Made by a program: the position numbers and the translations under genes
Source of the DNA: Bacteroidota bacterium
GTDB lineage: Bacteria; Bacteroidota; Bacteroidia; Bacteroidales; B39-G9
Assembly (NCBI GenBank): GCA_015222055.1
Contig: JADFUR010000045.1
Location: 6,860-70,859, forward strand
DNA length: 64,000 nucleotides
Reading direction: 5' to 3'
Part shown: in pieces, positions 1 through 64,000 of the stretch
Numbering within the stretch: the stretch's first letter is position 1
Layout of the letters: every line of letters starts with the position of its first letter
The notes under the pieces: model-generated
What the model was told of the DNA's origin: nothing
Databases searched by the model: none
What the model saw: the letters and a program-made list of their open reading frames with translations, nothing else

Positions 1-1477
1 CTTCAATATTATTGTCTGAATAAAAACGATTAATAATTACCGGTGTTTCAATTCCCTGATTTTTCAGCTCATAAAAAAATGCTCTTTGCTCTGCTAACCC
101 ATTAAGATTATTTGTTGTTAAAACAAAAACTAATGAATTGTCATTTTTTGCAAGCTCAATAATTTCCTTATCAAGATTTGGATAATCAATCTTTACAAAA
201 TTCAGTTTCTCCGATTTCTCATTGGCTTTAATATACTCTTCAATTGTAAATAATGGATAAGTATTTGAACTTTTCTTCCAGATTTTAGAATCACAAATAA
301 CTGCTAAATTATCGGGTAAAGAAATCTGAATATCATTATTTCCGGTATAAATATATTCTGCTGAAAAATTTGTTGTATGCCAAATATTTTTTTTGCTGTC
401 GAAAGCAAAGCCTAATTTCTCAATACTTTCGGTCGATATTTTTATCTTGTGGCTCAAGTCTGCAATCACAACCGGAACATTTTCGCCTCCAATATTATTT
501 ATTTCTGTTGTTTCTCTTTTGTTATATTCAAAAGGATTTACATCTGATTTTGAAACAGATTTAATTGTTTTATGATTTTCTCTATTATTAAAATAATTAA
601 GAAGCTTTTTAGCAACAACAATTTCGTTTTCCGACGGTTCTGTTAACGATACTCTAATTGTATCGCCAATACCATCGGCAAGGAGAGCTCCTGTGCCAAC
701 AGCAGATTTTATTCGTCCGTCTTCGCCTTCGCCGGCTTCGGTAACGCCAAGATGCAATGGGAAATCCATATTCTCTTTCAACATCTGATTAATCAGCAAA
801 CGACAAGCCTGAACCATAACCCTTGTGTTGCTTGATTTTAATGAAATTACAACATCAGAGAAATCCTCATCAACACAAATGCGTAAAAATTCCATTGTTG
901 CCTCAACCATTCCATTTGGCGTGTCGCCATAACGGCTCATAATTCTATCTGACAACGAACCGTGGTTTGTACCAATACGGATTGCAGTGTTGTGCTTTTT
1001 GCAGAGATTTAAAAACGGAACAAAACGCTCGCGAATCTTTTCTAATTCTTGCTTATATTCCTCATCAGTATATTCTAACTGAACAAATGTTGCTCGCTTA
1101 TCAATATAATTCCCCGGATTGATTCTAACTTTCTCTAAAGCCATTGCAGCAATATCAGCTGCTTTTGGGTTGAAATGCACATCAGCAATTAAAGGTGTGT
1201 TATAACCTTTAGCTAGCAAATCATTTTTTATGTTAATTAAATTCTCTGCATCTTTTGTCCCACATGCTGTAAAACGAACATATTCAGATCCTGCATTTAT
1301 TATATCAATCGACTGATTTACTGTCGCCTCCGTATTAAGAGTTTCGGTATTTGTCATTGATTGAATACGAATAGGATAATCGCCACCAAGTGGAACATTG
1401 CCAATATTTACTACATGTGTTTTTAGTCTTGAAAATTGAGTTAAGCTGTTACAGTATTTATATAGTTGAAAGTTCAT
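1..1477 (-). CDS. ispG: 4-hydroxy-3-methylbut-2-en-1-yl diphosphate synthase (IspG/GcpE), long Bacteroidetes-type form; partial, 3' end runs off the left edge
   Basis: Absent from the ORF track because there is no stop in the window. My translation from the ATG (complement of 1475-1477) reads MNFQLYKYCNS..IRIQSMTNT..IADVHFNPK..RINPGNY..IRIGTNHGSL..HLGVTEAGEGEDGRIKSAVGTGALLADGIGDTIRVSL, which are typical GcpE motifs. Plus-strand ORFs 370-575 are antisense noise. Confidence 0.9.
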   Translation of the reverse strand, partial: MNFQLYKYCNSLTQFSRLKTHVVNIGNVPLGGDYPIRIQSMTNTETLNTEATVNQSIDIINAGSEYVRFTACGTKDAENLINIKNDLLAKGYNTPLIADVHFNPKAADIAAMALEKVRINPGNYIDKRATFVQLEYTDEEYKQELEKIRERFVPFLNLCKKHNTAIRIGTNHGSLSDRIMSRYGDTPNGMVEATMEFLRICVDEDFSDVVISLKSSNTRVMVQACRLLINQMLKENMDFPLHLGVTEAGEGEDGRIKSAVGTGALLADGIGDTIRVSLTEPSENEIVVAKKLLNYFNNRENHKTIKSVSKSDVNPFEYNKRETTEINNIGGENVPVVIADLSHKIKISTESIEKLGFAFDSKKNIWHTTNFSAEYIYTGNNDIQISLPDNLAVICDSKIWKKSSNTYPLFTIEEYIKANEKSEKLNFVKIDYPNLDKEIIELAKNDNSLVFVLTTNNLNGLAEQRAFFYELKNQGIETPVIINRFYSDNNIE

Positions 1478-1544
1478 AAAATTAAAAAATTGAAAAGTTG
1501 TATCACTTGTTTATCATTAAAATTATTATCAAAAAAATTTAAAC

Positions 1545-1582
1545 AGATTGCTTCTTTGCCTTCGGCAAATCGCAATGACGAG
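1545..1582 (-). terminator. Nested hairpin just downstream of ribE; member of the ATTGC..GCAAT intergenic hairpin repeat family
   Basis: ATTGC(1547-1551)/GCAAT(1572-1576) outer stem and TTTGCC(1555-1560)/GGCAAA(1564-1569) inner stem. Lies 9 nt after the ribE stop on the minus strand. Confidence 0.5.
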
Positions 1583-1590
1583 GATTAAAT

Positions 1591-2187
1591 TTATTTCCCA
1601 AGTTGTTGTTTAATAATTTTCGCAATATATTTTCCAAGAATATCAAACTCAAGATTAACAACAGTTCCCTCTTTAAAATCATGAAAATTTGTATGTTCAT
1701 AAGTAAAAGGAATAATTGCTACCTGAAACGATTTTTCTTTTGAATTTACAACAGTCAGGCTAACTCCATTAACAGAAACAGAACCTTTTTCAACCGTTAT
1801 ATTGCCTATATTTGGGTCATATTCAAAAGTGTAATACCAGCTACCCTGAGCCTCTTCAACCTTTTTGCAAATAGCTGTTTGGTCAACATGTCCCTGAACA
1901 ATATGTCCGTCGAGCCTTCCGTCTGATTTCATGCTACGTTCAACATTCACCTCATCGCCAACTTTTAATAAACCCAAATTTGATTTTATCAAAGTCTCTT
2001 TCATTGCAGTAACAGTGTATGCTTTATCGTCTCTCTTCACTACAGTTAAACAAACTCCGTTGTGCGATATACTTTGGTCAATTTTCAACTCGTTAATAAA
2101 CGAACACGAAAGCGTAAAATGAAGATTTTCCTGTTCTTTTTCTATTGCTACTAGCTTGGCTGTTTCTTCTACTATTCCTGAAAACAT
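1591..2187 (-). CDS. ribE: Riboflavin synthase alpha subunit
   Basis: 198 aa starting MFSGIVEE.., with two lumazine-binding repeats (SHNGVCLTV / SVNGVSLTV). Confidence 0.9.
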   Translation of the reverse strand: MFSGIVEETAKLVAIEKEQENLHFTLSCSFINELKIDQSISHNGVCLTVVKRDDKAYTVTAMKETLIKSNLGLLKVGDEVNVERSMKSDGRLDGHIVQGHVDQTAICKKVEEAQGSWYYTFEYDPNIGNITVEKGSVSVNGVSLTVVNSKEKSFQVAIIPFTYEHTNFHDFKEGTVVNLEFDILGKYIAKIIKQQLGK

Positions 2188-2395
2188 ATGGCTTTTTTTT
2201 ATTAAAATTTATTAGTGCGAAGTTATAATTTTTAACTGTTTGAAAAAAATATTGTTATAAAGATTTTCTTAATTTTGAAAATCAGACAGGCAAAACAATT
2301 TAATTTTCAAAATCTCAAAGATTTGGAAAATTTATTTCATCCTGAAAAGCAAAAAAAAATTAATTTAAGAACCTATACTTTTCTAAAACCACACT

Positions 2396-2520
2396 TAATT
2401 CCGCAGGGGAATAAAATATACGTTCTAAATTAGCAGACTGCTCCCTGCGTTTAACTTGTTTGTTATCAATACCCACGCTTGAAATCGTGGGCTATTCATA
2501 TTTTTTCCTTTCAAGGAATT
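2396..2520. repeat. About 125-bp multi-hairpin intergenic repeat, copy E1 (paralogue at 45001-45125)
   Basis: Aligns end to end with 45001-45125. The 3' part GGGCTATTCATATTTTTTCCTTTCA(A)GGAA is nearly identical. Internal stems are CGCAGGG/CCCTGCG, CCCACG/CGTGGG and TTCC/GGAA. Confidence 0.7.
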
Positions 2521-2717
2521 GTTAATTGGCTCATCGCTAACCGATTAACAAAAAAATTAAGTTTTTAATAAAGATGCTTCAAATATAAAGTTTCCAAATT
2601 GAAGAAATTTTAAAAATCAGTTAAGATTAAAAATTCGGTAATACAGTAAAATAAAACTTTGATTATTTATGCATTTTTCACATATTGCAGTTAATTATTA
2701 AAAATAATCAAAAATTA

Positions 2718-3872
2718 ATGCAAAAAATAAGCCAATCATTATTTTTTTTATCCCTGTTGCTAATAATATCTTTACATTTTGCATCAGCTCAAAGCTATAA
2801 CTCTATATTTTTATCGGAAACACAAATAAATGCGGCAGATAGCAATAACGTTTTCTTTAATTTTAACAATACAAACTTTATTAAAAACAATGAGTATTTT
2901 AATAAAATTATTGAAGGATATACATATATCGGATTGTTTGCACAACCAAAGCTCACTTATTTCCCAAGTAAAAACATAAAAATTGAAGGAGGTGTTCATC
3001 TGCTAAAATATTCAGGACTTGATAAATTTACTCAAACAAAACCAATATTCACTTTTCAATATCAACATAAAGATTTTAGTTTAATACTTGGAACAATTTA
3101 CGGTACACTAAACCACAATTTACCCGAACCGGTTTTTTCGTTTGAACATTATTATACAAACAATGTCGAAAACGGAATGCAAATTTTATTAAACAAAACT
3201 TATCTTAAATCAGACACTTGGATTAATTGGGAACAATTTATTCTCCCCAACGACACATTGCCCGAGAGATTAACTTTTGGTTCGTCAAACTTATTTTATT
3301 TATCAGACACATCAAACAGCTTAATACTAACAATCCCCTTACAGTTTTTGATTAATCACCGTGGCGGACAATCATCAAACATAAATTCGAATATTCAAAC
3401 TCTTGCAAACACAGATATTGGACTAAATGTTAAATATAAAATTCAGTCGAAAGCAATAAAATCGATTGAATTTAACAATTATTATTTTTCATTTTTCAAC
3501 AATTCTAATATTATTGAAACATATTTTGACAAGGGCTCTGCTACTTATTCTCAATTAATAATTAATGCCAATAAATTTATTTATTCTGTAGGATACTGGA
3601 ACGCACACAATTTTATGTCTGTTTTTGGAGACCCTATGTTTCAATTAGTTTCACAAAAAAACATATTAGACACAAAGCCTGACAAACAACTCTTAACATC
3701 AAATTTATTTTATAGTGCACCATTGTGTAAGGGTGTTAATTTTGGTTTTAGAACAGAATTATATTATGACTTAGCTGCCGAAAAATTCGACTATTCTATG
3801 GGATTGAATATAGTAGTAAATCAAAAATTTTTCTTGAAAAAAATTAAAACTTATCAAGCTGCAAAATATTAA
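2718..3872 (+). CDS. Hypothetical secreted protein, possibly an outer-membrane beta-barrel
   Basis: ORF 2685-3872. The ATG at 2718 gives signal peptide MQKISQSLFFLSLLLIISLHFASAQ. Composition is rich in alternating aromatic/polar residues. No family recognised. Confidence 0.5.
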   Translation: MQKISQSLFFLSLLLIISLHFASAQSYNSIFLSETQINAADSNNVFFNFNNTNFIKNNEYFNKIIEGYTYIGLFAQPKLTYFPSKNIKIEGGVHLLKYSGLDKFTQTKPIFTFQYQHKDFSLILGTIYGTLNHNLPEPVFSFEHYYTNNVENGMQILLNKTYLKSDTWINWEQFILPNDTLPERLTFGSSNLFYLSDTSNSLILTIPLQFLINHRGGQSSNINSNIQTLANTDIGLNVKYKIQSKAIKSIEFNNYYFSFFNNSNIIETYFDKGSATYSQLIINANKFIYSVGYWNAHNFMSVFGDPMFQLVSQKNILDTKPDKQLLTSNLFYSAPLCKGVNFGFRTELYYDLAAEKFDYSMGLNIVVNQKFFLKKIKTYQAAKY

Positions 3873-3896
3873 TCTGCAAAAAGCTTTGTTAAAACA

Positions 3897-3956
3897 TTTT
3901 AAAAAAAAAACCACAATCCCAACTTACACTTTTTTTGTTTTTTTTTGCTAACTTTG
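3897..3956 (+). repeat. Promoter-bearing repeat, copy R1
   Basis: AAAAAACCACAATCCCAACTTACAC-T7-G-T9-GCTAACTTTGG is identical over more than 50 bp to 7127-7179. Related copies lie at 8069-8146, 12428-12531 and 15493-15598. Confidence 0.8.
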
Positions 3957-4019
3957 GGTTTCGCTATTTAGATATAGTGGAAATATAAGGCACTAGTGTG
4001 TTATATTTAATCGTTAGGC
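3946..4019 (+). repeat. Short attC-like or junction element: TGCTAAC..(hairpin)..GTTAGGC
   Basis: TGCTAAC at 3946-3952 and canonical core-site-like GTTAGGC at 4013-4019. Imperfect internal hairpin at 3985-4006. Confidence 0.4.
3949..3956 (+). promoter_or_regulatory. Bacteroidetes-type -7 box TAACTTTG (TAnnTTTG) inside R1, reading into the ABC operon
   Basis: Exact match to the TAnnTTTG -7 consensus. The same box sits at the 3' end of all five R copies, always oriented toward the next plus-strand gene. Confidence 0.55.
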
Positions 4020-4057
4020 AAAATTGCAAAGAAACCTTATGCTATAGAAAAACAAAT

Positions 4058-4807
4058 ATGATTGAGATAATAGATTTAAATAAAATATTTGGGAAAAATA
4101 AAGTTCTTGATAATATCAATCTAAAGATAGAACAAGGAGCCGTATATTCTCTGCTTGGAAAAAATGGTGTTGGTAAAACAACATTGATTAATATTTTGGT
4201 TGATTTGATAAAACCTGATAGCGGTAAAATCCTAATAAATGGAAAAGAGCACAATGCTCTTAGTAAATTGGATAAAATGAATATTGGAGTTGTTGGAGAA
4301 GACCTAGCCTTGATTGAAGAACTTAATGGATATGAGTTTTTAAGTTTTGTTGGAAGAATTTACCAATTGCCAAAAAACACTTTAAATAAAAGGATTGATG
4401 ATCTTTTTAACTATTTTTTTGAAGATGAAAGAGATTTGAAAAAAAATATTTCAAAGTACTCTACAGGTATGAAGAAGAAGATCGCTTTTTGTGCTGCTGT
4501 TCTTCATACTCCCGATATTTTAATACTTGACGAGCCTTTTTCGGGACTTGACCCATTCGTTGCAAATCAAATGATATCATTTTTAAAAGTTTACAAAAAA
4601 AAGGATAGAACTATTTTTATATCCTCGCACGATTTAAGTTATGTTGAAAAAATAGCCTCCCATATCTGTGTTTTAAATGATACCCAAATACAATTTAATT
4701 CAACTCTACAAAATTTCACGAATAATGGGGAGAATTCTCTAGATAAGTCTTTACTAAAGATTTTAAAACCTAACGAATCAGAATTAACTAAAATTGATTG
4801 GGTATGA
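4058..4807 (+). CDS. ABC transporter ATP-binding protein
   Basis: Walker A GKNGVGKTT, signature YSTGMKKK, Walker B ILILDEPFSGLD. Start moved to MIEIIDLNKIFG. Stop overlaps the next gene. Confidence 0.9.
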   Translation: MIEIIDLNKIFGKNKVLDNINLKIEQGAVYSLLGKNGVGKTTLINILVDLIKPDSGKILINGKEHNALSKLDKMNIGVVGEDLALIEELNGYEFLSFVGRIYQLPKNTLNKRIDDLFNYFFEDERDLKKNISKYSTGMKKKIAFCAAVLHTPDILILDEPFSGLDPFVANQMISFLKVYKKKDRTIFISSHDLSYVEKIASHICVLNDTQIQFNSTLQNFTNNGENSLDKSLLKILKPNESELTKIDWV

Positions 4808-6135
4808 TAATATTTCTAATTTTAAATAAATTCAAATCTTATTTGAAAACCCTTAAAAATCCTTGGAAAATAGTTTTAACAATTTTTTTAACCTCGACCG
4901 CCTGGATGTATGGTCGTTTATTCGGTGAATTATCGAATAAATTAGGAAGAGGAGAAATTGACTTTATAACAACAGAGGAATTTACAAGTTTAACCTTAAT
5001 TGCGATTTTGACAATTACTTTTGTTAGAGTGATATTCCCAAATTATAAACCATTAAAAATAATATTCCCTAAGTATTATCCATTATCAAAGATGCAAGTG
5101 TATTTAACATCAATTGTTAATGATCTTATTACACCTTATTTTTTCTATTTATCTATTTTTATTTTCACAGGTGGCTTTTATATATTCGATAAGGGTATCG
5201 CTTTTATCTTTGGTGGTTTCATTGTTTTACTAGGGGGACATCTGCTCAGACGAAGTATTCAATATTTAATAGAGTTTAAATTGAAAGCATTTGCTCAAAT
5301 TAGTTTTATGCTTGTTGCAATCATAGTATCGACAACAGCATTTTATTTCTCAGATTCTTCACCTTTCAATAGATCGTATTTCCTTTTATTTGCGTCATTA
5401 TTATTATTCCTGCTTGGATATATTCAAAATATAGCTGTAATTGAAAGTAGGAATAATGAGATGTCTGGATATTCAAATAAGAGTAGTATAGGTCTAAAGT
5501 TACTTTTAAACAATAAAAAAGTAAGACTACCTTTGATTATTGGATTACTTTTTAAAACATTCATTTTAATAGGAGACTTAATTCTTTTTAATACCAAAGG
5601 AGATCATTTATTTGATGGTCAAATCGTATTTTGGTTATTAGCATCTCCTTTAATAATCTACACATATGTTTTTAATAATATATGGGGCTTCTGGAAAAAT
5701 ATTTGGTTAAACATGGAGCTTCGTGTTGGCGATTATAAACCTATGATTAAACAAGGTTTTCGTTTAATGATTCTGCCGCTAGTTGTAGATGCGGTCATTA
5801 CAATACCAATTTTGATGTTATCATGGAATGCCTTTGAGTTTATTTCATTGTTTTATACTACAACAGCATTTTATTTAATAATGTTATCATTTATTTGGTC
5901 ATTAATTACTCCTAGAAATATTAGTTCCACCTTTCAGATGAAAGGGAGTACTTCACCTATTAGCCTTGTAGTCGCTATGGGTGGTGTATTATTAATGACG
6001 ACAATTAAGTTGAATACTTGGTTTTACATATTAATTCCAGCATATATTGTAATAGGAGGTGTTGCATACTGGCTAAGTATTGAAATTTATAAAGATAAAA
6101 AATATGTAATTTCCAATAAAGTAATGAAGGAATAA
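4798..6135 (+). CDS. Polytopic membrane protein, putative permease partner of the ABC ATPase
   Basis: 445 aa with about 10 or more hydrophobic segments. A 10-nt overlap with the upstream ATPase suggests translational coupling. Confidence 0.7.
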   Translation: MGMIIFLILNKFKSYLKTLKNPWKIVLTIFLTSTAWMYGRLFGELSNKLGRGEIDFITTEEFTSLTLIAILTITFVRVIFPNYKPLKIIFPKYYPLSKMQVYLTSIVNDLITPYFFYLSIFIFTGGFYIFDKGIAFIFGGFIVLLGGHLLRRSIQYLIEFKLKAFAQISFMLVAIIVSTTAFYFSDSSPFNRSYFLLFASLLLFLLGYIQNIAVIESRNNEMSGYSNKSSIGLKLLLNNKKVRLPLIIGLLFKTFILIGDLILFNTKGDHLFDGQIVFWLLASPLIIYTYVFNNIWGFWKNIWLNMELRVGDYKPMIKQGFRLMILPLVVDAVITIPILMLSWNAFEFISLFYTTTAFYLIMLSFIWSLITPRNISSTFQMKGSTSPISLVVAMGGVLLMTTIKLNTWFYILIPAYIVIGGVAYWLSIEIYKDKKYVISNKVMKE

Positions 6136-6141
6136 GCAACA

Positions 6142-6332
6142 TTTGCCTAACAAAAGCTAAATTTCATGCGCGCTGATAAGCAGTTCGAAAGTTTAGTACA
6201 ATTAAGAAACACCAGCAAGCCATATAAACTGGTTTGCTTAGAAATATAAACAAATTTATACGGCTTGCTTCCGTGAGTTTTGAAAGGTTTATTCTTTTAA
6301 ATCGCCCACTCAACTTAGCAAGACCGTTAGCA
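6142..6332 (+). repeat. attC-like imperfect inverted repeat (site B)
   Basis: TTTGCCTAAC(6142-6151)-AAAA-GCTAAATTT(6156-6164) ... AACTTAGC(6312-6319)-AAGACC-GTTAGCA(6326-6332). Inner stem AGCAAGCC(6214-6221)/GGCTTGCT(6262-6269). The left box is the exact reverse complement of 4013-4022. Confidence 0.6.
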
Positions 6333-6369
6333 ACAAGCAAAAAAGCACACACACACATTTGAGAAATAT

Positions 6370-6912
6370 ATGAAAAAAAATATCAAAGCTTTTATTAAAG
6401 AGATCGTTCCTATAATAGTTGGAATTTTAATTGCCATGTACATCACCAATTGGAATGAGAATAGAAAAGAAAAAAAGTACATTAATCAAATGTATTTATC
6501 AATTAATAAGGAACTAATCGAAACCAATGAAGATATCATTGACAAAATATCTATACAACAATCATTTATTGATACTCTTGATTTTTATTTAGAGGACAAT
6601 AAAATATCGTTACTTGATATAACAATTAAAGCTAACGGAATTTATATGCCTACAATAAAAATAAATTCTTGGAAAGCTATTTCAAATTCAAGAATTGAAT
6701 TAGTGGAATACGACAAAGTATCTGCTTTTGCAAATATTGAAGAGCAAAAAGAGATTTTGAAAATGAAAATTGAGAAATTGGGTAATTTCTTTTACTCAAA
6801 TACTAAAGAAACAGGAAAAGAAAAAAAAGAATTTATGAAGATAATTATGTTAGATATTATTGGGACAGAAATACCCTTACAAAAAGGGATTGAGAGAATT
6901 ATAAATGATTAA
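6370..6912 (+). CDS. Single-pass membrane protein of a multi-copy Bacteroidetes family (N-terminal ..GILIA..NWNE.RK anchor; possibly DUF6090-like)
   Basis: 180 aa with N-terminal TM IVPIIVGILIAMYITNWNENRKEKKYI. The family assignment is from memory of the motif only. Confidence 0.6.
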   Translation: MKKNIKAFIKEIVPIIVGILIAMYITNWNENRKEKKYINQMYLSINKELIETNEDIIDKISIQQSFIDTLDFYLEDNKISLLDITIKANGIYMPTIKINSWKAISNSRIELVEYDKVSAFANIEEQKEILKMKIEKLGNFFYSNTKETGKEKKEFMKIIMLDIIGTEIPLQKGIERIIND

Positions 6913-6916
6913 TGCC

Positions 6917-7050
6917 TGTTGCTAACACACGCTAAATTTAATTGCCGTTTTTTGTTCTGAATACAAACTGTTTAGCCTGCAACAACGGCGGTGTGGTTCG
7001 ACAGGAAATCAACCCGAAATCGGCAACAAAACTTAGCACAGTCGTTGAGC
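6917..7050 (+). repeat. attC-like imperfect inverted repeat (site C)
   Basis: TGTTGCTAAC(6917-6926)-ACAC-GCTAAATTTAATTGCCG(6931-6947) ... CGGCAACAAAACTTAGC(7021-7037)-ACAGTC-GTTGAGC(7044-7050). The left box is the exact reverse complement of 6326-6335. Confidence 0.6.
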
Positions 7051-7100
7051 AAAACCAAAGGTAGCGGTTTGTTTTTTATAATGCATTTGGACTAAACTCA

Positions 7101-7178
7101 ATTTTTCAATCTTAAACCCGACTTTTAAAAAACCACAATCCCAACTTACACTTTTTTTGTTTTTTTTTGCTAACTTTG
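7101..7178 (+). repeat. Promoter-bearing repeat, copy R2 (-7 box TAACTTTG at 7171-7178)
   Basis: More than 50 bp identical to R1. The upstream part ATTTTTCAATCTTAAACC is shared with R3. Confidence 0.8.
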
Positions 7179-7232
7179 GATTTATCAATTAAATCTCAAC
7201 AATAAATAAAAATTGAACTAAAATTAAAACTA

Positions 7233-7988
7233 ATGAATATAAATTTAGCAGTACTAATTGATGGCGATAATATACCATCCGCTTTTGTGAAAGAAATGAT
7301 GGAAGAAATAGCTAAATATGGAAATCCAACTATAAAAAGAATTTATGGAGATTGGACAAAACCCAATTTATCTAAATGGAAAAATGTACTTTTAGAAAAT
7401 GCCATTACTCCAATTCAACAATATGGATATACAACAGGCAAGAACGCTACAGATTCTGCAATGATAATTGATGCTATGGATATTTTATATTCAGAAAAAG
7501 TGAATGGGTTTTGCATAGTATCAAGTGACAGTGATTTTACCCGGTTAGCAACTCGCTTAAGAGAGGCTGGCATGCAGGTGATTGGGATTGGAGAAAAAAA
7601 GACACCAAATCCATTTATTGTGGCGTGTGACAAATTCATCTACATTGAAATTCTGAAAAATAAAACAAAAGAAAAAGCTTCTGAGGATGAGAAGGAATTG
7701 GAAAAAGAAACATTTGATAAAATTAGTTCGAAAGATATTAAATTAATTGCAACTACAATTACAGATTTATCTGATGATGAAGGATGGGCTTTTTTAGGAG
7801 ATGTTGGAAGCTTGTTGCAAAAAAAACGACCTAATTTTGATCCTCGAAACTATGGTTTCCAAAAGTTGACTCCTTTGATTAAGTCAATAGAAAAATTTGA
7901 AATTGAGCAAAGAGAAAGCCAAAAAGGCAGGTATAAGTTGATTTATGTTAAAAATAAAGAAAAGCACACAACACGCTCTCATAAATAA
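7233..7988 (+). CDS. NYN-domain (LabA-like) protein with C-terminal OST-HTH/LOTUS domain
   Basis: N-terminus LAVLIDGDN..YGDW..GKNATDSAMIIDAMD..FCIVSSDSDFTRLATRLREAG matches the NYN fold pattern. C-terminus GWAFLGDVGSLLQKKRPNFDPRNYGFQKLTPLI is LOTUS-like. Confidence 0.8.
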   Translation: MNINLAVLIDGDNIPSAFVKEMMEEIAKYGNPTIKRIYGDWTKPNLSKWKNVLLENAITPIQQYGYTTGKNATDSAMIIDAMDILYSEKVNGFCIVSSDSDFTRLATRLREAGMQVIGIGEKKTPNPFIVACDKFIYIEILKNKTKEKASEDEKELEKETFDKISSKDIKLIATTITDLSDDEGWAFLGDVGSLLQKKRPNFDPRNYGFQKLTPLIKSIEKFEIEQRESQKGRYKLIYVKNKEKHTTRSHK

Positions 7989-8068
7989 TTAAGATAAATG
8001 CAATGAAATTAAATATTGCAGACCGCAATAGACAAATATTCGTAAAGTAGTATATTGAGAGAATCTTA

Positions 8069-8146
8069 ATTTTTCAATCTTAAACCAACTTTTTAAAAAA
8101 ATCATAATCCCAATTTATCCCTTTTTGTATTTTTTTGTTAACTTTG
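8069..8146 (+). repeat. Promoter-bearing repeat, copy R3 (-7 box TAACTTTG at 8139-8146)
   Basis: ATTTTTCAATCTTAAACCAACTTTTTAAAAAAATCATAATCCCAATTTATCC..TTGTTAACTTTG aligns with R2 and R5. Confidence 0.75.
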
Positions 8147-8241
8147 ATTCTCGACTATAAAAGACATAGAAGATATAAAACTCATTGGAAGTGATTATTA
8201 AATTGTTACCAACAAATTTAATAAATAAATACTCCACAACT

Positions 8242-9369
8242 ATGAAAAAATATTTATTGGTAATATTGCTAATTCTTGGCTTCGAATCTTTTGGTTCCAC
8301 TTTAAATGTTGAGACAAAAACATTTAAAAATGGAAGAACAATAAGAGTTTGCCTACCGGAAAAATATACAAAATTTACTCTTAAACTACCTGTTATTTAT
8401 GTTTTTGATGGTCAGATATTATTTAATTATATAATTGGGTTATACGAATACAATTTTGATAAATACCCTCCTGCTATTATTGTAGGAATTGAACAATTAG
8501 ACAGAGGAAACGAATTTATAAAACAAAAAGAAGATTCTGCAAAAAAAACATTTTACAAATTTGAAGACTTTATAACAAAAGAATTAATTCAGTATATTGA
8601 TTCTAATTATAGAACTAATTCAATTAAAATTGGTATTGGGCATTCCCATGGAGGAACTTTTTTACTCAATAATTTATTATTACATAAAACTTTTACAGTT
8701 GGAATTTGCGTTAGTCCTACCTTATGGACAAATAAGTATGCAATTTTTCAAAACTATCAAGCTATTAAAAACAAATCAGATTTATCATTTCAACTTTATT
8801 TAGCTTATGGCGAAAATGACTTTAGTGCAATTAAAAAGGGCGTTTGTGATTTTAATCAAATGTTATTGTCTGATTCAACATCAAAAATAATTTCACATGT
8901 TGATGAATACAAAGGAGAAGACCACAACTCTGCAATTCTTGTAGGAAGTAGAAAAGGTTTAAATTACATATTTAAAGACTATGTCTTTCCGGAAAATAAA
9001 TGGGACTTGATGGAAGAATCTGCTAATGATTCAATGTTTTATACACATTATAAAAAACTTTCAAAAAAACTTAATTGTCAAATTATCCCATTAGAAGATG
9101 ATTATAATAGCTTGGGTTATTTCTATTTAGAGCTAAATAAGATTGATAAGGCTATGGAAATATTTAAAAAAAGCATGATTTATTATCCATATTCATCAAA
9201 TGTATATGATAGCTACGCTGACGCACTTGAAAAAAAAGGAGAACTTAAAAAGGCATACAAATTTTGTCAAAAAGCTTTAAAATTAGAACTTAAGACGGAT
9301 AATAACAGTTTTCAGATAGAACAATATAAGGGGCATTTAACAAAATTAGAAAAAGCTCTGGGAAAATGA
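8242..9369 (+). CDS. Secreted alpha/beta-hydrolase (esterase-family) protein with C-terminal TPR repeats
   Basis: Signal peptide MKKYLLVILLILGFESFG. GHSHGG nucleophile elbow (GxSxG). The C-terminal YDSYADALEKKGELKKAYKFCQKAL segment is TPR-like. Confidence 0.75.
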   Translation: MKKYLLVILLILGFESFGSTLNVETKTFKNGRTIRVCLPEKYTKFTLKLPVIYVFDGQILFNYIIGLYEYNFDKYPPAIIVGIEQLDRGNEFIKQKEDSAKKTFYKFEDFITKELIQYIDSNYRTNSIKIGIGHSHGGTFLLNNLLLHKTFTVGICVSPTLWTNKYAIFQNYQAIKNKSDLSFQLYLAYGENDFSAIKKGVCDFNQMLLSDSTSKIISHVDEYKGEDHNSAILVGSRKGLNYIFKDYVFPENKWDLMEESANDSMFYTHYKKLSKKLNCQIIPLEDDYNSLGYFYLELNKIDKAMEIFKKSMIYYPYSSNVYDSYADALEKKGELKKAYKFCQKALKLELKTDNNSFQIEQYKGHLTKLEKALGK

Positions 9370-9757
9370 AATACCAATTTATAATCAAGCAGATTGTCGT
9401 TTAACAAACTTTTGACAGAACACCTCTCTGCTTGTCGTTACCTCATGCTAATTCTTTTATTCCACAAAAATCTTCTTTTTATTAACTTTTTGATTTAACA
9501 ATAAAATATATCATATAAATAAAACAGCTTGGTGGGGCTTGTTGAAGTGTTATCCCTTATAGTATCTCTATAAAACAAAAATAAACAATCACTAGGATCT
9601 CTTGTATTTTCTTAAACAAAATCACAAAAAAATACATTTGTCTGAACTAAACACAAATATTTCACTTGTTTTTTTTAATTTCTAAGTGGTTGATTTTGTG
9701 TCCACTAAGCATTTAAAACTTAATCGTAAGTTAATTAACTAATCTTTTAGTTGCATA

Positions 9758-9781
9758 ACTTAAAATTAAGTTGTATGTTTG
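9758..9781 (+). promoter_or_regulatory. Palindrome ACTTAAAATTAAGT abutting a TATGTTTG -7 box upstream of blaI; candidate BlaI operator and promoter
   Basis: 14-bp perfect palindrome at 9758-9771. TAnnTTTG match at 9774-9781, 30 nt before the ATG at 9811. Confidence 0.45.
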
Positions 9782-9810
9782 TAAAGCCAATTAATTAAAT
9801 CTTAACAGTA

Positions 9811-10191
9811 ATGATTACTCTAACAAAAGCAGAAGAAAAAATAATGCAAATATTATGGGGAATAGAAAAGGGATTTATAAAAGACATTCAGAAAAAATTC
9901 CCTGATCCAAAACCTCCGTATAATTCTGTTTCTACTATTGTTAGAATTTTAGTAAAAAAGGAGATTGTTTCATTCAATAAGTTTGGGAATACTTATCAAT
10001 ACTATCCTATTATATCAAAAGAAGAGTATAGTAAATCTCAAATGAAAAATCTTGTAAGTAAATACTTTAATAATTCGTTTAAAAAAGTTGTTAATTTTTT
10101 ATCAGAAAACAAGGAGATTGATATTAAGGAAGTGAATGAGGTAATGGAAATGCTTGAGGAAATCAAAGAACAAAAAAAGAACTCAAAATAA
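9811..10191 (+). CDS. blaI: BlaI/MecI/CopY-family winged-helix transcriptional repressor
   Basis: 126 aa, LTKAEEKIMQILW..YNSVSTIVRILVKKEIVS. Sits immediately upstream of an M56 BlaR1-type gene. Confidence 0.85.
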   Translation: MITLTKAEEKIMQILWGIEKGFIKDIQKKFPDPKPPYNSVSTIVRILVKKEIVSFNKFGNTYQYYPIISKEEYSKSQMKNLVSKYFNNSFKKVVNFLSENKEIDIKEVNEVMEMLEEIKEQKKNSK

Positions 10192-10214
10192 TTTGAATCT
10201 AATTCAAAAAAGCT

Positions 10215-12263
10215 ATGGGAGCATTTATTTTATATTTGTTTGAGACATGTTTATGCTTGTCAATACTTTTTCTAGTGTATCTTATATCTTTTAGGAAAGA
10301 AACCTACTTTAACTTAAACAGGTTTTATCTTTTAGGAATAATGTTTATTTCTCTTGTTTTACCTATTGTTCATTTATCCTTTTCAATATCCTCTAATCCT
10401 TCTATTCACGAATCTGTTAGTGAAATTGGCAAAATCAGAAGTTACTACGCTGATATTATATCAATGACTGAGCAAGAATTTTCATATTTACCTTATGTTA
10501 ATTACGAATCAGCCATATTCGAAGATAATGAAAGTGTAGATTCCGGACTTAATAACACAAATCTGGCATATACTAAAAACGATAATAATATAACAAACAA
10601 TTCTTTTTTAAAAGGAATGCACCTTTCTCTGGCAAAAATTATTTTATTAATATATCTGCTTGGAGTTATATTTTTCTTATTCCGATTGTTATTTTTAACA
10701 AGATGGTTATTTCTTACAATTAGAAGCAATACTCATAAAAAATTTAAAGGTTACGAAATCATATTGCTCAATAAAGAAATTCCGCCTTTCTCGTTTTTAA
10801 AATACATTTTCATAAATAAGGAAACAGCTAATTTTCATGAATACGAACAGATTATAGCTCATGAGCTTGTTCATGTAAATCAGAGACATTCCTTTGATCT
10901 TTTAGTTGCAAATGGTTTAACTGTTTTTATGTGGTTTAACCCCTTGGCATGGCAATTACAAAAAGCAATAAAAACAACACATGAATATATTGCTGATAGC
11001 AAAGTTGTAAGCCAGGGTTATGAATTATTTGATTATCAATCATTACTGTTAAGACAATTGGTTGGCATACCATCAATAGGATTGGTTAATAATTTAAATT
11101 TATTATTCATTAAAAAAAGAATTATCATGATGACAAAAAAGAAATCTGGTTTTGCCTCAAAGATGAAGGCACTACTAATAATACCAGCAGCCTTAGTTGC
11201 ATTCATTTTGTTTGCAAACCTAACGCTTAAGAGTCCCGCTTTGAACTTTACAAATTACAATACAACAAAAAGTTCAAACCTTGAAGGAATATGGAAAAAC
11301 AACAGCAAAACAACTTATGGAAAATTATTGCTTTTTAAAGGCTCCAATCTATCCATTTTAGAACACGAAAAAAGTGTAAATGTTGTTGATCTAAGTATCC
11401 TCGTAAATGAAAAAGAATTTGTTATTCTCAATGGAAAACAAAAGCAAGGAGTTTTGAAATATGAAATTGAAAATAACAAGTTAAAAATATGGTGGAATGA
11501 GAATGAATTTTCAGTTTATTCGAAAACGAAATATTCAAATTCTGCTGAAGCTCTAATACCTAAAAAATTTAAGGACATTTCTCTTCCTTTAATGCAAGAA
11601 TCAAAAATTCTTGACAAAACTCAACTAATCTACAATATCTATGTTTACCCTGACAAATATTATGTAGAAGATGAAGAGTGTAACCTTGCTAAACTTAAGG
11701 AGTGTATTCAAAAAAGAGTGTCAAAATTCAATGTGTTAGACAAAATGTTTGCTACATCCAGATTATATATTGACAAATCGACAAACATGGAATCTGTTTA
11801 TAATCTGCTTCAGATTTTAAGAAAATTACAACTATATAAAATAGGTTTTGCAACAATTCCTAAGGGCGATATATCAAAATTACAATACCATTATTCTGCA
11901 TTACCACAAAAACTACCACCATTGGAAAAGGATGGTGCAAAATTGATGGAAATTGAAAAAATAAAAGACAGGTTAATAATACTTAAGCCAAGTAGTGATA
12001 TTAAAAAAACAGGTTCGGAATTTGAGAGTTTCATTGTAAAACATCCTGATTATATTGCAAGTTTACAATATAATAACACAACAAAGTATGGAGAATATTT
12101 GGCAATTATTGATATGACATTTAATGTTCTGTACAAATTAAGAGACCAATATTCCTTCGAAAAACATGGCATGAAATACTTGGACTTGCCAAAAAATTTA
12201 CAGAAAAAAATACGCAAGAAGTATCCAATGCGTGTTTCTCAGACAAATCTTGACGACGAATAA
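10215..12263 (+). CDS. M56-family (BlaR1-like) membrane metalloprotease/signal transducer with a long uncharacterised C-terminal region
   Basis: Multiple N-terminal TM segments. HEXXH motif in IIAHELVHVNQRHSFD. No penicillin-binding (SxxK) sensor domain is evident in the C-terminal ~370 aa. Confidence 0.8.
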   Translation: MGAFILYLFETCLCLSILFLVYLISFRKETYFNLNRFYLLGIMFISLVLPIVHLSFSISSNPSIHESVSEIGKIRSYYADIISMTEQEFSYLPYVNYESAIFEDNESVDSGLNNTNLAYTKNDNNITNNSFLKGMHLSLAKIILLIYLLGVIFFLFRLLFLTRWLFLTIRSNTHKKFKGYEIILLNKEIPPFSFLKYIFINKETANFHEYEQIIAHELVHVNQRHSFDLLVANGLTVFMWFNPLAWQLQKAIKTTHEYIADSKVVSQGYELFDYQSLLLRQLVGIPSIGLVNNLNLLFIKKRIIMMTKKKSGFASKMKALLIIPAALVAFILFANLTLKSPALNFTNYNTTKSSNLEGIWKNNSKTTYGKLLLFKGSNLSILEHEKSVNVVDLSILVNEKEFVILNGKQKQGVLKYEIENNKLKIWWNENEFSVYSKTKYSNSAEALIPKKFKDISLPLMQESKILDKTQLIYNIYVYPDKYYVEDEECNLAKLKECIQKRVSKFNVLDKMFATSRLYIDKSTNMESVYNLLQILRKLQLYKIGFATIPKGDISKLQYHYSALPQKLPPLEKDGAKLMEIEKIKDRLIILKPSSDIKKTGSEFESFIVKHPDYIASLQYNNTTKYGEYLAIIDMTFNVLYKLRDQYSFEKHGMKYLDLPKNLQKKIRKKYPMRVSQTNLDDE

Positions 12264-12427
12264 TGTTGATAGAATAAGCAAATTGAAATAAAGCATTGTG
12301 CGAGAAACTGGTAAATTTAATTTGCGATATTGAAAAAAATGGCTCATGAGATTAATTTCTTTTGGGCCATTTTTAATAATAATTGTTAATGCGTTTTTGT
12401 TTTTACTTCCTCAGTTTATCGTAGTCT

Positions 12428-12531
12428 CTGATTACAACATCAACTTGCACAAACGTATTGTATACTTTTTTAATGTTTTAAAAAAAAACACTCCCAAATT
12501 TATTTCTTTAATTCTTTTTCTGCTAACTTTG
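12428..12531 (+). repeat. Promoter-bearing repeat, copy R4 (-7 box TAACTTTG at 12524-12531)
   Basis: CTGATTACAACATCAACTTGCACAAACG..CTGCTAACTTTG aligns over about 170 bp (including the leader) with 15493-15652. Confidence 0.75.
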
Positions 12532-12558
12532 GTATTGATTATTAAATATATAAAGGAT

Positions 12559-12580
12559 ATAAGACACAAGTGTGTCTTAT
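12559..12580 (+). promoter_or_regulatory. Leader hairpin ATAAGACAC-AAGT-GTGTCTTAT downstream of the R4 promoter
   Basis: Perfect 9-bp stem. Homologous but weaker hairpins lie at 3985-4006 (R1) and 15624-15634 (R5). Confidence 0.45.
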
Positions 12581-12658
12581 TTGGTTGTTTAGCGGTAAGC
12601 TTTAAAAAGACGCAACCTTTACAACAATAAATGCATCTAAAAGAGAAAAAGACTAATC

Positions 12659-13120
12659 ATGAAAAATTTACTCCACCTTCCAAAAATAATTTTAATAGCA
12701 ATTATTTCATTTTGCATTTGTGCTTGTGACAAAGACGAGATTGACGTAGAATATGATATTGCAGGTGACTGGAAAGTTGTATCATACAAAACATCATCGG
12801 TAATTACCAAGACTGAAGAAAATACCTGGAATCAATTTAATAATGGTGATGTTACAGTTAGTTTCACTGAGCCTGAATTAACAAATGGAGAAATTACTGG
12901 AATAAAAGTCACCAACAGTTTTTCTGGCGAATACACAATTGACAACAAAGGTAATATTTCGATAAGTAATCTTTCTCAAACCTTAATTAATGAGCCTGAA
13001 TGGGGAAGATTGTTTGATACAATTCGAGAGGCGGAATCTTACGAGGTACGAGATAATCTCCTTATCATTTATTACAACAAGAGAAAAAATAACATTACTC
13101 TTGAGAAACTTAGTAACTAA
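12659..13120 (+). CDS. META-domain (HslJ-like) lipoprotein
   Basis: Lipobox ..FCICAC|D. DWKVVSY..VTVSF..GEITGIKVTNSFSGEYTIDNKGNISISNLSQT..LIIYY resembles the META domain. Confidence 0.65.
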   Translation: MKNLLHLPKIILIAIISFCICACDKDEIDVEYDIAGDWKVVSYKTSSVITKTEENTWNQFNNGDVTVSFTEPELTNGEITGIKVTNSFSGEYTIDNKGNISISNLSQTLINEPEWGRLFDTIREAESYEVRDNLLIIYYNKRKNNITLEKLSN

Positions 13121-13137
13121 AATTTATAAAAGCCAAT

Positions 13138-13325
13138 CGCTAAAAGCTATATATAATACGGGGTACAGCGGGTAATTCAACTGTAGTTCTCCATAACAAC
13201 ACCGACAATTCGTCTTTGACGATTTGGCTATAAAAACTAAAATATAAATAAACGAATTGGTTCAGTGGTAGCCCGATAGTGAAGCATTTCAAAATCCCGC
13301 ACTCCACATAGCCAAATCGTTAAAA
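13138..13325 (+). repeat. attC-like imperfect inverted repeat (site F)
   Basis: CGCTAAA(13138-13144)-A-GCTATAT ... ACATAGC-CAAATC-GTTAAAA(13319-13325). Inner stem GCGGG/CCCGC. CGCTAAA is the reverse complement of TTTAGCG at 12588-12594. About the same length as site B. Confidence 0.45.
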
Positions 13326-13400
13326 ACAATACAAAACAAAAGTCCACCTATATTGGAATATAAAATAGAAACAAAAATTTCACAGTAAAACAAAAAAATT

Positions 13401-13676
13401 ATGAAATACATAAAATTAATGAGTTACTTGTTTCTATTAGTCATGCTTTTAACAGGTTGTATTGAAGAGAAGTCTGTTACAATTTGTGACATAGACAATC
13501 CGCAGGAAAATTTAGAAAGGCTCAACCATTTGTTACAAAAAAGTTTTTGCACCGATGTGTATAAAATTGAGTACAACGGGCACAAATATATAGGCGTTTA
13601 CGATTGTCCGGTCGGTGCAGACTATGGTTGGATAATTTATAACTGTGACGGTACAATATTCTGCAAACTAATTTGA
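13401..13676 (+). CDS. Small Cys-rich lipoprotein, hypothetical; reading frame continues for 30 plausible codons past the TGA
   Basis: Lipobox LLTGC|I. After TGA 13674-13676 the same frame reads FTGQCDCPNDFIGNAKKTLIYHQDEPINH up to TAA at 13767-13769. Confidence 0.5.
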   Translation: MKYIKLMSYLFLLVMLLTGCIEEKSVTICDIDNPQENLERLNHLLQKSFCTDVYKIEYNGHKYIGVYDCPVGADYGWIIYNCDGTIFCKLI

Positions 13677-13817
13677 TTTACAGGGCAGTGCGATTGCCCC
13701 AATGATTTTATTGGTAATGCAAAAAAAACATTAATTTATCATCAAGATGAACCTATAAACCATTAAAAAATTAAAGTTATATCATAACAACATCCCTTGA
13801 ATGTCTTTAATTTTAAT

Positions 13818-13850
13818 ATATCAACATATTAGCAATTAATATGTTGATAT
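13818..13850. terminator. 12-bp-stem hairpin between convergent genes
   Basis: ATATCAACATAT(13818-13829)/ATATGTTGATAT(13839-13850). No clear T-run follows. Confidence 0.35.
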
Positions 13851-13873
13851 GTTTATTAGTTTATAATTCTTGA

Positions 13874-15301
13874 TTAAGCCCCGTGAAACTCATATACGGC
13901 TTGAATATCTACAGTTATACGAGTAAATAAATCTTCAATTAGCTTATCCGTAACATCAAGTGCAGACTGCATTACGTGATCAGAAAATTCTTGAATTAAT
14001 TCCTTAGCTCTAATCGGTTGATTTTTATAAATACGAAGATATTCTATCTCCATTTCTTTCATACGTTGATCATTCTCTGCTTCAAATTCAGCATATACCT
14101 TTTGAATAAGTGGTGCATATTTGTTATAATTAGTCATACCTAAGGCCTGTACCTTACGAAATTTCCAATAAGCCGAATCGTCAGAAGAAACATCTGTTCC
14201 TTTAGTATAAGGTTCAAGATAGCTACTAATTCCTTGATAATAAGGAACAAATACACCAAGAGCAGCCATACCCATAGCCATATAATCAACTTCTCCTATA
14301 GCTTGAGGCATATCAGAACGCACTTGAAGTATGTGAGTTTGAGTAGCCCTCATAATAGAAATTGGGCGATAAGCTTCCTTCGGATTATTATTTAAATAAG
14401 GATCGTGCTCAGTACCATTATAGTGGAAACGGAACGCAGTTCTTAAATCAGTAATACTAATAGGATTTTCAGGAAAAGCAAACACTGGAAAAGTATTTTT
14501 TGTTACATCATTTTTAATCTTAGGACTAAGCATTTTCTGAATTCCCCAAACACGTGGATAATTGTATGTGGTGTCTAATTTCACATCACGACTATAAGCT
14601 GTATGAAAATCGAATTCCCCTTTTGAAGGATCGTAAAATTTATGTTCTTTAGCGAAATCTATTAAATCTTTAGTTGCTAAAAAATTAGTTTTATCTTTTG
14701 GATTATATTCGCGAAAGCGACTCTGATTACCACTACAAAAATACTGATCATCTTTCATATTACAGGCTAACCAACGATGTCCGCAAGCTGTTTCAAGATA
14801 CCAAATTTCATTTTTATCAATAAAGCCGATTCCAAATCCTTCGGCAACCCCATATTTTTCTATTAAACTTCCTAACCTAAGTGCACCCTCACGAGCAGTC
14901 TTTATATAAGGTAATACTATATTAAATGCACTGTTTTCAGCAACGCCACTTTCTACAAGAGGGTCAAATTCTAGAACGGCATCACTACTAAAAATACTTT
15001 CTGTAGCACTCATTCCTACACCTTGAGAATTAAAGCCAGCACTACCCCAATGACCCGGAAGACAATATGGAGCTAATGCAGTATAACCAAATCTTTTTTC
15101 AGGTAAAGGGCAGCGAAATGGGCTGTCTTTTGCTACAAATTCTTTAGGACCATTATCTGTGTCCTCATACATTTCAAGATTTTTAGCTTCTGTAGCATCC
15201 CAATCTTCAGATCTAGCTACTATCCTTGATCCATCAGCAGTAGCCTTATTTCCAACTATTATAGTCGTACACTCTGAAGGATATTTACTTTTATTTTTCA
15301 T
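13874..15301 (-). CDS. C69-family dipeptidase
   Basis: 475 aa. N-terminal ..SECTTIIVGNKATADGSRIVARSEDW has the nucleophile Cys typical of peptidase C69 (PepD-like). Confidence 0.85.
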   Translation of the reverse strand: MKNKSKYPSECTTIIVGNKATADGSRIVARSEDWDATEAKNLEMYEDTDNGPKEFVAKDSPFRCPLPEKRFGYTALAPYCLPGHWGSAGFNSQGVGMSATESIFSSDAVLEFDPLVESGVAENSAFNIVLPYIKTAREGALRLGSLIEKYGVAEGFGIGFIDKNEIWYLETACGHRWLACNMKDDQYFCSGNQSRFREYNPKDKTNFLATKDLIDFAKEHKFYDPSKGEFDFHTAYSRDVKLDTTYNYPRVWGIQKMLSPKIKNDVTKNTFPVFAFPENPISITDLRTAFRFHYNGTEHDPYLNNNPKEAYRPISIMRATQTHILQVRSDMPQAIGEVDYMAMGMAALGVFVPYYQGISSYLEPYTKGTDVSSDDSAYWKFRKVQALGMTNYNKYAPLIQKVYAEFEAENDQRMKEMEIEYLRIYKNQPIRAKELIQEFSDHVMQSALDVTDKLIEDLFTRITVDIQAVYEFHGA

Positions 15302-15492
15302 ATAAAATGATTTTAGAGTATATTTTTTTAAATATTATTTTAGCAAGTTACTAAAAAGGCAAAGAAAAGGTAAATATCAATGTGGTTTTTTTCTGTAAAT
15401 TCAGAGATGGCACAAGCGGAACGCTTGCACCAAAAAAAAGATTGACTTGATGAAATGGACAAAAAACAAAAGGCTCCCACTTGTCAGAGTAT

Positions 15493-15598
15493 CTGACTAC
15501 AACCTCATCTTGCACAAACACATTGTCTGTTTTTTTAATATTTAAACCAACTTTAAAAAAAATCACAATCCCAATTTATACTTTTTTTGCTAACTTTG
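15493..15598 (+). repeat. Promoter-bearing repeat, copy R5 (-7 box TAACTTTG at 15591-15598)
   Basis: CTGACTACAACCTCATCTTGCACAAACAC..TTTAAACCAACTTTAAAAAAAATCACAATCCCAATTTATAC..TGCTAACTTTG aligns with R3 and R4. Confidence 0.75.
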
Positions 15599-15672
15599 AT
15601 TTTGACTATTAAACACATAAAATACACAGTGTGTCTTATGTAGGTATTGGTAACCAAATAAAAAAAAAGATT

Positions 15673-16476
15673 ATGAATCCTAAAACATTAATAAAAACTA
15701 GCAATACAATCGGAATAATCTCAATAATCCTTTTGATTTATTGAATATTCGTTTTTATGACCGTTGAAGTCTTTGGACTTAAAGTATTTCGAGAGAATAT
15801 TACCGAGACTTTTTACTTGAGTATATTAGGAATATTAGCATTAATGTTTGGAGCATTAATTATTAATATTATGTTCAATTTGACAAGAATTGCACAAAAA
15901 CATAATAATGACAATGAGTTGTTAAAAAATAAAAAATCAAAAGTTGTAATTATAATTATTATCGTAAGTTTTCCCTTTATACTTGGACTTTTATTTGGCG
16001 GTGACTATTTGACCTCTTAAAAGAAAGAAAAACTATTAATACTATCAGCAGAATCAATAATAACAGACTATTCAATAAAAGCAGATAAACTTGTGAACTA
16101 TTCATTTACTGAAAATTGGATAAATGAAACAGATGAAATTTTGAACATTTTATCTAAAACAAACAAGCATTTCCCTCATATTTCTGTAATAGTGAAAGAT
16201 TCAATTGACGATTCTAAACTGTTCCTTGGATTTAGGAGTTATTATGGATATCTAAGCGTGAACGACACAATTAAACCACATAAAAAGAAATATATTCTTA
16301 AAACAACTAAACCTGAAAGGGACTATTTAAATAAAATCTTTGAATCAAAATTTGACGAAATAAGATTTAGTGCTCACGATGGAAATTACGAATTTTACTA
16401 TCCATACATTAAAGGAGGCAAAATAATAGTTTTATATTTTTCAGACCATAAGAGATATGGAAAGATAGGAAGTTAA
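15673..16476 (+). pseudogene. Membrane protein gene interrupted by two in-frame stops (TGA 15742-15744, TAA 16018-16020)
   Basis: Three consecutive segments share one frame: 15673-15741 (MNPKTLIKTSNTIGIISIILLIY), 15745-16017 and 16021-16476. The track ORFs 15757-16020 and 16093-16476 are the last two pieces. Confidence 0.55.
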
Positions 16477-16482
16477 AAAAAA

Positions 16483-16595
16483 GGCAACCAACACGCAATA
16501 TAAGAAATTAGACGAAAAGTGTTAAATTTGAATGAGATAAGTTGAAAAATTGGGATCTAAAAATACCCAAAATTTCATACAGCCATCCATTAAAA
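16483..16595 (+). repeat. Degenerate attC-like element (site G)
   Basis: The left end GGCAACCAACACGCAATATAAG resembles TGCTAACACACGCTAAATTTAA of site C. The right end CATACAGCCATCCATTAAAAACAACAATAC resembles CATAGCCAAATCGTTAAAAACAATAC of site F. Confidence 0.3.
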
Positions 16596-16613
16596 ACAAC
16601 AATACACCTAAGC

Positions 16614-17251
16614 ATAAAAAAATACATTTTAATATTGTTTTTATCATTCATATGGTTTACAAATATCAAACTGTATAGTTGTGCTATTTTTATGGGGACA
16701 ATAAATAATTTAATGTAGGCAGTAACGAAAATTTAAAAAAAAGCAATTCGCAAGTTTTTATTATCCCTGCCAATAAATATGTATATGCTTTGTTTGGATA
16801 CAATGGTTCTGTTCAATCAGGAGTTAATGAGAAAGGTTTGTTTTGTGATGGGTCTAAGGGCATATCCGTATATTAAAATTAGCAACTTCAATCAAAAACC
16901 AAATATAAACGGAAATGTACTATACAAAATACTTGAACATTGTTCTTCTGTGGATGATGTAATAAAACTTTTTGAAAAATACTATTGGGATGGTTTTCAT
17001 CTGTCACAATGAATGCTTGTTGACAAAATAATATTTTGGCCAAAACTATATACTCCACAATTTTTAATTTAAACAATGGCGATATTCTTATAAGTGTAGA
17101 CGGAAACTTTTCGCAGATTGCAAAAATCAACCTTTTAGAAAAATTAAAAAAAGGCACGCACTCCTATTACTTATCAAATTTAGTTAACTCAACAAATAAA
17201 AACAGGAAGTCAATAATGATTTATGATAAAAAATTTCCGACATCAGATTAG
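16614..17251 (+). pseudogene. Frameshifted Ntn-hydrolase (choloylglycine hydrolase / linear amide C-N hydrolase-like) remnant
   Basis: Signal peptide then nucleophile context ..LYSCAIFMG (frame 0, stop at 16716). The protein continues in another frame, ..FGYNGSVQSGVNEKGLFCDG.., and then in track ORFs 16779-17012 and 17036-17251. At least 3 frame changes. The start codon appears to be ATA. Confidence 0.55.
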
Positions 17252-17499
17252 GATAAACTATTATTAGACAAAGATTGGCAACAAACGGCGAAAAAATGAA
17301 CACCGACAAACATATTGAATAAGAAAAGTTTTTATAAAACCCGCCTCAAAATAAACGACAACGAGTACAAGCTAAGACGCTTTAACCTTTTTAGAAGTCT
17401 TAAAAAAGTGTAGGTTTTTAAATTAATGAAATATATTTATAATAATTTAATTTTTAGGTAACTCCACTTTGCCTAATAACAATTTCTATTAATCCAGAT

Positions 17500-18333
17500 T
17501 TATTCTTTTTGTGATGATTTGTTTTTCAAACAACGGATAGATAAAAAATGTTTTTTATTCGCATGATAACGATATACTCTATTATAATTTTTATGAAGAT
17601 ATCTTTTCCATGCATTATCACCTAATTCGGTTGATGACCAATAATTCGTAAATTTTTCTTTCCCTTGAAATGTTTGAAGATTATAAAATCCTGCCATCAC
17701 TCCATTAAACTTCCCAGTTTTTAAAATAATTGCAGCACTATTGCGTCCTAAAGTATCATATAATGTTTGCCACTCAGAATCCTCTGGCATATGCCAACCA
17801 TCAGGGCAAATTCCCTGAGATTGTTCTTCTTTCATGCCGTCCATAGCAACATCCCATTGATATAATCTCCCATATTTATGAACGTTACAAGTATCATTAT
17901 CATAACAAGCACTTTTTATATCTTTTCCTTTTGGATTTTTTGTAACCTTTAAATTCTCAGCCATCCATACTTGATTGCCAATATTTACAATTTTGTATAT
18001 ATTTCCATCAATATCAACGCAAGGAGGTTTGGGCTGTTTAACTGTAATTGTGTCAATGGCTTTTCCTGTTTTCGAATCTGTTACAGTAACATAATAAATT
18101 CCTGCTTTCACATTTTTTATTTCTGATGTTGTAACTCCGGTTGACCATTTATATATATATGGTGATTTACCGCCAACAACTGATAATTCTACAGATCCGT
18201 TTGAATCACCATATCTTGTAACATCATTAATCTTGGAGCTTATCTTTATTGGAGCTTTTTTAAAGTATTTGCAACCATAAAACGACAAACTAACTATAAA
18301 TAAAAAAAACAGTATTTTTTTTGTGGCTTTCAT
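17500..18333 (-). CDS. Lipoprotein with SprB-type repeat and FISUMP (Fibrobacter succinogenes major paralogous) domain
   Basis: Lipobox SFYGC|K. GDSNGSVELSVVGGKSPYIYKWSTG..YYVTVTD (SprB repeat). IGNQVWMAENL..YGRLYQW..GICPDGWHMPEDSEW (FISUMP). Confidence 0.8.
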   Translation of the reverse strand: MKATKKILFFLFIVSLSFYGCKYFKKAPIKISSKINDVTRYGDSNGSVELSVVGGKSPYIYKWSTGVTTSEIKNVKAGIYYVTVTDSKTGKAIDTITVKQPKPPCVDIDGNIYKIVNIGNQVWMAENLKVTKNPKGKDIKSACYDNDTCNVHKYGRLYQWDVAMDGMKEEQSQGICPDGWHMPEDSEWQTLYDTLGRNSAAIILKTGKFNGVMAGFYNLQTFQGKEKFTNYWSSTELGDNAWKRYLHKNYNRVYRYHANKKHFLSIRCLKNKSSQKE

Positions 18334-18469
18334 TTTTTTAAAATTTTATTATCAATGAAATTAAAATGCTAATTTAATAAAAAGTTTTGATTAATAGATA
18401 ATTATACGGCTATTAATCAAAGAATACTAAAAAAAAGCAGAACGTAGAAACACTAAATTGTCAAATTAT

Positions 18470-19381
18470 CTACTTTTTTGTTAATTCTTGAAAAACTTCT
18501 TCTAAACTTTTTTCTTTTTTTTGCATTGACAATACTACAATTTTATTCTTAACGGCAAAGTCAAAAATATTTGTGCGTATATCATCTTCAATATTACTTT
18601 GCAAAAGCCAATTATTGTCTTTAATGTTTACCACTTTAACAATTCCTTTTATTGTTTCCAGATGTTTTGCTTTTACAGCTTTATTGAATTCCACAATAAT
18701 GGTTTGGTGATTTTTGTTCGATTGTGTATGAATGTTTTGCGTATAATCATTGGCAACAACACTACCTTTATTTATAATGATTATTCGTTGACAAATGGCT
18801 TCAACTTCCTGCATAATATGTGTAGATAACATAACCGTTTTTTCCTTACCTACTTCTGAAATCAAATTACGTATTTCAACAATCTGGTTAGGGTCTAAGC
18901 CTGATGTGGGTTCATCAAGAATTAAAACTTTTGGATTATGAATCATTGCCTGTGCTAAACCAACTCGTTGCTTAAAACCTTTTGACAATGCTCCAATTTT
19001 TTTATTTTGTTCTTCAATAAGCCCTGTTCTTTCAAGCATTTCTTTAATTCGCGATGTCGTGTTTTTTAAATGATATAATCCTGCAACATATTCAAGATAT
19101 TCTTTTACATACATATCATGATAAAGAGGATTGTTTTCAGGGAGATAACCAATATTTTTTCTAACTTGCATTGACTTCTCAACAACATCACACCCATTAA
19201 CAGAAACATCGCCTGAAGTTTGAGGAATGAATCCTGTAATAATTTTCATCATAGTTGATTTCCCAGCACCATTCGGACCAATAAATCCAACTATCTCTCC
19301 TGTTTTGATTTCAAAAGTTACATTGTTTAAAGCCTTTTGTTTGCCATAAATTTTAGTAACATCTTTTACAATTATTGACAT
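18470..19381 (-). CDS. gldA: ABC transporter ATP-binding protein, GldA-like (gliding-motility-associated)
   Basis: 303 aa. Walker A GPNGAGKST, signature LSKGFKQR, Walker B LILDEPTSGLD. Length and N-terminus resemble GldA; the symbol is tentative. Confidence 0.6.
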   Translation of the reverse strand: MSIIVKDVTKIYGKQKALNNVTFEIKTGEIVGFIGPNGAGKSTMMKIITGFIPQTSGDVSVNGCDVVEKSMQVRKNIGYLPENNPLYHDMYVKEYLEYVAGLYHLKNTTSRIKEMLERTGLIEEQNKKIGALSKGFKQRVGLAQAMIHNPKVLILDEPTSGLDPNQIVEIRNLISEVGKEKTVMLSTHIMQEVEAICQRIIIINKGSVVANDYTQNIHTQSNKNHQTIIVEFNKAVKAKHLETIKGIVKVVNIKDNNWLLQSNIEDDIRTNIFDFAVKNKIVVLSMQKKEKSLEEVFQELTKK

Positions 19382-19469
19382 TTGAATAATTTTACTTTTA
19401 AAACGACAAATTTAAGAATTTTGTATGTAAATTTGATAATATTAATTTATCATTTTAAAACCTGAGATA

Positions 19470-20414
19470 ATGGCAACTTTTATAGCTCTAATAATAGCTA
19501 TTTTATTACAACTTATTGCTGCAATTATAGCTGTTGGCTTAATAAAAAAAACCAAATTCAATATATCATGGATATTAATATCTATTGGCTTAATTTTTAT
19601 GGCAATAAGACGTTTTTTTGAAATAATGCCTTTTTTATTTGAAGATTTTGTGCCAGAAACAGAATTAATAAATCGTTGGATTGGAATTACCATTTCAGTA
19701 GTTATATCTGTAGGAATAATATTTATTAGAAAAATATTCAAATTCTTGGGACAAGCACAAGAAGAAAATATTGAATATGAAAAAATTGTATTAGCAGCTA
19801 TAATACAAACTGAAGAAAAAGAAAGAAAACGTTTCGCTAAAGAGTTACACGACGGATTAGGACCTTTGTTATCAACAGTAAAAATGTCGATGTCTGCTTT
19901 ATCGCAAATTGAACATGATGAAAAAAGTAAAAAAATTATCACCAACACAGAACACGTTTTAAATGAGGCGATTAGCAGTATTAAGGAAATCTCAAATAAT
20001 CTTAGTCCACATATCTTAAATAATTTTGGTTTAGCAAGTGCAACAAATAATTTTTGTAATAAGATAAACCAGACAAAAAAAATTAATATTGATTTTAAAT
20101 CAAATATATCAAAAGAACGTTTTAATAGTAATATTGAATTAATTTTATACCGTGTTGTTTGTGAACTCATTAATAACACAACCACACACTCAGGGGCTCA
20201 AAATATTAAAATAAACCTCTCTCGCTACTCAAAAATTTTAACCATACAATATTCCGACGACGGAAAAGGTTTTGATATTGAGAGAATTGAAAACACAAGA
20301 ACAGGTATGGGCTTATCAAATATAAAATCTCGAATAAAATCAATAAACGGAGTTTGCTTTATTGAAAGTAGTGAAGGAAATGGTTTTAATGCTTTAATAA
20401 AAGTTAATGTTTAA
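19470..20414 (+). CDS. Membrane sensor histidine kinase, HisKA_3/NarX-DegS type
   Basis: N-terminal TM segments. H-box FAKELHDGLGPLLS. C-terminal HATPase (GMGLSNIKSRI). The antisense ORF 19442-20185 is rejected. Confidence 0.85.
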   Translation: MATFIALIIAILLQLIAAIIAVGLIKKTKFNISWILISIGLIFMAIRRFFEIMPFLFEDFVPETELINRWIGITISVVISVGIIFIRKIFKFLGQAQEENIEYEKIVLAAIIQTEEKERKRFAKELHDGLGPLLSTVKMSMSALSQIEHDEKSKKIITNTEHVLNEAISSIKEISNNLSPHILNNFGLASATNNFCNKINQTKKINIDFKSNISKERFNSNIELILYRVVCELINNTTTHSGAQNIKINLSRYSKILTIQYSDDGKGFDIERIENTRTGMGLSNIKSRIKSINGVCFIESSEGNGFNALIKVNV

Positions 20415-20439
20415 TTTCTATTAAAAATAATTTTTTTAT

Positions 20440-21087
20440 ATGAAGAATCAAATTAATATAATTATTGTTGATGATCACTCATTGTTTAGAAACGGACTAA
20501 AAATACTCTTAAATAATATTGAAAATATTAATGTTGTTGCCGAAGCTCCCAATGGCAAAGAATATCTTGATGAAATAGAAAAAATTGATGCCGATATTGT
20601 CCTAATGGATATTAATATGCCTGTAATGGACGGTATTGAAGCAACGAAAAAATCGCTTGAAAAATTTCCGAATTTGAAAATTATTGCACTTTCAATGTAT
20701 GGCGATGCTGAATATTACTACAAAATGATTGATGCTGGGGTTAAAGGTTTCTTGTTAAAAAACTCTGATATTAAAGAAGTTATTGATGCAATAAAAAAAG
20801 TTAATAATGGGGAAAATTACTTTTCTCAAGAATTATTATACAATGTAGTAAAAAATATTAGCCCAACGGAAAAAACCAATAAACAACAAATAAAATTATC
20901 AAAAAGAGAACTCGAAGTGTTGAGAGAAATATGCAAAGGGTTCTCTAATCAAGAGATTGCAGATGAATTGTCTATTAGTAAAAGAACGGTTGATAAACAC
21001 CGAGCAAACTTACTAAGCAAAACGCAATCGAAAAACACAGCAAGCCTTGTTATGTATGCAATAGAAAACAAGCTGGTTGACATGTAA
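20440..21087 (+). CDS. NarL/LuxR-family response regulator
   Basis: REC domain (IIIVDDH..DIVLMDINMP..ALS). C-terminal LuxR HTH (LSKRELEVLREICKGFSNQEIADELSISKRTVDKH). Confidence 0.9.
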   Translation: MKNQINIIIVDDHSLFRNGLKILLNNIENINVVAEAPNGKEYLDEIEKIDADIVLMDINMPVMDGIEATKKSLEKFPNLKIIALSMYGDAEYYYKMIDAGVKGFLLKNSDIKEVIDAIKKVNNGENYFSQELLYNVVKNISPTEKTNKQQIKLSKRELEVLREICKGFSNQEIADELSISKRTVDKHRANLLSKTQSKNTASLVMYAIENKLVDM

Positions 21088-21333
21088 TTAGAAACCAAAT
21101 GATATTATATCCTTTCAAAATTGCATTCTCTGGGATTAAAAAAGTTCCGCTCAATAATAATAAATTTTCGTGCCACAACTAAGTAAAAATACTACCATCA
21201 AATTACGCCTTTAAGCTGTTTTTTAACCTTTCTCTTATTAATAATTTTGCATTGATATATAGAACCTAAAATTTCTTAATAGGAGGAATATACTAAACGC
21301 AAAAAACTCAGCTATTTGCCTGAATTATAATAC

Positions 21334-22353
21334 ATGAAATTTATGAAAATCCGAGTATTCTTTTTTATGCCTTTAATAATGATATTTAGTGTTTCATTAG
21401 CACAAACACAAAACCCTGAAGAAAAAAAAGACTTTAAACCTTCGGGCTCTCCGTTTATAACGGTTTTTAGTAATTTTAATGCAGATCTAACCAAAGACAA
21501 TGAAAGCTCTGCTTTTGAATTATCCAGAGCATATTTGGGTTATAAGTGTAATATGAGTGAAAATTTTTCTGCCAAATTGACTTTTGATGTTGGAAATCCA
21601 AAAAACACATCTGCTTTAAAAATGACTGCTTTTGTAAAAGCGGCAACTTTAACCTACAAAAATAACAAAGGGAATCTTTCCGCCAATTTTGGAATAATTT
21701 GCTTAAACGGTTTTAGTCTTCAAAGAAAATATTGGGAACGTCGATATATTTATAAAACTATTCAAAACCAAAATAAATTTGGATACACGGCTGATTTGGG
21801 AGCAAGTATCTCATACCGGTTTAACAAACTGATAAGCATCGATGCAGCGGTTATGAATGGTGAAGGATATAAAAATATTCAAACAGATAATACATATAAA
21901 GGAGGTTTTGGTTTTACAATATCGCCCACAAAATGTTTGGTAATAAGAGAATATGCTGATTTATCACAAAAGACAGAAGCACAATATACTATTTCAAATT
22001 TTATTGGATACAAAATAAAAAACAAATTAACGCTTGGAGCAGAATATGTAATACAAAACAATCATAATTTTATGTCAGATAATAATCTGAGTGGGTTCTC
22101 TGCTTTCTTTTCTTATGATATTAATAAAAAAATTCAGCTTTTTGGGAGATTTGACAATTTGTCTTCAAACAAGATTAACGATGAATTATATGATTGGAAC
22201 ATTGCAAAAGATGGAAAAACAATTATTGGGGGTATTCAATATTCTCCTATTAAAAAAATTAAAATTGCTGCTAATTATCAATTCAGAGAACCTGAGTTAT
22301 CAAGCTTAAATAATGAACAAAAAATTTACTTAAACATTGAATATAAATTCTAA
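21334..22353 (+). CDS. Outer-membrane porin, probably the phosphate-selective (OprO/P-like) class
   Basis: Signal peptide ..SVSLAQ. Beta-strand-like alternation. Ends in ..YLNIEYKF (C-terminal Phe). Sits directly upstream of pstSCAB. Confidence 0.6.
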   Translation: MKFMKIRVFFFMPLIMIFSVSLAQTQNPEEKKDFKPSGSPFITVFSNFNADLTKDNESSAFELSRAYLGYKCNMSENFSAKLTFDVGNPKNTSALKMTAFVKAATLTYKNNKGNLSANFGIICLNGFSLQRKYWERRYIYKTIQNQNKFGYTADLGASISYRFNKLISIDAAVMNGEGYKNIQTDNTYKGGFGFTISPTKCLVIREYADLSQKTEAQYTISNFIGYKIKNKLTLGAEYVIQNNHNFMSDNNLSGFSAFFSYDINKKIQLFGRFDNLSSNKINDELYDWNIAKDGKTIIGGIQYSPIKKIKIAANYQFREPELSSLNNEQKIYLNIEYKF

Positions 22354-22365
22354 AAATATTTAATT

Positions 22366-23361
22366 ATGAAAAAAACAGATTTCTTTTTAAAATTAGCAAT
22401 AATTGCTATTGCCGGCTGTCTGGCCTTGTTTTTTACCGAATGCAAAAACAACAAATCAAAACAGGGAATCAACAGTAATGACACATTAAAAGGTACAATA
22501 AACATTTCAGGAGCTTTTGCTTTATACCCAATGACAACAAAATGGTCAGATGAATTTCGCAAAATACACCCAAATGTTAAAATAAACATTTCGGGAGGTG
22601 GTGCTGGTAAAGGTATGGTTGATGCTCTATCTGGAATGGCTGACCTAGGAATGTTCTCAAGAGATGTTAAAAAGGAAGAACAAGAAAAAGGTTGCTGGGA
22701 AATCAACGTAACAAAAGACGCTGTTTTATCAACAATTAACTCAAAAAACCCAATAATAAAAGAGTTGAAAAATAAAGGACTAACCAAAGAGGTGTTTTAT
22801 AAAATTTTTATTTCGGGAGAAATAAATGATTGGGGAACAGCTATTGGAAATAAAAATATTAAAAATAAAATTAACATCTATACTCGTTCTGACGCCTGTG
22901 GTGCAGCACAAAAATGGGCTGAATTTTTAGGTAAAAACCAAGAAGATTTATTGGGAATTGGTGTTAATGCAGACCCCGGTGTAGCTGGTGCTGTAAAAAA
23001 AGACGTTTGTGCAATCGGTTATAACAATAAAATATTTATTTATAATATACAAACAAATAAAAAATATGAAGGCTTAGAGGTTATCCCTATTGATATTAAC
23101 GAAAATGGAGTTATTGATGCTGATGAAAATTTTTATGACAGTGCTGATGAAATAGCAAATGCAATAAAAGAAGGCAAATATCCTTCACCTCCGGCAAGAA
23201 GACTTTCTTTTGTTTCTAATGGAACACCAAAAAACAAAACTGCTGTTGAATTTTTGAAATGGATTCTTACAGATGGTCAAAAATATGTAAGCGAATCTGG
23301 ATATATTCAATTACCCGAAGACGAAATTAAATTAGAACTTGAAAAACTTACACTTAAATAA
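22366..23361 (+). CDS. pstS: Phosphate ABC transporter substrate-binding lipoprotein
   Basis: Lipobox region IAGCLALFFTEC. ISGGGAGKG motif. Operon context with pstCAB. Confidence 0.85.
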   Translation: MKKTDFFLKLAIIAIAGCLALFFTECKNNKSKQGINSNDTLKGTINISGAFALYPMTTKWSDEFRKIHPNVKINISGGGAGKGMVDALSGMADLGMFSRDVKKEEQEKGCWEINVTKDAVLSTINSKNPIIKELKNKGLTKEVFYKIFISGEINDWGTAIGNKNIKNKINIYTRSDACGAAQKWAEFLGKNQEDLLGIGVNADPGVAGAVKKDVCAIGYNNKIFIYNIQTNKKYEGLEVIPIDINENGVIDADENFYDSADEIANAIKEGKYPSPPARRLSFVSNGTPKNKTAVEFLKWILTDGQKYVSESGYIQLPEDEIKLELEKLTLK

Positions 23362-23396
23362 AAAATTAATCTAAATAAATTTCATATTTTTTCATT

Positions 23397-24287
23397 ATGA
23401 ATTGTTCATTTTACAGATCTTTACGAAACAATATTAGTTCAGCTTGGATGTTGTCTTGTCTTTTATTCGTAATGACCATACCATTATTAATTGGAATAGG
23501 TTTGTTTTTAAAATCATCATTATTACTTGAGAACAATTCAATTCTTACTTTATTGTTTTCGAAAACATGGAAACCTCTTAATCAAAATTTTGGATTTTAC
23601 CCATTTATCATAAGCTCAATATGGGTAACTTTAACAGCAATAGTAATAGCCGCTCCAATTTGTTTGTTAACCGCCATTTATCTTACACAATACTCAAAAA
23701 AATATTTTTTGAAAATAATGCATCCTGTAATTGACATTCTTGCGGGAATTCCTTCGGTTGTATATGGAGTGTGTGGTGTTTTAATAATTGTGCCTTTTAT
23801 CTCTGAAATAGCAACAATTTTTGGCAAACATTCATCGGGTTACACAATATTATCGGGAGGAATAGTATTATCAATAATGATTACTCCTTTTATTTTGAAT
23901 ATCCTTATTGAAATTTTTAAAAATATTCCAGATGAATTACAAGAAGCCTCATTATCATTAGGTGCAACAAAATGGGAAACCATAAAATTTGTATTAATAA
24001 AAAAAGCATCTCCGGGAATAATATCTTCTATTGGATTAGGAATTTCAAGGGCTTTTGGCGAAACAATGGCAGTATTAATGGTAGTCGGAAATGTTGCAAA
24101 AATTCCGAACAATGTTTTAGACCCGGGATATCCTTTGCCAGCTTTAATTGCTAATAATTATGGTGAAATGTTATCTATTCCAATGTACGATTCGGCTCTT
24201 ATGTTTAGTGCCTTAATACTTTTTGTTGTAGTATTATTTTTCAATATAATCTCAAGGCTTATAATTACTAAATTGGAAATTTATTAA
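23397..24287 (+). CDS. pstC: Phosphate ABC transporter permease PstC
   Basis: Six TM segments. EAA-type loop ELQEASLSLGATKWETI. Confidence 0.85.
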   Translation: MNCSFYRSLRNNISSAWMLSCLLFVMTIPLLIGIGLFLKSSLLLENNSILTLLFSKTWKPLNQNFGFYPFIISSIWVTLTAIVIAAPICLLTAIYLTQYSKKYFLKIMHPVIDILAGIPSVVYGVCGVLIIVPFISEIATIFGKHSSGYTILSGGIVLSIMITPFILNILIEIFKNIPDELQEASLSLGATKWETIKFVLIKKASPGIISSIGLGISRAFGETMAVLMVVGNVAKIPNNVLDPGYPLPALIANNYGEMLSIPMYDSALMFSALILFVVVLFFNIISRLIITKLEIY

Positions 24288-25228
24288 TGATGACAAAAAA
24301 AACAGAAGAAAAAATTTTTAAAGTATTAATGATTTTATCAACATCAATTATAATTTGTTGTTTGTTGTTAATAATGGGAACCGTTCTTATTAAAGGCCTG
24401 CCAACATTATCTATAGAAATGTTGACAGAAGTTCCTCAAGGAGGATATTACTTTGGAAAAGGAGGCGGTATTTTAAACGCTATTGTTGGCTCTTTGTATC
24501 TATCTCTTGGGGCTACTTTTTTAGCATTTTTAATTGCCCTGCCTGTTTCTCTTTATATGAATGTCTATTTAATAAATAAAAACAAACTACTTAATTTAAT
24601 ACGATATCTGTTAGATTTGCTTTGGGGAGTGCCTTCAATAGTATATGGTGCTTTTGGTTTTATTATAATGGTTTATTTCGGTCTCAGAACTTCTCTGTTG
24701 GCAGGAATTATTACTGTTGCACTTTTTATTATCCCGATTATGATTCGGGCAATGGATGAAGTATTTAAAACTGTACCGCGTGGACTTATCGAAGCTGCTT
24801 TTTCTTTAGGTTCAACAAAATCAGAAACTGCTTTTAAAGTCTTTTTTAAGCAGGTCGTTCCTAGCGTTGTAACTGCTGTTTTATTATCTTTTGGAAGAGC
24901 AATTGGTGATGCAGCATCTATCCTATTTACTGCTGGATATACTGACAGTATACCAACTTCCCTTCTTGAGCCAACAGCGACATTGCCTCTTGCAGTATTT
25001 TTCCAATTAAGTTCCCCAATTCCTGAAGTACAAAACAGGGCTTATGCTTCAGCATTGGTTTTAATACTAATAATACTAATTATTAGTGTGTTGGCTAGAA
25101 TCATTGCAAATAAAAATAATATAAAAACTGTTGTTAATAAACGATTTATATATTATAAAAATATACGGAATAATTACAACCTGTCATACAAAAAGCGAGC
25201 AAAGACAAAAAATAAATTAAAATATTAA
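24287..25228 (+). CDS. pstA: Phosphate ABC transporter permease PstA, with a Lys-rich C-terminal tail
   Basis: TAATG overlap with pstC. GLIEAAFSLGSTKSET loop. The last ~45 aa are basic (..YKKRAKTKNKLKY). Confidence 0.85.
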   Translation: MMTKKTEEKIFKVLMILSTSIIICCLLLIMGTVLIKGLPTLSIEMLTEVPQGGYYFGKGGGILNAIVGSLYLSLGATFLAFLIALPVSLYMNVYLINKNKLLNLIRYLLDLLWGVPSIVYGAFGFIIMVYFGLRTSLLAGIITVALFIIPIMIRAMDEVFKTVPRGLIEAAFSLGSTKSETAFKVFFKQVVPSVVTAVLLSFGRAIGDAASILFTAGYTDSIPTSLLEPTATLPLAVFFQLSSPIPEVQNRAYASALVLILIILIISVLARIIANKNNIKTVVNKRFIYYKNIRNNYNLSYKKRAKTKNKLKY

Positions 25229-25234
25229 CTTACA

Positions 25235-25999
25235 ATGAAAGCAACAGAAACTGAAATAAAAATTAATAATTTAAATGTCTTTCATGGTAATCATCATACT
25301 TTGAAAAATATAAACATTGAAATACCAAAACAAAAAATTACAGTAATTTTAGGTTCTTCTGGTTGTGGGAAAACCACATTACTAAAATGTTTAAACCGAC
25401 TAACTGACTTATACTCCAACATAAAAGTTAAGGGTGAAATTATTATTAATGGAGAAGACATCCTTCATTCAAAAGAAGATATTACAGACATAAGACGAAA
25501 GATGGGATTGCTTTCTCAAATGCCATATCCTTTGCCTATGAACATTTATAATAATATTGCTTACGGTCTAAAAATTAGCGGAAGGAATAAAAAAAAATAT
25601 TTAAATAAACGGGTTGAATATTATCTTAAGCAAATCAATTTGTGGGAAGAAGTAAAAGACAGATTAAAGGATCCTGCTTCTTCATTGTCATTAGGGCAAC
25701 AACAACGTTTATGTTTGGCAAGAGGATTAACCGTTGATCCTGACATAATTCTTGCCGACGAACCAACCTCTGCATTAGACCCTGTTTCGAGCAATGCTAT
25801 TGAAGAACTTTTTTTAAACCTAAAACAACACTATACAACAGTATTAGTAACACACACATTACGTCAGGCAAAAAGAATCGCCGATTATGTGGTATTCATG
25901 TATCTTGGAGAAATAATTGAACAGGGACCTGCTGATGAATTTTTTAACAATCCAAAAATGGATAAAACAAAATCTTATTTGGGAGGGACATCTAATTAA
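25235..25999 (+). CDS. pstB: Phosphate ABC transporter ATP-binding protein
   Basis: Walker A GSSGCGKTT, LSLGQQQRLCLAR, Walker B ILADEPTSALD. Confidence 0.9.
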   Translation: MKATETEIKINNLNVFHGNHHTLKNINIEIPKQKITVILGSSGCGKTTLLKCLNRLTDLYSNIKVKGEIIINGEDILHSKEDITDIRRKMGLLSQMPYPLPMNIYNNIAYGLKISGRNKKKYLNKRVEYYLKQINLWEEVKDRLKDPASSLSLGQQQRLCLARGLTVDPDIILADEPTSALDPVSSNAIEELFLNLKQHYTTVLVTHTLRQAKRIADYVVFMYLGEIIEQGPADEFFNNPKMDKTKSYLGGTSN

Positions 26000-26118
26000 A
26001 TTTTATTTTTGAAATCAATAATAAGCTATTTTTTCTGCTCTTTCATAATATTAATATAGGACTTAAGTAAATAATTCAAAATACAACAAGTTTTTTTTGC
26101 AAGAGAAAAACAAATATA

Positions 26119-26126
26119 TATCTTTG
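26119..26126 (+). promoter_or_regulatory. -7 box TATCTTTG upstream of tRNA-Leu
   Basis: TAnnTTTG match 12 nt before the tRNA 5' end. Confidence 0.45.
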
Positions 26127-26137
26127 CACCTCAACAA

Positions 26138-26220
26138 GCCCGGATGGCGGAATTGGTAGACGCGCTGGTCTCAAACACCTGTGGGCTTAGCCCGTGCCGG
26201 TTCGACCCCGGCTCCGGGTA
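26138..26220 (+). tRNA. tRNA-Leu (anticodon CAA), long variable arm
   Basis: GCCCGGA acceptor pairs with TCCGGGT. D arm GCGGAATTGGTAGACGC. Anticodon loop CTCAAAC. Variable arm GTGGGCTTAGCCCGTG. T arm CCGGTTCGACCCCGG. No encoded CCA. Confidence 0.9.
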
Positions 26221-26229
26221 CTTAGAGAA

Positions 26230-26253
26230 AAAACCCTCACCGCGAGGGTTTTT
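26230..26253 (+). terminator. Rho-independent terminator after tRNA-Leu
   Basis: CCCTC-ACCGC-GAGGG followed by TTTTT. Confidence 0.6.
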
Positions 26254-26271
26254 ACATTAATTTATAAAAAA

Positions 26272-26718
26272 ATGTGTAAACCCGATTCTCTTCATACCTA
26301 CAAAAACAAACAAGAACAATTAGACATAAGATATCTTGAGATGGCAAAAATATGGTCACAAAACTCTTACTGTGAACGGCGTAAGGTTGGTGCCTTAATT
26401 GTCAAAAACAAAATGATTATCTCTGATGGTTACAATGGGACTCCTCAAGGTTTTGAAAATATTTGTGAAGATGAAAATAATAATACCAAATCTTACGTTC
26501 TTCATGCTGAAGCAAATGCCATTACGAAAGTTGCCAAATCAAACAATAGTAGTGAGGGTGCAACCCTTTATGTTACAATGTCTCCTTGCATTGAATGCTC
26601 AAAACTAATTATTCAAGCAGGCATTATACGTGTTGTTTTTTGCGACAAATATCGTATTTCTGAAGGTTTCGATCTTCTTAAACGAGCAAATATTGAACTA
26701 GTTCACATTGACTTTTAA
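26272..26718 (+). CDS. comEB: dCMP deaminase (ComEB-type cytidine/deoxycytidylate deaminase)
   Basis: HAEANAI and PCIECSKLI zinc motifs. The track ORF start at 26194 overlaps the tRNA, so the start is moved to MCKPD. Confidence 0.85.
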   Translation: MCKPDSLHTYKNKQEQLDIRYLEMAKIWSQNSYCERRKVGALIVKNKMIISDGYNGTPQGFENICEDENNNTKSYVLHAEANAITKVAKSNNSSEGATLYVTMSPCIECSKLIIQAGIIRVVFCDKYRISEGFDLLKRANIELVHIDF

Positions 26719-26727
26719 TTCCTAAAA

Positions 26728-28329
26728 ATGAACAACAAAAACAAATTCTCTGTAATAATTATGCCTACAATTATTGCTCTTGCTATAATTATTGGAATGA
26801 TTATTGAAAAATCCTTAAATAAAACTGATATAAATAATTTTATTGTTTACCCTAAAACAAATAAAATTAATTCCGTTTTAAATTACATAGATGATTCTTA
26901 TGTTGATTCTGTTTCAAAATTAGATTTAATTGAAAAAACGATACCTTCAATTCTAAAAACCCTCGATCCTCATTCTGTCTATATTCCTGCCAAAGATTTT
27001 AACGAAATAAATGACCCCTTAGAAGGAAATTTTGACGGTATTGGGGTTCAATTCAACATTCAAAAAGACACTGTTGTTATAATAAAAACTATTCCTGGAG
27101 GACCATCTTCATTAGTAGGCCTTAAAGATGGTGATAGAATTGTTAAGGTTAACGATTCCCTTATTGCAGGTATAAAAATATCAACAACCGACATCATGAA
27201 GCTCCTAAAAGGTCCAAAAGACACGAAAGTAAAAGTTGGGATTGCACGGAGGGGTGTTTCTGAACTGATTAATTTTATTATAATTCGTGATAAAATACCA
27301 ATTTATAGTGTTGATGTGTCTTATATGATTAAAAAAGATATTGGATACATTAAAATAAATAAATTCTCAAAAACCACACATAGTGAGTTTGTTGAAAATG
27401 TTCTTAAGCTAAAAAAACAAGGGTTAAAAAATTTAATTGTTGACCTAAGAGACAATGGTGGAGGTTATATGGATGAGGCAACAAATCTTGCCGATGAATT
27501 TTTGAAATCTGAAAATTTAATTGTTTTTACTAAAGGACGAACACAACCCCAAACAAATATTTATGCCACATCAAAAGGAATTTGTTTAAATACCAATGTG
27601 GCTGTTTTAATTAATGAATGGTCTGCTTCAGCATCCGAAATATTTGCAGGAGCTATTCAAGACAACGACAGAGGCACAGTAATTGGTCGCCGTTCGTATG
27701 GAAAGGGTTTGGTTCAACAACCCATTTTCTTTTCTGACGGCTCTTCAATTAGATTAACAATTGCAAGATACTACACTCCAAGCGGCAGATGTATTCAAAA
27801 ACCATATAAAAACAACAATGACTACTATAATGACATTGCAGAACGCTTTCTTCACGGTGAGTTTACAAAAAAAGACAGCATTCATTTCCCTGATTCCCTT
27901 AAGTATATAACTCCTAAAGGAAAAATTCTATATGGTGGCGGGGGTATTATGCCTGATGTTTTTGTTCCTGCTGATACTACAGGGTCTTCAAACTATTTCA
28001 CTAAAATATCCCAAAAAGGTCTTGAATACCAATTTGCTTTTAATTTTACTGACAATAACAGAAAAACACTTAATGAGTTTAAAAACTATAAAGAGTTAGA
28101 AAATTATTTAACAAAACAATCAATATTAAAAAAATTTATTGCTTTTGCAGAATTAAAAGGAGTGAAAAAAAATAAAAGCGATATAAAAAAATCAGGAAAA
28201 ATTATTGATATTCGTATAAAAGCACTTATTGCAAGAAATGTTTTAGATAACGATGGATTTTTCCCAATCATTCAAAAAATTGACACAACATTACAAACTG
28301 CTGTGTCAATATTGTCAGAAAAAAAATAA
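26728..28329 (+). CDS. ctpA: S41-family carboxy-terminal processing peptidase with PDZ domain
   Basis: PDZ ([19 protein letters not shown]). S41 core ([34 protein letters not shown]). Confidence 0.85.
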
Positions 28330-28352
28330 TTTTTAATAAAAATAATAATCAT

Positions 28353-28360
28353 TATCTTTG
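28353..28360 (+). promoter_or_regulatory. -7 box TATCTTTG upstream of ahcY
   Basis: TAnnTTTG match 32 nt before the ATG. Confidence 0.4.
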
Positions 28361-28391
28361 CAAACTTTTAACAATTAATAATATATATATA

Positions 28392-29810
28392 ATGTCAAAT
28401 TCTCCCGTAGAAACATTGCCATACAAAATAGCAGATATTAAACTTGCTGAATTTGGCAGAAAAGAAATTGAACTTGCAGAACAAGAAATGCCGGGTTTAA
28501 TGTCAATACAAAAAAAATATTCAGACTCGAAACCTTTACAGGGATCAAGAATTATGGGGTCTCTTCACATGACCATTCAAACAGCCGTGTTAATTAAAAC
28601 CCTTGTAGAACTTGGCGCTGATGTGCGTTGGGCAAGTTGCAATATATTTTCAACCCAAGACCATGCTGCTGCTGCAATTGCAGAAATGGGTGTTCCTGTT
28701 TTTGCCTGGAAAGGAGAAACTCTTAAAGAATATTGGTGGTGCACAAAACAAGCATTATCTTTTCCTAACGGAAAAGGACCTAACATGATAGTTGACGATG
28801 GTGGCGATGCAACATTATTGATGATTAAAGGTTATGAAGCAGAAAATGATGCAACTATTCTTGATGAAAAAGTAGAAGCCGAAGATGAAATTGAACTTTT
28901 TGCAATTATAAAAGAAACATTAAAAGAAACTCCTCACAGATGGCACAATCATGTTAAAGAAATGAAAGGTGTTTCAGAAGAAACAACTACAGGCGTTCAT
29001 CGTTTATATCAAATGATGGAAGAAAAAACTCTTTTATTCCCTGCTATAAATGTTAATGATTCTGTTACAAAATCAAAATTTGATAACCTTTACGGATGTA
29101 GAGAATCTCTTGCCGATGGAATAAAACGTGCTACCGACATTATGATTGCAGGTAAAGTTGTTGTTGTTTGCGGTTATGGTGATGTTGGAAAAGGTTGTGC
29201 TTTGTCCATGAGAGGCTTAGGTGCCCGCGTTATTATTAATGAGATTGACCCAATTTGTGCATTACAAGCTTCGATGGAGGGTTTTGAAATAAAACCACTT
29301 GAAGATTCTCTTGATGAAGGAGCTATTTTTGTAACTTCTACCGGCAACTGTGATGTTATTACAGCAGAACATATGTCAAAAATGAATGACCAAGCTATTG
29401 TTTGTAATATTGGCCATTTCGATAACGAAATACAAGTTTATAAGTTAGAAAAAAGAAAAGATGTTAAAAAAGTTACAATTAAACCTCAGGTTGACCAATA
29501 TTATTTTGACGATGGTCATTCAATAATTTTATTAGCCGAAGGCAGATTAGTAAATTTAGGTTGTGCAACAGGTCACCCATCTTTTGTTATGAGTAATTCG
29601 TTCTCAAATCAAACTTTAGCACAAATAGAACTTTGGAAAAATAATTATGAAATTGGTGTTTATCGTTTACCTAAATATCTTGACGAAGAAGTTGCTCGTC
29701 TTCACCTTGATCATCTTGGCGTAAAACTTACTACATTAACAGATAAACAAGCAAAATATATTGGTATTGATAAAAACGGTCCTTACAAACCAGAACATTA
29801 TCGCTACTAA
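28392..29810 (+). CDS. ahcY: Adenosylhomocysteinase
   Basis: 472 aa. ..[41 protein letters not shown], a hallmark AhcY sequence. Confidence 0.95.
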
Positions 29811-29821
29811 AAATAATCATT

Positions 29822-29860
29822 AAAAAAGCTGTCTGAAATTATTTTCAGACAGCTTTTTTT
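29822..29860. terminator. Bidirectional terminator hairpin between ahcY and the M1 peptidase gene
   Basis: AAAAAAGCTGTCTGAAA-TTAT-TTTCAGACAGCTTTTTT: a 17-bp stem flanked by an A-run and a T-run. Confidence 0.8.
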
Positions 29861-29867
29861 GTTTCAG

Positions 29868-32213
29868 CTAATTTAAAATTATTTTCTTACTGATTATCGT
29901 TTTATTCTTTTCTTTTAAAGTAACAAAATAAACCCCTTTTGATTTGTTTTCAGGGCACCAATTAAAACTCATTGTTTGTTTATTAATTTCTTTTCTTAAA
30001 GCCACCTTTCCCAATATATCATAAATTGTTACTTCAGCATCGTTTTGTAAATTAACTCTAAAAGTAAATTTATTTGTTGACGGGTTAGGAAAAATTTGCA
30101 AGCTGTTTTCATTATTCAAATTATTATCATTTACATCTGCATGCAAATCCCAATAACCAACAGCATATTCTCCCAACAAAAGACTGTCTGTTGTAAAACT
30201 TCCTTTTAATAAAAATCCTTGCCAGGTATGACTTATTTCTCTCCAGTTATTTGCTGCACTTCTACGATAAAGAAGAATTAAAGAATCGCCATCTTCAGGC
30301 TTTTCATCTTCATTTACAAAATCATAATAAAATTTACCTTTAGCAGAAAACGTTTCCGGCAAAACTCCTTCAACTTTCCAATACTTGTCAAAATCGGAAA
30401 TTAGCAAATGAGGAACAGTTTTTTTAAAACCATCAGGGCAAACCCAATTTTGTTCTACTCTAATAAAAGCAGAATCTGATATATTTAAAACTATAGCGCT
30501 AAAATCTACACCACTAAAAATATTGTTGCCAAGAGTTTTAATTGTTTTATAAGTATTGATATTTGCATCACCAATTTTATCATAATAATCAACCATCACA
30601 ATCTTAGGGTTAATATTAAGCGAAAAGGTTTGACTTCCTGTTTCTCCTGAAAAAAATATTGTTTTAGTACACATTTGCCAATTTTCATCCATAAATGTTA
30701 GCTCAACTCTATTTGAATTCGCAAACTCTGTTTTTTCCTTGAGCTTTTGTCGAACATAAACTGTTGTTTCATATTCATTTCCTGTATTAATTACACTAAC
30801 AGAATCAATCGAAAAATGAGAAAATCCGGGAGAAAAAACCCAAGCCTGAAAAAAGTCTGTTAAATCAACACCCGTATTCTCAGAAAAAAAATCTCTAAAT
30901 TCTTCAGATGATACAGAGTTATATGAAAATGCTGAAAGATAATTTTTAATGCTGGAGAAGAATAAACTGTCTCCTAAATAACCACGTATAGTATGAACAA
31001 CATCAGCACCTTTGTCATAAACGGTTGTTCCATAAGTATAATCGTGAGGAACACCTGAAACAGCTCTATATCCATCATCATTAATGTGTGCGAGTTTCAA
31101 AACATTTTTATGATTATTATTTACATATTTAATAAAGGTCTTTTCTCCATAAAGATTTTCTTCGTTAATTGCCTCACAATAAGAAGCCCAACCTTCGTTT
31201 AGCCACATATCGTCGGCTGTTTTACATGTAACCAAATTGCCAAACCAATGATGCGACAATTCGTGTGCATATAAAGTTTCCGCTGACAAACTACCATCAA
31301 GTGCCGAGATTGGATATGCAATATTTGTTGCATGTTCCATTGCACCAGCATCAAAAGGGACACAAACATAACCAACTCTTTCCCAAGGATACTTGCCAAA
31401 TCGAGATTCATAACCGGATAAGACTTGTTTTAAATTCTTGAATGTTTTCACTGCATTTGAACTATCTGAAGGATTTACATAAATATCAATCGGTATAATA
31501 TTTCCCGAAACACTGGTAAAGCTATCTACTATAGCGGTATAATTTCCAACAGCAACCGAAGAAAGATAGGTGGGAATAGTATTGTGTAATTTCCAATGAT
31601 ATGTTTTTGTTCCATCACCGTTATTTGTAGTAGAACTTAGTGTGCCACCACAAATAGCTTTATGTTCATCTTTAACGGTGATATTAAAATCATAAGTTGC
31701 TCTATCAACAAAGTCATCAATACATGGATACCAGGCTCTTCCAAAACAAACCGGATCTGAGGCCATGCCAACACCCATATTATAAGCACAATCACTTGTA
31801 TAGAAAAAACCGCCCCATTTTGCATCTTGCTGTGGTCTGCCATTATAATAAACGGTTATGTTTATTGTGTCGTTTATAGATATAGCTGTTTTCAAAGAAA
31901 TCTTTAACAAAGTATCGTTATATAAAATATTTTCAATGCTATTATTTTCAGCTGTTATAGAATCTATTGTGAATTTTAATAAATCTAACGAAATAACATC
32001 TAAATTATCTGTCTTAGGAACTATTGTTAGTTCAGTATTCCCAAAAATTTGTTTTGTTGCAAATTTTGTAATATTCAAATTTATTGAATAGTGCAGAACA
32101 TCCACAGAATCGCGATGAAGATTTATTTGTGTTTGTGTTTGGTTTTTTGAAACAGCCGAACTCATGCTAAAAAATAAAGCAATAAGGATTACAATAATTC
32201 GTTTAATAAACAT
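29868..32213 (-). CDS. M1-family aminopeptidase with type IX secretion C-terminal sorting domain
   Basis: GAMEH and HELSHHWFGNLVT..WLNEGWA zinc motifs. C-terminus LQIFPNPSTNKFTFRV..GVYFVTLKEKNKTIISKKIILN is a T9SS CTD. Confidence 0.9.
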   Translation of the reverse strand: MFIKRIIVILIALFFSMSSAVSKNQTQTQINLHRDSVDVLHYSINLNITKFATKQIFGNTELTIVPKTDNLDVISLDLLKFTIDSITAENNSIENILYNDTLLKISLKTAISINDTINITVYYNGRPQQDAKWGGFFYTSDCAYNMGVGMASDPVCFGRAWYPCIDDFVDRATYDFNITVKDEHKAICGGTLSSTTNNGDGTKTYHWKLHNTIPTYLSSVAVGNYTAIVDSFTSVSGNIIPIDIYVNPSDSSNAVKTFKNLKQVLSGYESRFGKYPWERVGYVCVPFDAGAMEHATNIAYPISALDGSLSAETLYAHELSHHWFGNLVTCKTADDMWLNEGWASYCEAINEENLYGEKTFIKYVNNNHKNVLKLAHINDDGYRAVSGVPHDYTYGTTVYDKGADVVHTIRGYLGDSLFFSSIKNYLSAFSYNSVSSEEFRDFFSENTGVDLTDFFQAWVFSPGFSHFSIDSVSVINTGNEYETTVYVRQKLKEKTEFANSNRVELTFMDENWQMCTKTIFFSGETGSQTFSLNINPKIVMVDYYDKIGDANINTYKTIKTLGNNIFSGVDFSAIVLNISDSAFIRVEQNWVCPDGFKKTVPHLLISDFDKYWKVEGVLPETFSAKGKFYYDFVNEDEKPEDGDSLILLYRRSAANNWREISHTWQGFLLKGSFTTDSLLLGEYAVGYWDLHADVNDNNLNNENSLQIFPNPSTNKFTFRVNLQNDAEVTIYDILGKVALRKEINKQTMSFNWCPENKSKGVYFVTLKEKNKTIISKKIILN

Positions 32214-32295
32214 AATTTTAGAGTTTTAAAAATTAATAATTTACACAAATAAAAAACTTTTTAAGCAAAAAAAACAGTAATTTACAATAACTTTT

Positions 32296-33351
32296 ATGCA
32301 AGAAAATTCAAAAAATCCACTTAGTGGAATTAAACGGTCAAAAATTATATACCCAATCGTAATTGGTTTGGCGGTTGTTGGCTATATGTTGTATAAAAAT
32401 TTTGACGTAAACGCATTTGAAATCGTAGAATTCACAACAAAATCTGTTTTTTGGCTTTTTATTGCAATCTTATTAATGATAACAAGAGATGTTGGATATA
32501 TAATACGAATAAAAATTTTAACAGATAATAAACTATCGTGGTTAAAAGCATTTAAAGTAATAATGTTGTGGGAATTTACCTCTGCAATAACTCCGTCTGC
32601 TATTGGTGGCACAAGCGTAGCAATATTATATGTTAATAAAGAAGGATTAAGTGTTGGAAAAAGTGCCGCTGTTGTTATGGCAACATCTTTTTTAGATGAG
32701 TTGTATTTTATTATTATGTTTCCTCTTTTGTTTATTGTTATTAGTCCGAATGAATTATTCTCTATTGGGGGAGACTTTTCAATAACAAATGCTTTTTTGC
32801 TCTTTGCTATGATTGGTTATGGCATAAAATTTATATATACCGCTTTTTTAAGTTATGGTCTGTTTAAAAACCCAAGAGGATTAAAATGGATATTACTCTG
32901 GTTTTTTAAATTCCCAATTATCAGAAAATGGAGATATGGTGCAAATAAAGCCGGCACAGATATTATTAAAAGTTCTAAAGAATTAAAAAACAAACCTTTT
33001 TTATTCTGGATAAAAGCTTTTGGAGCAACTTTTCTTTCTTGGACAGCAAGATATTGGGTTGTTAATGCTTTATTTTTAACTTTTTTTGCTGTTAAGGGTA
33101 ACTTTTTATTATTCGCACGACAATTAGTTATGTGGATAATGATGCTTGTGAGCCCAACTCCCGGAGGTAGTGGTTTTACTGAATTTGTTTTTTCCAAATA
33201 CTTAAGTGATTTTCTTCCTTCACCAGAATTAGCTATTGTTATGGCATTACTATGGAGGTTGATTACTTATTATCCCTATTTAATAATGGGTGTTTTTATA
33301 ATGCCAAAATGGATAAAAGAACATTTTAGTAATAAACAAATTCCCGCATAA
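32296..33351 (+). CDS. Flippase-like membrane protein (lysylphosphatidylglycerol-synthase TM region family)
   Basis: 8 or more TM segments. SPTPGGSGFTEF motif typical of that family. Confidence 0.7.
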   Translation: MQENSKNPLSGIKRSKIIYPIVIGLAVVGYMLYKNFDVNAFEIVEFTTKSVFWLFIAILLMITRDVGYIIRIKILTDNKLSWLKAFKVIMLWEFTSAITPSAIGGTSVAILYVNKEGLSVGKSAAVVMATSFLDELYFIIMFPLLFIVISPNELFSIGGDFSITNAFLLFAMIGYGIKFIYTAFLSYGLFKNPRGLKWILLWFFKFPIIRKWRYGANKAGTDIIKSSKELKNKPFLFWIKAFGATFLSWTARYWVVNALFLTFFAVKGNFLLFARQLVMWIMMLVSPTPGGSGFTEFVFSKYLSDFLPSPELAIVMALLWRLITYYPYLIMGVFIMPKWIKEHFSNKQIPA

Positions 33352-33395
33352 ATATTAATTGATGATTAAAAATATGTAAGAATACAAATATTTAT

Positions 33396-33403
33396 TATTT
33401 TTG
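33396..33403 (+). promoter_or_regulatory. -7 box TATTTTTG upstream of dxs
   Basis: TAnnTTTG match 27 nt before the ATG. Confidence 0.35.
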
Positions 33404-33429
33404 TATTTATTTTTTTCTAATAAAAATTA

Positions 33430-35325
33430 ATGGCAGAAGATATAGGAAAACTTTTAGATAAGATTATTTATCCTTCAGACTTAAAAAAACTAAGTGAGTT
33501 TGATTTAATTCAGATTAGTAAAGAACTACGCGAATTTATTATTGATGCAGTTTCAACAAATCCCGGTCATTTTGGTGCCAGTTTGGGTGTTGTTGAATTA
33601 ACTGTTGCCTTGCATTATGTTTTTAATACTCCTTACGATAAAATAGTATGGGATGTTGGACATCAGGCTTATGCACACAAAATCCTAACAGGAAGAAAAA
33701 ACGTTTTTCATACAAACAGGAAATATAAAGGAATAAGTGGTTTCCCTAAACGAACAGAAAGTGAATATGACGCTTTTGGTGTAGGTCACTCATCAACGTC
33801 AATATCTGCTGCATTGGGAATTGCAGCGGCCTCATCGTTAAAAAATGAAAAAGACAGACATGTAATATCTGTTATTGGCGATGGTGCATTAACTGGTGGG
33901 GAAGCATTTGAAGGCTTAAACAATGCCGGAATCTTAAACACAAACATTCTTGTTGTCTTAAACGACAACAACATGGCTATTGACCCCAATGTTGGAGGAT
34001 TTAATGAATATCTTATTGATATTTCAACCTCGAGAATGTATAATAAGTTTAAAGGCGAGGTTTGGAATGTTTTAGGCAAACTAAAAAAATTCGGACCTAA
34101 CGCGCAAGGGTTCATACAAAAAATAGATAATGGAATAAAGGCTATTTTGCTCAAACAAAGCAATATGTTTGAGTCTATTGGTTTCAGATATTTTGGTCCT
34201 GTTGATGGTCACGATGTTGTGCATTTGGCTAAAATTTTAAACGACCTTAAAGACATTCCCGGACCTAAATTGTTACACTGCATAACTACCAAAGGAAAAG
34301 GGTTTAAGCCTGCAGAACTACATCAAACAGAATGGCATGCACCGGGTCTTTTTAACAAAAAAACAGGCGAAAAAATTAAAATAAAATCAGACAAACCAAC
34401 ACCTCCTCGTTACCAAGATGTTTTTGGAAATACCATTGTTGAGTTAGCTGAAAAAAACCAAAAAATTGTTGGAATTACTCCTGCAATGCCTACAGGCAGT
34501 TCTCTTAATATTATGATGCGAAAAATGCCGGACAGGGCTTTCGATGTTGGTATAGCAGAACAACATGCGGTAACTTTTTCGGCAGGTTTGGCTACGCAAG
34601 GATTAATTCCTTTTTGTAATATTTATTCAACATTTATGCAACGCGGTTACGATCAAGTTATACATGATGTTGCTCTTCAAAAATTAAATGTTGTTTTTTG
34701 TCTTGACCGTGGCGGTCTTGTTGGCGACGATGGTGCTACTCATCATGGTGCTTTTGACCTTGCCTACATGCGATGCATCCCGAATATGACAATTGCTGCA
34801 CCAATGAACGAAATTGAACTACGGAACATGATGTTCACTGCCCAGCAAGACAATATGGGACCTTTTGTTATTCGTTATCCTCGAGGAAAAGGTGTTATTG
34901 TAGACTGGCAAAAACCGATGAAAGCAATTACTCCCGGAACAGGTCGTCTTATTAATCAAGGTAATGATATTGCTGTATTGACAATTGGTAATGTTGGCAA
35001 CTTTGTTGTTGATATTACAAAAAAACTCGCGAAAGAGAATATTAACATAACCCATTATGATATGCGTTTTGTTAAACCTATTGACAAAAACATTTTGCAC
35101 GAAGTGTTTAAAAATTACAAAAAAATTATTACTGTTGAAGATGGGACTATTGTTGGCGGACTTGGAACTGCGGTTATTGAATTTATGAATGAAAATAACT
35201 ACGCATCTAAAATAATAAAATTAGGTATTCCTGATAAATTTGTAGATCATGGTTCTCAAAAAGAACTATATAAAGAATGTGCTTATGATGCTGAAAGTAT
35301 TTATAACACAATTAAAAATCTTTGA
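33430..35325 (+). CDS. dxs: 1-deoxy-D-xylulose-5-phosphate synthase
   Basis: 631 aa. GHFGASLGVVELTVALHYVF..WDVGHQAYAHKILTGR..GDGALTGG. Ends with a TGA stop. Confidence 0.95.
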   Translation: MAEDIGKLLDKIIYPSDLKKLSEFDLIQISKELREFIIDAVSTNPGHFGASLGVVELTVALHYVFNTPYDKIVWDVGHQAYAHKILTGRKNVFHTNRKYKGISGFPKRTESEYDAFGVGHSSTSISAALGIAAASSLKNEKDRHVISVIGDGALTGGEAFEGLNNAGILNTNILVVLNDNNMAIDPNVGGFNEYLIDISTSRMYNKFKGEVWNVLGKLKKFGPNAQGFIQKIDNGIKAILLKQSNMFESIGFRYFGPVDGHDVVHLAKILNDLKDIPGPKLLHCITTKGKGFKPAELHQTEWHAPGLFNKKTGEKIKIKSDKPTPPRYQDVFGNTIVELAEKNQKIVGITPAMPTGSSLNIMMRKMPDRAFDVGIAEQHAVTFSAGLATQGLIPFCNIYSTFMQRGYDQVIHDVALQKLNVVFCLDRGGLVGDDGATHHGAFDLAYMRCIPNMTIAAPMNEIELRNMMFTAQQDNMGPFVIRYPRGKGVIVDWQKPMKAITPGTGRLINQGNDIAVLTIGNVGNFVVDITKKLAKENINITHYDMRFVKPIDKNILHEVFKNYKKIITVEDGTIVGGLGTAVIEFMNENNYASKIIKLGIPDKFVDHGSQKELYKECAYDAESIYNTIKNL

Positions 35326-35450
35326 TTAACAATTTTAGATTTAATTATCTTGTAAATAAACTTTGTCTTGTAACTTTTATATTTTATCTTGTTAACAGAT
35401 TCTGACCATTAGAATACTATATTCACTATAAAAAAAATTTATTTTTTAGA

Positions 35451-36059
35451 ATGTTAAAAAAAACAGCAAATATTTTTTCAATTATTTTACACCCTTTGTT
35501 AATGCCAACAATTGGCTTGTTTCTAATTTTTAATTCGAAATCATATTTGTCGTTTATGCCTATACAAGAACAAAAAGTTCTCTTTCTGATTATTTTTGTG
35601 AATACTTTTGTTTTTCCAATAAGCATTATCCCTTTTTTTATATATCAAAAATTAATCAAAAATATTAAGCTCAGTAATCGCAAAGAACGAATATTTCCTC
35701 TTTCAATAACTTTAATATTTTATTTTTTCTCTTATTTAATTTTGCATAAACTTATTGCACCAGTAATTATTCAAAACTTTATTTTAGGATCTTTCATTTC
35801 AATACTTTTATTGCTGTTAATCAGTTTAAAATGGAAAATAAGTGCACACATGATTGGAGTCGGAGGAATTGTTGGGCTTGTTTTAGCTTTGTCGATGAAA
35901 TTAATTATTGACTTACAGGTTATAATAATGATCTTATTTGTCGTTTCTGGCATACTTGGATCTGTAAGACTATACCTTAATGAGCACAAACCATTACAAA
36001 TATATAGTGGCTTTATGTTAGGATTACTTGTCGTATTAACAACAATTTTATTTTTGTAA
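35451..36059 (+). CDS. Integral membrane protein, function unknown
   Basis: 202 aa with about 6 hydrophobic segments. No motif recognised. Confidence 0.6.
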   Translation: MLKKTANIFSIILHPLLMPTIGLFLIFNSKSYLSFMPIQEQKVLFLIIFVNTFVFPISIIPFFIYQKLIKNIKLSNRKERIFPLSITLIFYFFSYLILHKLIAPVIIQNFILGSFISILLLLLISLKWKISAHMIGVGGIVGLVLALSMKLIIDLQVIIMILFVVSGILGSVRLYLNEHKPLQIYSGFMLGLLVVLTTILFL

Positions 36060-36142
36060 AAAACTCAATAGGCTTATAAAGTCATAATAATTAGTAAAAA
36101 AACTTTCCTCTCTTAATAGAAATAACTTTTTAAACAAATGCT

Positions 36143-38269
36143 ATGCATAAAAAAACAAAGAAAACTCTTACTTTAAATAAAAAAACATTAACCAATAAAA
36201 TTATTGGTCTTTTTAGTAACAATTCAACGAAAACATTTAACTACAAACAAATCTCAAAACGACTTGATATAAATGATACTGCAACAAAACAATTAACAAC
36301 TTTAATTTTAAGCGAACTTGCAAAAGATGAGGTTTTAACAGAAATTCAAAGAGGAAAATTTAAAATAAAATCTCGTGGTGGGTATATTACCGGTGTTGTT
36401 GACCTAACGCAACGTGGTGCTGCCTATATTATTTCCGACGACATTGAGGAAGATGTTTTTGTTTCACAAGCCAATCTTAATCATGCTTTAAATAAAGACA
36501 AAGTAAAAATTTATTTATATGCCAAACGAAAAGACAAACAGGCAGAAGGCGAAGTTGTTGAAATTCTTGAACGAGTAAAAACAAAATTTGTTGGAACCAT
36601 TGAGCGCTCGGGAAATTTTGCTTTTCTTGTGCCAAATCGTCGTTTTATGCCTTACGATATTTTTATTCCGGCAAGAAGCTTAAAAGATGCAAAAACAGGA
36701 CAAAAAGCTGTTGCACAAATTGTTGAATGGCCAAAGCGTGCCAAAAATCCTATTGGTGAAATTATCGACATATTAGGTAACGAAGGCGAAAACGAAACAG
36801 AAATAAATGCAATTCTCGCCGAATATGATTTGCCATATACTTTCCCAACAAGTATTGACGAAGCAGCAAAAAAAATATCTAACAAAATCGCTAATAAGGA
36901 AATCGCTCTTAGAAAAGATTTTCGAGATATAACAACTTTCACAATTGACCCTGACGATGCTAAAGATTTTGACGATGCCCTATCAATTAAGCAATTAGAA
37001 AATAAAAACTGGCAAATTGGTGTGCATATCGCAGATGTTACTTTTTATGTAAGACCAAACACCGATATTGAAAAAGAAGCATATAGTCGAGCAACATCTG
37101 TTTACCTTGTTGATAGAGTTGTGCCAATGCTGCCTGAGAGACTGTCAAACAATATTTGCTCATTGCGACCTGATGAAGAAAAACTTTGTTTTTCGGCAGT
37201 TTTTGAAATCGACGATAATGCAAACATCAAAAATCAATGGATTGGAAGAACCGTTATTCGTTCAAATAAACGATTTACTTATGACGAGGTGCAAAATATT
37301 ATTGAAACCAATGAGGGCGAATATAATGATGAAATTCAAAAATTAAATTCTCTGGCTCAGCAATTACGTGCAAATCGTTTTAAAGATGGCTCTATAGATT
37401 TTGAACGAAGTGAAGTAAAATTCAAATTAGACGAAAACGGCAAACCTCTTGGTATCTATTCTAAAGTGAGTAAAGAGGCAAATAAATTGGTTGAGGAATT
37501 TATGCTTCTTGCCAACAAAAAAGTTTCTGAATTTATTGGTAAAACCGAGAAGAAACCAAAGACTTTTATTTATCGTATTCATGATAAACCAAACAGAGAA
37601 AAACTAAACGCTTTTTCAAAATTTATTAAGCGTTTTGGCTATCAACTCAAATTAAAATCGAAAAAGGACATTGCTCAATCAATAAATGGCCTGCTTGCCG
37701 ATGTGGTGGGGAAAAACGAACAAGAAGTTATTGAAACTTTGGCAATTCGCACAATGGCTAAAGCAGTGTACTCAACAAAAAACATTGGTCATTATGGCTT
37801 AGCTTTTGATTATTATTCTCACTTTACTTCACCAATTCGCCGCTACCCCGACATGATGGTTCATCGTTTGCTAGAAAGATATTTAGACAACGGAAAATCT
37901 GCTGAGGCAGATAAATATGAAGAAATGTGCAAACATTCTTCTGAGATGGAACAAAAGTCTGTAAATGCCGAGAGAGCTTCAATAAAATATAAGCAAGTTG
38001 AATTTATGAGCGATAAAATAGATAAAGAATTCGACGGGATTATTTCCGGAGTTACTCAATGGGGTCTTTTTGTTGAAATTATTGAAAATAAATGCGAAGG
38101 TTTGGTTTCTATTAGAGACTTAAAAGATGATTATTATGTTTTTGATGAAGAGAATTATTGTATTATTGGAAAACATAATAAAATAAAATACCAACTCGGC
38201 GACAGAGTAAAAATTAAGGTTGTTAATGCTAATCTGCAAAAAAAACAGCTTGATTTTAATTTGGCTTAA
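36143..38269 (+). CDS. rnr: Ribonuclease R
   Basis: 708 aa. RNB domain (FTIDPDDAKDFDDALS..VHIADV) and C-terminal S1 domain (GIISGVTQWGLFVEI). Confidence 0.95.
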   Translation: MHKKTKKTLTLNKKTLTNKIIGLFSNNSTKTFNYKQISKRLDINDTATKQLTTLILSELAKDEVLTEIQRGKFKIKSRGGYITGVVDLTQRGAAYIISDDIEEDVFVSQANLNHALNKDKVKIYLYAKRKDKQAEGEVVEILERVKTKFVGTIERSGNFAFLVPNRRFMPYDIFIPARSLKDAKTGQKAVAQIVEWPKRAKNPIGEIIDILGNEGENETEINAILAEYDLPYTFPTSIDEAAKKISNKIANKEIALRKDFRDITTFTIDPDDAKDFDDALSIKQLENKNWQIGVHIADVTFYVRPNTDIEKEAYSRATSVYLVDRVVPMLPERLSNNICSLRPDEEKLCFSAVFEIDDNANIKNQWIGRTVIRSNKRFTYDEVQNIIETNEGEYNDEIQKLNSLAQQLRANRFKDGSIDFERSEVKFKLDENGKPLGIYSKVSKEANKLVEEFMLLANKKVSEFIGKTEKKPKTFIYRIHDKPNREKLNAFSKFIKRFGYQLKLKSKKDIAQSINGLLADVVGKNEQEVIETLAIRTMAKAVYSTKNIGHYGLAFDYYSHFTSPIRRYPDMMVHRLLERYLDNGKSAEADKYEEMCKHSSEMEQKSVNAERASIKYKQVEFMSDKIDKEFDGIISGVTQWGLFVEIIENKCEGLVSIRDLKDDYYVFDEENYCIIGKHNKIKYQLGDRVKIKVVNANLQKKQLDFNLA

Positions 38270-38354
38270 AAAACAAATAATTAAACTTGGTATATATTTA
38301 AAATTTAATGAGATAGACTTTGTGTTATAAAATTGTTGGTTTTAATAAAAAATT

Positions 38355-38861
38355 GTGATGACTAAAATTGAACAAATAATTACTAATCTTAATTTAAAAC
38401 CTCATCCCGAAGGCGGTTATTTCAAAGAGACATATAGAAGCGAAGGTGAAATAAACGAAAATAGTCTTGATTCAAATTACATAGGGAAAAGAAATTATTC
38501 TACTTGCATATACTTTCTTTTAACATCCAACATGTTTTCTTCCTTTCATAAAATAAAACAAGATGAAATTTGGCATTTTTACGAAGGTTCTCCTATTCGT
38601 CTTTACACAATATCTGAACGAGGAAAACTGTCTGAATTCATTATAGGAAGAGATATTGCCAATGGACAAAGCCCACAATTAATTGTTCCAGCTAAGCATT
38701 GGTTTGCAGCAAGAGTAATTAACGAAAACGATTATTCTTTGGTTGGTTGCACGGTGTCGCCTGGATTCGATTTTAACGATTTTGAACTTGCTAAAAGAAA
38801 AAAATTAATTTCAAAATTCCCTCAACATAAACAAATAATAAAGGAATTAACGATTGAGTAA
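38355..38861 (+). CDS. Cupin-fold protein of the DUF985 family
   Basis: LKPHPEGGYFKETYRS..WHFYEGSPI..VGCTVSPGFDFNDFEL. Confidence 0.75.
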   Translation: MMTKIEQIITNLNLKPHPEGGYFKETYRSEGEINENSLDSNYIGKRNYSTCIYFLLTSNMFSSFHKIKQDEIWHFYEGSPIRLYTISERGKLSEFIIGRDIANGQSPQLIVPAKHWFAARVINENDYSLVGCTVSPGFDFNDFELAKRKKLISKFPQHKQIIKELTIE

Positions 38862-38980
38862 ATCTTGCGACTTTAGACATCAATTGCTTTTTTTGAATTA
38901 GGCACATAAGAAAGAACTAAAATAAAACCAATTTTAGGCTATTCAACCGATTATGTTTAATGATAAAATAAACCATAGTC

Positions 38981-39036
38981 ATGTTGTCCGCCAGCTGGCG
39001 GATCAACATCTAAAGATTCTGAAACAAGTTCAGAAT
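38981..39036. repeat. Two adjacent hairpins; the first belongs to the CCGCCAGCTGGCGG hairpin repeat family
   Basis: ATGTTG-TCCGCCAG|CTGGCGGA-t-CAACAT (38981-39009), then ATTCTGAA(39016-39023)/TTCAGAAT(39029-39036). Lies between convergent genes. Confidence 0.6.
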
Positions 39037-39057
39037 GACTACCTTAGATGGTATTGA

Positions 39058-39489
39058 TTAAAAGCCTAATTCAATACTTTTTTTTGTGCTGTCAACTTTA
39101 TACCCTGATTTTAACCATGCCCTTAAGCCGCCTTTTAAATTGCAAACTTCTTTAAAGCCCTTGTTATTTAAAAGCTTGCATGCTTGGGAGCTTCTGTCAC
39201 CATATTCGCAATAAACAAAAATTGCTTGCTCAAAATCTACGGTGTCAATTATTGAAAATAATTTTTTTGAATTTTCGGCAAGAAGAGAATTCCCAATGTG
39301 AGATTCTTCATATTCTTCTATTGTACTCACATCAATAAGCACGCTGTTTTTATCTGCATACATAAAAACATAAAATTCCTTTGGCGATAAGTTTTTGTAT
39401 TTGTTTTTACGTGAATCTTGAGAAAACCCTGAAAAACCAAGGGCAATAAAAAATAAAAATATTGTAGTTTTAAAAAACCTCATCATCAA
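39058..39489 (-). CDS. Secreted rhodanese-domain protein
   Basis: Signal peptide. Active-site loop VYCEYGDRSSQAC. ..NLKGGLRAW. Confidence 0.8.
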   Translation of the reverse strand: MMMRFFKTTIFLFFIALGFSGFSQDSRKNKYKNLSPKEFYVFMYADKNSVLIDVSTIEEYEESHIGNSLLAENSKKLFSIIDTVDFEQAIFVYCEYGDRSSQACKLLNNKGFKEVCNLKGGLRAWLKSGYKVDSTKKSIELGF

Positions 39490-40612
39490 TAATAAATAAA
39501 TCGGAAATTATTTTATCTGCAATCAAAATCCCTGTTTCAGACAAAATTAAATGATTTTCTGCTAAATTAATTTTTTTTGTTTTAATATATTGTTCTGCAC
39601 TTTTTAAACAACAAGAAACAACTTTCTCATTAAACGTTTCTCTTAAAAAAGCTAAATCAACTCCCCACATTGTTCGCAACGAAGTTATTATGTAATCATT
39701 ATATTGTTTCCCCGGATCAAGAATTTCAGAATCGAAAGGCAAAATTTCATTTTCAATAAAAGAAATATATTTGTTTGTATCGCGAACATTCCATTGTCGT
39801 GATGTGTTGTTAAATGAATGGGCAGACGGTCCAACACCAAGATATTTTTCTTGACGCCAATAATTTGAATTGTGTTTTGAAAAGAATCCCTTTTTGCCAA
39901 AATTAGAAATTTCGTAATGTATAAAATCTTCTTGCTTTGTTTTATTAATCAATGTTTGATATTCGTCAATGCTTTCTTGTTCTACTACAGGGATTAATAT
40001 TTTATTTTTTAAATAATTATAAAAAACAGTTTTGGGTTCGTAAGTTAAATGATAAGCAGATAAATGTTGAATGTTTAAATTAAAAGCCTTATTCAGATTA
40101 TACAACCATTTTTGATTATTCATTTTTGGTAATCCGTAAATTAAATCAAGACTAATGTTGTGAAATCCAACATCTTGCGACAACTTCACGGCTGCTTCTG
40201 CTTCAGCCGCATTATGACGCCTGTTCATCGTTTTTAAATCATCGTCGAAAAAAGATTGAACACCAATACTTAAACGATTTACTGGTGAGAGCTTTAATTC
40301 TTTTAGATAATCGTGCGTCAAATCATCTGGGTTTGCCTCAAATGTAATTTCAGGATTATCGGCAACATCAAAAACATTATATATCTGATTCAATATTGAC
40401 ATTAATTCACCATAAGTCAGCACAGAAGGTGTTCCTCCTCCAAAATAAATTGTTTCAACAAGACTATTTTTCAAGTAACTTTTTTGCAGAGAAAGTTCCT
40501 TAATCAACGCGTTAACATATGCAGATTTATTTTTCACTAATGTAGTTGAATAAAAATCGCAATAGAAACATTTTTGTTTACAAAAAGGAATATGAATATA
40601 AATGCCGGCCAT
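39470..40612 (-). CDS. hemW: Radical SAM heme chaperone HemW (coproporphyrinogen III oxidase-like)
   Basis: GIYIHIPFCKQKCFYCDF CxxxCxxC cluster motif, 380 aa. Confidence 0.9.
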   Translation of the reverse strand: MAGIYIHIPFCKQKCFYCDFYSTTLVKNKSAYVNALIKELSLQKSYLKNSLVETIYFGGGTPSVLTYGELMSILNQIYNVFDVADNPEITFEANPDDLTHDYLKELKLSPVNRLSIGVQSFFDDDLKTMNRRHNAAEAEAAVKLSQDVGFHNISLDLIYGLPKMNNQKWLYNLNKAFNLNIQHLSAYHLTYEPKTVFYNYLKNKILIPVVEQESIDEYQTLINKTKQEDFIHYEISNFGKKGFFSKHNSNYWRQEKYLGVGPSAHSFNNTSRQWNVRDTNKYISFIENEILPFDSEILDPGKQYNDYIITSLRTMWGVDLAFLRETFNEKVVSCCLKSAEQYIKTKKINLAENHLILSETGILIADKIISDLFIIDDEVF

Positions 40613-40797
40613 TTATTTAAGAATTAATTATATTAACAAAATTAACAAATAAATTATTTATTACTTCTTAATGTTAAAAAAGAAACTGATTGAGTTAATT
40701 ATATTGGCTTGTTTTGCTATTAAATAAAAAATAAGTTTTGTTTATAGCAAAATTATAGCTCTTTTTGTAAAATATTTCCAAACTTAAATTATTCCAG

Positions 40798-42582
40798 ATG
40801 AATCAACATCTTGCAAACATGGTAAGAGAACGTGCTAAATTATATGCTGAGCGCGATGTTTTTATATATAAAGAAGGCGAAGAAACCGAATACAAAAAAC
40901 TAAGTTGGAACGACTTAATAAAAGCCACAGACAATGTCTCTAAATCGCTGCTCTCTTTAGGTTTTGGGCATGAATCAAAAATTGGTATTTTTAGCAACAA
41001 CTCTGAGAAATGGACAATTTCAGATTTAGGTATTCTCTCCATTAGAGGTGTTGTGGTTCCTTTTTTCGGGACTTCTTCAAAGCATCAAGTAAAATATATT
41101 GTTGACGAAACTCAAATGAAAGTTATGTTTGTTGGCAATAAAGAACAACTTGAAAAAGCATTGTGGGTTGTAGAAAATTCAGAAACTTTAGAAAAAATTG
41201 TTGTTTTGGAAAACAATGTTTCTACTGAAGACGGCCGTTGCATGAGCTGGACTGAATTTTGTAATTTAGGAAATGACCAAAAATATGATGCTTCGTTAAA
41301 ACAATTATTAGAAGCCGCCAAAACGGATGACCTTGCTACAATTATTTATACTTCAGGCACAACAGGAGAGCCAAAAGGAGTTATGCTCGACCATAAAAAT
41401 TTTATTGGGAGTTTTAAAAGTCACGACTTACGATTAGACGTAAGTGAAAGTGATGTTTCCTTATGTTTTTTACCCTTAAGTCATATTTTTGAGCGAGCTT
41501 GGACTTTCTATCTCTTACATTGCGGTGCTGTTAATTGTTTCCTTTCAAACCCAAGAAAAGTTATTGATGCACTTCCTATTGTTAAGCCAACAGTTATGTG
41601 TACTGTTCCTCGTTTCTACGAAAAAACTTTTGACGCAATTATAAGTGAAAAAGAAAAATGGCCTACGTTAAAACAAAACATTTTTAATTGGGCAATTAAT
41701 GTTGGACGTAATTGCATCAAATACAAAAAAGATGCTAAACGAATTCCTTTTGCTTTACAAATAAAAAATTCTATTGCAGACAAACTCGTTTTTAAAACAA
41801 TCAAAAAAATTCTTGGTGGGAACTTTCGCTTTTTACCTTGTTCAGGAGCTGCAATGAGACCTGAACTACTTCGTTTTTTTCATGCCGCAGGAGTATTTAT
41901 TAATTATGGATATGGAGCTACAGAAACCACAGCAACGGTGTCTTGTTTTAAATCTGATATTTATAATTTTGATGCTTGCGGAAGCATAATGCCCGGCGTT
42001 TCTGTCAAAATTAGCGATGATGGAGAAATAATGATAAAAGGAGATACTATTTTTAAAGGTTATTATAATAAACCTGAAGAAACGGCCAAAACTCTTCAAG
42101 ACGGTTGGTATAAATCAGGAGACGAAGGTTTTATTTCTGAAGACGGTTATCTGGTAATGACAGATAGAATTAAAGACCTTATGAAAACATCAGGGGGTAA
42201 ATATATTTCACCTCAAAAAATGGAACTGCTAGCTTCTGAAAATCCTTTTATTGAACAGATTATTGTTATTGGTGATGGAAGAAAATTTGTTTCTGCTCTT
42301 ATTGTTCCTGAATTTGAAAACTTAAAAAAAGCAGCCAAAAACTTGGGAATAAAAACACAAGATGCAAAAAATTTAGTTTTGAATGACAAAATAATCAATT
42401 TCATAAAAGAAAAAATAGATGCTTTTCAGGAAGAATTGCCTAAATACGAAAGAATAGTTAAATTCACCTTGCTTCCTGAACCCTTTAGTATTGAAAACGA
42501 TGCTTTAACAAGCACTCTAAAAATGAAAAGAAAATTAATAACAGAACAATATAAAGACTTAATAGATAAAATCTATGAATGA
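40798..42582 (+). CDS. Long-chain fatty acid-CoA ligase (AMP-dependent synthetase)
   Basis: IIYTSGTTGEPKGVML, YGATET and GWYKSGDEG motifs. Confidence 0.9.
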   Translation: MNQHLANMVRERAKLYAERDVFIYKEGEETEYKKLSWNDLIKATDNVSKSLLSLGFGHESKIGIFSNNSEKWTISDLGILSIRGVVVPFFGTSSKHQVKYIVDETQMKVMFVGNKEQLEKALWVVENSETLEKIVVLENNVSTEDGRCMSWTEFCNLGNDQKYDASLKQLLEAAKTDDLATIIYTSGTTGEPKGVMLDHKNFIGSFKSHDLRLDVSESDVSLCFLPLSHIFERAWTFYLLHCGAVNCFLSNPRKVIDALPIVKPTVMCTVPRFYEKTFDAIISEKEKWPTLKQNIFNWAINVGRNCIKYKKDAKRIPFALQIKNSIADKLVFKTIKKILGGNFRFLPCSGAAMRPELLRFFHAAGVFINYGYGATETTATVSCFKSDIYNFDACGSIMPGVSVKISDDGEIMIKGDTIFKGYYNKPEETAKTLQDGWYKSGDEGFISEDGYLVMTDRIKDLMKTSGGKYISPQKMELLASENPFIEQIIVIGDGRKFVSALIVPEFENLKKAAKNLGIKTQDAKNLVLNDKIINFIKEKIDAFQEELPKYERIVKFTLLPEPFSIENDALTSTLKMKRKLITEQYKDLIDKIYE

Positions 42583-42653
42583 TTATTGTTTTGAGATAAT
42601 TTTATCTTTAAATAAACGAGCTTAAAATAATTTTCAAACAAAAATATTAAAAA

Positions 42654-42684
42654 AGGACACAGTGAATTTGTGTCCTTTTTTTTG
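42654..42684 (+). terminator. Rho-independent terminator after the acyl-CoA ligase gene
   Basis: AGGACACA-GTGAATT-TGTGTCCT followed by a T-run. Confidence 0.75.
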
Positions 42685-42710
42685 TGTTTGCTTTTATTTT
42701 TTTTCTCGAA

Positions 42711-43577
42711 TTAACGAGATAATTTCCATCGTCGGTGAGACCACAGCCAATTTTCCGGTTGTTCCCTTACAATTGATTCTAATTTATTTGCATACCTTTT
42801 TGTAATTTCTCCTTCTTTGAGTTCTGAAGGATTTTCTGCCAATACAGATAAAAAAACAGAATAAAAACCTCGTTTTTTTCTTTGCACATCTACATAAAAA
42901 ACCGGGTAATTATATTGACGTGCATACTTTTCAGGGCCATGCAAAAAAGCTGTTTCTTTGCCAAAAAAATCAATCCAATAAGATTTTTTTTTATTTGTAG
43001 GACTTTGATCAGCTGCCATTAAAAAAATTGTGTTTGTTCCTTCACATTTTTCAAAAGTCTTATAGGTACCCTTTATAGATGCTAATTCGGTTCCGAAACG
43101 AGTTCTCGTCCACCTCATAAATTTATCAACCCATTTATTTGAAAGTGGCTTATATAATCCAATAACATTATAATCTGTTTGTAAGCTCGCCGACAAACTT
43201 CCCCATTCCCAATTTGCATAATGACCTGCAACAGCAATAATGCTTTTCCCTTGTTCAAAATATGGGGTGAGAATTTCGGGGTTTTCAATTTTATGGTGCT
43301 TATTAATTTGTCGCCGAGTCATTGTGAAACTTTTTAATCCCTCAACTATTACATCTGTTAAATTCTTGTACACTCGACGAATGATTCTGCGTTTTTCATC
43401 TTCATCAAGATTTGGAAAGGATTGTTCAATATTTTTTTTAATGACCTTTTTTCGATACCCCAAAACTCCAGAAAGGAACAATCTTAAAAAATCTGACACA
43501 AAATAAAGAATTCTAAAAGGTATTATCCCAATAAAAAACACAAAGAATATAAACAGTAATGTTAAAAATAAATTCAT
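42711..43577 (-). CDS. Lipid A biosynthesis (LpxL/HtrB-type) lysophospholipid acyltransferase family protein
   Basis: N-terminal TM. AGHYANWEW (HX4E/D) catalytic motif. C-terminus ..PENWLWSHRRWK. Confidence 0.8.
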   Translation of the reverse strand: MNLFLTLLFIFFVFFIGIIPFRILYFVSDFLRLFLSGVLGYRKKVIKKNIEQSFPNLDEDEKRRIIRRVYKNLTDVIVEGLKSFTMTRRQINKHHKIENPEILTPYFEQGKSIIAVAGHYANWEWGSLSASLQTDYNVIGLYKPLSNKWVDKFMRWTRTRFGTELASIKGTYKTFEKCEGTNTIFLMAADQSPTNKKKSYWIDFFGKETAFLHGPEKYARQYNYPVFYVDVQRKKRGFYSVFLSVLAENPSELKEGEITKRYANKLESIVREQPENWLWSHRRWKLSR

Positions 43578-43718
43578 GGAGCCTTATTAATTATTACGTC
43601 TGTAAAGATAAATAAAAGGATTTATCATAAATACAAAAACAAAATTTTTGATTAAAAAAATTATTTTTTCATAAATTAAATATTCATTACCTTTAACTTC
43701 AAACAATAATTTATAAAA

Positions 43719-44084
43719 ATGTCGGAAAATTACGATTTCGGTAAAAAAGGCGAAGAAATAGCTCAAACATTTTTGCAGCAAAAAGCTTATTCAATTCTGG
43801 CAACAAACTGGCATCACCGTCATAAAGAAGTTGATATTATTGCAGAAAAAGACAACGCTCTGATTATTGTTGAAGTTAAATCAAGGAGTAATACAATACA
43901 TGAATTGCCTCAAGATGCAGTAACGAAAAAGAAACAACGCTTTCTTATTGAAGCGGCTAATGCTTACATAGAAAAGAATAATATTAATTTGGAAGTGCAG
44001 TTTGATATTATTACAGTAGTAAAACATAACGATAAATTTAAAGTTAGACATATTAAAGATGCCTTTTATCCAATTGTAAAATAA
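43719..44084 (+). CDS. yraN: YraN-family (UPF0102) endonuclease-like protein
   Basis: 121 aa. GKKGEEIAQTFLQQKAY..EVDIIA..LIIVEVKSR. Confidence 0.85.
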   Translation: MSENYDFGKKGEEIAQTFLQQKAYSILATNWHHRHKEVDIIAEKDNALIIVEVKSRSNTIHELPQDAVTKKKQRFLIEAANAYIEKNNINLEVQFDIITVVKHNDKFKVRHIKDAFYPIVK

Positions 44085-44090
44085 TTCGGA

Positions 44091-44792
44091 ATGTCGTTTA
44101 AACTAAATTTTATTAACAGTTTTATTGGTCTAATATTTCCTAATACTTGTGCTGCTTGTGGAAATAACTTATACAAAAACGAAAACATTATTTGTACTAA
44201 ATGTTTATACGAGCTTCCCAAAACTAATTATTACAAAGAAAAAGAAAATCCCGTTGAACAAATATTTTGGGGACGAGTAAATATTGAAAGAGCGTGTTCA
44301 TATTACTTTTTCCATAAAGGAAGCAAATTCAGAAAATTAATTCACAAACTTAAGTATAAAGGACAAAAGGAAATAGGCTATGAAATTGGTCGGCATTTTG
44401 GGAGCGAATTAAGTGGTTCTGATTTTATTAATGATGTTGATGTAATAGTTCCTGTTCCTATTCACCCTTCACGAAAACGCCATCGTGGTTATAATCAAAG
44501 CGACTGGATTGGCATGGGGATGTCTGAAAGTCTTGATATTCCGTTAGACACAAAAAATTTTTATCGTAATGTTGCCACAGAAACGCAAACAAAAAAATCA
44601 CGTTTTGAAAGATGGAAAAATGTTGAAAATGTTTTTAAGGTAAAAAATGAAGACGCTTTTTTAAACAAACATATTTTACTTATTGACGATGTTTTGACAA
44701 CCGGAGCTACCCTCGAAGCATGTGCAAATTCTTTGTTAAAAGTCGATGGCGTTAGGGTAAGCATTGCAACATTGGCTGTTACTCAGATGTAG
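44091..44792 (+). CDS. comF: ComF-family phosphoribosyltransferase-domain protein
   Basis: N-terminal CxxC..CxxC zinc finger. C-terminal PRT motif ILLIDDVLTTGATL. Confidence 0.85.
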   Translation: MSFKLNFINSFIGLIFPNTCAACGNNLYKNENIICTKCLYELPKTNYYKEKENPVEQIFWGRVNIERACSYYFFHKGSKFRKLIHKLKYKGQKEIGYEIGRHFGSELSGSDFINDVDVIVPVPIHPSRKRHRGYNQSDWIGMGMSESLDIPLDTKNFYRNVATETQTKKSRFERWKNVENVFKVKNEDAFLNKHILLIDDVLTTGATLEACANSLLKVDGVRVSIATLAVTQM

Positions 44793-44818
44793 TTTTGATA
44801 ATCGTTTAATTGATGAAT

Positions 44819-44941
44819 CTACGAAAATATTTTATAGCCGTCATTGCGTTCCGCCAGCTGGCTGAGAAGCAATCTGTTGACAATAAATATATAAGGATTG
44901 ATTCCCTATCATTCGCAATGACGAAAATGTAATTTTCGTAG
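44819..44941. repeat. Composite inverted-repeat (MITE-like) element built from the hairpin repeat family
   Basis: Left arm CTACGAAAAT..GTCATTGCG (44819-44848). Right arm CGCAATGACGAAAAT..ATTTTCGTAG (44914-44941). Internal hairpin ATTGC(44843-44847)..GCCAGCTGGC(44853-44862)..GCAAT(44869-44873). Confidence 0.6.
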
Positions 44942-45000
44942 TGGATTTGATTAATCGTAATAATCATAAATAGATTTAATCTCTTTTCAAAAACTGTATG

Positions 45001-45125
45001 TAATTCCACAGGGAGAAAATTTCTTTGCTATAATTAAAAAATCACTCCCGGCGGGTTTCTCGTTTATTATCAACACCAACGATTAAAATCGGGGGCTATT
45101 CATATTTTTTCCTTTCAGGAAAATT
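45001..45125. repeat. About 125-bp multi-hairpin intergenic repeat, copy E2
   Basis: Aligns with 2396-2520 and shares the 3' block GGGCTATTCATATTTTTTCCTTTCAGGAA. Confidence 0.7.
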
Positions 45126-45233
45126 CATTCTTTAAAAAAATTTGTAATGATATTATCAAAAAATAACGCCCTTTTTTTTCACTAATTTTATCTGTGATTA
45201 TCTGTTTAATCTGAATCATCTGTATTCAATTTA

Positions 45234-46430
45234 CTAAACCAACACCCGAACTTCACTTTGGTCAATCAATTTCATGTTTTGAAAATCAAAATTTTCGATA
45301 AGATTAATACCCGGCTTTTTACCAATATCGAAACTGCCAAGCTGAGAATCAAAATTTAATGCTTCTGCTCCGTTAATTGTTGCCCATTTTATTACTTCTT
45401 TAAATTCAATATTCGGAAATTTTTTGTTAATAGTTTTTAACTCGTCTAAAATTGACAAATTGTCGTTTGACGATAAACTATCTGTTCCTATTGCAATATT
45501 CAATTTATTTTTTGTAAATAATTCGATATCCGGCAATTGGTTTTCGATATATAGATTTGAATTTGGGCATAATACCCAAAAGAGACCTTTATTTTCGTCA
45601 AAATAATTTAATGCAAAATCAATGTCTTGTTGGTTGCTAAATGTGTTGTGAATTAACAAGGTTTTGTTTTGTTTTGGCAAATGTGGTAAAGTCGATTGTA
45701 ATGAAGATTTTCCCGATGGTTTCCAGTTTGAAAAATTTATGCCAATTGATTTTAATCTTTCATACAATTTCCCCGTTTTGTTCAAAAATAAACTGTTTTC
45801 AGCTTCGCTTTCTTGATTATGAAAAGAGATAATGCTTTTGTTTTGTATAGCGAATTGCGATATTTTATTAAATAAATTGTTTGATACAGAGTATGGAGAA
45901 TGTGGAACTAACGAGGCATTTAAACCATACACATCATTAATCTCGTTGAACAAAGAAACGGAATTTTTGAAAATTTTTTCAGCGTTTTTTTCATCAAAAC
46001 CAAAAGATTCAATAAAAGTGTGGTATGAAATTTTGCTTTGTTTTTTTGTTTGAAACGAAACATTGCAATTAGAAATATCGCCAACAGCAACAATTCCGTT
46101 TGCACTCATTTCGTTATCGGCTTTTTTTAAAGCTTTAATAATATTTTTTTCATCATCGTCTCGCAACTCTCTAACTTGAGTAACAAACGAACTTAATCCT
46201 TTATGCTTTTCAATCTTTTTTTTCAGATACGATAATTCAAGATGACAATGGGAATTAACAAATCCCGGGACAAGAATCCCACTATAAAACTCAAGATTTT
46301 CGGTTTCTTTAATCTCTCCTTTGGTGTCAATAATATCGGTTATTGTGCCATTATCGTCAACAACAATAATCCCATTTTTTATTGGTTCTTTAGTGATTGG
46401 AAAAATATAATTTGCTGCAATTTTTCTCAT
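45234..46430 (-). CDS. Metal-dependent amidohydrolase (chlorohydrolase/deaminase family)
   Basis: 398 aa. VNSHCHLELS HxH metal motif. ..IGTDSLSSN.. later Asp motif. Confidence 0.75.
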   Translation of the reverse strand: MRKIAANYIFPITKEPIKNGIIVVDDNGTITDIIDTKGEIKETENLEFYSGILVPGFVNSHCHLELSYLKKKIEKHKGLSSFVTQVRELRDDDEKNIIKALKKADNEMSANGIVAVGDISNCNVSFQTKKQSKISYHTFIESFGFDEKNAEKIFKNSVSLFNEINDVYGLNASLVPHSPYSVSNNLFNKISQFAIQNKSIISFHNQESEAENSLFLNKTGKLYERLKSIGINFSNWKPSGKSSLQSTLPHLPKQNKTLLIHNTFSNQQDIDFALNYFDENKGLFWVLCPNSNLYIENQLPDIELFTKNKLNIAIGTDSLSSNDNLSILDELKTINKKFPNIEFKEVIKWATINGAEALNFDSQLGSFDIGKKPGINLIENFDFQNMKLIDQSEVRVLV

Positions 46431-47062
46431 TTCGTTTTTTTATAATGATATGTGATTTTTTTATTCCTGCCAAAAGTTTGGTCTGTGGTTGATTTTATTC
46501 GTTTCCCATGTTTTAATGTCAATCCGCAATTTATACATTTTAAAGAATACTCATTTATGTATTCCCCACAAGCAGGGCATTTATTGGGGTTGTTTATCCA
46601 TTCTTGTTGTTCTTTTGAATAATCACTGTTGTTTTCAGGAAATAAAGAAAAATATGAAGCTTTAATTAATTTTCGTAATTCATTACTGATAAAAAAAATA
46701 TTTACAGAATAAAAAATTATCAAAAATATTATTGAGAACTTTATTAAAGAGTACACGCTAAAATTAGAGGCAAATAAAGAAAATATTATTACAAATAATG
46801 ATATTTCAAACACCGGAATTAATGAAAATTCATATTCAATTTTTAGACGTTCTTTATCATTAATAATTTTAAAATTTGCCGAATACTTAAAATGTAATAT
46901 TGATTTTTTTAAATTAAAATGAATTGTGTTTTCTGTAAATTTAAAATTTGTGGCACCGGCTAATTTTAAATTTTTTATTAAAGAACTGTTTATTGCGTCA
47001 ATATTTTTGCTGTCTGAATAATCAAAACAAATATTGTTTTTATATGTCTGTGGAAATGACAT
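46427..47062 (-). CDS. Membrane protein with C-terminal zinc-ribbon
   Basis: Two central TM segments. CPACGEYINEYSLKCINCG. Its TGA overlaps the ATG of the downstream amidohydrolase (ATGA). Confidence 0.6.
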   Translation of the reverse strand: MSFPQTYKNNICFDYSDSKNIDAINSSLIKNLKLAGATNFKFTENTIHFNLKKSILHFKYSANFKIINDKERLKIEYEFSLIPVFEISLFVIIFSLFASNFSVYSLIKFSIIFLIIFYSVNIFFISNELRKLIKASYFSLFPENNSDYSKEQQEWINNPNKCPACGEYINEYSLKCINCGLTLKHGKRIKSTTDQTFGRNKKITYHYKKTK

Positions 47063-47124
47063 TTTTTATATTTAGCAATTATTTAGTGTCTGTCCATAAA
47101 GTCAGTGTTTGTTCTATAATGTGT

Positions 47125-47772
47125 TTATTCGTCATCAAACACATGATTAATTGAGCAGCTTACTAATTCAAAAACAATAACCGGCTCAATAATTTCACGA
47201 GAAATGTTAATGTCTCTTCTTATGAGACCAATATTTTTTGCATAATATTCTTTAGAACGCCAGTGTTTTTCACCCTCTGAGCTTGAATATTCAATTACCA
47301 CAATAACAGGATTATAAGAGTTTATTTTATTGCTTGTTGAAGGATATTGGTTAATTTTTACAGTGTCGTTAATGGCAATAACTTTTCTTATTATTTCTTC
47401 GTTGTTCCAATCTTTAACAACCCAAGTATCATTTAATTTTTCAGATAACAATTGCTTTAACGGATGGGTAACTGAATTTTGTGTAATCCCATATTCGTAA
47501 ACATACTGTTGTCCCATTTTGGGTACATATGCTTCTTCTGAAAAATCAGGACCAACCACACCTTGCTGGTACGAATGTAAGCAATAATCAGGCTCAACAG
47601 TTCTTGTTTCACCATCAGTATAAACCCAATAAGAACCAGGATAAGCCGGGAAATAACTTTTAGGAGAAATAACAGAAGGATCGTTTTCTTTTTGGCAAGA
47701 AAAAGATATTACTAAAATAAATAATAATATTAATTCTTTAATCCAATACGAATATGAAGTTTTTCTTTTCAT
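47125..47772 (-). CDS. Hypothetical lipoprotein
   Basis: Signal peptide plus lipobox ISFSC|Q. No family recognised. Confidence 0.6.
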   Translation of the reverse strand: MKRKTSYSYWIKELILLFILVISFSCQKENDPSVISPKSYFPAYPGSYWVYTDGETRTVEPDYCLHSYQQGVVGPDFSEEAYVPKMGQQYVYEYGITQNSVTHPLKQLLSEKLNDTWVVKDWNNEEIIRKVIAINDTVKINQYPSTSNKINSYNPVIVVIEYSSSEGEKHWRSKEYYAKNIGLIRRDINISREIIEPVIVFELVSCSINHVFDDE

Positions 47773-47827
47773 TTTTTTATTTTAAAAATCTGCATTTATA
47801 ATTTCCCTCCTCACTCTAAAATAAATA

Positions 47828-48628
47828 TTAGATCTTTTCCTTTACTTGATACTTTTTGTTTAAAACAAAAAACATCACCACTCCAATAATTATAAACGGA
47901 ATACTTAACCACTGTCCCATATCAAGAGTCATATGATTTTCGAAATTCACCTGAACAGCTTTTAAAAATTCAATAAAAAATCGGGCTAAAAATAAAACAA
48001 CTAAAAATATGCTAAAAATCAACCCTTGTTTTTTCGAGATATCTGTTTTTACAAAAAGCCTGTATAAAACAACAAATAATAATAAATATGATAATGCTTC
48101 ATAAATTTGAGCAGGGTGTCGTGGAATATTGTCAATTCTTTCAAAAATAAATGCCCATGCAACAGTTGTGGGATTTCCAATAATTTCCGAGTTCATTAAA
48201 TTTCCTGTTCTAATAAGAAATCCAGCTAAAGCAACAACAATAACAACCCTGTCCATTGTCCATAAAAATGGTTTGTGAACTTTTCTTGAAAATAAATACA
48301 ATGCAATAAGAATACCTATTGCAGCTCCGTGGCTTGCCAATCCTCCGTGCCAAATTTTAATTATTTCGAAAGGATTATTAAGATAATAGCTAGGCTCATA
48401 AAATAAACAATGACCCAAACGAGCACCTATAACTGTTCCTAAAAACATATAAAACGTTAGTTTATCAAGTAGCTCTATTGGCAATTTTTCTTTTTTGAAA
48501 AACTTTTGCATTATCACATAACCGAAAAAAAACGACATTGCAAACAACAAGCCATACCATCGAATAGACAAACTGCCAATATGAAAAATTTCAGGATTTA
48601 CATTCCATGTAATATAATTAAGTAACAT
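47828..48628 (-). CDS. lgt: Prolipoprotein diacylglyceryl transferase
   Basis: SIRWYGLLFA..GARLGHC..WHGGLASHG..HPAQIYE motifs. Confidence 0.9.
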   Translation of the reverse strand: MLLNYITWNVNPEIFHIGSLSIRWYGLLFAMSFFFGYVIMQKFFKKEKLPIELLDKLTFYMFLGTVIGARLGHCLFYEPSYYLNNPFEIIKIWHGGLASHGAAIGILIALYLFSRKVHKPFLWTMDRVVIVVALAGFLIRTGNLMNSEIIGNPTTVAWAFIFERIDNIPRHPAQIYEALSYLLLFVVLYRLFVKTDISKKQGLIFSIFLVVLFLARFFIEFLKAVQVNFENHMTLDMGQWLSIPFIIIGVVMFFVLNKKYQVKEKI

Positions 48629-48956
48629 TTTATCAATTTTTAAATATGAGAATCACAATAGATATTAAACTTCAAAAATAAGAAGATTATTTTATAGAAC
48701 ACAAATTTTTTATGTTTTATTGTATTTATAACAGACCATTAATTATTTAAGTCTATTTCCTGTTAAGCAAGAATTTTATAATTACATTTATCTTAAAATT
48801 TATATGTTTTTTGTTTTACATTCTTTTCAAAACCGATTCTAACAAAATTTAATAAACCCCCAACATAAAATTTGTTTTTTTTGTTTAAAAAAAAATTAGT
48901 AAATTACAGCAAATTAAATAATTAATATATTAAATAATTTTTTAAATCTTCGTTAC

Positions 48957-49802
48957 ATGAAAACATCTATGATTTTTAAATTTAGTTCAAGGGTAAGTTT
49001 ATTAACCTTAGTTATTGCCTTTGCTTTTGTTGCTTGCAATAATGTTGATCACAAAAAGAACAAAAAACATTCTGATAACATTACTGAAGAAACTATTGAG
49101 CAAACCAAAAATGTTGTAAAATTAGGAGACCAAAAATATCCTTTACCAACAGCTTTTGAATTAACCAAATTGCTTAACAATGCAGGAGCAAGTTATATTT
49201 TTGATATTTCAAACAAACTTGAAAACGCCGACAAATATTTTACTGAAAAAGAAAAGGCTCTTAATCTTGGAATTTATGGTGCAGACCTTAGTTATGCAAG
49301 TACTTATTGCAAAAAGCAAGAGACAATGTTGTTAATAAATGTTTCTAAAAAACTTGTTGATGACTTAAATATCAGTTCTGCTTTTAATAAAACGCTAATC
49401 AAAAAAATTGAAAAAAACATTGACAATAAAGATACTTTAATTGCAATAATTACAGAATCTTTCTACGACAGTTACAACTTTCTTACAAAAAACGGAAAAG
49501 ATAACATTTCAGTATTAATTATGACAGGAAGTTGGATTGAGGGTATTCATATTGCCACACAGGTTACATCTTTATCAAAAGACAAAACTGAATTGAAAAA
49601 AATTATTGCTCAACAAGGAGTTACTTTAGACGAGCTTATTAGCATTATGAAACAATATAATAATGATAAAAAAATTGCAGAATTGGAAACAAAATTAAAA
49701 GAACTTAAAGAAATATTAACAACAGAGCAAGAGACCCTTTCTGACGAGCAATTAAACAATCTATCTAAAAAAATTGAAAAAATAAGAAATAGTATTATTT
49801 AA
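48957..49802 (+). CDS. Hypothetical lipoprotein, helical
   Basis: Lipobox AFVAC|N. The C-terminal coiled-coil-like region is rich in K, E and L. Confidence 0.6.
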   Translation: MKTSMIFKFSSRVSLLTLVIAFAFVACNNVDHKKNKKHSDNITEETIEQTKNVVKLGDQKYPLPTAFELTKLLNNAGASYIFDISNKLENADKYFTEKEKALNLGIYGADLSYASTYCKKQETMLLINVSKKLVDDLNISSAFNKTLIKKIEKNIDNKDTLIAIITESFYDSYNFLTKNGKDNISVLIMTGSWIEGIHIATQVTSLSKDKTELKKIIAQQGVTLDELISIMKQYNNDKKIAELETKLKELKEILTTEQETLSDEQLNNLSKKIEKIRNSII

Positions 49803-49822
49803 TTATACATATACGAATTTAC

Positions 49823-49856
49823 ATTTAAATGCCCGCTTTTTAGTGGGCATTTAAAT
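49823..49856 (+). terminator. 12-bp-stem hairpin after the lipoprotein gene
   Basis: ATTTAAATGCCC(49823-49834)/GGGCATTTAAAT(49845-49856). No T-run follows, so function is uncertain. Confidence 0.4.
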
Positions 49857-49870
49857 ATAAAACTTTGTAG

Positions 49871-52800
49871 ATGAATGAGCCTGTACTAAACGCATTAATG
49901 CACTTATTTGCAATAGTTGCTAATGTAAACGGACCTAAAGTTTCTGACATTGGTCGTAGTATTGTCGAATCTTTTTTAAGAGAAAATATCCCGCACATAA
50001 AAATTGAAAACTATCTCCAATTATTTGATGGATATATAGCTAAATGTCACGAAAACAAAGTTCAATCTAAATCCATTTTAGAAAACCATGAAGAATTAAA
50101 AAATTTATGTGTTCAATTAACTTGCGGTCTTCACAAAAACAAAAGGGTAATAATTTATCTTCGATTATTAGAGTTTGTTAACGAAGACAATATTGTAAGT
50201 CCCGATGAAATTGAAATATTATCAGTAATCTCTCTGGCGTTCAATATAGATAAAACCGAAAAAAAAAATTGTGAGGCTTTTATTCTCAACAAAAACATTG
50301 AACCTCTTGAAAGAAAGAGGCTTCTTATTATTGAAAGAAAAAAACAAGACAAACCGTCCAAAACAAACCCTTTTAATCTTGAAAAAAAAACATCGCAATC
50401 TGACACCAAAACAAAAAGACTATATATTGAAAATTTTGAAGGACGAATAAATGTTTTATTCTTAAAAAGTATAAATTTATTTATAATAAAATATTTTGGG
50501 GCAGATTTCCTATCTCTTAAAGGCAAAAACATCTTGCCCGGCAAATTTTATATTTTAGACAATGGCTCCGTAATAAAAGGACAAAACATAAAACCTTTAT
50601 ACTACAATGACATTACGGTAAAATTTTTTAAAGAAGAAACAAAAACTCAAATTGTTCTTACCGGAGAAGAAATTGAATTCAAATTTTTTAACAGTGATAA
50701 CGGTATTAAACCATTTTCTTTTTCTGAGGAATCCGGTCAGTTAATTAGTATAATGGGGGGGAGTGGAGTTGGGAAATCGACCCTGCTCAATGTTCTAAAT
50801 GGAAGATTACCATTAAAAAAAGGCAAAATTGATATTAACGGCTTTGATATTCACAAAAACAAAATGTTGATAAACGGCGTTATTGGATATGTTCCCCAAG
50901 ACGACTTACTATTTAACGAACTAACCGTTTATCAAAATTTATATTATAATGCTAAATTGTGTTTTGGCAAATCTTCCGAAAAAAAAATAAATGAAATTGT
51001 AAAAAACATACTCCACGATTTACAATTAACAGACATTAAAAATTTTACAGTAGGAAATCCATTAAAAAAAATTATTAGTGGAGGACAAAGAAAAAGAATA
51101 AATATTGCTCTTGAGTTAATGAGAGAACCATCTATTCTATTTATTGATGAGCCCACATCCGGCTTGTCGTCAAGGGATTCCGAAATTGTAATAACTCTTT
51201 TAAAACAGCTTGCATTAAAAGGAAAACTAATATTCGCAAATATTCATCAGCCATCATCAGCTATTTTTAAACTTTTTGACAAACTCTGGTTACTTGACAA
51301 AGGTGGATATGTAATATATTCAGGCAATCCTATCGAAGCATTAGAATATTTTAAAACCATAAGTACAAATATTGATGCTTTAGAATCGGAATGTCCTTCA
51401 TGTGGAAACGTCAATGTTGAACAAATATTACAAATTATTGAATATCACACTATTGACGAAACTGGTAAATATTCTTTTGAGCGAAAGATACAACCAGAAG
51501 AATGGTATAATCATTACTGTAAAAATTTTGGGCCCAGTTTTATACGAAAAAATTCCGAAAAAAAACTTCCCGCTAATAATTTTAAAATACCTGATAGAAA
51601 AAATCAATTTAAAATATTTAGCATTAGAAATTTGTGTACGAAATTAACTAACACACAATATTTATTTATAAATTTTCTTGAAGCTCCTGTGCTAGCTTTT
51701 ATTCTGGCATATTTTACAAAATATGTAAGTGTTAACGATTATGTTTTTTCTGACAATAAAAACATTCCGGCTTATCTGTTTATGAGTATTATTGTTTCCC
51801 TATTTATTGGGCTTACCGTTAGTTCTGAAGAAATTATTAAAGATAGAAAAATATTAGAACGGGAATCTTTTCTCAACTTAAGTTGGTTCAGCTATATAAA
51901 TTCTAAAATTATATTTTTATTTGTTGTCTCAGCTATACAAACATTAACTTTTGTGCTTGTTGGCAACTCCATTCTAGAAATAAAAGGGATGCTATTCCCT
52001 TACTGGTTAATTTTATTCAGTACTTCATGCTTTGCAAATTTGCTTGGTTTAAACATTTCTTCGGGATTAGATTCTGTAATTAATATTTATATTCTCGTTC
52101 CATTCATTCTTATTCCACAAATAATGATGAGTGGTGTGATAGTTCACTTTGACGATTTACATAAAAGTCTTACAAAAAGAATTTATGTCCCCTTGGTTGG
52201 CGATGTAATGACCTCTCGCTGGGCATACGAGGCAATAGCTGTTAAACAATTTAAAGACAATAAATATGAAAAAATATTTTACGAATATGAAAAAGAAATA
52301 AGTGATGCTACTTATCTGGCAACTTTTTTAATACCTCAATTACAATCGAAGGTTGAAGAATGCGACAGGAACATTCAATTCTTACACAACAAAAATTTAT
52401 TAACAAAAAATCTCAGTCTAATAAAAAATGAAATTCTAAAACTTGAAAAAAGGTACGATATTCTTCCTTATGAATATGTCGATTATCTTGTAGAATCTCG
52501 TTTTGACGAAAGAATTGCTGAAGAAACATTTGATTACTTAGAGTTTATTAAAATTAACAGTAATGAAAAATCAAAAGCAGCATCTTCGGCAAAAGACAAT
52601 AGATATCTTTATTTGGCAGATTCCCTTGGCAAAGAAAATATTTATCAACTAATGCATGATTATTACAATAAAGATCTCGCCGAAATGGTTCTAAATAAAA
52701 GAGAAGTATTAAAAATTTATGAAACAGAAAACCGTTTCGTTCAAAAAAAAGACCCAATATTTATGTTCCCGGAATCAAATTTTGGTCGTGCTCATTTTTT

Positions 52801-52951
52801 TTCTCCCGTTAAAATAATTCAAGGGCAAACAATAGACACTTTTTGGTTTAATCTATTAATAATCTGGGTTTTTTCATCTATTCTCTACCTTACATTGTTA
52901 ACCGATGCCTTGCGGAAATTAATAAATTATTCTAAATCTTATAATTATTAA
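49871..52951 (+). CDS. Fused ABC transporter (ABCG/White-like ATPase plus ABC-2 membrane domain) with ~280-aa N-terminal and ~230-aa C-terminal extensions
   Basis: Walker A GGSGVGKST, signature ISGGQRKR, Walker B ILFIDEPTSGLS, and the ABCG-typical H-loop NIHQPS. About 6 TM segments follow, plus one terminal TM. Confidence 0.85.
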   Translation: MNEPVLNALMHLFAIVANVNGPKVSDIGRSIVESFLRENIPHIKIENYLQLFDGYIAKCHENKVQSKSILENHEELKNLCVQLTCGLHKNKRVIIYLRLLEFVNEDNIVSPDEIEILSVISLAFNIDKTEKKNCEAFILNKNIEPLERKRLLIIERKKQDKPSKTNPFNLEKKTSQSDTKTKRLYIENFEGRINVLFLKSINLFIIKYFGADFLSLKGKNILPGKFYILDNGSVIKGQNIKPLYYNDITVKFFKEETKTQIVLTGEEIEFKFFNSDNGIKPFSFSEESGQLISIMGGSGVGKSTLLNVLNGRLPLKKGKIDINGFDIHKNKMLINGVIGYVPQDDLLFNELTVYQNLYYNAKLCFGKSSEKKINEIVKNILHDLQLTDIKNFTVGNPLKKIISGGQRKRINIALELMREPSILFIDEPTSGLSSRDSEIVITLLKQLALKGKLIFANIHQPSSAIFKLFDKLWLLDKGGYVIYSGNPIEALEYFKTISTNIDALESECPSCGNVNVEQILQIIEYHTIDETGKYSFERKIQPEEWYNHYCKNFGPSFIRKNSEKKLPANNFKIPDRKNQFKIFSIRNLCTKLTNTQYLFINFLEAPVLAFILAYFTKYVSVNDYVFSDNKNIPAYLFMSIIVSLFIGLTVSSEEIIKDRKILERESFLNLSWFSYINSKIIFLFVVSAIQTLTFVLVGNSILEIKGMLFPYWLILFSTSCFANLLGLNISSGLDSVINIYILVPFILIPQIMMSGVIVHFDDLHKSLTKRIYVPLVGDVMTSRWAYEAIAVKQFKDNKYEKIFYEYEKEISDATYLATFLIPQLQSKVEECDRNIQFLHNKNLLTKNLSLIKNEILKLEKRYDILPYEYVDYLVESRFDERIAEETFDYLEFIKINSNEKSKAASSAKDNRYLYLADSLGKENIYQLMHDYYNKDLAEMVLNKREVLKIYETENRFVQKKDPIFMFPESNFGRAHFFSPVKIIQGQTIDTFWFNLLIIWVFSSILYLTLLTDALRKLINYSKSYNY

Positions 52952-53009
52952 TTAATTTGTGTGCCACAATTATTGTATTTTAGCAAAAATTGGAATAATC
53001 AATCTACCC

Positions 53010-53441
53010 ATGATAAAACATATAAATTTATTGAGCATAATTTTTTTAATCACCCTGATTACTTCATGTAATGATAATAATTTGCCTGAAAATGACAAGC
53101 TGTTGGGAACGTGGACACGCGTAGGCGATAATTATGCCCGTATGAAAATTTCTGTAAAAAAAGAAAACAATAATTGTGTTGGCAGAATAGTATTTTTACC
53201 TACAATGGCACAAAAAAATGGCTTTGTTTTTAATGATCTTAAATGGAAAAATATAAATAAAATCAATAATAATAAATACTCTTTATCAGATTTTGATATT
53301 ATTGTAAACACATTTGGCGATAGGGTTGTCGAAAAATACAACAAGAGCTTTATCTATTTTATGTCAAAAAATGAAATAAAACTAGAATTTAAAAACAACA
53401 AAAAAAGAATGCAATATTGGGTTAAAAATCAAAATTATTAA
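53010..53441 (+). CDS. Small hypothetical lipoprotein
   Basis: MIKHINLLSIIFLITLITSC|N lipobox. Start moved from the track ORF start at 52959. Confidence 0.6.
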   Translation: MIKHINLLSIIFLITLITSCNDNNLPENDKLLGTWTRVGDNYARMKISVKKENNNCVGRIVFLPTMAQKNGFVFNDLKWKNINKINNNKYSLSDFDIIVNTFGDRVVEKYNKSFIYFMSKNEIKLEFKNNKKRMQYWVKNQNY

Positions 53442-53442
53442 A

Positions 53443-54660
53443 ATGAATAAAACAAAAACCACATTAATTGATTTAATCTTATATAGTTTGCTTTTAACTG
53501 CAACTCCTTTTATTATGTTGCAAAACTATCTGCAATTGTCAATTGCATATTTTTCGAGATTAAGTTTTTCAATCAATAATTTTAGTGTCCCTTATATTTT
53601 GGTAATTGCTTTTGCTTTATTAATTTTTGTGTTTCTCAAATTTCGAAAAACATTAAATAAAAAAACTTTTTACACTCTCCTATTCGTTATTTTTTTAATC
53701 TTTATTGGACATAGTGTTTCCGATTTTTATTTAAACATGAAATTTTACGACCTGCAACAAAATTGGCATTATATTGCTTATAGCATTTTTTCTTTTTTGA
53801 TGTATCGGTATTGTAAAACAAAAAACATTTCTCCAAATAAAATCATTTTAAAAACATTGCTTATTGCTGTCTCATTATCAACTTTCGATGAGGTTTTTCA
53901 ATTATTTCTTTCATCGCGAACCTTTGATATTTCAGATATTGCTAAAGATTTTTGGGGTGCGATAATCGGTGTGATTTTTGTGTTTTTTATTATCGAAAAA
54001 AACATTGTTTTAAAAACAAATTCACAAATTCAACACAAAAAATTCAACGATTATATTAAAAATCCTTTCTCTGTTATTTTTTATTCATTAATACTATCGT
54101 TTTTCTTTCTTATCATATCGCCATTACTGACCGACATAAAATATTGCATTATTACCATTCTAATAACTCTTTTTCTCTTTAGCATTATTTTTTTCGCAAT
54201 TCATTATTTTCAATATAAAACATTCAGGCGTTTCTTTACAATTTTTTTCATAATTGCGGTAATAAGTCAAATAGCCTTTATTCTAAAATATAAAAACAAA
54301 AATATTGTTTATAATGCAAATGGTATAACTGTTTATAAAGGACTTGTTATTCCTTATTTTGATGTTTTAATAAAACCTTCGGGCTGCTATCGATTGGTTG
54401 ACAAAAAACAAATATTTACTCAAACAGATATTTCCACTATTCTTAAATATTCACCCGATATTATTTTAATTGGAAGAGGCATACACGGAAGAGGCGGTGA
54501 AGGCTTTCCTGCTCCTTACGAAGTGCAATTTTTATTCAACTCAAAATTAAAAAGCATGGTTCAGGTCATTAATCTGAAAAATGAACAAGCTTGTGCTGAA
54601 TATAATAAGCTGAAAGCCGAAGGAAAAAATGTTGTTTTTATAATTCATAATACTGACTAA
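53443..54660 (+). CDS. VanZ-like membrane domain fused to a C-terminal Mth938-like (DUF498) domain
   Basis: FDEVFQLFLSSRTFDISDIAKDFWGAIIGV (VanZ motif). C-terminus ..SPDIILIGRG..VQVINLKNEQACAEYNKLKAEGKNVVFIIH resembles Mth938/NDUFAF3-type domains. Confidence 0.6.
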   Translation: MNKTKTTLIDLILYSLLLTATPFIMLQNYLQLSIAYFSRLSFSINNFSVPYILVIAFALLIFVFLKFRKTLNKKTFYTLLFVIFLIFIGHSVSDFYLNMKFYDLQQNWHYIAYSIFSFLMYRYCKTKNISPNKIILKTLLIAVSLSTFDEVFQLFLSSRTFDISDIAKDFWGAIIGVIFVFFIIEKNIVLKTNSQIQHKKFNDYIKNPFSVIFYSLILSFFFLIISPLLTDIKYCIITILITLFLFSIIFFAIHYFQYKTFRRFFTIFFIIAVISQIAFILKYKNKNIVYNANGITVYKGLVIPYFDVLIKPSGCYRLVDKKQIFTQTDISTILKYSPDIILIGRGIHGRGGEGFPAPYEVQFLFNSKLKSMVQVINLKNEQACAEYNKLKAEGKNVVFIIHNTD

Positions 54661-54699
54661 AAAATGGAGTTTGTGTAATTTTAATGTGGGTGAAGTAAC

Positions 54700-54790
54700 G
54701 GGGAAAGGCTAAAGGGGAAAGGCTAAAGGCTAAAGGCTAAAGGGGAAAGGGGAAAGGCTAAGGTTAAAAGGGGAAAGAGGAAAGTTAAAA
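54700..54790 (+). repeat. Tandem array of 13 heptamers (GGGGAAA / GGCTAAA and variants)
   Basis: Reads GGGGAAA GGCTAAA GGGGAAA GGCTAAA GGCTAAA GGCTAAA GGGGAAA GGGGAAA GGCTAAG GTTAAAA GGGGAAA GAGGAAA GTTAAAA. Ends 10 nt before the ATG at 54801. Confidence 0.9.
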
Positions 54791-54800
54791 AAAAGAAAAG

Positions 54801-55658
54801 ATGCAAAAAAACAAAAAAAATATTTTCACATACATCATTGTTGGATTTTGGATATTGCTTATTTTTTTTGGGGTAATAGCAAAAACCAATCCCGAACTTG
54901 TTTCTAAAATACCTAGGCAAAAACAAAACCAGATAAGTGAAACAATCACAATAGCCGATATCGATATTTTAAACAAAAAATATGACGATGCTACAAAAAA
55001 ATATATGGGCATTTTAAAAACTAACCCTAATAATGTTGGAGCTTTAATAAAACTCAGCACATTATATCAAAATATTGGCTTTGCCGACAAGTCGATTAGT
55101 CTATTAAACAATAGTTTAAAAAACACAGAATTCCCATATCTCATTTATCAAGAACTTGCACATATTTACTCTGTAAATAAAAATTCAAACAAAGCAATAT
55201 ACTACTACAACAAATCTTTAGAAACAGACCCTTTTGCTATTAATACCTGTTTAGATTTATCTCAATTATATAAAGACAGTCAACAATGGGATAAGCTTAT
55301 TTCAATATTACAAAATGCAGCAAAAAAGAGAACAAACCCGGGCTATTTTTATAGCGGTGCATTAAAACAAAGCTTGTTCACATACAGAAACGATGAAGAG
55401 TTACAACATATTATTCAATTCAAAATTAACGAAAGAATTGATAAAAAAAAGCTTCGCAAATTTGATATAAATATTTTTTACGACTGTCTGAAAAACGATA
55501 AAGAGCTTGCCATAATTTTTAATAAAATTGCTTTTGGATATGCGGCGATGAATAACAATAACGAAGCAATTTCATATTTTAAAAAAGCGTTGCAAGTGTG
55601 GCCTGATTATATGGAGGCTAAGTACAATTTAGAATATTTGCAAGCACAGATAAAATAA
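54801..55658 (+). CDS. Membrane-anchored TPR-repeat protein
   Basis: N-terminal TM IIVGFWILLIFFGVI. Several TPR-like units (..AISYFKKALQVWPDYMEAKYNL). Confidence 0.75.
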   Translation: MQKNKKNIFTYIIVGFWILLIFFGVIAKTNPELVSKIPRQKQNQISETITIADIDILNKKYDDATKKYMGILKTNPNNVGALIKLSTLYQNIGFADKSISLLNNSLKNTEFPYLIYQELAHIYSVNKNSNKAIYYYNKSLETDPFAINTCLDLSQLYKDSQQWDKLISILQNAAKKRTNPGYFYSGALKQSLFTYRNDEELQHIIQFKINERIDKKKLRKFDINIFYDCLKNDKELAIIFNKIAFGYAAMNNNNEAISYFKKALQVWPDYMEAKYNLEYLQAQIK

Positions 55659-55787
55659 TTTCACTGAAAAAATTTATTACACGAATTCTGCAATTCACTA
55701 CATTTTCCCGACAGTTCAATACAAATCATTTTTTATATTAAATGATAATCTACAATTTTGTTTGCATATTAATTAAACAAAAACATT

Positions 55788-57239
55788 ATGAAAACTCTAA
55801 AAAATAGTTCTGTCAGATTTCTATGTCTTATGTTATTTTTTCTGACAATTAGTCCTGTTGCACATAGCAATGTTCTTAATCAAACAAATAATAATGATGA
55901 AAAACAATATAAATACACTGATAGTTTTTCGAAATATAATATTAAAACAAAAGGTGTTATCCTTGTTAATGATGATGATACCGGTATTAAAAGCATCTCT
56001 CCCGGAGGTTGTCTAAAATTCAGCAAAAAAACCTTTGGAAACAAAAGAGCTATTATTATTGAAAGCAACACCTCCGGTAAATTACACTTTGAATATTATG
56101 AAGGCTGGAAAGAATTATCGTTTGACCCTGCAGGCAAAGAATGGCTCGCACAAGTGCTTTTAGAAATTGTTAGAATTACCGGAATTGATGCAGAAAGGCG
56201 TACAAAAAGAATCTATTCAACAAAAGGGATTACCGGATTTTTCGAAGAAATACATAAAATAGAATCAAACGATGTTGCATCAAAATATTTTAATGCATTA
56301 TTGAGCAACACACAACTATCCAAAAATGAAATGATTATGACCGTTTCTTCAATATCTGAGGACATTAGTTCAAACACATATTGCGGAAGCTTATATCGTA
56401 AATATAGTAACCTGTTTATGACAAACGATGGTATATCAATTGCCTATTTTAATAGTATTTCAAAACTTTCTTCTAATACAGAAACAGGGGCAGTGCTAAA
56501 AAATATTACAAAAAAAATTAATTTTGATAATCCAAAAGTAACCGAAGCTTATTTCTCTTGTATCGATAGAATGTCAAGTAATACTGAATGTGGTTCGGTA
56601 CTCAGGAATTTAGAACCGACTCAAACACTGAACAACCAGGCATATATCAGATTATTGATAAGTGTAAAAAATTTGAGCTCAAATACAGAAATGGGCTATG
56701 TTATGCGTTCTCTTGATAGCATTAATTTAAGCAATACTGAAGTAAATACTGCATATTTCAACGCTATTAATGTAATGTCGAGCAATACTGAAGCGGGATA
56801 TACCCTTCGCACACTTATAAAAAAGCACAATCTGAATGACCAAAATTACATCAATTTGTTAAGGAGTGTTAAAAGACTTTCTTCTAATACAGAAATGGGT
56901 TCTGTAATGGATAAAGCAATGGGGGCAATGCCTGTGAATGATACTGTTGTTGATGCCTTTTTTAATACCGCAGCTTCTTTTTCTTCAAATACAGAGCTTG
57001 GTGCAATCTTGAGAAAAATGGCTTTAAATAATAAGCTTGATAAATATGCTTGCGGGAAAGTGTTGGATTATGCCCGTAATCTGTCTTCAAATACCGAAAA
57101 AGCATCTGTTTTGATAAGTGTTAGTAAAACAAAATTTATTAAAGATAAAGATATTAAAACTAAATATATTTCTGTTGCAAAAACGCTATCTTCAAATAGT
57201 GATTATAAAAAAGTAATAGATAAATTAATCGAGAAATAA
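55788..57239 (+). CDS. Secreted repeat protein: N-terminal globular domain plus about nine helical repeats of ~32-37 aa centred on SSNTE
   Basis: Signal peptide ..SPVAHS. Recurring motif: ISSNTYCGSLY, LSSNTETGAVL, MSSNTECGSVL, LSSNTEMGYVM, MSSNTEAGYTL, LSSNTEMGSVM, FSSNTELGAIL, LSSNTEKASVL, LSSNSDYKKVI. Confidence 0.8.
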   Translation: MKTLKNSSVRFLCLMLFFLTISPVAHSNVLNQTNNNDEKQYKYTDSFSKYNIKTKGVILVNDDDTGIKSISPGGCLKFSKKTFGNKRAIIIESNTSGKLHFEYYEGWKELSFDPAGKEWLAQVLLEIVRITGIDAERRTKRIYSTKGITGFFEEIHKIESNDVASKYFNALLSNTQLSKNEMIMTVSSISEDISSNTYCGSLYRKYSNLFMTNDGISIAYFNSISKLSSNTETGAVLKNITKKINFDNPKVTEAYFSCIDRMSSNTECGSVLRNLEPTQTLNNQAYIRLLISVKNLSSNTEMGYVMRSLDSINLSNTEVNTAYFNAINVMSSNTEAGYTLRTLIKKHNLNDQNYINLLRSVKRLSSNTEMGSVMDKAMGAMPVNDTVVDAFFNTAASFSSNTELGAILRKMALNNKLDKYACGKVLDYARNLSSNTEKASVLISVSKTKFIKDKDIKTKYISVAKTLSSNSDYKKVIDKLIEK

Positions 57240-57436
57240 GTATAATTAAAACAGATAATGTGAATAGTTTATTCCAAAAAACACCTCAAATTTTTAAAAT
57301 ATTAATTAAATAAAACTGTAAATTAAAACCACAAAAAAGATTAATTGTTTTTTGTGGTTTTTAAAAAATGTCAATATTCTAATTTTTTGTTGTATTTTTA
57401 ATATCTATTTTTCATTAAAGAATTAAACATTATATA

Positions 57437-58498
57437 ATGTCGGGGATTTGGAAAAACATAATTATTAATACAATACTTGCCATTGCTTTATTCATTTACT
57501 TTGTTTACAGCGAAAGTAGTATTACTCCTGATATTACCAAAATTTGGCTTAGCCTGCTGTTAACAATCTTTTTTGTAAACATTAGTGGTATTATCATTGT
57601 TTCCATTAGCCACATTTTTAACCGGATTATACTATGGAATAAACAAATTACTTTGCGTTTTTTTTGCGAATCCATAACAATTTTATTAATCCTTTTAATT
57701 ACCGGCTATATTTTTACAAAAGTATGGTTAGTTCATATACTTCACGTAAACGAAGGAAGCAGTTTCTGGGTGGATTACCGCAATGCAGGAATCAAATTTT
57801 CAATTATTTCAATAGTTATTGCCAATATATATTCAATTATTAATTTTTCTTTCTTTTCATATAACCAATATTTTTTAGTAAAGATTGCAGCTATAAAATA
57901 TAATATTGAACAAAAACGCCTTCAATTTGAATCATTAAAAAATCAGTTAAGCCCACATTATCTTTTTAACTCATTGAATACAATATCTTCGCTTATTTAC
58001 AAAGATGTAGGCGTTTCTGAGGCTTATATCCGACATCTCACACAAACCTTCAACTACATACTCAATACGAATGAAAACGGACTTGTTTTGGTAAAAAATG
58101 AATTAGCTGCAATACATTCCTATTTTTCAATGCAAAAAATAAAATATGAAAACTTAATTAATTTAAGAATTGATTTATCTTCCGAAATAGAAAAAACTTT
58201 TATTCCGCCCTTGTGTCTTCAGATACTTCTTGAAAATTCATTCAAACATAACAATGTGAGTAATAAAAATCATCTGCAGATTGAAGTTTTTACAGAAAAA
58301 TCTAAATATATTGTTGTAAAAAATAATATAATACCCAAACAAAATTATTTTAAAAACAATAACTCGTCTTTTAAGATTGGAATTGAAAACATAAAAAAAC
58401 GGTATAAATATTTTACAAATAAGGATATTATTATTGATGTTGATGATAACAGCTTTATTGTTAAATTACCATTAATTATAAAAAAAGAAAAAATTTGA
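57437..58498 (+). CDS. LytS/YehU-type membrane sensor histidine kinase
   Basis: Five or so TM segments. H-box LKNQLSPHYLFNSLNTI (His codon 57956-57958). N-box LLENSFKHN. Confidence 0.85.
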   Translation: MSGIWKNIIINTILAIALFIYFVYSESSITPDITKIWLSLLLTIFFVNISGIIIVSISHIFNRIILWNKQITLRFFCESITILLILLITGYIFTKVWLVHILHVNEGSSFWVDYRNAGIKFSIISIVIANIYSIINFSFFSYNQYFLVKIAAIKYNIEQKRLQFESLKNQLSPHYLFNSLNTISSLIYKDVGVSEAYIRHLTQTFNYILNTNENGLVLVKNELAAIHSYFSMQKIKYENLINLRIDLSSEIEKTFIPPLCLQILLENSFKHNNVSNKNHLQIEVFTEKSKYIVVKNNIIPKQNYFKNNNSSFKIGIENIKKRYKYFTNKDIIIDVDDNSFIVKLPLIIKKEKI

Positions 58499-59541
58499 AC
58501 AATAAATTCTTCCATAATAATGCAGTCTTCAGAATTGTAGCTCCGGTATTTAGCGGGCTTATTATGTATTTTATGATACTTATGTTCTTTGATTCTGTTA
58601 ATCTAATTTTTGACGATTTTTTTAGCGAGGAAATTATGTTTGTGATAGCTCTCACATTTATTTTATCCGAATGTCTTCGATTATGTATTCTTTTCTTAAA
58701 TAAAAAAAATGTTTTTAACAAAAAAATAAAGAGCAGAATTATTTATCAAATTATATTTACATCCGTTTTATCTGTATTTCTTGTATCAATACTATTACAT
58801 CTCTATTTCGTTTTGATAGTAGGTTTTAGCACTATCAAAACAGAGCTTATTGTTTTCAATTGTTTATATCTATTAGTCGTATTTTTATATAATTTATTTT
58901 ATTTCAGCATTAAATTTATTAATCTAAAAAATGAAGAAAAAATTATTGAGGAAAATCAATTAAAAAGAAATCTTGAACTTAAAATACAAACATATAAAAC
59001 ACAAATTAATCCAAATTTGTTATTCAAAAGTCTTGAAACAATAATATCGGAATTGTATTGTAATAAGGAATCTGCCGATGAGTTAATTATTGGGCTTTCA
59101 AAAATATACAGATACACACTTAACAACAGATTCAACGACCTTGTATTGGTAAAAGATGAATTAGATTCGCTAACATATTTTATTAATATTTTAAATGTTC
59201 AGTATAATGGAAATATAAATTTTGATATTCAGATTGATTCTCATTCCGCGAAATCAGAAATTGTACCAGGCACATTTCTCGCTATTGCGGAAAAAGCTGT
59301 AGAAGAAAATATTATTACCAATTCGCTTCCTCTTAATATTTCTGTCAAAAGCACTGATAATTCTATTGTTGTTAAATATAAAAACAACAGCCATATTGTT
59401 AATAAAAACAATTCTAATAATCGTATAAAATATATAGAGAACGCTTATAATTATTTTTCACAAAATAGTTTTATTATTAATGAGGAGCAGGGATTTAAAA
59501 TTTATAAAATAACACTTTTAAACGTTGAAGAAGAAATTTAA
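58495..59541 (+). CDS. LytS/YehU-type kinase paralogue lacking the phospho-acceptor His (probable pseudokinase)
   Basis: Same architecture, but the H-box reads TQINPNLLFKSLETI (Asn codon 59014-59016 in place of His). The N-box is degenerate (IAEKAVEEN). TTG start overlaps the upstream TGA. Confidence 0.7.
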   Translation: MNNKFFHNNAVFRIVAPVFSGLIMYFMILMFFDSVNLIFDDFFSEEIMFVIALTFILSECLRLCILFLNKKNVFNKKIKSRIIYQIIFTSVLSVFLVSILLHLYFVLIVGFSTIKTELIVFNCLYLLVVFLYNLFYFSIKFINLKNEEKIIEENQLKRNLELKIQTYKTQINPNLLFKSLETIISELYCNKESADELIIGLSKIYRYTLNNRFNDLVLVKDELDSLTYFINILNVQYNGNINFDIQIDSHSAKSEIVPGTFLAIAEKAVEENIITNSLPLNISVKSTDNSIVVKYKNNSHIVNKNNSNNRIKYIENAYNYFSQNSFIINEEQGFKIYKITLLNVEEEI

Positions 59542-59610
59542 TTTTTATTCGTTTACAAATCCAGCACTGCTAAGACATACAATTAAAAAGAAAAAAACAA
59601 TATAAAATCG

Positions 59611-60387
59611 ATGAAAGTAATAATTGTTGAGGATGAAAAACCTGCTGTAGAGAAACTTAAAAAGATGATAACTGATTATAATTCGGGAAATCAAATAATC
59701 GATTCTTTTTGCTCAGTTTCAGAAACGGTAAACTTTTTGAATAATACGGATAATCTACCCGACCTTATATTTATGGATATTCAATTAACCGATGGTTTGT
59801 CTTTTGATATCATTGAACAAACAAATGTAAAAACCCCTATAATTTTTGTTACTGCATACAACGAATATGCTATACGAGCCTTTAAAACCAATAGTATTGA
59901 TTATCTTGTTAAACCATTTTCTTATGTTGATTTTTGCCAAAGCATGGAAAAAATAGAAACGCTTAAAAAAAATTTGTTTATTGACAGTAAAAAAATGGAT
60001 TTCGAAAAATTTGGAAATGCCTTGTCGAAACTTAATAAATTATTTAAAACAAGATTTATGATAAAGGTAGGAGAACATATCAAATCAGTAAAGGCTGCAA
60101 ATATATCTTTATTTTTTGCAGAAGGAAGAACCGTTTATCTATTAACAAATAAACAAAATAAATATATTGTCGACTTCAAACTTGAAGAATTAGAAACAAG
60201 TCTTGACCCAACTATGTTTTTTCGTGTAAACAGAACTTTTATTGTCAACATAAATACAATTAAAGATGTAATAGTTTATTCAAACAGCAGATTAAAAATT
60301 ACACCAAACAATAATTTTGATAAGGATATTATTGTAAGCAGAGATAAAGTAAATTCGCTAAAAACCTGGCTTGATGGAATGTTTTGA
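59611..60387 (+). CDS. LytTR-family response regulator
   Basis: REC (VIIVEDE..LIFMDIQL..AY). C-terminal LytTR DNA-binding domain (FFRVNRTFIVNINTIKDV). Confidence 0.9.
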   Translation: MKVIIVEDEKPAVEKLKKMITDYNSGNQIIDSFCSVSETVNFLNNTDNLPDLIFMDIQLTDGLSFDIIEQTNVKTPIIFVTAYNEYAIRAFKTNSIDYLVKPFSYVDFCQSMEKIETLKKNLFIDSKKMDFEKFGNALSKLNKLFKTRFMIKVGEHIKSVKAANISLFFAEGRTVYLLTNKQNKYIVDFKLEELETSLDPTMFFRVNRTFIVNINTIKDVIVYSNSRLKITPNNNFDKDIIVSRDKVNSLKTWLDGMF

Positions 60388-60459
60388 TATTTGTGCTCGT
60401 TTGAATATAACAAAAAAGACATGCCTCAACATGTCTCTTTCAATATTCAAAAATCTTTT

Positions 60460-61803
60460 TTATTCAAAATCTTTTAACACAGCCTTAATTTTTTCAAGTT
60501 TTTCGTTAAGTATTTCTTTTGAATTAGCCTCAACAAGAAGTCTCAACAAAGGCTCAGTATTTGATGGACGAACATTAAACCACCAATCTTTAAATTCAAT
60601 TCTATAACCATCAAAATCGTAAAGAGCTTCGGGCTTCATTTCTGCAACAAAAATATCTTTAAGAGCTTCCATTGCTTCTTCTTTTTGCTCAATGCGGAAA
60701 TTTATCTCGCCTGAATTTTCATATTTGGCAATATTACCGATTATTTGAGAAACGGATTTGCCTTGAGATTTCATCTTACTAATTATTCCAAGAATAATTA
60801 ATGACGCTAATATACCGGAATCTGAATAATAAAAATCACGGAAATAATAATGACCAGCAAGCTCACCTCCAAAAATTCCGTCTATTTCGCGCAATTTTGC
60901 AGCAGCATAAGCTCTACCTACTCGCCACATATTTATTTTACCACCAAATTTTTCAACATATTCGCCAACAGCTTTCGATGTTCTTATATCTTGCAAAACA
61001 TTTCCTTTTAATCCTTTTTCTTCAAGAAAATAATGAGAAAGAAGAGCAATCATTAAATCAGGAAATATAAATTTGCCGTTTTCATCAACAAACATAACTC
61101 TATCGGCATCACCATCATAAATAACTCCAATATCACATTTATTTTCAACGACAAGGTTTTGTAAATCTTTCACATTTTCAGGAAGCAATGGATTTGCTTC
61201 ATGATTTGGGAATGTTCCGTCAAGATCTTCAAAAATATACAATGGTTTATCTCCAAGTAAATCTCTTACAAACAGACCTGCCATTCCGTTAGAGCAATCA
61301 ATTCCTATTTTAAGATTTGAAGTATCTTTAACATAAGTCTTTAAAAAAGCCAAATATTCTTCTTTTACCTCAAAATTAATAATTTTTCCTTTTTTTTCTT
61401 CAGGTATTATTTCTTTTGTTTTTATCATTTTTTCAAGCTCACCAAGTCCTGTATCATAACCAACAGGAAGAGCGTTTGCTTTTGATACTTTCAAACCATT
61501 ATATTGTTTTGCATTGTGTGAAGCTGTAATTTGAACAGATGCATCAAAATTATGCTTTGCAGTAGCGAAATAAACCAAAGGTGTTGTAGCAAGCCCAATA
61601 TCATAAACATCTGCACCACAATCTGTTATTCCTTTTGAAAGATATTCAAAAATCTCAGGCGAAGAAACACGAACATCACTTCCAACCAATATCTTGCCTG
61701 TTTTTAATAATTTTGGTAAAAAATAACCAATTTTATAAACGTCTTCTTTGTTAAAATCTTTGTTATAAACGCCACGAATATCGTATGCTTTAAATGCTCC
61801 CAT
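60460..61803 (-). CDS. Phosphomannomutase/phosphoglucomutase
   Basis: MGAFKAYDIRG. Active-site TASHNAKQYNG. GVIYDGDADR metal loop. Start moved to the internal ATG. Confidence 0.9.
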   Translation of the reverse strand: MGAFKAYDIRGVYNKDFNKEDVYKIGYFLPKLLKTGKILVGSDVRVSSPEIFEYLSKGITDCGADVYDIGLATTPLVYFATAKHNFDASVQITASHNAKQYNGLKVSKANALPVGYDTGLGELEKMIKTKEIIPEEKKGKIINFEVKEEYLAFLKTYVKDTSNLKIGIDCSNGMAGLFVRDLLGDKPLYIFEDLDGTFPNHEANPLLPENVKDLQNLVVENKCDIGVIYDGDADRVMFVDENGKFIFPDLMIALLSHYFLEEKGLKGNVLQDIRTSKAVGEYVEKFGGKINMWRVGRAYAAAKLREIDGIFGGELAGHYYFRDFYYSDSGILASLIILGIISKMKSQGKSVSQIIGNIAKYENSGEINFRIEQKEEAMEALKDIFVAEMKPEALYDFDGYRIEFKDWWFNVRPSNTEPLLRLLVEANSKEILNEKLEKIKAVLKDFE

Positions 61804-61880
61804 ATTATCAAATTTAATTATTAAAAAAGACAACAAATTTAAAAATTATTAATTAATTAAAAAACCGTTCTGATTTTTGG

Positions 61881-61914
61881 TTTATTATAAGCTTAAAATT
61901 AAGCTTATAATAAA
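61881..61914. promoter_or_regulatory. 34-bp palindromic element (14-bp perfect arms) in a divergent promoter region
   Basis: TTTATTATAAGCTT-AAAATT-AAGCTTATAATAAA. Confidence 0.35.
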
Positions 61915-62160
61915 TATAAAATTGTGTTTGTATATGTAGGTTTTTTCTTATAGAATAAAAAATTAATATTCCTTTTTATAAATAGAGCAAAAAAAATTTG
62001 TCATTTTAATAAAAATGTATAGTGTCTCTATTGTAAGTATCTATATAATATGTTATTTTCGCCTTTTGAATGATTATTAATTCCCGTTTAATTTTTATTT
62101 ATTTTTTTGTTTAAAAAACTCTATCTTAGCCTTATATTTATTATAAATAATTATTAACAG

Positions 62161-62946
62161 ATGAAAAAACTTTTTATCTCGCTTCTTTTTTTAACATTAG
62201 CAATTACTTCTTTTTCAGGAGAGATTGTTTTAAAAGGCGTTTATCAAGGTCAAAATTTATTTATTATGAACCCTTTTGCGGCTTCTGGAGTTGGCTTTTG
62301 TATATACGAAGTAACTGTTAACGAAAACGTTACAACTGACGAAATTAATTCAAGTGCATTCGAAATTGATTTGTCTGTTTATCAATTTAAAATTGGCGAC
62401 AAAATTATTATCAAAATAAAACACAAAGAAAATTGCACACCAAAAGTATTGAATCCTGAAGTAATAAAACCCAAAAGCACCTACCATATTACATCAATTA
62501 ATGTTGATAGAAAAGCCTTATTAAGATGGACAACAACAAAAGAAACAGGTTCGCTTCCTTATACTGTTGAACAATTTAGATGGAATAAATGGGTTAAAAT
62601 TACTAAAATTGCCGGCAAAGGTAAGCGGGGAATAAATAATTACTCAGCTAAAGTAAAACCTCACTCGGGAAACAATAAATTTAGAATTAAACAAATTGAT
62701 TATACAAAAAAACCTAGATATTCAAAAGACGTAAATTTCAGATCTTTAAAGCCACCTGTAACATTTTCTCCATTAAAGCCAACAACCGAAATTGTTTTTT
62801 CTCGTGAAACAATGTATGAAATTTACGATTATTACGGAAACCTAATTTTAAAAGGTTACGACGCCAAAATTGACATTTCAGGGTTAATAAAAGGAAGTTA
62901 TTTTCTTAACTACGATACCAAAACCGGAAATTTTAAAAAGAAATAA
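62161..62946 (+). CDS. Hypothetical secreted protein with probable T9SS C-terminal sorting domain
   Basis: Signal peptide. C-terminus ..MYEIYDYYGNLILKGYDAKIDISGLIKGSYFLNYDTKTGNFKKK resembles a Por-secretion tail. Confidence 0.6.
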   Translation: MKKLFISLLFLTLAITSFSGEIVLKGVYQGQNLFIMNPFAASGVGFCIYEVTVNENVTTDEINSSAFEIDLSVYQFKIGDKIIIKIKHKENCTPKVLNPEVIKPKSTYHITSINVDRKALLRWTTTKETGSLPYTVEQFRWNKWVKITKIAGKGKRGINNYSAKVKPHSGNNKFRIKQIDYTKKPRYSKDVNFRSLKPPVTFSPLKPTTEIVFSRETMYEIYDYYGNLILKGYDAKIDISGLIKGSYFLNYDTKTGNFKKK

Positions 62947-62956
62947 ATTAAACAGC

Positions 62957-63580
62957 TTATTTCAAAACATCATTAATCGTTTCATCATCTTTTAATAAAT
63001 AGGCATCAATTCCTATTTGTTTAGCAGATTCAATGTTTTCTTTTGTATCGTCAATAAACAAAGTCTCATTGGTAAGCAAATTATTTTGCTCTAGCACATG
63101 ATAAAAAATTTCTTTCCCCGGCTTTCGCATATTTAATTGAAAAGACATATATTCTTTTTCAAATAAATCTGACAAATTTTTTATACCAAACTCATCATTT
63201 AATTTTTGAGTATATGAAATGTAGTGAATTTTATTCGTGTTACTTAATAGAAATGTTCGGTACTTTTTTTTAAGTTCTTTTAGTAAATCAATTCGTTCTT
63301 TAGGAAAATCTAGCAACATTGAATTCCATGCAGTATCAATTTGTTCGTTACTAATTTTTTGTGGAATAATCTGCCTTAAAGCTTCTCGGAATTGTTTCGG
63401 AGTAATTTCTCCCGTCTCTAATCGGTATAACAAATTAAATTTATTATACTTTCTCACAAATTCAACATTGTTTTCACCTAAAATATTTGCAAAAGCATCA
63501 ATACTTAATTGGCTATCAATGTTTAACACAACACCGCCAAGATCGAAAATTATATTCTTAATATTTTTAAAATTTTTCAT
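62957..63580 (-). CDS. HAD-superfamily hydrolase, subfamily IA
   Basis: IIFDLGGVV motif I, LLSNTN motif II, LFIDDTKENI motif IV. Confidence 0.85.
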   Translation of the reverse strand: MKNFKNIKNIIFDLGGVVLNIDSQLSIDAFANILGENNVEFVRKYNKFNLLYRLETGEITPKQFREALRQIIPQKISNEQIDTAWNSMLLDFPKERIDLLKELKKKYRTFLLSNTNKIHYISYTQKLNDEFGIKNLSDLFEKEYMSFQLNMRKPGKEIFYHVLEQNNLLTNETLFIDDTKENIESAKQIGIDAYLLKDDETINDVLK

Positions 63581-63642
63581 AAAAATTTGTTAGTTTTAAT
63601 ACAAATGTGTAATATTGCACTCCCGATTTCAAGATTTTTTTC

Positions 63643-63716
63643 GGGCCCATAGCTCAGCTGGTTAGAGCACCTGACTCATAATCAGGGTGTCCTTGGTTCA
63701 AGCCCAAGTGGGCCCA
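63643..63716 (+). tRNA. tRNA with CAT anticodon (elongator Met or lysidine-dependent Ile2; the sequence resembles Ile2-type)
   Basis: GGGCCCA acceptor pairs with TGGGCCC. D arm TAGCTCAGCTGGTTAGAGC. Anticodon stem CCTGA/TCAGG with loop CTCATAA. T arm CTTGGTTCAAGCCCAAG. Confidence 0.85.
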
Positions 63717-63723
63717 CAAAGAT

Positions 63724-63757
63724 AAGCCATAATTATTTTAATTATGGCTTTTTTTTT
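63724..63757 (+). terminator. Rho-independent terminator after the tRNA
   Basis: AAGCCATAATTA-TTT-TAATTATGGCTT followed by a T-run. Confidence 0.75.
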
Positions 63758-64000
63758 AAATTCATCCTGAATTTTTAGCGATTTAAAAATCATATTAATT
63801 AACCCATTATAAATGACATAACTATTGCAGTTATACAAACAGTTGCTGATTTTAATAAAAAATCATTGCAGACCCTAATAATAGTCCACTATGGCTAATT
63901 AATGGTTTTAATAAAATAACATCTACAACATTACAATAATACATTGGAATATCAATTAATATAACAAGATCCAAATCAATATAATTATTTCGAAAACTCA

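Follow-up and report, generated by a model that had tools for sequence, protein, structure and literature searches.

Repeated promoter and leader modules as possible platforms for integron-type gene cassettes in a Bacteroidota genome

Introduction

The integron platform, with its Pc promoter and attI site, aims a resident promoter into promoterless cassettes that join at G^TT (the caret marks the two sides of a junction), each cassette ending in an attC site whose R'' box pairs with the cassette's own first bases; related genomes hold different cassettes at the same site. Clusters of attC sites also occur without an integrase (CALIN/SALIN; IntegronFinder 2.0, PMC9024848), and GWT sites of the genome can serve as targets of integron integrases, the inserted cassettes being expressed if a resident promoter is close by ('attG' insertions; Loot et al., bioRxiv 10.1101/2022.09.11.507474). 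Two types of repeats are also comparable: the Vibrio cholerae repeats of sedentary chromosomal integrons, and the putative mobile promoters of Matus-Garcia, Nijveen and van Passel (2012, PMC3488235), which are stretches of 50 nt or longer, no less than 80% identical, with non-homologous genes downstream and non-homologous neighbours upstream.

The locus described here lies in a 64-kb stretch of a Bacteroidota metagenome-assembled genome (the window) and contains a family of repeats, R. As in an integron platform, copy R1 would be aimed into promoterless cassettes that join at G^TT and end in attC sites pairing with their own first bases, and this site is occupied by another cassette in a related genome. 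Unlike in an integron platform, no intI adjoins R1 or was found in the 64 kb (about 30 ORFs scanned), R1 is preceded by a housekeeping gene of the same orientation, lipid-A-deacylase-like and syntenic in five genomes, R is present in five to six paralogous copies instead of one, and attI-type L and R boxes and direct repeats are not recognisable in it. The two-cassette attC cluster without an integrase resembles CALIN/SALIN elements, but its host belongs to Bacteroidota, whose complete genomes reportedly contain very few integron elements. Insertion at a G(T/A)T beside a resident promoter from which cassettes could be expressed is likewise shared with attG insertions; the R target, in contrast to described attG sites, is repeated, structured and reused at the orthologous nucleotide in a second genome, and is more site-specific. 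R has the length, identity and non-homologous surroundings of putative mobile promoters, but is clustered within 12 kb, keeps orthologous positions, bears no sign of transposition and is tied to cassette junctions. Like the Vibrio cholerae repeats, it is lineage-specific, longer than 100 bp, located between consecutive same-orientation genes, ends in GTT and coincides with assembly breaks; unlike them, it does not form an imperfect palindrome, an R'' at the canonical distance from L'' is missing, and the true attC sites of this locus, (a) and (b), are separate from R.

Results

The R family and its promoter layout

A sequence-only reading of the window had proposed five plus-strand copies of a promoter-bearing repeat, and alignment bore these out at the same positions. 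They form, with one decayed partial copy in addition, a family of promoter-plus-leader modules (150-180 bp) inside 12 kb (Table 1). R1 and R2 agree at 53 of 53 bp (AAAAAACCACAATCCCAACTTACAC-T7-G-T9-GCTAACTTTGG; more than 50 bp had been claimed), R2, R3 and R5 have TTTTTCAATCTTAAACCAACTTTT-A-run-YCAYAATCCCAA in common, as had been noted, and R4 and R5 share about 175 bp in total (about 170 claimed), including an additional upstream block of about 66 nt with 79% identity. The core AATCCCAAnTTA is found in exact form within R1, R2, R3 and R5 but at no other place in the 64 kb, and one 10-nt T-run unit is missing from R5. Two copies from an independent relative (L001) match all five window copies with BLAST E values of 5e-13 to 4e-20; nhmmer gave E values of 1e-26 to 1e-31 for the window's own copies, with a model built from the same sequences. 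By sequence comparison, the similarity is far above the chance level. The R1/R2 identity also exceeds that of the orthologue pairs R2-L1b, R1-L1a and R1-L19 (71-81%), which points to within-genome recombination or homogenisation among the copies.

The -7 box TAACTTTG is identical across the copies and its end lies 101, 54, 95, 127 and 75 nt from the ATG for R1 to R5, respectively, in agreement with the 55-128 nt given earlier. In Bacteroides, TAnnTTTG is the consensus for sigma-A (PMC7366714), and in a flavobacterium it spans positions -12 to -5 relative to mapped starts of transcription (PMC9723704). Among the 51 ORFs scanned, every other TAnnTTTG site in the 250 nt upstream has a sequence different from TAACTTTG. 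A canonical -33 TTTG at the expected spacing is absent from the R copies, as already remarked in the sequence-only reading. R always has the orientation of the following gene, and R5 is located in a divergent intergenic region, between oppositely oriented genes, which makes it more than a tail of the upstream gene. The layout of a Bacteroidota sigma-A promoter is supported for R, and the idea of a promoter module stands as a prediction on the strength of this layout, the constant orientation and the functionally unrelated genes downstream.

Beyond TAACTTTG, the copies remain similar for about another 55 nt, a leader region that contains two hairpins. These, H1 and H2, are present in R1, R4 and R5, weak in R3 and lost from R2 by a 68-nt deletion relative to its orthologue L1b (alignment). 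Compared with shuffled sequences, the leaders of R1, R4 and L1a fold with z scores of -1.7 to -2.6; those of R3 and R5 are not significant. In all six full R copies, 6 nt separate the 3' arm of H2 from (G/A)TT (ATT instead of GTT in two of them), and this end is, judged by its sequence, attC-like in geometry; the constant spacing is inherited by descent and counts once, not six times. Neither an imperfect palindrome nor terminal inverted repeats or target duplications were found in R.

Table 1. Features of the R cluster in the window (all on the plus strand)
Feature	Coordinates	Strand	Details
R1 module	3872..4013	+	-7 box TAACTTTG 3949-3956; in order: A-run, CCACAATCCCAA box, T-runs, -7 box, H1 ~3960-3981, H2 3982-4007, 6-nt spacer TTAATC, G4013; alignments, nhmmer, folds, orthology
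GTTAGGC junction R1/cassette A	4013..4019	+	crossover G4013^T4014
Cassette A	4014..6326	+	ABC ATPase (4058-4807), 445-aa ORF (4798-6135), attC-like site; Pfam
attC-like site (a)	6145..6332	+	GCCTAAC-AAAA-GCTAAAT ... ACTTAGC-AAGACC-GTTAGCA
Cassette B	6327..7044	+	DUF6090-like 180-aa ORF (6370-6912), attC-like site
attC-like site (b)	6920..7050	+	TGCTAAC-ACAC-GCTAAAT ... ACTTAGC-ACAGTC-GTTGAGC
Right-hand junction GTTGAGCAAAACCAAAGGTAGCGG	7044..7067	+	unique in window; matches L001 3344-3367
R2 module	7084..7209	+	-7 box 7171-7178; upstream of NYN-LOTUS gene (7233-7988)
R3 module	8055..8205	+	-7 box 8139-8146; upstream of esterase-TPR gene (8242-9369); 3' end GATTAT-TAAATT-G8205^TTACCAAC
Decayed partial R copy	9474..9555	+	TTAACTTTTTG and leader-like sequence; nhmmer E 1.4e-5
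R4 module	12416..12587	+	-7 box 12524-12531; H2 12559-12580; META lipoprotein gene downstream; 3' end GTCTTAT-TTGGTT-G12587^TTTAGCGG
META unit	12588..13326	+	start TTTAGCGG matches CGCTAAAA just past META stop at 6/7
R5 module	15481..15646	+	-7 box 15591-15598; H2 ~15615-15641; 5' of interrupted membrane gene; 3' end GTCTTAT-GTAGGT-A15646^TTGGTAACC

Cassettes and other units behind the R copies

The best-supported part of the sequence-only reading was a Pc/attI-like role for R1, next to GTTAGGC at 4013, which is by its base complementarity a true integron-type cassette junction. The start of cassette A (G+TTAGGC) is the reverse complement of its own R'' GCCTAAC (6145) at 7/7 positions, and the start of cassette B (G+TTAGCA) that of its own R'' TGCTAAC (6920), also at 7/7, with only 3-5/7 for the cross-combinations. 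The offset of this complementarity is that made by integron recombination at G^TT. The arrangement R''-4 nt-L''...L'-6 nt-GTT was found in just two places in the 64 kb, both just after ORFs of the variable segment. In the bottom-strand DNA fold of site (b), the R and L boxes are paired and the spacer between them is unpaired, and site (a) belongs to the same sequence family as L012 10363-10441 and L014 4889-4967. Direct reading of the sequence revealed no own TAnnTTTG box upstream of the ORFs in cassettes A and B. Both attC sites were called manually; a strict canonical attC scan of the region gave zero matches, and a relaxed structural scan gave 114 against 91 +/- 11 in shuffles, with no discrimination in this DNA of 30% GC. 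Neither an integron integrase nor any other tyrosine recombinase was found among about 30 window ORFs compared with Pfam, a set without several ORFs of at least 150 aa beyond 25 kb.

That the R copies serve promoterless cassette-like genes, as had been proposed, holds after R1 and probably for the META gene, but not for the esterase (R3) and NYN (R2/L1b) units, in which no attC with an R'' matching the unit start was found. The META unit after R4, which ends in ACATAGC-CAAATC-G^TTAAAA and has a long stem (13212-13327), is probably a decayed cassette, weaker than cassettes A and B. The unit after R5 has an R''-like box at 6/7, with L'/R' not convincing. Judged by these signatures, the demonstrable cassettes are the units after R1 only. 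A BlaI/BlaR1 pair (Pfam) is also present inside the cluster; the decayed R copy lies about 260 nt upstream of BlaI (9811-10191), which has a box of its own, TATGTTTG, 29 nt ahead of its ATG.

Related genomes

R1 is orthologous to L001 2468-2605 and L019 2264-2375. The homology with L001 breaks at window position 4009 (L001 2601) and restarts at GTTGAGC in both genomes, the sequence directly upstream of the right-hand junction at 7044 being different in each. The cassette A segment is missing from L001 and a MazE/MazF pair sits there instead, in a cassette starting at A2605^TTACCA, the orthologous position of G4013^TT in the window. The left boundary of cassette B was found again in L024, in a different context, and TGCTAAC is present 3' of a stop codon in both L024 and L025, one of which is a Flavobacteriaceae genome. 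Three cassettes of L014 obey the 7/7 rule of R'' and start, and a different promoter-like repeat is located directly 5' of G^TT for two of them.

A search of genomes and relatives for further copies, as suggested by the sequence-only reading, revealed R in a narrow clade (this genome and two or three relatives) at orthologous positions and not dispersed; with R in three or four genomes only, the comparative power is low. Beyond the orthologous copies (one relative in the genome collection), scans of genomes, metagenomes and viral contigs gave no true matches. The L019 and L020 contigs end within R or at its start.

Discussion

The explanation we favour, with moderate confidence and on sequence grounds, is that the R copies are lineage-specific paralogous sigma-A promoter/leader modules acting as Pc-like, possibly attI-like platforms. 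It is unlikely that R is only a locally duplicated putative mobile promoter maintained by gene conversion, with cassettes inserted at an ordinary GTT by chance and no role as a recombination site. Its length and identity upstream of non-homologous CDSs (PMC3488235) would fit, attG insertion requires just GWT, R2 and R3 precede non-cassette genes, and the Pfam search of about 30 ORFs found no integrase nearby; however, different cassettes occupy the orthologous nucleotide of R1 and L1a in two genomes, the META unit after R4 is cassette-like too, and two cassettes of an unrelated lineage have a repeated promoter-like module of another kind 5' of their G^TT, which falls at the same point of that module. 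Rather improbable is a reading of R as the array's own attC-type repeat, similar to those of Vibrio superintegrons and part of the upstream unit, with an incidental or secondary promoter look. TG(C/T)TAAC, which overlaps the -7 box, would then be R'', H2 the L box and (G/A)TT the R' box: the TGCTAAC within R is identical to R'' of site (b), H2 with the 6-nt spacer and GTT has attC geometry, R3 TGTTAAC matches GTTACCA at 6/7, and a TTAGCA at 2430, upstream of the anchor gene, complements the TGCTAAC of R1, but the chance of some TTAGCA in the 530-nt spacer is about 13%. The R''-L'' gap is also about 28 nt, with H1 inside, and not 4-5 nt, the full R sequence is not an imperfect palindrome, for R3, L1b and R4 the R'' does not fit the beginning of the unit before it, the gene preceding R5 is on the minus strand, and that 5' of R1 is a syntenic chromosomal gene.

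A small regulon, already suggested in the sequence-only reading, seems less probable still. The CACAATCCCAA box, near-invariant in seven of eight copies, or the H2 palindrome would be an operator, for example of the BlaI-family repressor encoded in the cluster, or an alternative-sigma site; the BlaI/CopY box is TACAnnTGTA, which the H2 core ACAnnTGT resembles. Yet the CACAATCCCAA box is not singled out in a module that is about 80% conserved throughout, and the copies are alike over 150-180 bp, low-complexity runs included, which argues for common descent and not for convergence on one site. The H2 half-site spacing, from 0 to at least 4 nt across copies, fits a hairpin and not a dimer operator, R2 is devoid of H2, the -7 box is a canonical sigma-A box, and the genes that follow R share no function. 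It is very improbable that R is a cis-regulatory leader RNA, with H2 and a U-rich tract as an attenuator or terminator, or as the terminus of an sRNA about 55 nt long: H2 of R4 was flagged as terminator-like, three leaders fold better than shuffles and the leaders, at 50-123 nt, exceed a median length of about 24-32 nt, but compensatory pairs number 1 of 9, R3 and R5 have no significant fold, the register of H1 varies by copy, Rfam gave zero matches even at E <= 5, and R2 would work without the leader. Hardly credible is a non-autonomous MITE-like element with an outward promoter, as multiple copies ahead of unrelated genes and the contig ends at R might suggest. The 'mobile' part of the earlier proposal was not upheld, the family being local, confined to one lineage and at the same positions in relatives, with neither terminal inverted repeats nor target duplications, no further copies elsewhere in the 64 kb, only orthologous copies in the relative from the genome collection and no true matches in metagenomes and viral contigs.

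If R is a Pc-like and possibly attI-like platform, its promoter would comprise the A-run, the CACAATCCCAA box, the T-runs and the -7 box TAACTTTG, from which transcription would start, as predicted, about 5 nt past the box. The transcript would then begin with a leader of about 50 nt that includes two AT-rich hairpins, with (G/A)TT exactly 6 nt after the second one. Since promoterless integron-type cassettes begin at this (G/A)TT in R1, the module would do the job of an integron's Pc promoter there. The hairpin-6 nt-GTT end is probably a favoured point of insertion, either attI-like or a hot 'attG', which an integron integrase encoded elsewhere would recognise. The copies may have spread locally via duplication and recombination rather than transposition, and R3 to R5 would play the same platform role as R1.

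The repeat family and its distribution

The window is an ordinary chromosomal stretch with 29.6% GC. Direct reading confirmed the five copies (R1-R5) of a promoter-plus-leader repeat that the sequence-only reading had placed on the plus strand, and the orientation is single throughout. R1 and R2, for which an identity of more than 50 bp had been claimed, agree at 53 of 53 bases, and two further claims held as well: R2, R3 and R5 have the block TTTTTCAATCTTAAACCAAC in common, and R4 and R5, which are 79-83% identical, share an extra upstream block of about 66 nt. The exact core AATCCCAAnTTA occurs within the 64 kb only in R1, R2, R3 and R5, and the box TAACTTTG is absent among the other TAnnTTTG boxes found upstream of window ORFs. 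In a multiple alignment, the similarity runs about 55 nt past TAACTTTG, through GACTAYTAAATATATAGTRG (hairpin H1) and ATATAAGACACA..TGTGTCTTAT (hairpin H2). Compared with its orthologue, R2 has lost 68 nt and with them the hairpin part, and R5 lacks one 10-nt T-run unit. An HMM made from seven copies located an additional, decayed copy (E 1.4e-5).

Positions of the repeat copies, cassettes and neighbouring genes, with junction sequences and flanking Pfam content
Feature	Position	Strand	Sequence at the 3' end or site	Place in gene order	Pfam upstream	Pfam downstream
Riboflavin synthase		-		first in gene order
Anchor gene, lipid-A-deacylase-like	2718-3872			followed by R1
R1	3872-4013	+	GTTATAT-TTAATC-G|TTAGGC		Lipid_A_deac	ABC_tran
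ABC ATPase, then 445-aa ORF, then DUF6090-like 180-aa ORF				between R1 and R2
Cassette A	4014-6326
attC-like site (a)	6145-6332		GCCTAAC-AAAA-GCTAAAT ... ACTTAGC-AAGACC-GTTAGCA
Cassette B	6327-7044
attC-like site (b)	6920-7050		TGCTAAC-ACAC-GCTAAAT ... ACTTAGC-ACAGTC-GTTGAGC
R2	7084-7209	+			DUF6090-like	NYN+OST-HTH
NYN-LOTUS	7233-7988			between R2 and R3
R3	8055-8205	+	GATTAT-TAAATT-G|TTACCA		NYN	Esterase+TPR
Esterase-TPR				between R3 and decayed copy
Decayed copy	9474-9555
BlaI-family repressor, then BlaR1-like gene				between decayed copy and R4
R4	12416-12587	+	GTCTTAT-TTGGTT-G|TTTAGC		Peptidase_M56	META
META lipoprotein, then 91-aa ORF				after R4
Peptidase C69		-		before R5
R5	15481-15646	+	GTCTTAT-GTAGGT-A|TTGGTA		Peptidase_C69	membrane fragment
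Interrupted membrane gene				after R5
L1a (L001)			TTTTAT-TTAGGT-A|TTACCA
L1b (L001)			TTTTAT-TGAAAA-G|TTGTGC
L014 repeat	33-149, 7146-7301, also 8161-8218 (wraps to position 1)

A scan of one genome per species gave one true match, a related Bacteroidales MAG (L001). The two copies of this independent genome, L1a and L1b, match all five window copies with E values of 5e-13 to 4e-20, and on this alignment evidence chance is excluded as the origin of the similarity. L001 is syntenic with the window: L1a lies directly after the anchor gene, the lipid-A-deacylase-like gene upstream of R1, and L1b lies before the NYN-LOTUS gene that follows R2. In a further contig, L019 (anchor gene 78% identical), a copy named L19 stands right after the anchor gene and the contig ends inside it, while another contig, L020, ends at the start of the repeat; no copy was found in L017 (anchor gene 70% identical) or at nine other NYN-LOTUS loci. 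In metagenome and viral scans, the repeat core matched coding DNA by chance and nothing else, and the candidate carriers L002-L009 and L021 were rejected as chance matches inside coding sequence. Since the true matches are few and orthologously placed, R is a small, local, lineage-restricted family.

The sequence-only reading had also suggested a duplicated or mobile module; mobility found no support, as the copies stand at orthologous positions and do not form a dispersed mobile element. By length and identity (at least 50 nt and at least 80%; PMC3488235) and by its non-homologous flanking coding sequences, whose Pfam content differs throughout, R counts as a putative mobile promoter family in the published sense, although no sign of mobility is seen. 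The hallmarks of a MITE or an IS-borne promoter (terminal inverted repeats, target-site duplication, dispersed copies) were not found for R, and neither were the inverted repeats flanking a Bacteroides-type invertible promoter, or a recombinase among the scanned ORFs. R1 and R2 have an identical core, whereas R1 and L1a or L19, and R2 and L1b, are only 71-81% alike, and therefore the copies have been homogenised by recombination within the genome; R3 is 83% identical to L1b over a 62-nt core. The family seems to have spread locally, its copies being kept alike by homologous recombination.

Promoter and leader

The -7 element TAnnTTTG lies on the strand of the downstream gene and reads TAACTTTG in all five copies, L1a and L1b, and TAACTTTA in L19. 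TAnnTTTG is the sigma-A -7 element and spans positions -12 to -5 relative to mapped starts (PMC9723704; PMC7366714), and transcription is therefore predicted to start at 3961, 7183, 8151, 12536 and 15603, with leaders of 50-123 nt. The sequence-only reading rightly saw no canonical -33 element: the only TTTG stands 11 nt or 1 nt ahead of the -7 box, where about 19-21 nt would be expected. The -33 motif was not recovered genome-wide in F. johnsoniae either (PMC7366714), so its absence from R is not disqualifying. A sigma-70 promoter scan was uninformative (75 matches against 75.8 expected). No TAnnTTTG box was found ahead of an ORF in cassette A or cassette B, the integron-type units that follow R1, and R1 is the only evident candidate promoter for both.

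Compared with shuffled sequences, the leaders of R1, R4 and L1a fold somewhat better (z -1.7 to -2.6), and those of R3 and R5 do not. A compensatory change was seen in one of the nine pairs of H2, and the leader was rejected as a covarying RNA motif because this covariation is too weak; Rfam 15 gave nothing at the gathering score and no credible match at E <= 5. An RNA function of the leader is possible. H2 was also considered as a BlaI-type operator and rejected, since the half-site spacing varies.

Cassettes behind the first copy

Between the copies R1 and R2 the window holds about 3.0 kb (ABC ATPase, 445-aa ORF and DUF6090-like ORF) against 0.74 kb in L001. Homology between the two genomes stops at window position 4009, which equals L001 position 2601, and resumes in both exactly at GTTGAGCAAAACCAWAGGTAGCGG. 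After each ORF block in this variable segment comes an imperfect inverted repeat of attC architecture. Sites (a) and (b) both show the order R''(RYYYAAC)-spacer-L''...L'-spacer-R'(GTTRRRY) with an asymmetric unpaired spacer, R'(a) deviating from RRRY at two positions, and in bottom-strand folds the R and L boxes pair around the unpaired spacer. The motif pair that defines these sites is found nowhere else in the 64 kb and occurs again in the unrelated contigs L012 and L014.

Integron recombination takes place at G|TT, so that the first bases of an integrated cassette are the TTRRRY of its own attC. R''(a) exactly complements G+TTAGGC (4013-4019, right after R1), and R''(b) exactly complements G+TTAGCA at the start of cassette B, with 7 of 7 positions in each case and 3-5 of 7 in the wrong pairings; the chance of both matches is about 1/256 to 1.5e-5, four variable positions being counted per site. 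The same rule holds at 7 of 7 positions in three cassettes of L014 (PMT_2, GAF-kinase and ParE-TA). The boundary G|TT(T)AGCAACAAGC on the left of the DUF6090 cassette reappears behind different DNA in a Salinivirgaceae MAG, and even a Salinimicrobium genome has the cassette's TGCTAAC after the stop codon. Homologues of this cassette are 65-92% identical across orders, as would be expected of a travelling cassette. The cassette junction proposed earlier at 4013 is thus correct, on the strength of this complementarity and of the recurring boundaries.

The attC calls (a) and (b) are manual. A strict canonical attC scan found none in the region, and a relaxed one did not exceed shuffles in AT-rich DNA; generic scans being either too strict or non-discriminating, the calls rest on the family motif and on the complementarity between R'' and the cassette start. 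Base composition does not set the cassettes apart. Neither a recombinase nor an integron integrase domain was found by Pfam in about 30 window ORFs, which included every called gene of at least 60 aa in 1-22 kb and part of the ORFs beyond 25 kb. The locus does not qualify as a complete integron, these ORFs having yielded no intI. With the manual calls, the two sites lie 590 nt apart with no integrase among those ORFs, so the A/B segment corresponds to a CALIN, which is defined by at least two attC sites close together and no intI nearby.

Ends of the repeat and reuse of one site

R1 lies wholly within the conserved flank and ends at G4013. In L001 the MazEF cassette begins at the nucleotide orthologous to this end (A2605|TTACCA), and its R'' (GGGTAAC) matches at 6 of 7 positions; thus different cassettes occupy one site in the two genomes. 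Exactly 6 nt separate the 3' arm of H2 from (G/A)TT in all full copies; the similarity among copies stops there, and this L'-6 nt-R' geometry is shared with sites (a) and (b). As the copies are homologous, the spacing counts as one observation and not as six.

The unit after R4, with the META lipoprotein, resembles a decayed cassette: TTTAGCGG at its start matches CGCTAAAA behind the stop codon, and its 3' end reads ACATAGC-CAAATC-G|TTAAAA. The R5 unit has only an R''-like box matching at 6 of 7 positions, without L' and R', and no matching attC was found in the esterase and NYN units. A hairpin after the esterase gene (9378-9452) was rejected as an attC, having a 2-nt spacer and no AAC box.

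R itself falls short of an attC, having no R'' at the canonical distance (4-5 nt from L'') and not being an imperfect palindrome; it presents only the half formed by the L-box-like H2 and 6 nt-GTT. Of the boxes ending in AAC, the nearest (TGCTAAC) is found about 28 nt ahead of H2 and is separated from it by H1. As a possible attI, R1 ends in GTTAGGC and has three direct YYAAYTT boxes and no recognisable L box.

In place of the ABC/DUF6090 cassettes of the window, the L001 cassette encodes, at 2694-3262, MazE (AbrB/SpoVT-like) and a MazF/PemK-like toxin, and it carries a TAACTTTG box of its own, 25 nt from the ATG. Toxin-antitoxin pairs are typical contents of chromosomal integron cassettes.

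NYN-LOTUS loci

The NYN-LOTUS (LabA-like) protein of the window and of the contigs L010-L016, L022 and L023 keeps more than 90% identity in many Bacteroidales and Marinilabiliales, yet the genes beside it are different ones in nearly every contig (a type I R-M system, a DUF87 ATPase, a GAF kinase and others). A recent transfer of an NYN cassette, considered from 94% identity of the gene and 76% of its flanks, was rejected in view of this conservation of the protein across many Bacteroidales. In L011, L013 and L014 the variable DNA joins NYN-LOTUS at G|TTATGC(G/A)CAATTC, homologous to G|TTGTGCGCAATTC of L001, and the region upstream of this gene looks like a recurrent insertion point of cassettes.

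L014 carries a lineage-specific repeat of about 160-230 nt, unlike R in sequence, with a TATCTTTA box, directly 5' of the G|TT of its PMT_2 and ParE-TA cassettes, which hints that the promoter-cassette arrangement may not be unique to R. The start and the end of this contig overlap, probably an assembly cycle caused by the repeat. L013 has intergenic repeats AACAT..GTTGARAG..TTTGTG..CACAAAACCAT..AACGT at 4623-4684 and 6673-6734. Downstream of NYN, both contigs show the motif GGGTTGTAGCCCG, a degenerate form of which, ATTGCAGACCGCAAT, follows NYN in the window (about 8018-8035). Both kinds of repeat flank cassettes in these two arrays.

Other features of the region

Inside the R cluster, at 9811-12263, lie genes of a BlaI-family repressor and of a 682-aa protein that combines a BlaR1 peptidase M56 domain with an ExbD/TolR-like region; the pair is preceded by a TATGTTTG box of its own, 29 nt from the ATG, and by the decayed R copy at a greater distance. 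The gene headed by R5 is broken (15674-16476) into a 22-codon ORF (15674-15741) and membrane-protein fragments (15757-16020 and 16093-16476), and is likely a pseudogene. Two good terminator-like hairpins, AAAAAAATGGC..GGGCCATTTTT after BlaR1 (12328-12381) and GGGCAGTGCGATTGCCC after the 91-aa ORF, between convergent genes (13683-13699), mark where transcription units end, the first shortly ahead of R4 and the second in front of the minus-strand peptidase gene.

A second intergenic repeat, unrelated to R, is present at 2428-2518 and 45032-45122 and in L001 at 976-1131 (about 91 nt, 78% identity). It contains a conserved hairpin CCCACGCTTGAAATCGTGGG followed by CTATTCATATTTTTTCCTTTCA, and one copy, kept in L001, lies just upstream of the anchor gene. 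Rfam gave no match to this repeat, which could be an sRNA or a terminator-like element. A tandem array at 54696-54790 (7/14-nt period, GGGGAAA / GGCTAAA, about 12 copies, 75-88% matches) lies in the gap between the ORFs 53443-54660 and 54801-55658.

Explanation and significance

The reading we lean towards, with some reserve, is that R combines a sigma-A promoter and leader with a 3' end (hairpin-6 nt-GTT) that would act as the junction holding integron-type cassettes. R would supply transcription in the manner of Pc, and would probably offer a trans-acting integrase a preferred target, either an attI-like or a hot attG site. The role of preferred target is suggested by the reuse of the same site in two genomes and by the shared geometry. 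The strongest rival is that R is merely a duplicated promoter behind which cassettes landed by chance; it accords with the esterase and NYN units, where no matching attC was found, and the same-site reuse in two genomes tells against it. We regard this rival as unlikely. A repeated promoter is ordinary in concept, and what is unusual is its coupling to cassette junctions in a Bacteroidota locus that has no integrase among the ORFs scanned.

Integrons are best understood in Proteobacteria, with one integrase, one attI, one Pc and distal cassettes that are mostly silent. It is conceivable, though doubtful, that R and the analogous repeat of L014 belong to a novel type of integron insertion platform in Bacteroidota, a 'promoter plus half-attC' present in several copies and distant from the integrase. 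Such a module, composed of a sigma-A promoter, an L-box-like hairpin, a 6-nt spacer and GTT, would both attract and express cassettes, and the chromosome stretch would then be a series of independently transcribed mini-arrays of one or two cassettes instead of one long Pc-driven array.

According to published work, integron elements are very rare or nearly absent in complete Bacteroidota genomes; integron integrases insert cassettes at genomic GWT sites, where those near a resident promoter become expressed, and the same work on GWT insertion proposes that small CALINs and SALINs arise in this way. The chromosome of this uncultivated Bacteroidota bacterium holds integron-type cassettes right behind a repeated promoter module that resembles half an attC at its 3' end, with no integrase found nearby among the ORFs scanned. 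On a modest reading, R is a clear natural case of promoter reuse, its uniformity kept by recombination. If R is a preferred landing site, this would explain the immediate expression of captured genes, the origin of small integrase-less cassette clusters and the differing surroundings of the highly conserved NYN-LOTUS gene in every genome.

Follow-up and report, generated by a model that had tools for sequence, protein, structure and literature searches.

What recombination system could account for two neighbouring gene units, each with complementary ends, in a 64-kb stretch of Bacteroidota DNA (the whole stretch analysed, hereafter the window) that encodes no integrase? A first-pass annotation of the sequence had taken them for integron-type cassettes in a cluster lacking intI. 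Here we report that they are real cassettes with integron-like mechanics, and that the system is probably not a classical integron.

Two gene units with complementary ends lie between promoter-like modules

Direct reading of the sequence confirmed both of the 10-nt end pairs that had been proposed. The first, GTTAGGCAAA (4013-4022), has its reverse complement, TTTGCCTAAC, at 6142-6151, and the second, GTTAGCAACA (6326-6335), has its reverse complement, TGTTGCTAAC, at 6917-6926, with 10/10 nucleotides matching in each pair. The placement of the genes relative to these ends was likewise as annotated: the open reading frames start with ATG at 4058 and 6370, 44 and 43 nt past G|TT, and stop at 6135 and 6912, 6 and 4 nt ahead of the inverted boxes. 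The region is laid out as follows, R'' and R' being the outer boxes of a recombination site.

3879-3968, + strand: promoter-like repeat module P1, which holds the repeat at 3905-3957; present at the same place in the related MAG L046
3982-4012, + strand: leader hairpin AAATATAA...TTATATTT, then AATC; docking point just 5' of cassette 1
4013-4021, + strand: left junction GTTAGGCAA, the R' half-site of cassette 1, complementary to 6143-6151
4014-6326, + strand: cassette 1, with an ABC ATPase gene (4058-4807) and then the gene of a 443-aa membrane protein (4804-6135)
6327-7044, + strand: cassette 2, with the gene of a 180-aa predicted membrane protein (6370-6912)
7044-7075, + strand: GTTGAGCAAAACCAAAGGTAGCGGTTTG, which flanks the docking site on the right and is conserved in L046
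7102-7190, + strand: promoter-like repeat module P2, ahead of an NYN/OST-HTH gene (7233-7988)

The ATPase of cassette 1 matches Pfam ABC_tran (E 4e-28), and its 443-aa permease gave no Pfam or NCBIfam match. The 180-aa protein of cassette 2 has a weak match to DUF6090 (E 0.004), which falls under the family cut-off. The -7 motif of Bacteroidota promoters is TAnnTTTG, and on this established knowledge we assign a candidate -7 box of that type, TAACTTTG, to positions 3949-3956 within P1. P1 would be the module that expresses the cassettes. Other copies of the module are followed by homologous leader hairpins and then GTT. At the far end, no complementary R'' lies near 7044-7075; therefore, the array ends there. 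A perfect 53-nt direct repeat (3905-3957 = 7127-7179), which the first-pass annotation had missed, encloses the whole cassette segment.

Each cassette ends in a site of the same architecture

The two intergenic elements had been described as sharing one architecture, and direct reading bore this out: both take the form AAC-4 nt-GCTAAATTT...AACTTAGC-6 nt-GTT. Within the 64-kb window, the full pattern (TAAC-N4-GCTAAATTT plus AACTTAGC-N6-GTT, 0 mismatches) occurs only at 6148-6164/6312-6328 and 6923-6939/7030-7046, and the window holds these two copies of the element only. Their parts are listed below, L'' and L' being the inner boxes.

6143-6334, + strand: site A, a degenerate hairpin site of about 190 bp
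6143-6151 and 6326-6334, + strand: outer boxes of site A, R'' TTGCCTAAC and R' GTTAGCAAC
6156-6172 and 6303-6319, + strand: inner parts of site A, L'' preceded by the spacer AAAA and L' followed by the spacer AAGACC
6918-7052, + strand: site B, 135 bp long, a type-1 hairpin site that is intact and the sole structural-scan match in the window
6918-6926 and 7044-7052, + strand: outer boxes of site B, R'' GTTGCTAAC and R' GTTGAGCAA
6931-6947, + strand: L'' of site B, GCTAAATTTAATTGCCG, preceded by the spacer ACAC
7021-7037, + strand: L' of site B, CGGCAACAAAACTTAGC, followed by the spacer ACAGTC

The length of about 190 bp that had been given for the second site belongs to the first. The R boxes of the window, GCCTAAC/GTTAGGC and TGCTAAC/GTTAGCA, fit RYYYAAC/GTTRRRY. 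In site A, the stem retains A·C mismatches at positions 6 and 11, has three further mismatches at positions 9, 10 and 14 (read by hand from the sequence) and flanks a 130-nt centre; the strict structural scan does not pick this site up, and no closing stem was obtained for it in the chain walk. This degeneracy, too, had escaped the first-pass annotation. Taken alone, sites A and B had single-strand folding energies that were not significant (z = -0.5 to -2.0).

Related sites across Bacteroidota share two positioned mismatches

Exact-pattern scans recovered about 20 loci beyond the window, 6 in genomes and 14 in metagenomes, where a hand estimate puts the chance matches expected in the genome scan at about 0.3. 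All 6 genome loci are from Bacteroidota (Maribacter, Ancylomarina, Dysgonamonadaceae, Lentimicrobiaceae and one unclassified). The whole element of site B is kept in about 20 loci, and the sequence of this type-1 element is conserved across orders. The cassettes belong to a family that is widespread and, as far as is apparent, undescribed, and related arrays carry toxin-antitoxin and anti-phage defence cargo.

Every one of the distinct sites (32/32) ends in AAC...GTT. The 5' spacer measures 4 nt in every site found, with a scan that permitted 3-5 nt, and the 3' spacer is mostly 6-7 nt and once 5 nt; the loops, of about 50 to 250 nt, are variable in sequence. Stems of at least 11 unrelated sequences (GCTAAATTTAATTG, TATAAAAATAATAG, CATATACTTTATGG, GGTATAGCCAATAA and others) always carry A·C mismatches at positions 6 and 11, which on the bottom strand are G·T, and bulged bases are absent from the stems. 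When the mismatch requirement was removed from the scan, mismatches peaked at position 6 (21) and position 11 (23). The exact 6+11 pair was present in 11 stems and absent from the most frequent patterns listed for three shuffles. The consensus folds to -23.0 kcal/mol on the bottom strand versus -14.6 kcal/mol on the top, and the bottom strand is probably the reactive form. The first-pass annotation had suggested looking there for R and L boxes, an unpaired spacer and extrahelical bases; the sites have the boxes and the unpaired spacer, and carry mismatches in place of extrahelical bases.

Complementary ends and breakpoints coincide at GTT

The 9 nt of R'' that end in AAC have an exact upstream complement (a GTT-9-mer within 6 kb) in 20/32 sites, against 3 on the control side. 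R' finds its complement downstream in 14/32 distinct sites, against 1 on the wrong side. By comparison, the R'' and R' of one and the same site agree at 2.2/6 positions. Far beyond chance are the constant placement of both arms with respect to the hairpins and the recurrence of the rule in further genomes.

The related MAG L046 is syntenic with the window and carries, between the same flanks, a PemIK toxin-antitoxin cassette in place of the window cassettes. Of the outer junctions that had been put forward as breakpoints, the right one is exact, at GTTGAGCAAAACC (window 7044), and the left one (window 4013) holds to within a few AT-rich bases. The site of the L046 cassette has non-canonical spacing and an end complementarity of just 7/9. 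With a degenerate site A and an atypical L046 site, both chromosomal arrays may be old and no longer mobile. A second breakpoint comes from the metagenome contigs L030 and L035, which share 100% identity over 5.4 kb up to ...TTCTCGTT (GTT) and 29% thereafter. The breakpoints fall at GTT, the position inside GTT not being resolvable. Together with the 20/32 rule, they uphold the proposal of two mobile gene cassettes, each with an attC-like foldable site.

Could the elements instead be non-mobile intergenic hairpins (terminators, REP-like repeats or structured RNA) whose end complementarity is coincidental? They follow closely on stop codons, the sequence of the type-1 element is conserved, and complementary 10-mers are not rare in this AT-rich window, which holds, per strand, 13 GTTR-complement pairs of 10 nt whose arms lie within 6 kb. 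However, sites A and B have no T-tract and received no terminator-like call, and folding is less favourable on the top (mRNA-sense) strand than on the bottom. Rfam has no family at the sites, where only two tRNAs reached the gathering score; at E<=1, nothing was matched in 3850-7250, and two chance-level matches lay elsewhere. The breakpoints in L046 and L030/L035 and the end rule (20/32 versus 3 controls) contradict this reading, which we regard as extremely improbable.

A recombinase paired with an IS91-family transposase accompanies related sites

The absence of an integrase from the window, already noted at first pass, was corroborated with four phmmer queries: IntI1, the IS91-linked recombinase, a second recombinase (YR2) and the IS91 transposase. 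Searched against six-frame ORFs of >=60 aa, they gave no recombinase or transposase match in the window at E<=10. Sites A and B, 0.6 kb apart, thus lie in 64 kb with no recombinase.

Elsewhere, related sites are accompanied by such genes, and the only recombinase physically linked to them is a Xer/IntI-like tyrosine recombinase. In L036, a recombinase and an IS91 transposase (NF033538, 396 bits), with GTTGAACTA...TAGTTCAAC as their boundaries, lie beside a type-1 hairpin, and the pairing of the recombinase with Y2_Tnp/Zn_Tnp_IS91 is also found in L042-L045, L052 and L053. All copies are inserted at AA|C of another cassette's R'', in inverted orientation. The unit is itself cassette-like, with complementary R''/R' ends (TAGTTCAAC / GTTGAACTA) and its own short hairpin, in which the position 6/11 mismatch pattern was not found. 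As the pair is absent from the window, the window cassettes would be non-autonomous.

Scored against the integron-integrase model TIGR02249, the site-linked recombinases reach 170-186 bits (cut-off 265), and their alignment has two stretches that skip the IntI insertion. A published phylogeny places IS91-linked recombinases, which are without this insertion, as the closest relatives of IntI. By definition, the stem of an attC site, folded from the bottom strand, holds two extrahelical bases that stay unpaired and are typically G and T (PMC7439510). These observations bear on the possibility that the window holds a classical integron remnant (CALIN), with ordinary attC sites, a true IntI encoded elsewhere and the IS91-linked unit as an attC-targeting parasite. 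The fit of the R boxes to the consensus and a cassette rule identical to that of integrons agree with such a remnant, as does the content of the arrays, which like chromosomal integrons hold cassettes for toxin-antitoxin systems and defence along with group II introns and elements of the IS110 type, and the literature reports integrons in Bacteroidota at low frequency. Yet the extrahelical bulges are absent and two mismatches stand in their place; IntegronFinder surveys are essentially without integrons in Bacteroidetes, though the linked recombinase family has more than 6000 relatives; and roughly 50 loci yielded no IntI-grade protein, the best scoring 170-186 bits against 265. We therefore consider an integron remnant unlikely. 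Membership of the integron family, as first proposed, is not supported by these data, and in place of an integron platform with a fixed attI/Pc we find a linked recombinase paired with IS91 in a cassette-like unit.

A different division of labour would assign the movement of the units, by rolling-circle or single-strand transposition, to the IS91-family Y2 (HUH) transposase instead of the tyrosine recombinase, and would make the hairpins its origin and terminator signals. HUH enzymes act on single-stranded DNA beside hairpins, and one-ended IS91/ISCR transposition mobilises neighbouring genes. The Y2 transposase is also present with the recombinase in all full-length copies seen, its gene being split or fragmentary in several. 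However, the site geometry, with an unpaired 4/6-nt spacer between one stem of about 9 bp and another of 11-17 bp and with exchange at AAC/GTT inside a stem, is that of a two-arm tyrosine-recombinase core site and of integron attC, and it fits neither the known ends of IS91 nor its targets, GTTC/CTTG. Moreover, reciprocal cassette replacement at one site is the outcome of site-specific recombination. We find movement by the Y2 transposase highly unlikely.

A model in which the recombinase acts in trans

As an overall explanation, we consider it probable that the window carries a cassette system whose enzyme is supplied in trans, with the IS91-linked recombinase as the best candidate. Our model suggests that two promoterless cassettes were inserted serially at a fixed docking site, behind a Bacteroidota promoter and a leader hairpin. 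The recombination site at each cassette end would act as a folded single-strand hairpin, made up of an R stem of 9 bp on the outside (NNNNNNAAC with GTTNNNNNN), a 4/6-nt spacer that stays unpaired, an L stem of roughly 17 bp with conserved mismatches at positions 6 and 11, and a variable loop. Strand exchange would take place at GTT. As a consequence, each cassette would start with that half of its own R stem which adjoins GTT, so that its first 9-10 nt complement the box ahead of its own hairpin and not that of its neighbour.

The candidate enzyme would be a Xer/IntI-related tyrosine recombinase paired with an IS91-family Y2 (HUH) transposase. We hypothesize that the cutting is the work of this recombinase and not of some other one, and that the Y2 transposase provides single-stranded copies. 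The linkage of the recombinase-IS91 unit to the sites could also simply reflect a parasite that targets them, and not the cassette-moving enzyme. More tentatively, and with slightly less than even confidence, we propose an integron-independent Bacteroidota cassette system in which a recombinase from the sister group of IntI, without the insertion, reads mismatches instead of bulges and is carried with an IS91 transposase in its own cassette. It would be an extant relative of integrons, perhaps of the kind that gave rise to them, with an 'integrase' that has remained a mobile element and has not become a fixed platform.

Integrons are the textbook system of gene-cassette capture, and the Bacteroidota arrays follow integron logic, with cassette turnover at a fixed promoter-proximal site via a differently marked hairpin. 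This bears on the origin of integrons and on their near-absence from large phyla such as Bacteroidota. If the recombinase does the work, the idea that integrons arose from a mobile recombinase/HUH element can be tested directly, many cassettes of Bacteroidota from gut, marine and sediment habitats escape standard integron finders, and a second structure-specific system, based on mismatches and not bulges, would be usable for engineering.

Comparison with known mobile systems

With integron attC, the sites share the order R''(…AAC)-unpaired spacer-L''…L'-spacer-R'(GTT…), exchange at GTT and a cassette start that complements its own R''. The arrays resemble those of integrons in their mostly promoterless genes of one orientation, with a promoter 5' of the first cassette, in their toxin-antitoxin and defence cargo and in their colonisation by group II introns and the IS110 family. 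In contrast to integrons, the sites have no bulged extrahelical G/T and carry the mismatches at 6 and 11 instead, a cassette can hold 2-5 genes, the recombinase linked to the sites has no IntI insertion and rides in a cassette of its own, neither an IntI nor an intI-attI-Pc platform was found in the window or the related loci, and the host phylum is nearly devoid of integrons.

The operon of recombinase and Y2_Tnp/Zn_Tnp_IS91 in L036, L042-L045, L052 and L053 is an IS91-family insertion sequence with an extra tyrosine recombinase gene; none lies inside the window. To our knowledge, the ends and targets of such insertion sequences have never been tied to attC-like hairpins or cargo-cassette arrays. 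CTX-type phages, which integrate by XerCD, offer a parallel in that a Xer-like recombinase acts on a hairpin-folded single strand with stem mismatches; that system, however, has just one phage genome, with dif as its target, and neither cassette arrays nor a cassette-specific end rule.

Parasites that target the attC sites of integrons include IS1111-attC elements and group IIC-attC introns, and the recombinase-IS91 unit similarly has a constant insertion point inside the sites of other cassettes, at AA|C in R'' and in inverted orientation. Those elements mimic no cassette, whereas this unit has R''/R' ends and a hairpin. Group II introns occupy the Bacteroidota sites too. They are present in the cassette arrays together with IS110-family transposase genes: in L005, a group II intron lies inside a site, and in L053, an intron RT gene lies beside one.

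Two cassettes with complementary ends

The first-pass annotation had proposed that two integron-type cassettes lie side by side in the window. We read 3600-7800 directly, and all of its complementary-box coordinates proved correct: the boxes GTTAGGCAAA (4013-4022) and TTTGCCTAAC (6142-6151) are reverse complements of each other, as are GTTAGCAACA (6326-6335) and TGTTGCTAAC (6917-6926). The features of the region are as follows.

4014-6326: cassette 1, closed by site A (6143-6334)
4058-4807: ABC ATPase gene (Pfam ABC_tran, E 4e-28)
within cassette 1: 443-aa membrane protein without a family match
6327-7044: cassette 2, closed by site B (6918-7052)
6370-6912: 180-aa membrane protein, with a sub-threshold match to DUF6090

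The two intergenic elements do share the architecture …TAAC-4 nt-GCTAAATTT … AACTTAGC-6 nt-GTT…, and neither half-pattern has an exact copy elsewhere in the window. The proposed ORF offsets also held, with starts 44 and 43 nt past the G|TT and ends 6 and 4 nt ahead of the box. The site of about 190 bp, which had been assigned to the second element, is in fact the first. An exact-protein look-up gave no recorded match for the proteins encoded at 6370-6912 and 7233-7988. The window as a whole is AT-rich Bacteroidota chromosome (29.6% G+C) with ribE, pstSCAB and blaI/blaR1-like genes, and the flanking protein encoded at 2718-3872 is 100% identical to one from a 'Bacteroidetes bacterium' MAG (locus tag IMY72_05580). 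As had been stated, the window contains no integrase: phmmer searches of all six-frame ORFs revealed neither a tyrosine recombinase nor an IS91 transposase, with nothing at E<=10.

Recurrence of the element in Bacteroidota

Complementary pairs of GTTR-10-mers within 6 kb are frequent in the window (13 per strand), so raw complementarity is weak evidence; the evidential weight lies in position and recurrence rather than in complementarity alone. We scanned one genome per species (GTDB) with the pattern TAAC-N4-GCTAAATTT-(60-120 nt)-AACTTAGC-N6-GTT, for which about 0.3 matches are expected by chance (hand estimate). Six loci were recovered, all six in Bacteroidota (the cultured Maribacter aquimaris ANRC-HE7 and Ancylomarina sp. 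16SWW S1-10-2, a Dysgonamonadaceae MAG with two loci, a Lentimicrobiaceae MAG and an unclassified Bacteroidetes MAG), and metagenomes contributed 14 more. In most of these loci an element of about 124 nt is conserved throughout, not at its ends alone, and the boxes immediately outside AAC and GTT vary from locus to locus. BLAST of site B against plasmid and phage collections returned zero matches. The one-sided pattern TAACNNNNGCTAAATTTAATTG matched viral contigs 17 times, nearly always as a coding-sequence coincidence; the sole match that looks like a genuine, shorter variant is on contig L010.

For 14 of 23 type-1 elements (stem listed in the next section), the 9 nt ending AAC had their reverse complement once upstream, as GTTNNNNNN, 0.2-4.3 kb away, and most failures were loci whose upstream part was shorter than about 2 kb. 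Across distinct sites of all sequence types, the complement of R'' (the outer box ending AAC) was found on the expected upstream side in 20/32 and on the control side in 3/32. The complement of R' (the outer box starting GTT) was found downstream in 14/32 and upstream in 1/32. Because the R'' and R' of one site agree at merely 2.2 of 6 variable positions, each site is a hybrid whose 5' box comes from the cassette that it closes and whose 3' box comes from the next one. This signature had been proposed in the first-pass annotation, and it proves real.

Anatomy and folding of the hairpin site

By tracing R' complements downstream to partner sites, we reached sites with other stem sequences. Besides the three types below, further stem types were found among the partners.

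type 1 stem: GCTAAATTTAATTGCCG / CGGCAACTAAACTTAGC
type 2 stem: TATAAAAATAATAGCCGA / TCGGCTACTATTCTTATA
type 3 stem: CATATACTTTATGGCGG / CCGCCACAAAGCATATG

All types have a common geometry, in which AAC is followed after 4 nt by a stem of 14-18 bp with a variable loop, and GTT comes a further 5-7 nt on; every stem places a 5'-arm A opposite a 3'-arm C at positions 6 and 11, numbered from the outer end. A structural scan for this geometry picked out site B alone in the window and more than 40 sites at the comparison loci, with the 5'-arm consensus nnTAWAnnnnATnn. When no mismatch was prescribed, a control scan recovered 52 distinct stems versus about 21 in shuffles. Here mismatches, overwhelmingly A·C, peaked at position 6 (21 stems) and position 11 (23 stems); the exact pair occurred in 11 stems and was absent from the most frequent mismatch patterns of three shuffles.

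Read on the other strand, the mismatches are G·T, and for this reason the consensus folds better as the bottom strand (-23.0 kcal/mol) than as the top strand (-14.6 kcal/mol). Fold energies of single sites were not significant versus shuffles, and the comparative fold is the sole informative measure of folding. The mismatches arise solely in a folded single strand or cruciform, and their being conserved across unrelated sequences indicates that it is the folded form that is recognised.

Of the two window sites, B is an intact type-1 hairpin that carries one additional mismatch. In site A the mismatches at positions 6 and 11 are retained along with three more, and the long centre contains a 22-nt hairpin of its own; we read this site as decayed. 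Walking along arrays from site to site halts at degenerate or intron-bearing sites, site A included. Two other readings of the sites were considered. Sites A and B have no T-run, no terminator call and no Rfam family match, and on the first two of these points we dismissed transcription terminators. MITE or REP elements were dismissed on the grounds that the geometry is kept despite differing stem sequences, the outer boxes are specific to their cassettes and the two spacers are unequal.

Sequence breakpoints fall at the GTT

Two metagenome contigs, L030 and L035, share 5.4 kb at 100% identity ending …GCATATGCTTCTCGTT, and from the very next base their identity is 29%, which is the random level. 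Past this breakpoint they enter different cassettes, and in each the closing box matches the start of its own cassette.

A syntenic locus in a related MAG (L046; Bacteroidales GCA_023145555.1), whose flanking protein is 73% identical, has the same gene order as the window: ribE, a lipid-A-deacylase-like gene, a variable part and an NYN/OST-HTH gene. Its variable part carries a PemI/PemK toxin-antitoxin pair and a hairpin in place of the ABC transporter and membrane protein. Left-flank homology spans the promoter and leader hairpin and ends at window 4013; the right junction, GTTGAGCAAAACCA(A/T)AGGTAGCGG, is shared by both (window 7044). The breakpoint check that the first-pass annotation had suggested for related genomes was thus positive at both outer junctions (4013, to within a few bases, and 7044); for the inner junction (6326), support comes from the family-wide rule. 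The cassette of this MAG looks old, with end complementarity of 7/9, a perfect stem and non-canonical spacing. In three closer relatives of the flanking gene the contigs stop directly after that gene, probably where assembly broke at the promoter repeat, and these relatives yielded no empty site.

A promoter-like module flanks the variable part

A promoter-like module flanks the variable part on both sides, in the window and in the related MAG. Its layout is AAAAAA-CACAATCCCAA-TTTAT…TTTTTTTGCTAACTTTG, and we take TAACTTTG (3949-3956) to be its Bacteroidota -7 box. Five copies are present in the window.

3879-4012: promoter module
7102-7190: promoter module
8070-8210: promoter module
12420-12590: promoter module
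15491-15655: promoter module

The two flanking copies in the window (3905-3957 and 7127-7179) are identical at 53/53 positions, which may reflect gene conversion; those of the MAG are about 88% alike (estimated by eye). Three of the five are followed by a leader hairpin (ATAAGACACA/TGTGTCTTAT type), with a GTT 1-5 nt further. After the first promoter this hairpin lies at 3982-4007, and the cassettes begin 4 nt past it. We hypothesize that the first promoter transcribes the promoterless cassettes, and that the arrangement of a hairpin, a few nt and GTT would act as an entry site, like attI in integrons. Behind the three other window copies we found no convincing cassettes, only a single 8-mer coincidence (8205 versus 15647). 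The module might be a cassette landing pad or a shared regulon promoter.

Cargo of related arrays

Cassettes at the comparison loci carry varied genes.

L043: run of toxin-antitoxin cassettes (YoeB/Phd, two PemK pairs, a Gp49/HTH (HigBA-like) pair, ParE)
L053, 1-20900: HepT/MNT, Fic, GmrSD, Mrr-helicase and a CBASS operon (CD-NTase with TIR-STING) around one recombinase-IS91 unit; also three IS110-family transposase genes and two group II intron reverse transcriptases
L005: 5-gene cassette
L003: sugar-modification cassette of 4 genes

The L053 array is defence island-like. At L005, an ORF-less group II intron (4440-5240; Rfam RF01999, 97.9 bits; RF00029, 65.2 bits) occupies the site of this cassette and fills the place of its L (inner) stem exactly, between R''+4 nt and 5 nt+R', on the cassette-sense strand.

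Candidate recombinases

On a 2.7-kb metagenome contig (L036), two genes adjoin a type-1 hairpin and run in the opposite direction to cassette genes.

gene 1: tyrosine recombinase, 307 aa
gene 2: IS91-family Y2 transposase, overlapping gene 1 (NF033538, 396 bits; Pfam Y2_Tnp and Zn_Tnp_IS91)

The recombinase falls under every curated cut-off (XerA 194 bits versus 220; integron-integrase TIGR02249 170 versus 265). Two stretches of it align to TIGR02249 and likewise to the IntI4 structure (2a3v), and by eye it is without the IntI-specific segment of about 30 residues. More than 6000 relatives were found at E<=1e-20. The best 120 of these are 81-100% identical, and most lie on contigs some 1-3 kb long (2.3-2.9 kb in many cases), which is the assembly picture of a multicopy IS. 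Wherever longer context existed (L042-L045, L052 and L053), the recombinase was paired with a Y2 transposase.

Aligned copies define the unit, in recombinase sense, as G|TTGAACTAAATCC… recombinase, transposase …GGATGTAGTTCAAC-ACAG-(short hairpin AATCATCGCTGGGTCT…AGACCGCTCAGATT)-CCTRTTTA|. It thus has complementary cassette-like ends (GTTGAACTA / TAGTTCAAC) and its own hairpin. Every copy is inverted and placed exactly at AA|C of another cassette's R'' box: the interrupted box CAGCACCT|AAC at L043 matches GTTAGGTGC, the start of the cassette it closes, and CCCCCT|AAC at L052 matches GTTAGGGGG. At L005 a remnant of an L036-type recombinase adjoins a type-1 site in the same layout. A homologue search with this remnant returned one 101-aa fragment, whose contexts (L024-L027) are without type-1 sites. 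Beside this fragment (P0001) at L024 (5975-9729), a run of small unannotated ORFs and a PIN_2 gene has an array-like look, again without type-1 hairpins.

In a tyrosine-recombinase phylogeny, IS91- and IS3-associated enzymes are grouped with IntI in an 'integron-like subgroup', within which a helical insertion is confined to IntI (bioRxiv 10.1101/542381). We therefore propose that the IS91-linked recombinase, provided in trans, moves the cargo cassettes. The missing IntI insertion would then pair with the missing bulged bases, and the Y2 transposase might, as a guess, supply single-stranded circles. The unit could equally be a mere parasite of the sites, and its own hairpin does not have the mismatch pattern at positions 6 and 11.

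Another Xer-like enzyme, YR2 (387-406 aa), shares 33% identity with the IS91-linked recombinase and has an N-terminal extension of about 115 aa; it scores 186 bits against TIGR02249, under the cut-off. It too is a candidate for moving cassettes.

L043, 16783-18003, minus strand: YR2, at the array head, on the cassette strand
L044, 5979-7142, minus strand: YR2, at the array head, on the cassette strand

Relation to integrons

In its workings the system resembles integrons: its sites are folded hairpins, exchange takes place at AAC/GTT, the sites within arrays are hybrids and a promoter lies ahead. Cargo and parasites are like those of sedentary chromosomal integrons, whereas the multi-gene cassettes are unlike them. 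Also unlike integrons, the sites here have no extrahelical bases, which are part of the attC definition (PMC7439510), and IntI was not found in the window or among the linked recombinases of related loci (best TIGR02249 score 186 bits versus the cut-off of 265). Membership of the integron family thus fails on two defining points. The first-pass annotation was right on the cassettes, their junctions and the attC-like sites; its assignment to classical integrons is not established and is probably wrong. IntegronFinder surveys of Bacteroidetes reported only In0 elements and one complete integron, in Salinibacter (PMC9024848), and reviews name Bacteroidota among phyla with occasional integrons. 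Full-text literature searches, which are incomplete in coverage, returned no account of such a system, and an earlier description is possible.

Other repeats in the window

Two further repeats were observed. At 54683-54784, between ORFs 53443-54660 and 54801-55658, a 14-nt unit (AAAGGGGAAAGGCT-like) is present in about 5-7 tandem copies. A 91-nt direct repeat (2428-2518 and 45032-45122), 78% identical and 42.6 kb apart, is intergenic in both copies and includes a hairpin, CCCACG…CGTGGG, followed by a T-rich run.

Follow-up and report, generated by a model that had tools for sequence, protein, structure and literature searches.

The tandem array of 13 heptamers that separates a VanZ-DUF498 gene from a TPR gene in this Bacteroidota genome is best explained as a lineage-specific, G-rich heptanucleotide SSR, which would have grown by slippage within an operon junction and would be tolerated there as an intercistronic spacer; the probability given to this reading is roughly two in three (0.68). 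A dedicated regulatory role is not indicated. That the array has no function is an assumption and not a result, because the published class of such repeats shows a non-random and unexplained placement. Intergenic heptamer arrays have already been described in bacteria, including Bacteroidetes, and the present one is not a new kind of element. Its value is that of a clean natural example, a heptamer repeat apparently born in an operon junction whose ancestral state is known (3–4 nt, from eight relatives), and it could be used to study how such repeats begin and how SD-less Bacteroidia tolerate the loss of stop/start coupling. In what follows, the window is the whole stretch of DNA that was analysed, 64 kb in length.

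The array and its periodicity

The array occupies positions 54700–54790 of the plus strand, and its units are, in order, GGGGAAA, GGCTAAA, GGGGAAA, GGCTAAA, GGCTAAA, GGCTAAA, GGGGAAA, GGGGAAA, GGCTAAG, GTTAAAA, GGGGAAA, GAGGAAA and GTTAAAA (five GGGGAAA, four GGCTAAA, one GGCTAAG, two GTTAAAA and one GAGGAAA). It is followed by AAAAGAAAAG and then by the ATG of the TPR gene at 54801, which places its end 10 nt before the start codon. A preliminary description of this DNA had reported these units at this distance from the TPR gene, and all 13 were confirmed letter for letter. The same description had called the tract purine-rich, with five GGGG runs in otherwise AT-rich DNA, and had stated that it fills most of the 140-nt gap between the two genes, all of which is borne out: purines make up 85% of the array, its G+C content of 45% compares with approximately 29% for the window, its five GGGG runs fall within 74 nt (at spacings of 10, 24, 3 and 17 nt), and it takes up 91 of the 140 nt.

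Tandem Repeats Finder describes the array at three periods, namely 7 nt (12.1 copies, 75% matches, score 65), 14 nt (5.9 copies, 76% matches) and 28 nt (2.9 copies, 88% matches, score 111), and the last of these, in which a block of 28 nt made up of four heptamers occurs approximately three times, is the top-scoring description. Lag-7 identity within the array is 62 of 84 positions, compared with a mean of 24.5 (sd 4.9) over the window and a highest value of 42 in the rest of the 64 kb; the maximum was 47 both in 200 shuffles of the whole window and in 10,000 shuffles of the bases of the array (mean 30.7). The 7-nt units are thus arranged head to tail well above chance. With A for GGGGAAA, B for GGCTAAA and C for GTTAAAA, the order of the units can be written as the blocks B-A-B-B, B-A-A-B′ and C-A-A′-C, and this nested periodicity of 7, 14 and 28 nt is the signature of stepwise duplication. 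Because a period of 28 nt fits better than one of 7 nt, the “two-letter” order probably reflects higher-order duplication and not a code.

The longest perfect run in the array is three units, and this, together with the 75% of matches, means that the heterogeneous units argue against a high switching rate and for a modest instability. The assembled number of units may be inexact, because the window comes from a short-read MAG. No similar array was found elsewhere in the 64 kb by Tandem Repeats Finder or by motif search, and GGNNAAAGGNNAAA in tandem has no other occurrence in the window.

The operon junction in the window and in its relatives

The three genes of interest form one tightly packed string on the plus strand. 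A small gene at 52959–53441 (a 160-aa ORF as listed) ends 1 nt 5′ of the start of the VanZ-DUF498 gene at 53443–54660, which encodes a 405-aa fusion membrane protein (Pfam PF04892, 3.1e-09; PF04430, 3.3e-06), and this gene is followed by the TPR gene at 54801–55658, whose 285-aa product has a hydrophobic segment at its N-terminus (Pfam TPR_2, TPR_19 and TPR_1). Between the end of the VanZ-DUF498 ORF at 54660 and the first base of the TPR ORF at 54801 lies the 140-nt intercistronic spacer (54661–54800, plus strand). The array begins 39 nt past the VanZ-DUF498 stop and its G-rich strand is the sense strand of the co-directional flanking genes.

Relatives of this locus are few. The TPR protein matches P0001 (IMY72_05815), from an NCBI MAG named ‘Bacteroidetes bacterium’, at 100% identity, the cluster at this identity has one member only, and a collection of 5.8 billion proteins holds only seven other homologues, which are 61–88% identical; look-ups of the exact sequences of the window's own TPR and VanZ-DUF498 proteins returned no record, and these searches brought up no second genome of the species. 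Eight contigs could be compared (L001–L005 and L126–L128): six homologues gave seven of them, and the eighth is a JGI metagenome relative, the one match of the scan of metagenomes with the TPR alignment, at 72% identity and with a junction that is likewise short.

In all eight relatives the distance from the VanZ-DUF498 stop to the TPR ATG is 3–4 nt, whereas it is 140 nt in the window. The relatives' junctions read TAAacagATG, TAAaaagATG, TAGacagATG, TAAaaaaATG or TAAacaATG, and the sequence on either side is conserved between them and the window. A VanZ-DUF498 gene of 405 aa lies directly 5′ of the TPR gene wherever a relative's contig is long enough (in L003 it is present as a cut fragment only), and the counterpart of the small gene encodes 142–144 aa and is followed in most of them by a gap of 1–4 nt. 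The start assigned to the TPR gene is backed by homology, given that the relatives' proteins open with ATGCAAAAAAAC or similar at the same point. Heptamer periodicity is absent from the approximately 37 kb of the relatives' contigs, and the array, missing in eight of eight, shows the presence/absence pattern of an SSR.

As judged from these contigs, the ancestral junction was 3–4 nt long; since this is the length in every relative, the comparison identifies approximately 136 nt, including the array, as a gain particular to this lineage and placed within the operon junction. That the spacer as a whole was inserted recently could not be seen by the preliminary description. The gained DNA consists of a non-repetitive head of 36–40 nt (annotated at 54659–54699, plus strand), the 91-nt array and the A-rich tail AAAAAAAAGAAAAG (54787–54800, plus strand, recognized by leader composition), which lies immediately 5′ of the TPR ATG. 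It is confined to the spacer and leaves both ORFs unaltered: the 3′ end and the stop codon of the VanZ-DUF498 gene are unchanged (pairwise dN/dS of 0.17) and the TPR ORF is intact (0.16–0.17).

On the other side of the TPR gene the order of genes is not shared. Synteny is lost at once 3′ of it in L001, L004, L005 and L126, where the next gene encodes phosphoglucomutase on the opposite strand (L001, L126), alanine dehydrogenase (L004) or ribosomal L21/L27 (L005). The gene in this place in the window (55788–57239) encodes a protein of 483 aa whose N-terminus resembles a signal peptide and in which an internal repeat of roughly 36–40 aa, marked by ‘SSNTE.G’ (for example LSSNTEMGSVM and MSSNTEAGYTL), occurs about ten times; the protein has no Pfam match at E ≤ 0.01. 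Further on, two adjacent and overlapping LytS-type sensor genes are found (57437–58498 and 58495–59541), the first with His_kinase (PF06580) and the second apparently paralogous to it.

Heptamer repeats described elsewhere

Rehm et al. (2015) described G-rich heptamers in Xanthomonas (GGGAATC) and Nostoc (GGGGA(C/T)T) that are found between aligned ORFs, within 50 bp past a stop codon and on the sense strand, that differ extensively in length among close relatives and that are not tied to contingency genes (PMC4692102). The array of the window has the same placement in all three respects. It also shares with those repeats a 7-nt unit opening with a run of G, the property of being gained, lost or resized between related genomes, and a location inside an operon, of which Nostoc offers an example in the 26-unit GGGGATT array that separates pecE from pecF (PMC4692102). 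The differences are that a run of four G occurs in only five of the 13 units here, so that the series of four or more G3+ tracts joined by short loops that a canonical quadruplex requires is lacking; that the unit ends in AAA instead of ATC or ATT; and that there is one copy in 64 kb, in a low-GC Bacteroidota MAG, as opposed to a genome-wide family.

Another set of arrays was reported by MacGregor (2015), who found TAACTGA and other heptamers by the start codons of genes in Beggiatoaceae, Cyanobacteria and five Bacteroidetes; two of these Bacteroidetes, Gramella and Aequorivita, carry long arrays at places where their nearest relatives have, between the same neighbours, an intergenic region that is shorter and repeat-free (PMC4679880). 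The array of the window resembles these in its position directly 5′ of a start codon, in its mixed heptamers and in its pattern of gain, which is that of Gramella and Aequorivita. It differs in unit sequence and from the 169 sets per genome of Beggiatoaceae, which are strongly oriented forward to start codons, an orientation bias that GGNNAAA arrays do not have among the matches listed.

Only for hmw1A has the mechanism of a heptamer repeat been worked out. In hmw1A and hmw2A of Haemophilus influenzae the phase-variable 5′-UTR repeat (ATCTTTC)n is perfect, pairs with a G-rich partner to give a long RNase III hairpin and varies within populations (PMC12721329). The units of the present array are heterogeneous (75% matches) and its RNA is predicted to be unstructured (z-score +2.14), so that neither the homogeneity nor the hairpin of the hmw repeats is found here. 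In brief, the array fits the known class by the size and the G-rich start of its unit, by where it is placed and by how it has evolved, and it fails on the quadruplex of the Rehm repeats and on the hairpin and homogeneity of the hmw repeats.

The older examples are the short tandemly repeated repetitive (STRR) heptamers of cyanobacteria, reportedly described by Mazel and colleagues in 1990. These are likewise tandem 7-nt units in non-coding DNA, but the STRR families are highly repeated genome-wide and have other unit sequences. Polymerase slippage has been proposed as the reason why heptamers are favoured. According to the account given of it in PMC4692102, the study of Mrazek et al. (2007) found heptamers to be over-represented among long prokaryotic repeats.

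A scan for three or more units of GG[GC][GT]AAA, with one genome per species, found at least 120 loci, distributed over Nostoc and other Cyanobacteria, Bacteroidota, Gammaproteobacteria, Desulfobacterota, Acidobacteriota and an ANME archaeon; among the matches listed, the Bacteroidota are represented by Rikenellaceae, Paludibacteraceae, Lentimicrobium, Prevotella, Saprospiraceae and Chitinophagales. Again among the matches listed, 65 of 89 arrays are intergenic by a crude ORF call. In 23 cases the two neighbouring genes are both antisense to the G-rich strand, in 11 they both run in its sense, and 17 cases are mixed; the arrays are thus without the sense-strand preference that an enhancer acting at the RNA level would predict. 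Arrays of mixed units are common among these matches (GGGG/GGCG in L006 and L116, GGGT/GGTT in L077, GGTT/GGCT in L043), they often adjoin other heptamer arrays, and the very pair GGGGAAA/GGCTAAA recurs in Stenomitos (L064). A viral scan for GGGGAAAGGCTAAAGG gave 36 matches: in 34 the motif occurs once, by chance, in non-repetitive DNA, and the other two are unrelated compound heptamer arrays.

Several of these loci have features of their own. In loci L006–L125, where the G-rich strand is sense past a gene, the arrays often begin near the stop codon (many at −2 to 40 nt) and the distance to a downstream start on the same strand is mostly greater than 100 nt, a stop-proximal asymmetry that echoes the one reported by Rehm et al. 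In Nostoc linckia z4 (L077, 4740–4934) a 23-unit GGGTAAA/GGTTAAA array stands beside an inverted GGGGAAA array, with which it could form a long hairpin. There are also compound regions (L012, L033, L024 and L103) in which GGNNAAA arrays adjoin arrays of GGCAATA, GTTTGTR or GTGAYTA.

Initiation context, competing readings and origin

The insertion was examined for other kinds of signal. A coding reading was rejected, since the TAA of GGCTAAA on the plus strand and the TAG of TTTAGCC on the minus strand come back every 7 nt and place stops in every frame; the sole ORF that enters the array, over its 3′ two-thirds, is a mechanical minus-strand ORF of 67 aa (54723–54926). Rfam models, at gathering and at permissive thresholds (E up to 10), gave only sub-threshold noise from eukaryotic snoRNAs and IRESs. 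Scans of the insertion for sigma-70-type promoters and for intrinsic terminators found no match, and the sole candidate for a Bacteroidetes-type −33/−7 promoter (TTTG/TAnnTTTG) was TAATTTTA at 54676, which has the wrong spacing, its TTTG being 6 nt upstream. RNA spanning 54661–54830 has a minimum free energy of −9.9 kcal/mol, a z-score of +2.14 and an empty centroid structure, and 199 of 200 shuffled sequences fold at least equally well; the array is therefore non-coding and, by this prediction, lies outside structured RNA and known elements. Two further candidates were set aside. One is intrinsic bending of the DNA, for which the A3 tracts, repeated every 7 bp, are out of helix phase; no net curvature would be expected from them because this spacing amounts to three tracts per two turns. 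The other is a CsrB- or TRAP-like protein sponge, there being no hairpins that present GGA, no such element in the relatives and a single copy in the window. CsrA is not known to be typical of Bacteroidota.

The context in which the TPR gene would be translated can be read from the leaders of the 51 putative gene starts in the window. At each position from −30 to −1, G is found in 0–14% of them, A reaches 78% at −11 and 53–61% at −10, −12 and −13, and none of the 51 has an SD-like motif (GGAG, GAGG or AGGA) between −20 and −4, which is a very clean SD-less Bacteroidia pattern. Initiation in Bacteroidetes is SD-less and A-dependent, and an A at −3 acts positively (PMC6847099). The TPR leader holds 37% G over −100 to −1, the highest value among the genes scored (the median is 10%), and the array does not have the composition of the genome's other leaders, to which only 54787–54800 conforms. 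This tail has A at −2 to −5 and −7 to −14, and G at −1 and −6. It is probably the translation-initiation context of the TPR gene, which fits both the enrichment of A at −10 to −13 across the window and the effect of A at −3 (PMC6847099).

These leaders bear directly on one group of alternatives, in which the array would either be bound at its repeated units by a protein that recognizes RNA or DNA (S1, cold-shock or CsrA-like) or enhance translation through its A/G-rich sequence. The motif is indeed iterated, adjoins a start codon and contains several GGA triplets, and a post-transcriptional role has been proposed for the heptamer repeats of Beggiatoaceae and some Bacteroidetes (PMC4679880), binding of this sort by S1, cold-shock or CsrA-like proteins having been suggested for the TAACTGA repeats. 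Yet the element is missing in all eight relatives that have the same operon and occurs once in 64 kb, and the arrays found across phyla, more often antisense than sense among the matches listed, show no preference for the transcribed strand. The enhancer put forward in the preliminary description is contradicted by the scarcity of G and of SD-like motifs in the leaders, among which that of the TPR gene is the top outlier, and by relatives that translate TPR from a junction of 3–4 nt without such a tract; the iterated binding site proposed there finds no support either, since it lacks conservation in relatives and no partner was identified. The whole group is accordingly very improbable. Scarcely better placed is the idea, also raised in that description, of a G-quadruplex in DNA or RNA that affects TPR transcription or translation. 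Related G-rich heptamers do fold into quadruplexes in vitro (PMC4692102), and the array has three overlapping two-tetrad (GG) motifs of the form G2+N1–7, with a maximum G4Hunter score of 1.56 over 54684–54775. Two-tetrad motifs are, however, all that it offers: no part of the window contains a G3+ motif, even with loops of up to 12 nt, the GGGG runs are 10, 24, 3 and 17 nt apart, the published quadruplex repeats carry a run of three or four G in each unit and favour exactly four units, ViennaRNA with its quadruplex option predicts none in the array, and the top score of the window (1.72, at 50739–50781) belongs to a site inside the gene for a 1026-aa ABC transporter. The evidence for a quadruplex is weak, and this reading carries little probability.

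The main rival to the preferred reading is a copy-number dial, that is, an expression-level or phase variator in which slippage alters the length of the leader or spacer and so tunes the expression of TPR. It draws on the position of the repeat, 10 nt 5′ of a start codon, on the recency of its gain relative to the relatives, and on the precedent of heptamers whose expression is inversely proportional to repeat number (PMC12721329). Heterogeneous units with perfect runs of no more than three would nonetheless lower the rate of slippage, no promoter was found upstream within the insert, which leaves a change of spacing without an obvious target, the hmw mechanism requires a long 5′-UTR hairpin that the predicted RNA does not have, and TPR, in an environmental MAG, is a conserved operon member and not a typical contingency gene; a variator is considered unlikely. 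It is improbable that mixed-unit GGNNAAA arrays form a functional class, for example as C-poor and purine-rich insulators or as targets of a conserved binder. If they did, an insulator would prevent intercistronic RNA that is not translated from folding and would leave it with few Rho-loading sites, and the present array would be a selectable gain of recent date by which the expression of TPR is uncoupled and retuned relative to VanZ-DUF498, its unit number being an evolvable dial. Least probable of all is an artefact of assembly or the footprint of a mobile, MITE-like element. Tandem repeats are error-prone in the assembly of short-read MAGs such as this one, and many of the heptamer arrays in public MAGs are at contig ends among the matches listed, but here synteny and register with the relatives are kept on either side, and a chimera could only have arisen by joining this very junction again; the 91 nt of the array are shorter than a typical read. 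As for a mobile element, the two borders resemble each other loosely (AAAA(G)ATG), which might be taken for a target duplication; the resemblance is of low complexity only, the ends of the insert have no terminal inverted repeats, and its head has no further copy in the window at up to three mismatches.

Under the reading of the array as a slippage-grown SSR, slipped-strand mispairing would have started the repeat within the VanZ-DUF498/TPR stop/start junction and then enlarged it, and as far as origin is concerned the slipped-strand repeat of the preliminary description is well supported, both by the nested periodicity and by the absence from eight relatives. Growth was probably seeded by local sequence. 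The VanZ-DUF498 gene ends in GACTAAA, one mismatch from the unit GGCTAAA, which may be an amplified copy of this stop-codon context. The head may in turn have come from a tandem duplication of the final 35 nt or so of the gene and have decayed since, as suggested by the 18 of 22 matches between 54659–54680 and 54624–54645, in the gene's 3′ end, at an offset of 35 nt (alignment score 24, P = 0.003 with the shuffled head against the adjacent 61 nt, a score that several unrelated tiles of the window equal). These local steps are weak on statistical grounds, and the link between GACTAAA and GGCTAAA is a single near-match. The GGGG variant would have appeared afterwards, and re-duplication of blocks of 14 and 28 nt would have produced the “two-letter” order. 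A further point against this explanation is that there is a single array in 64 kb, whereas the described families of G-rich heptamers are abundant genome-wide.

Once in place, the array would be transcribed as an intercistronic spacer, and the stop/start coupling of TPR would be replaced by independent initiation on the A-rich last 14 nt or so. Its tolerance would follow from the fact that the spacer is purine-rich, C-poor and predicted to be unfolded, which would leave the initiation site open. As in other repeats of this kind, the length of the array is expected to differ between strains.

The head of the insertion contains two very short ORFs. An ATG at 54664, 3 nt past the VanZ-DUF498 stop and thus at the position of the TPR ATG in the relatives, opens a mini-ORF of only four codons (54664–54678; ATG GAG TTT GTG TAA, encoding MEFV), and a second mini-ORF begins at 54684 (ATG TGG GTG AAG TAA). 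Terminating ribosomes might reinitiate at the ATGs of these mini-ORFs, and not at the TPR start 137 nt downstream.
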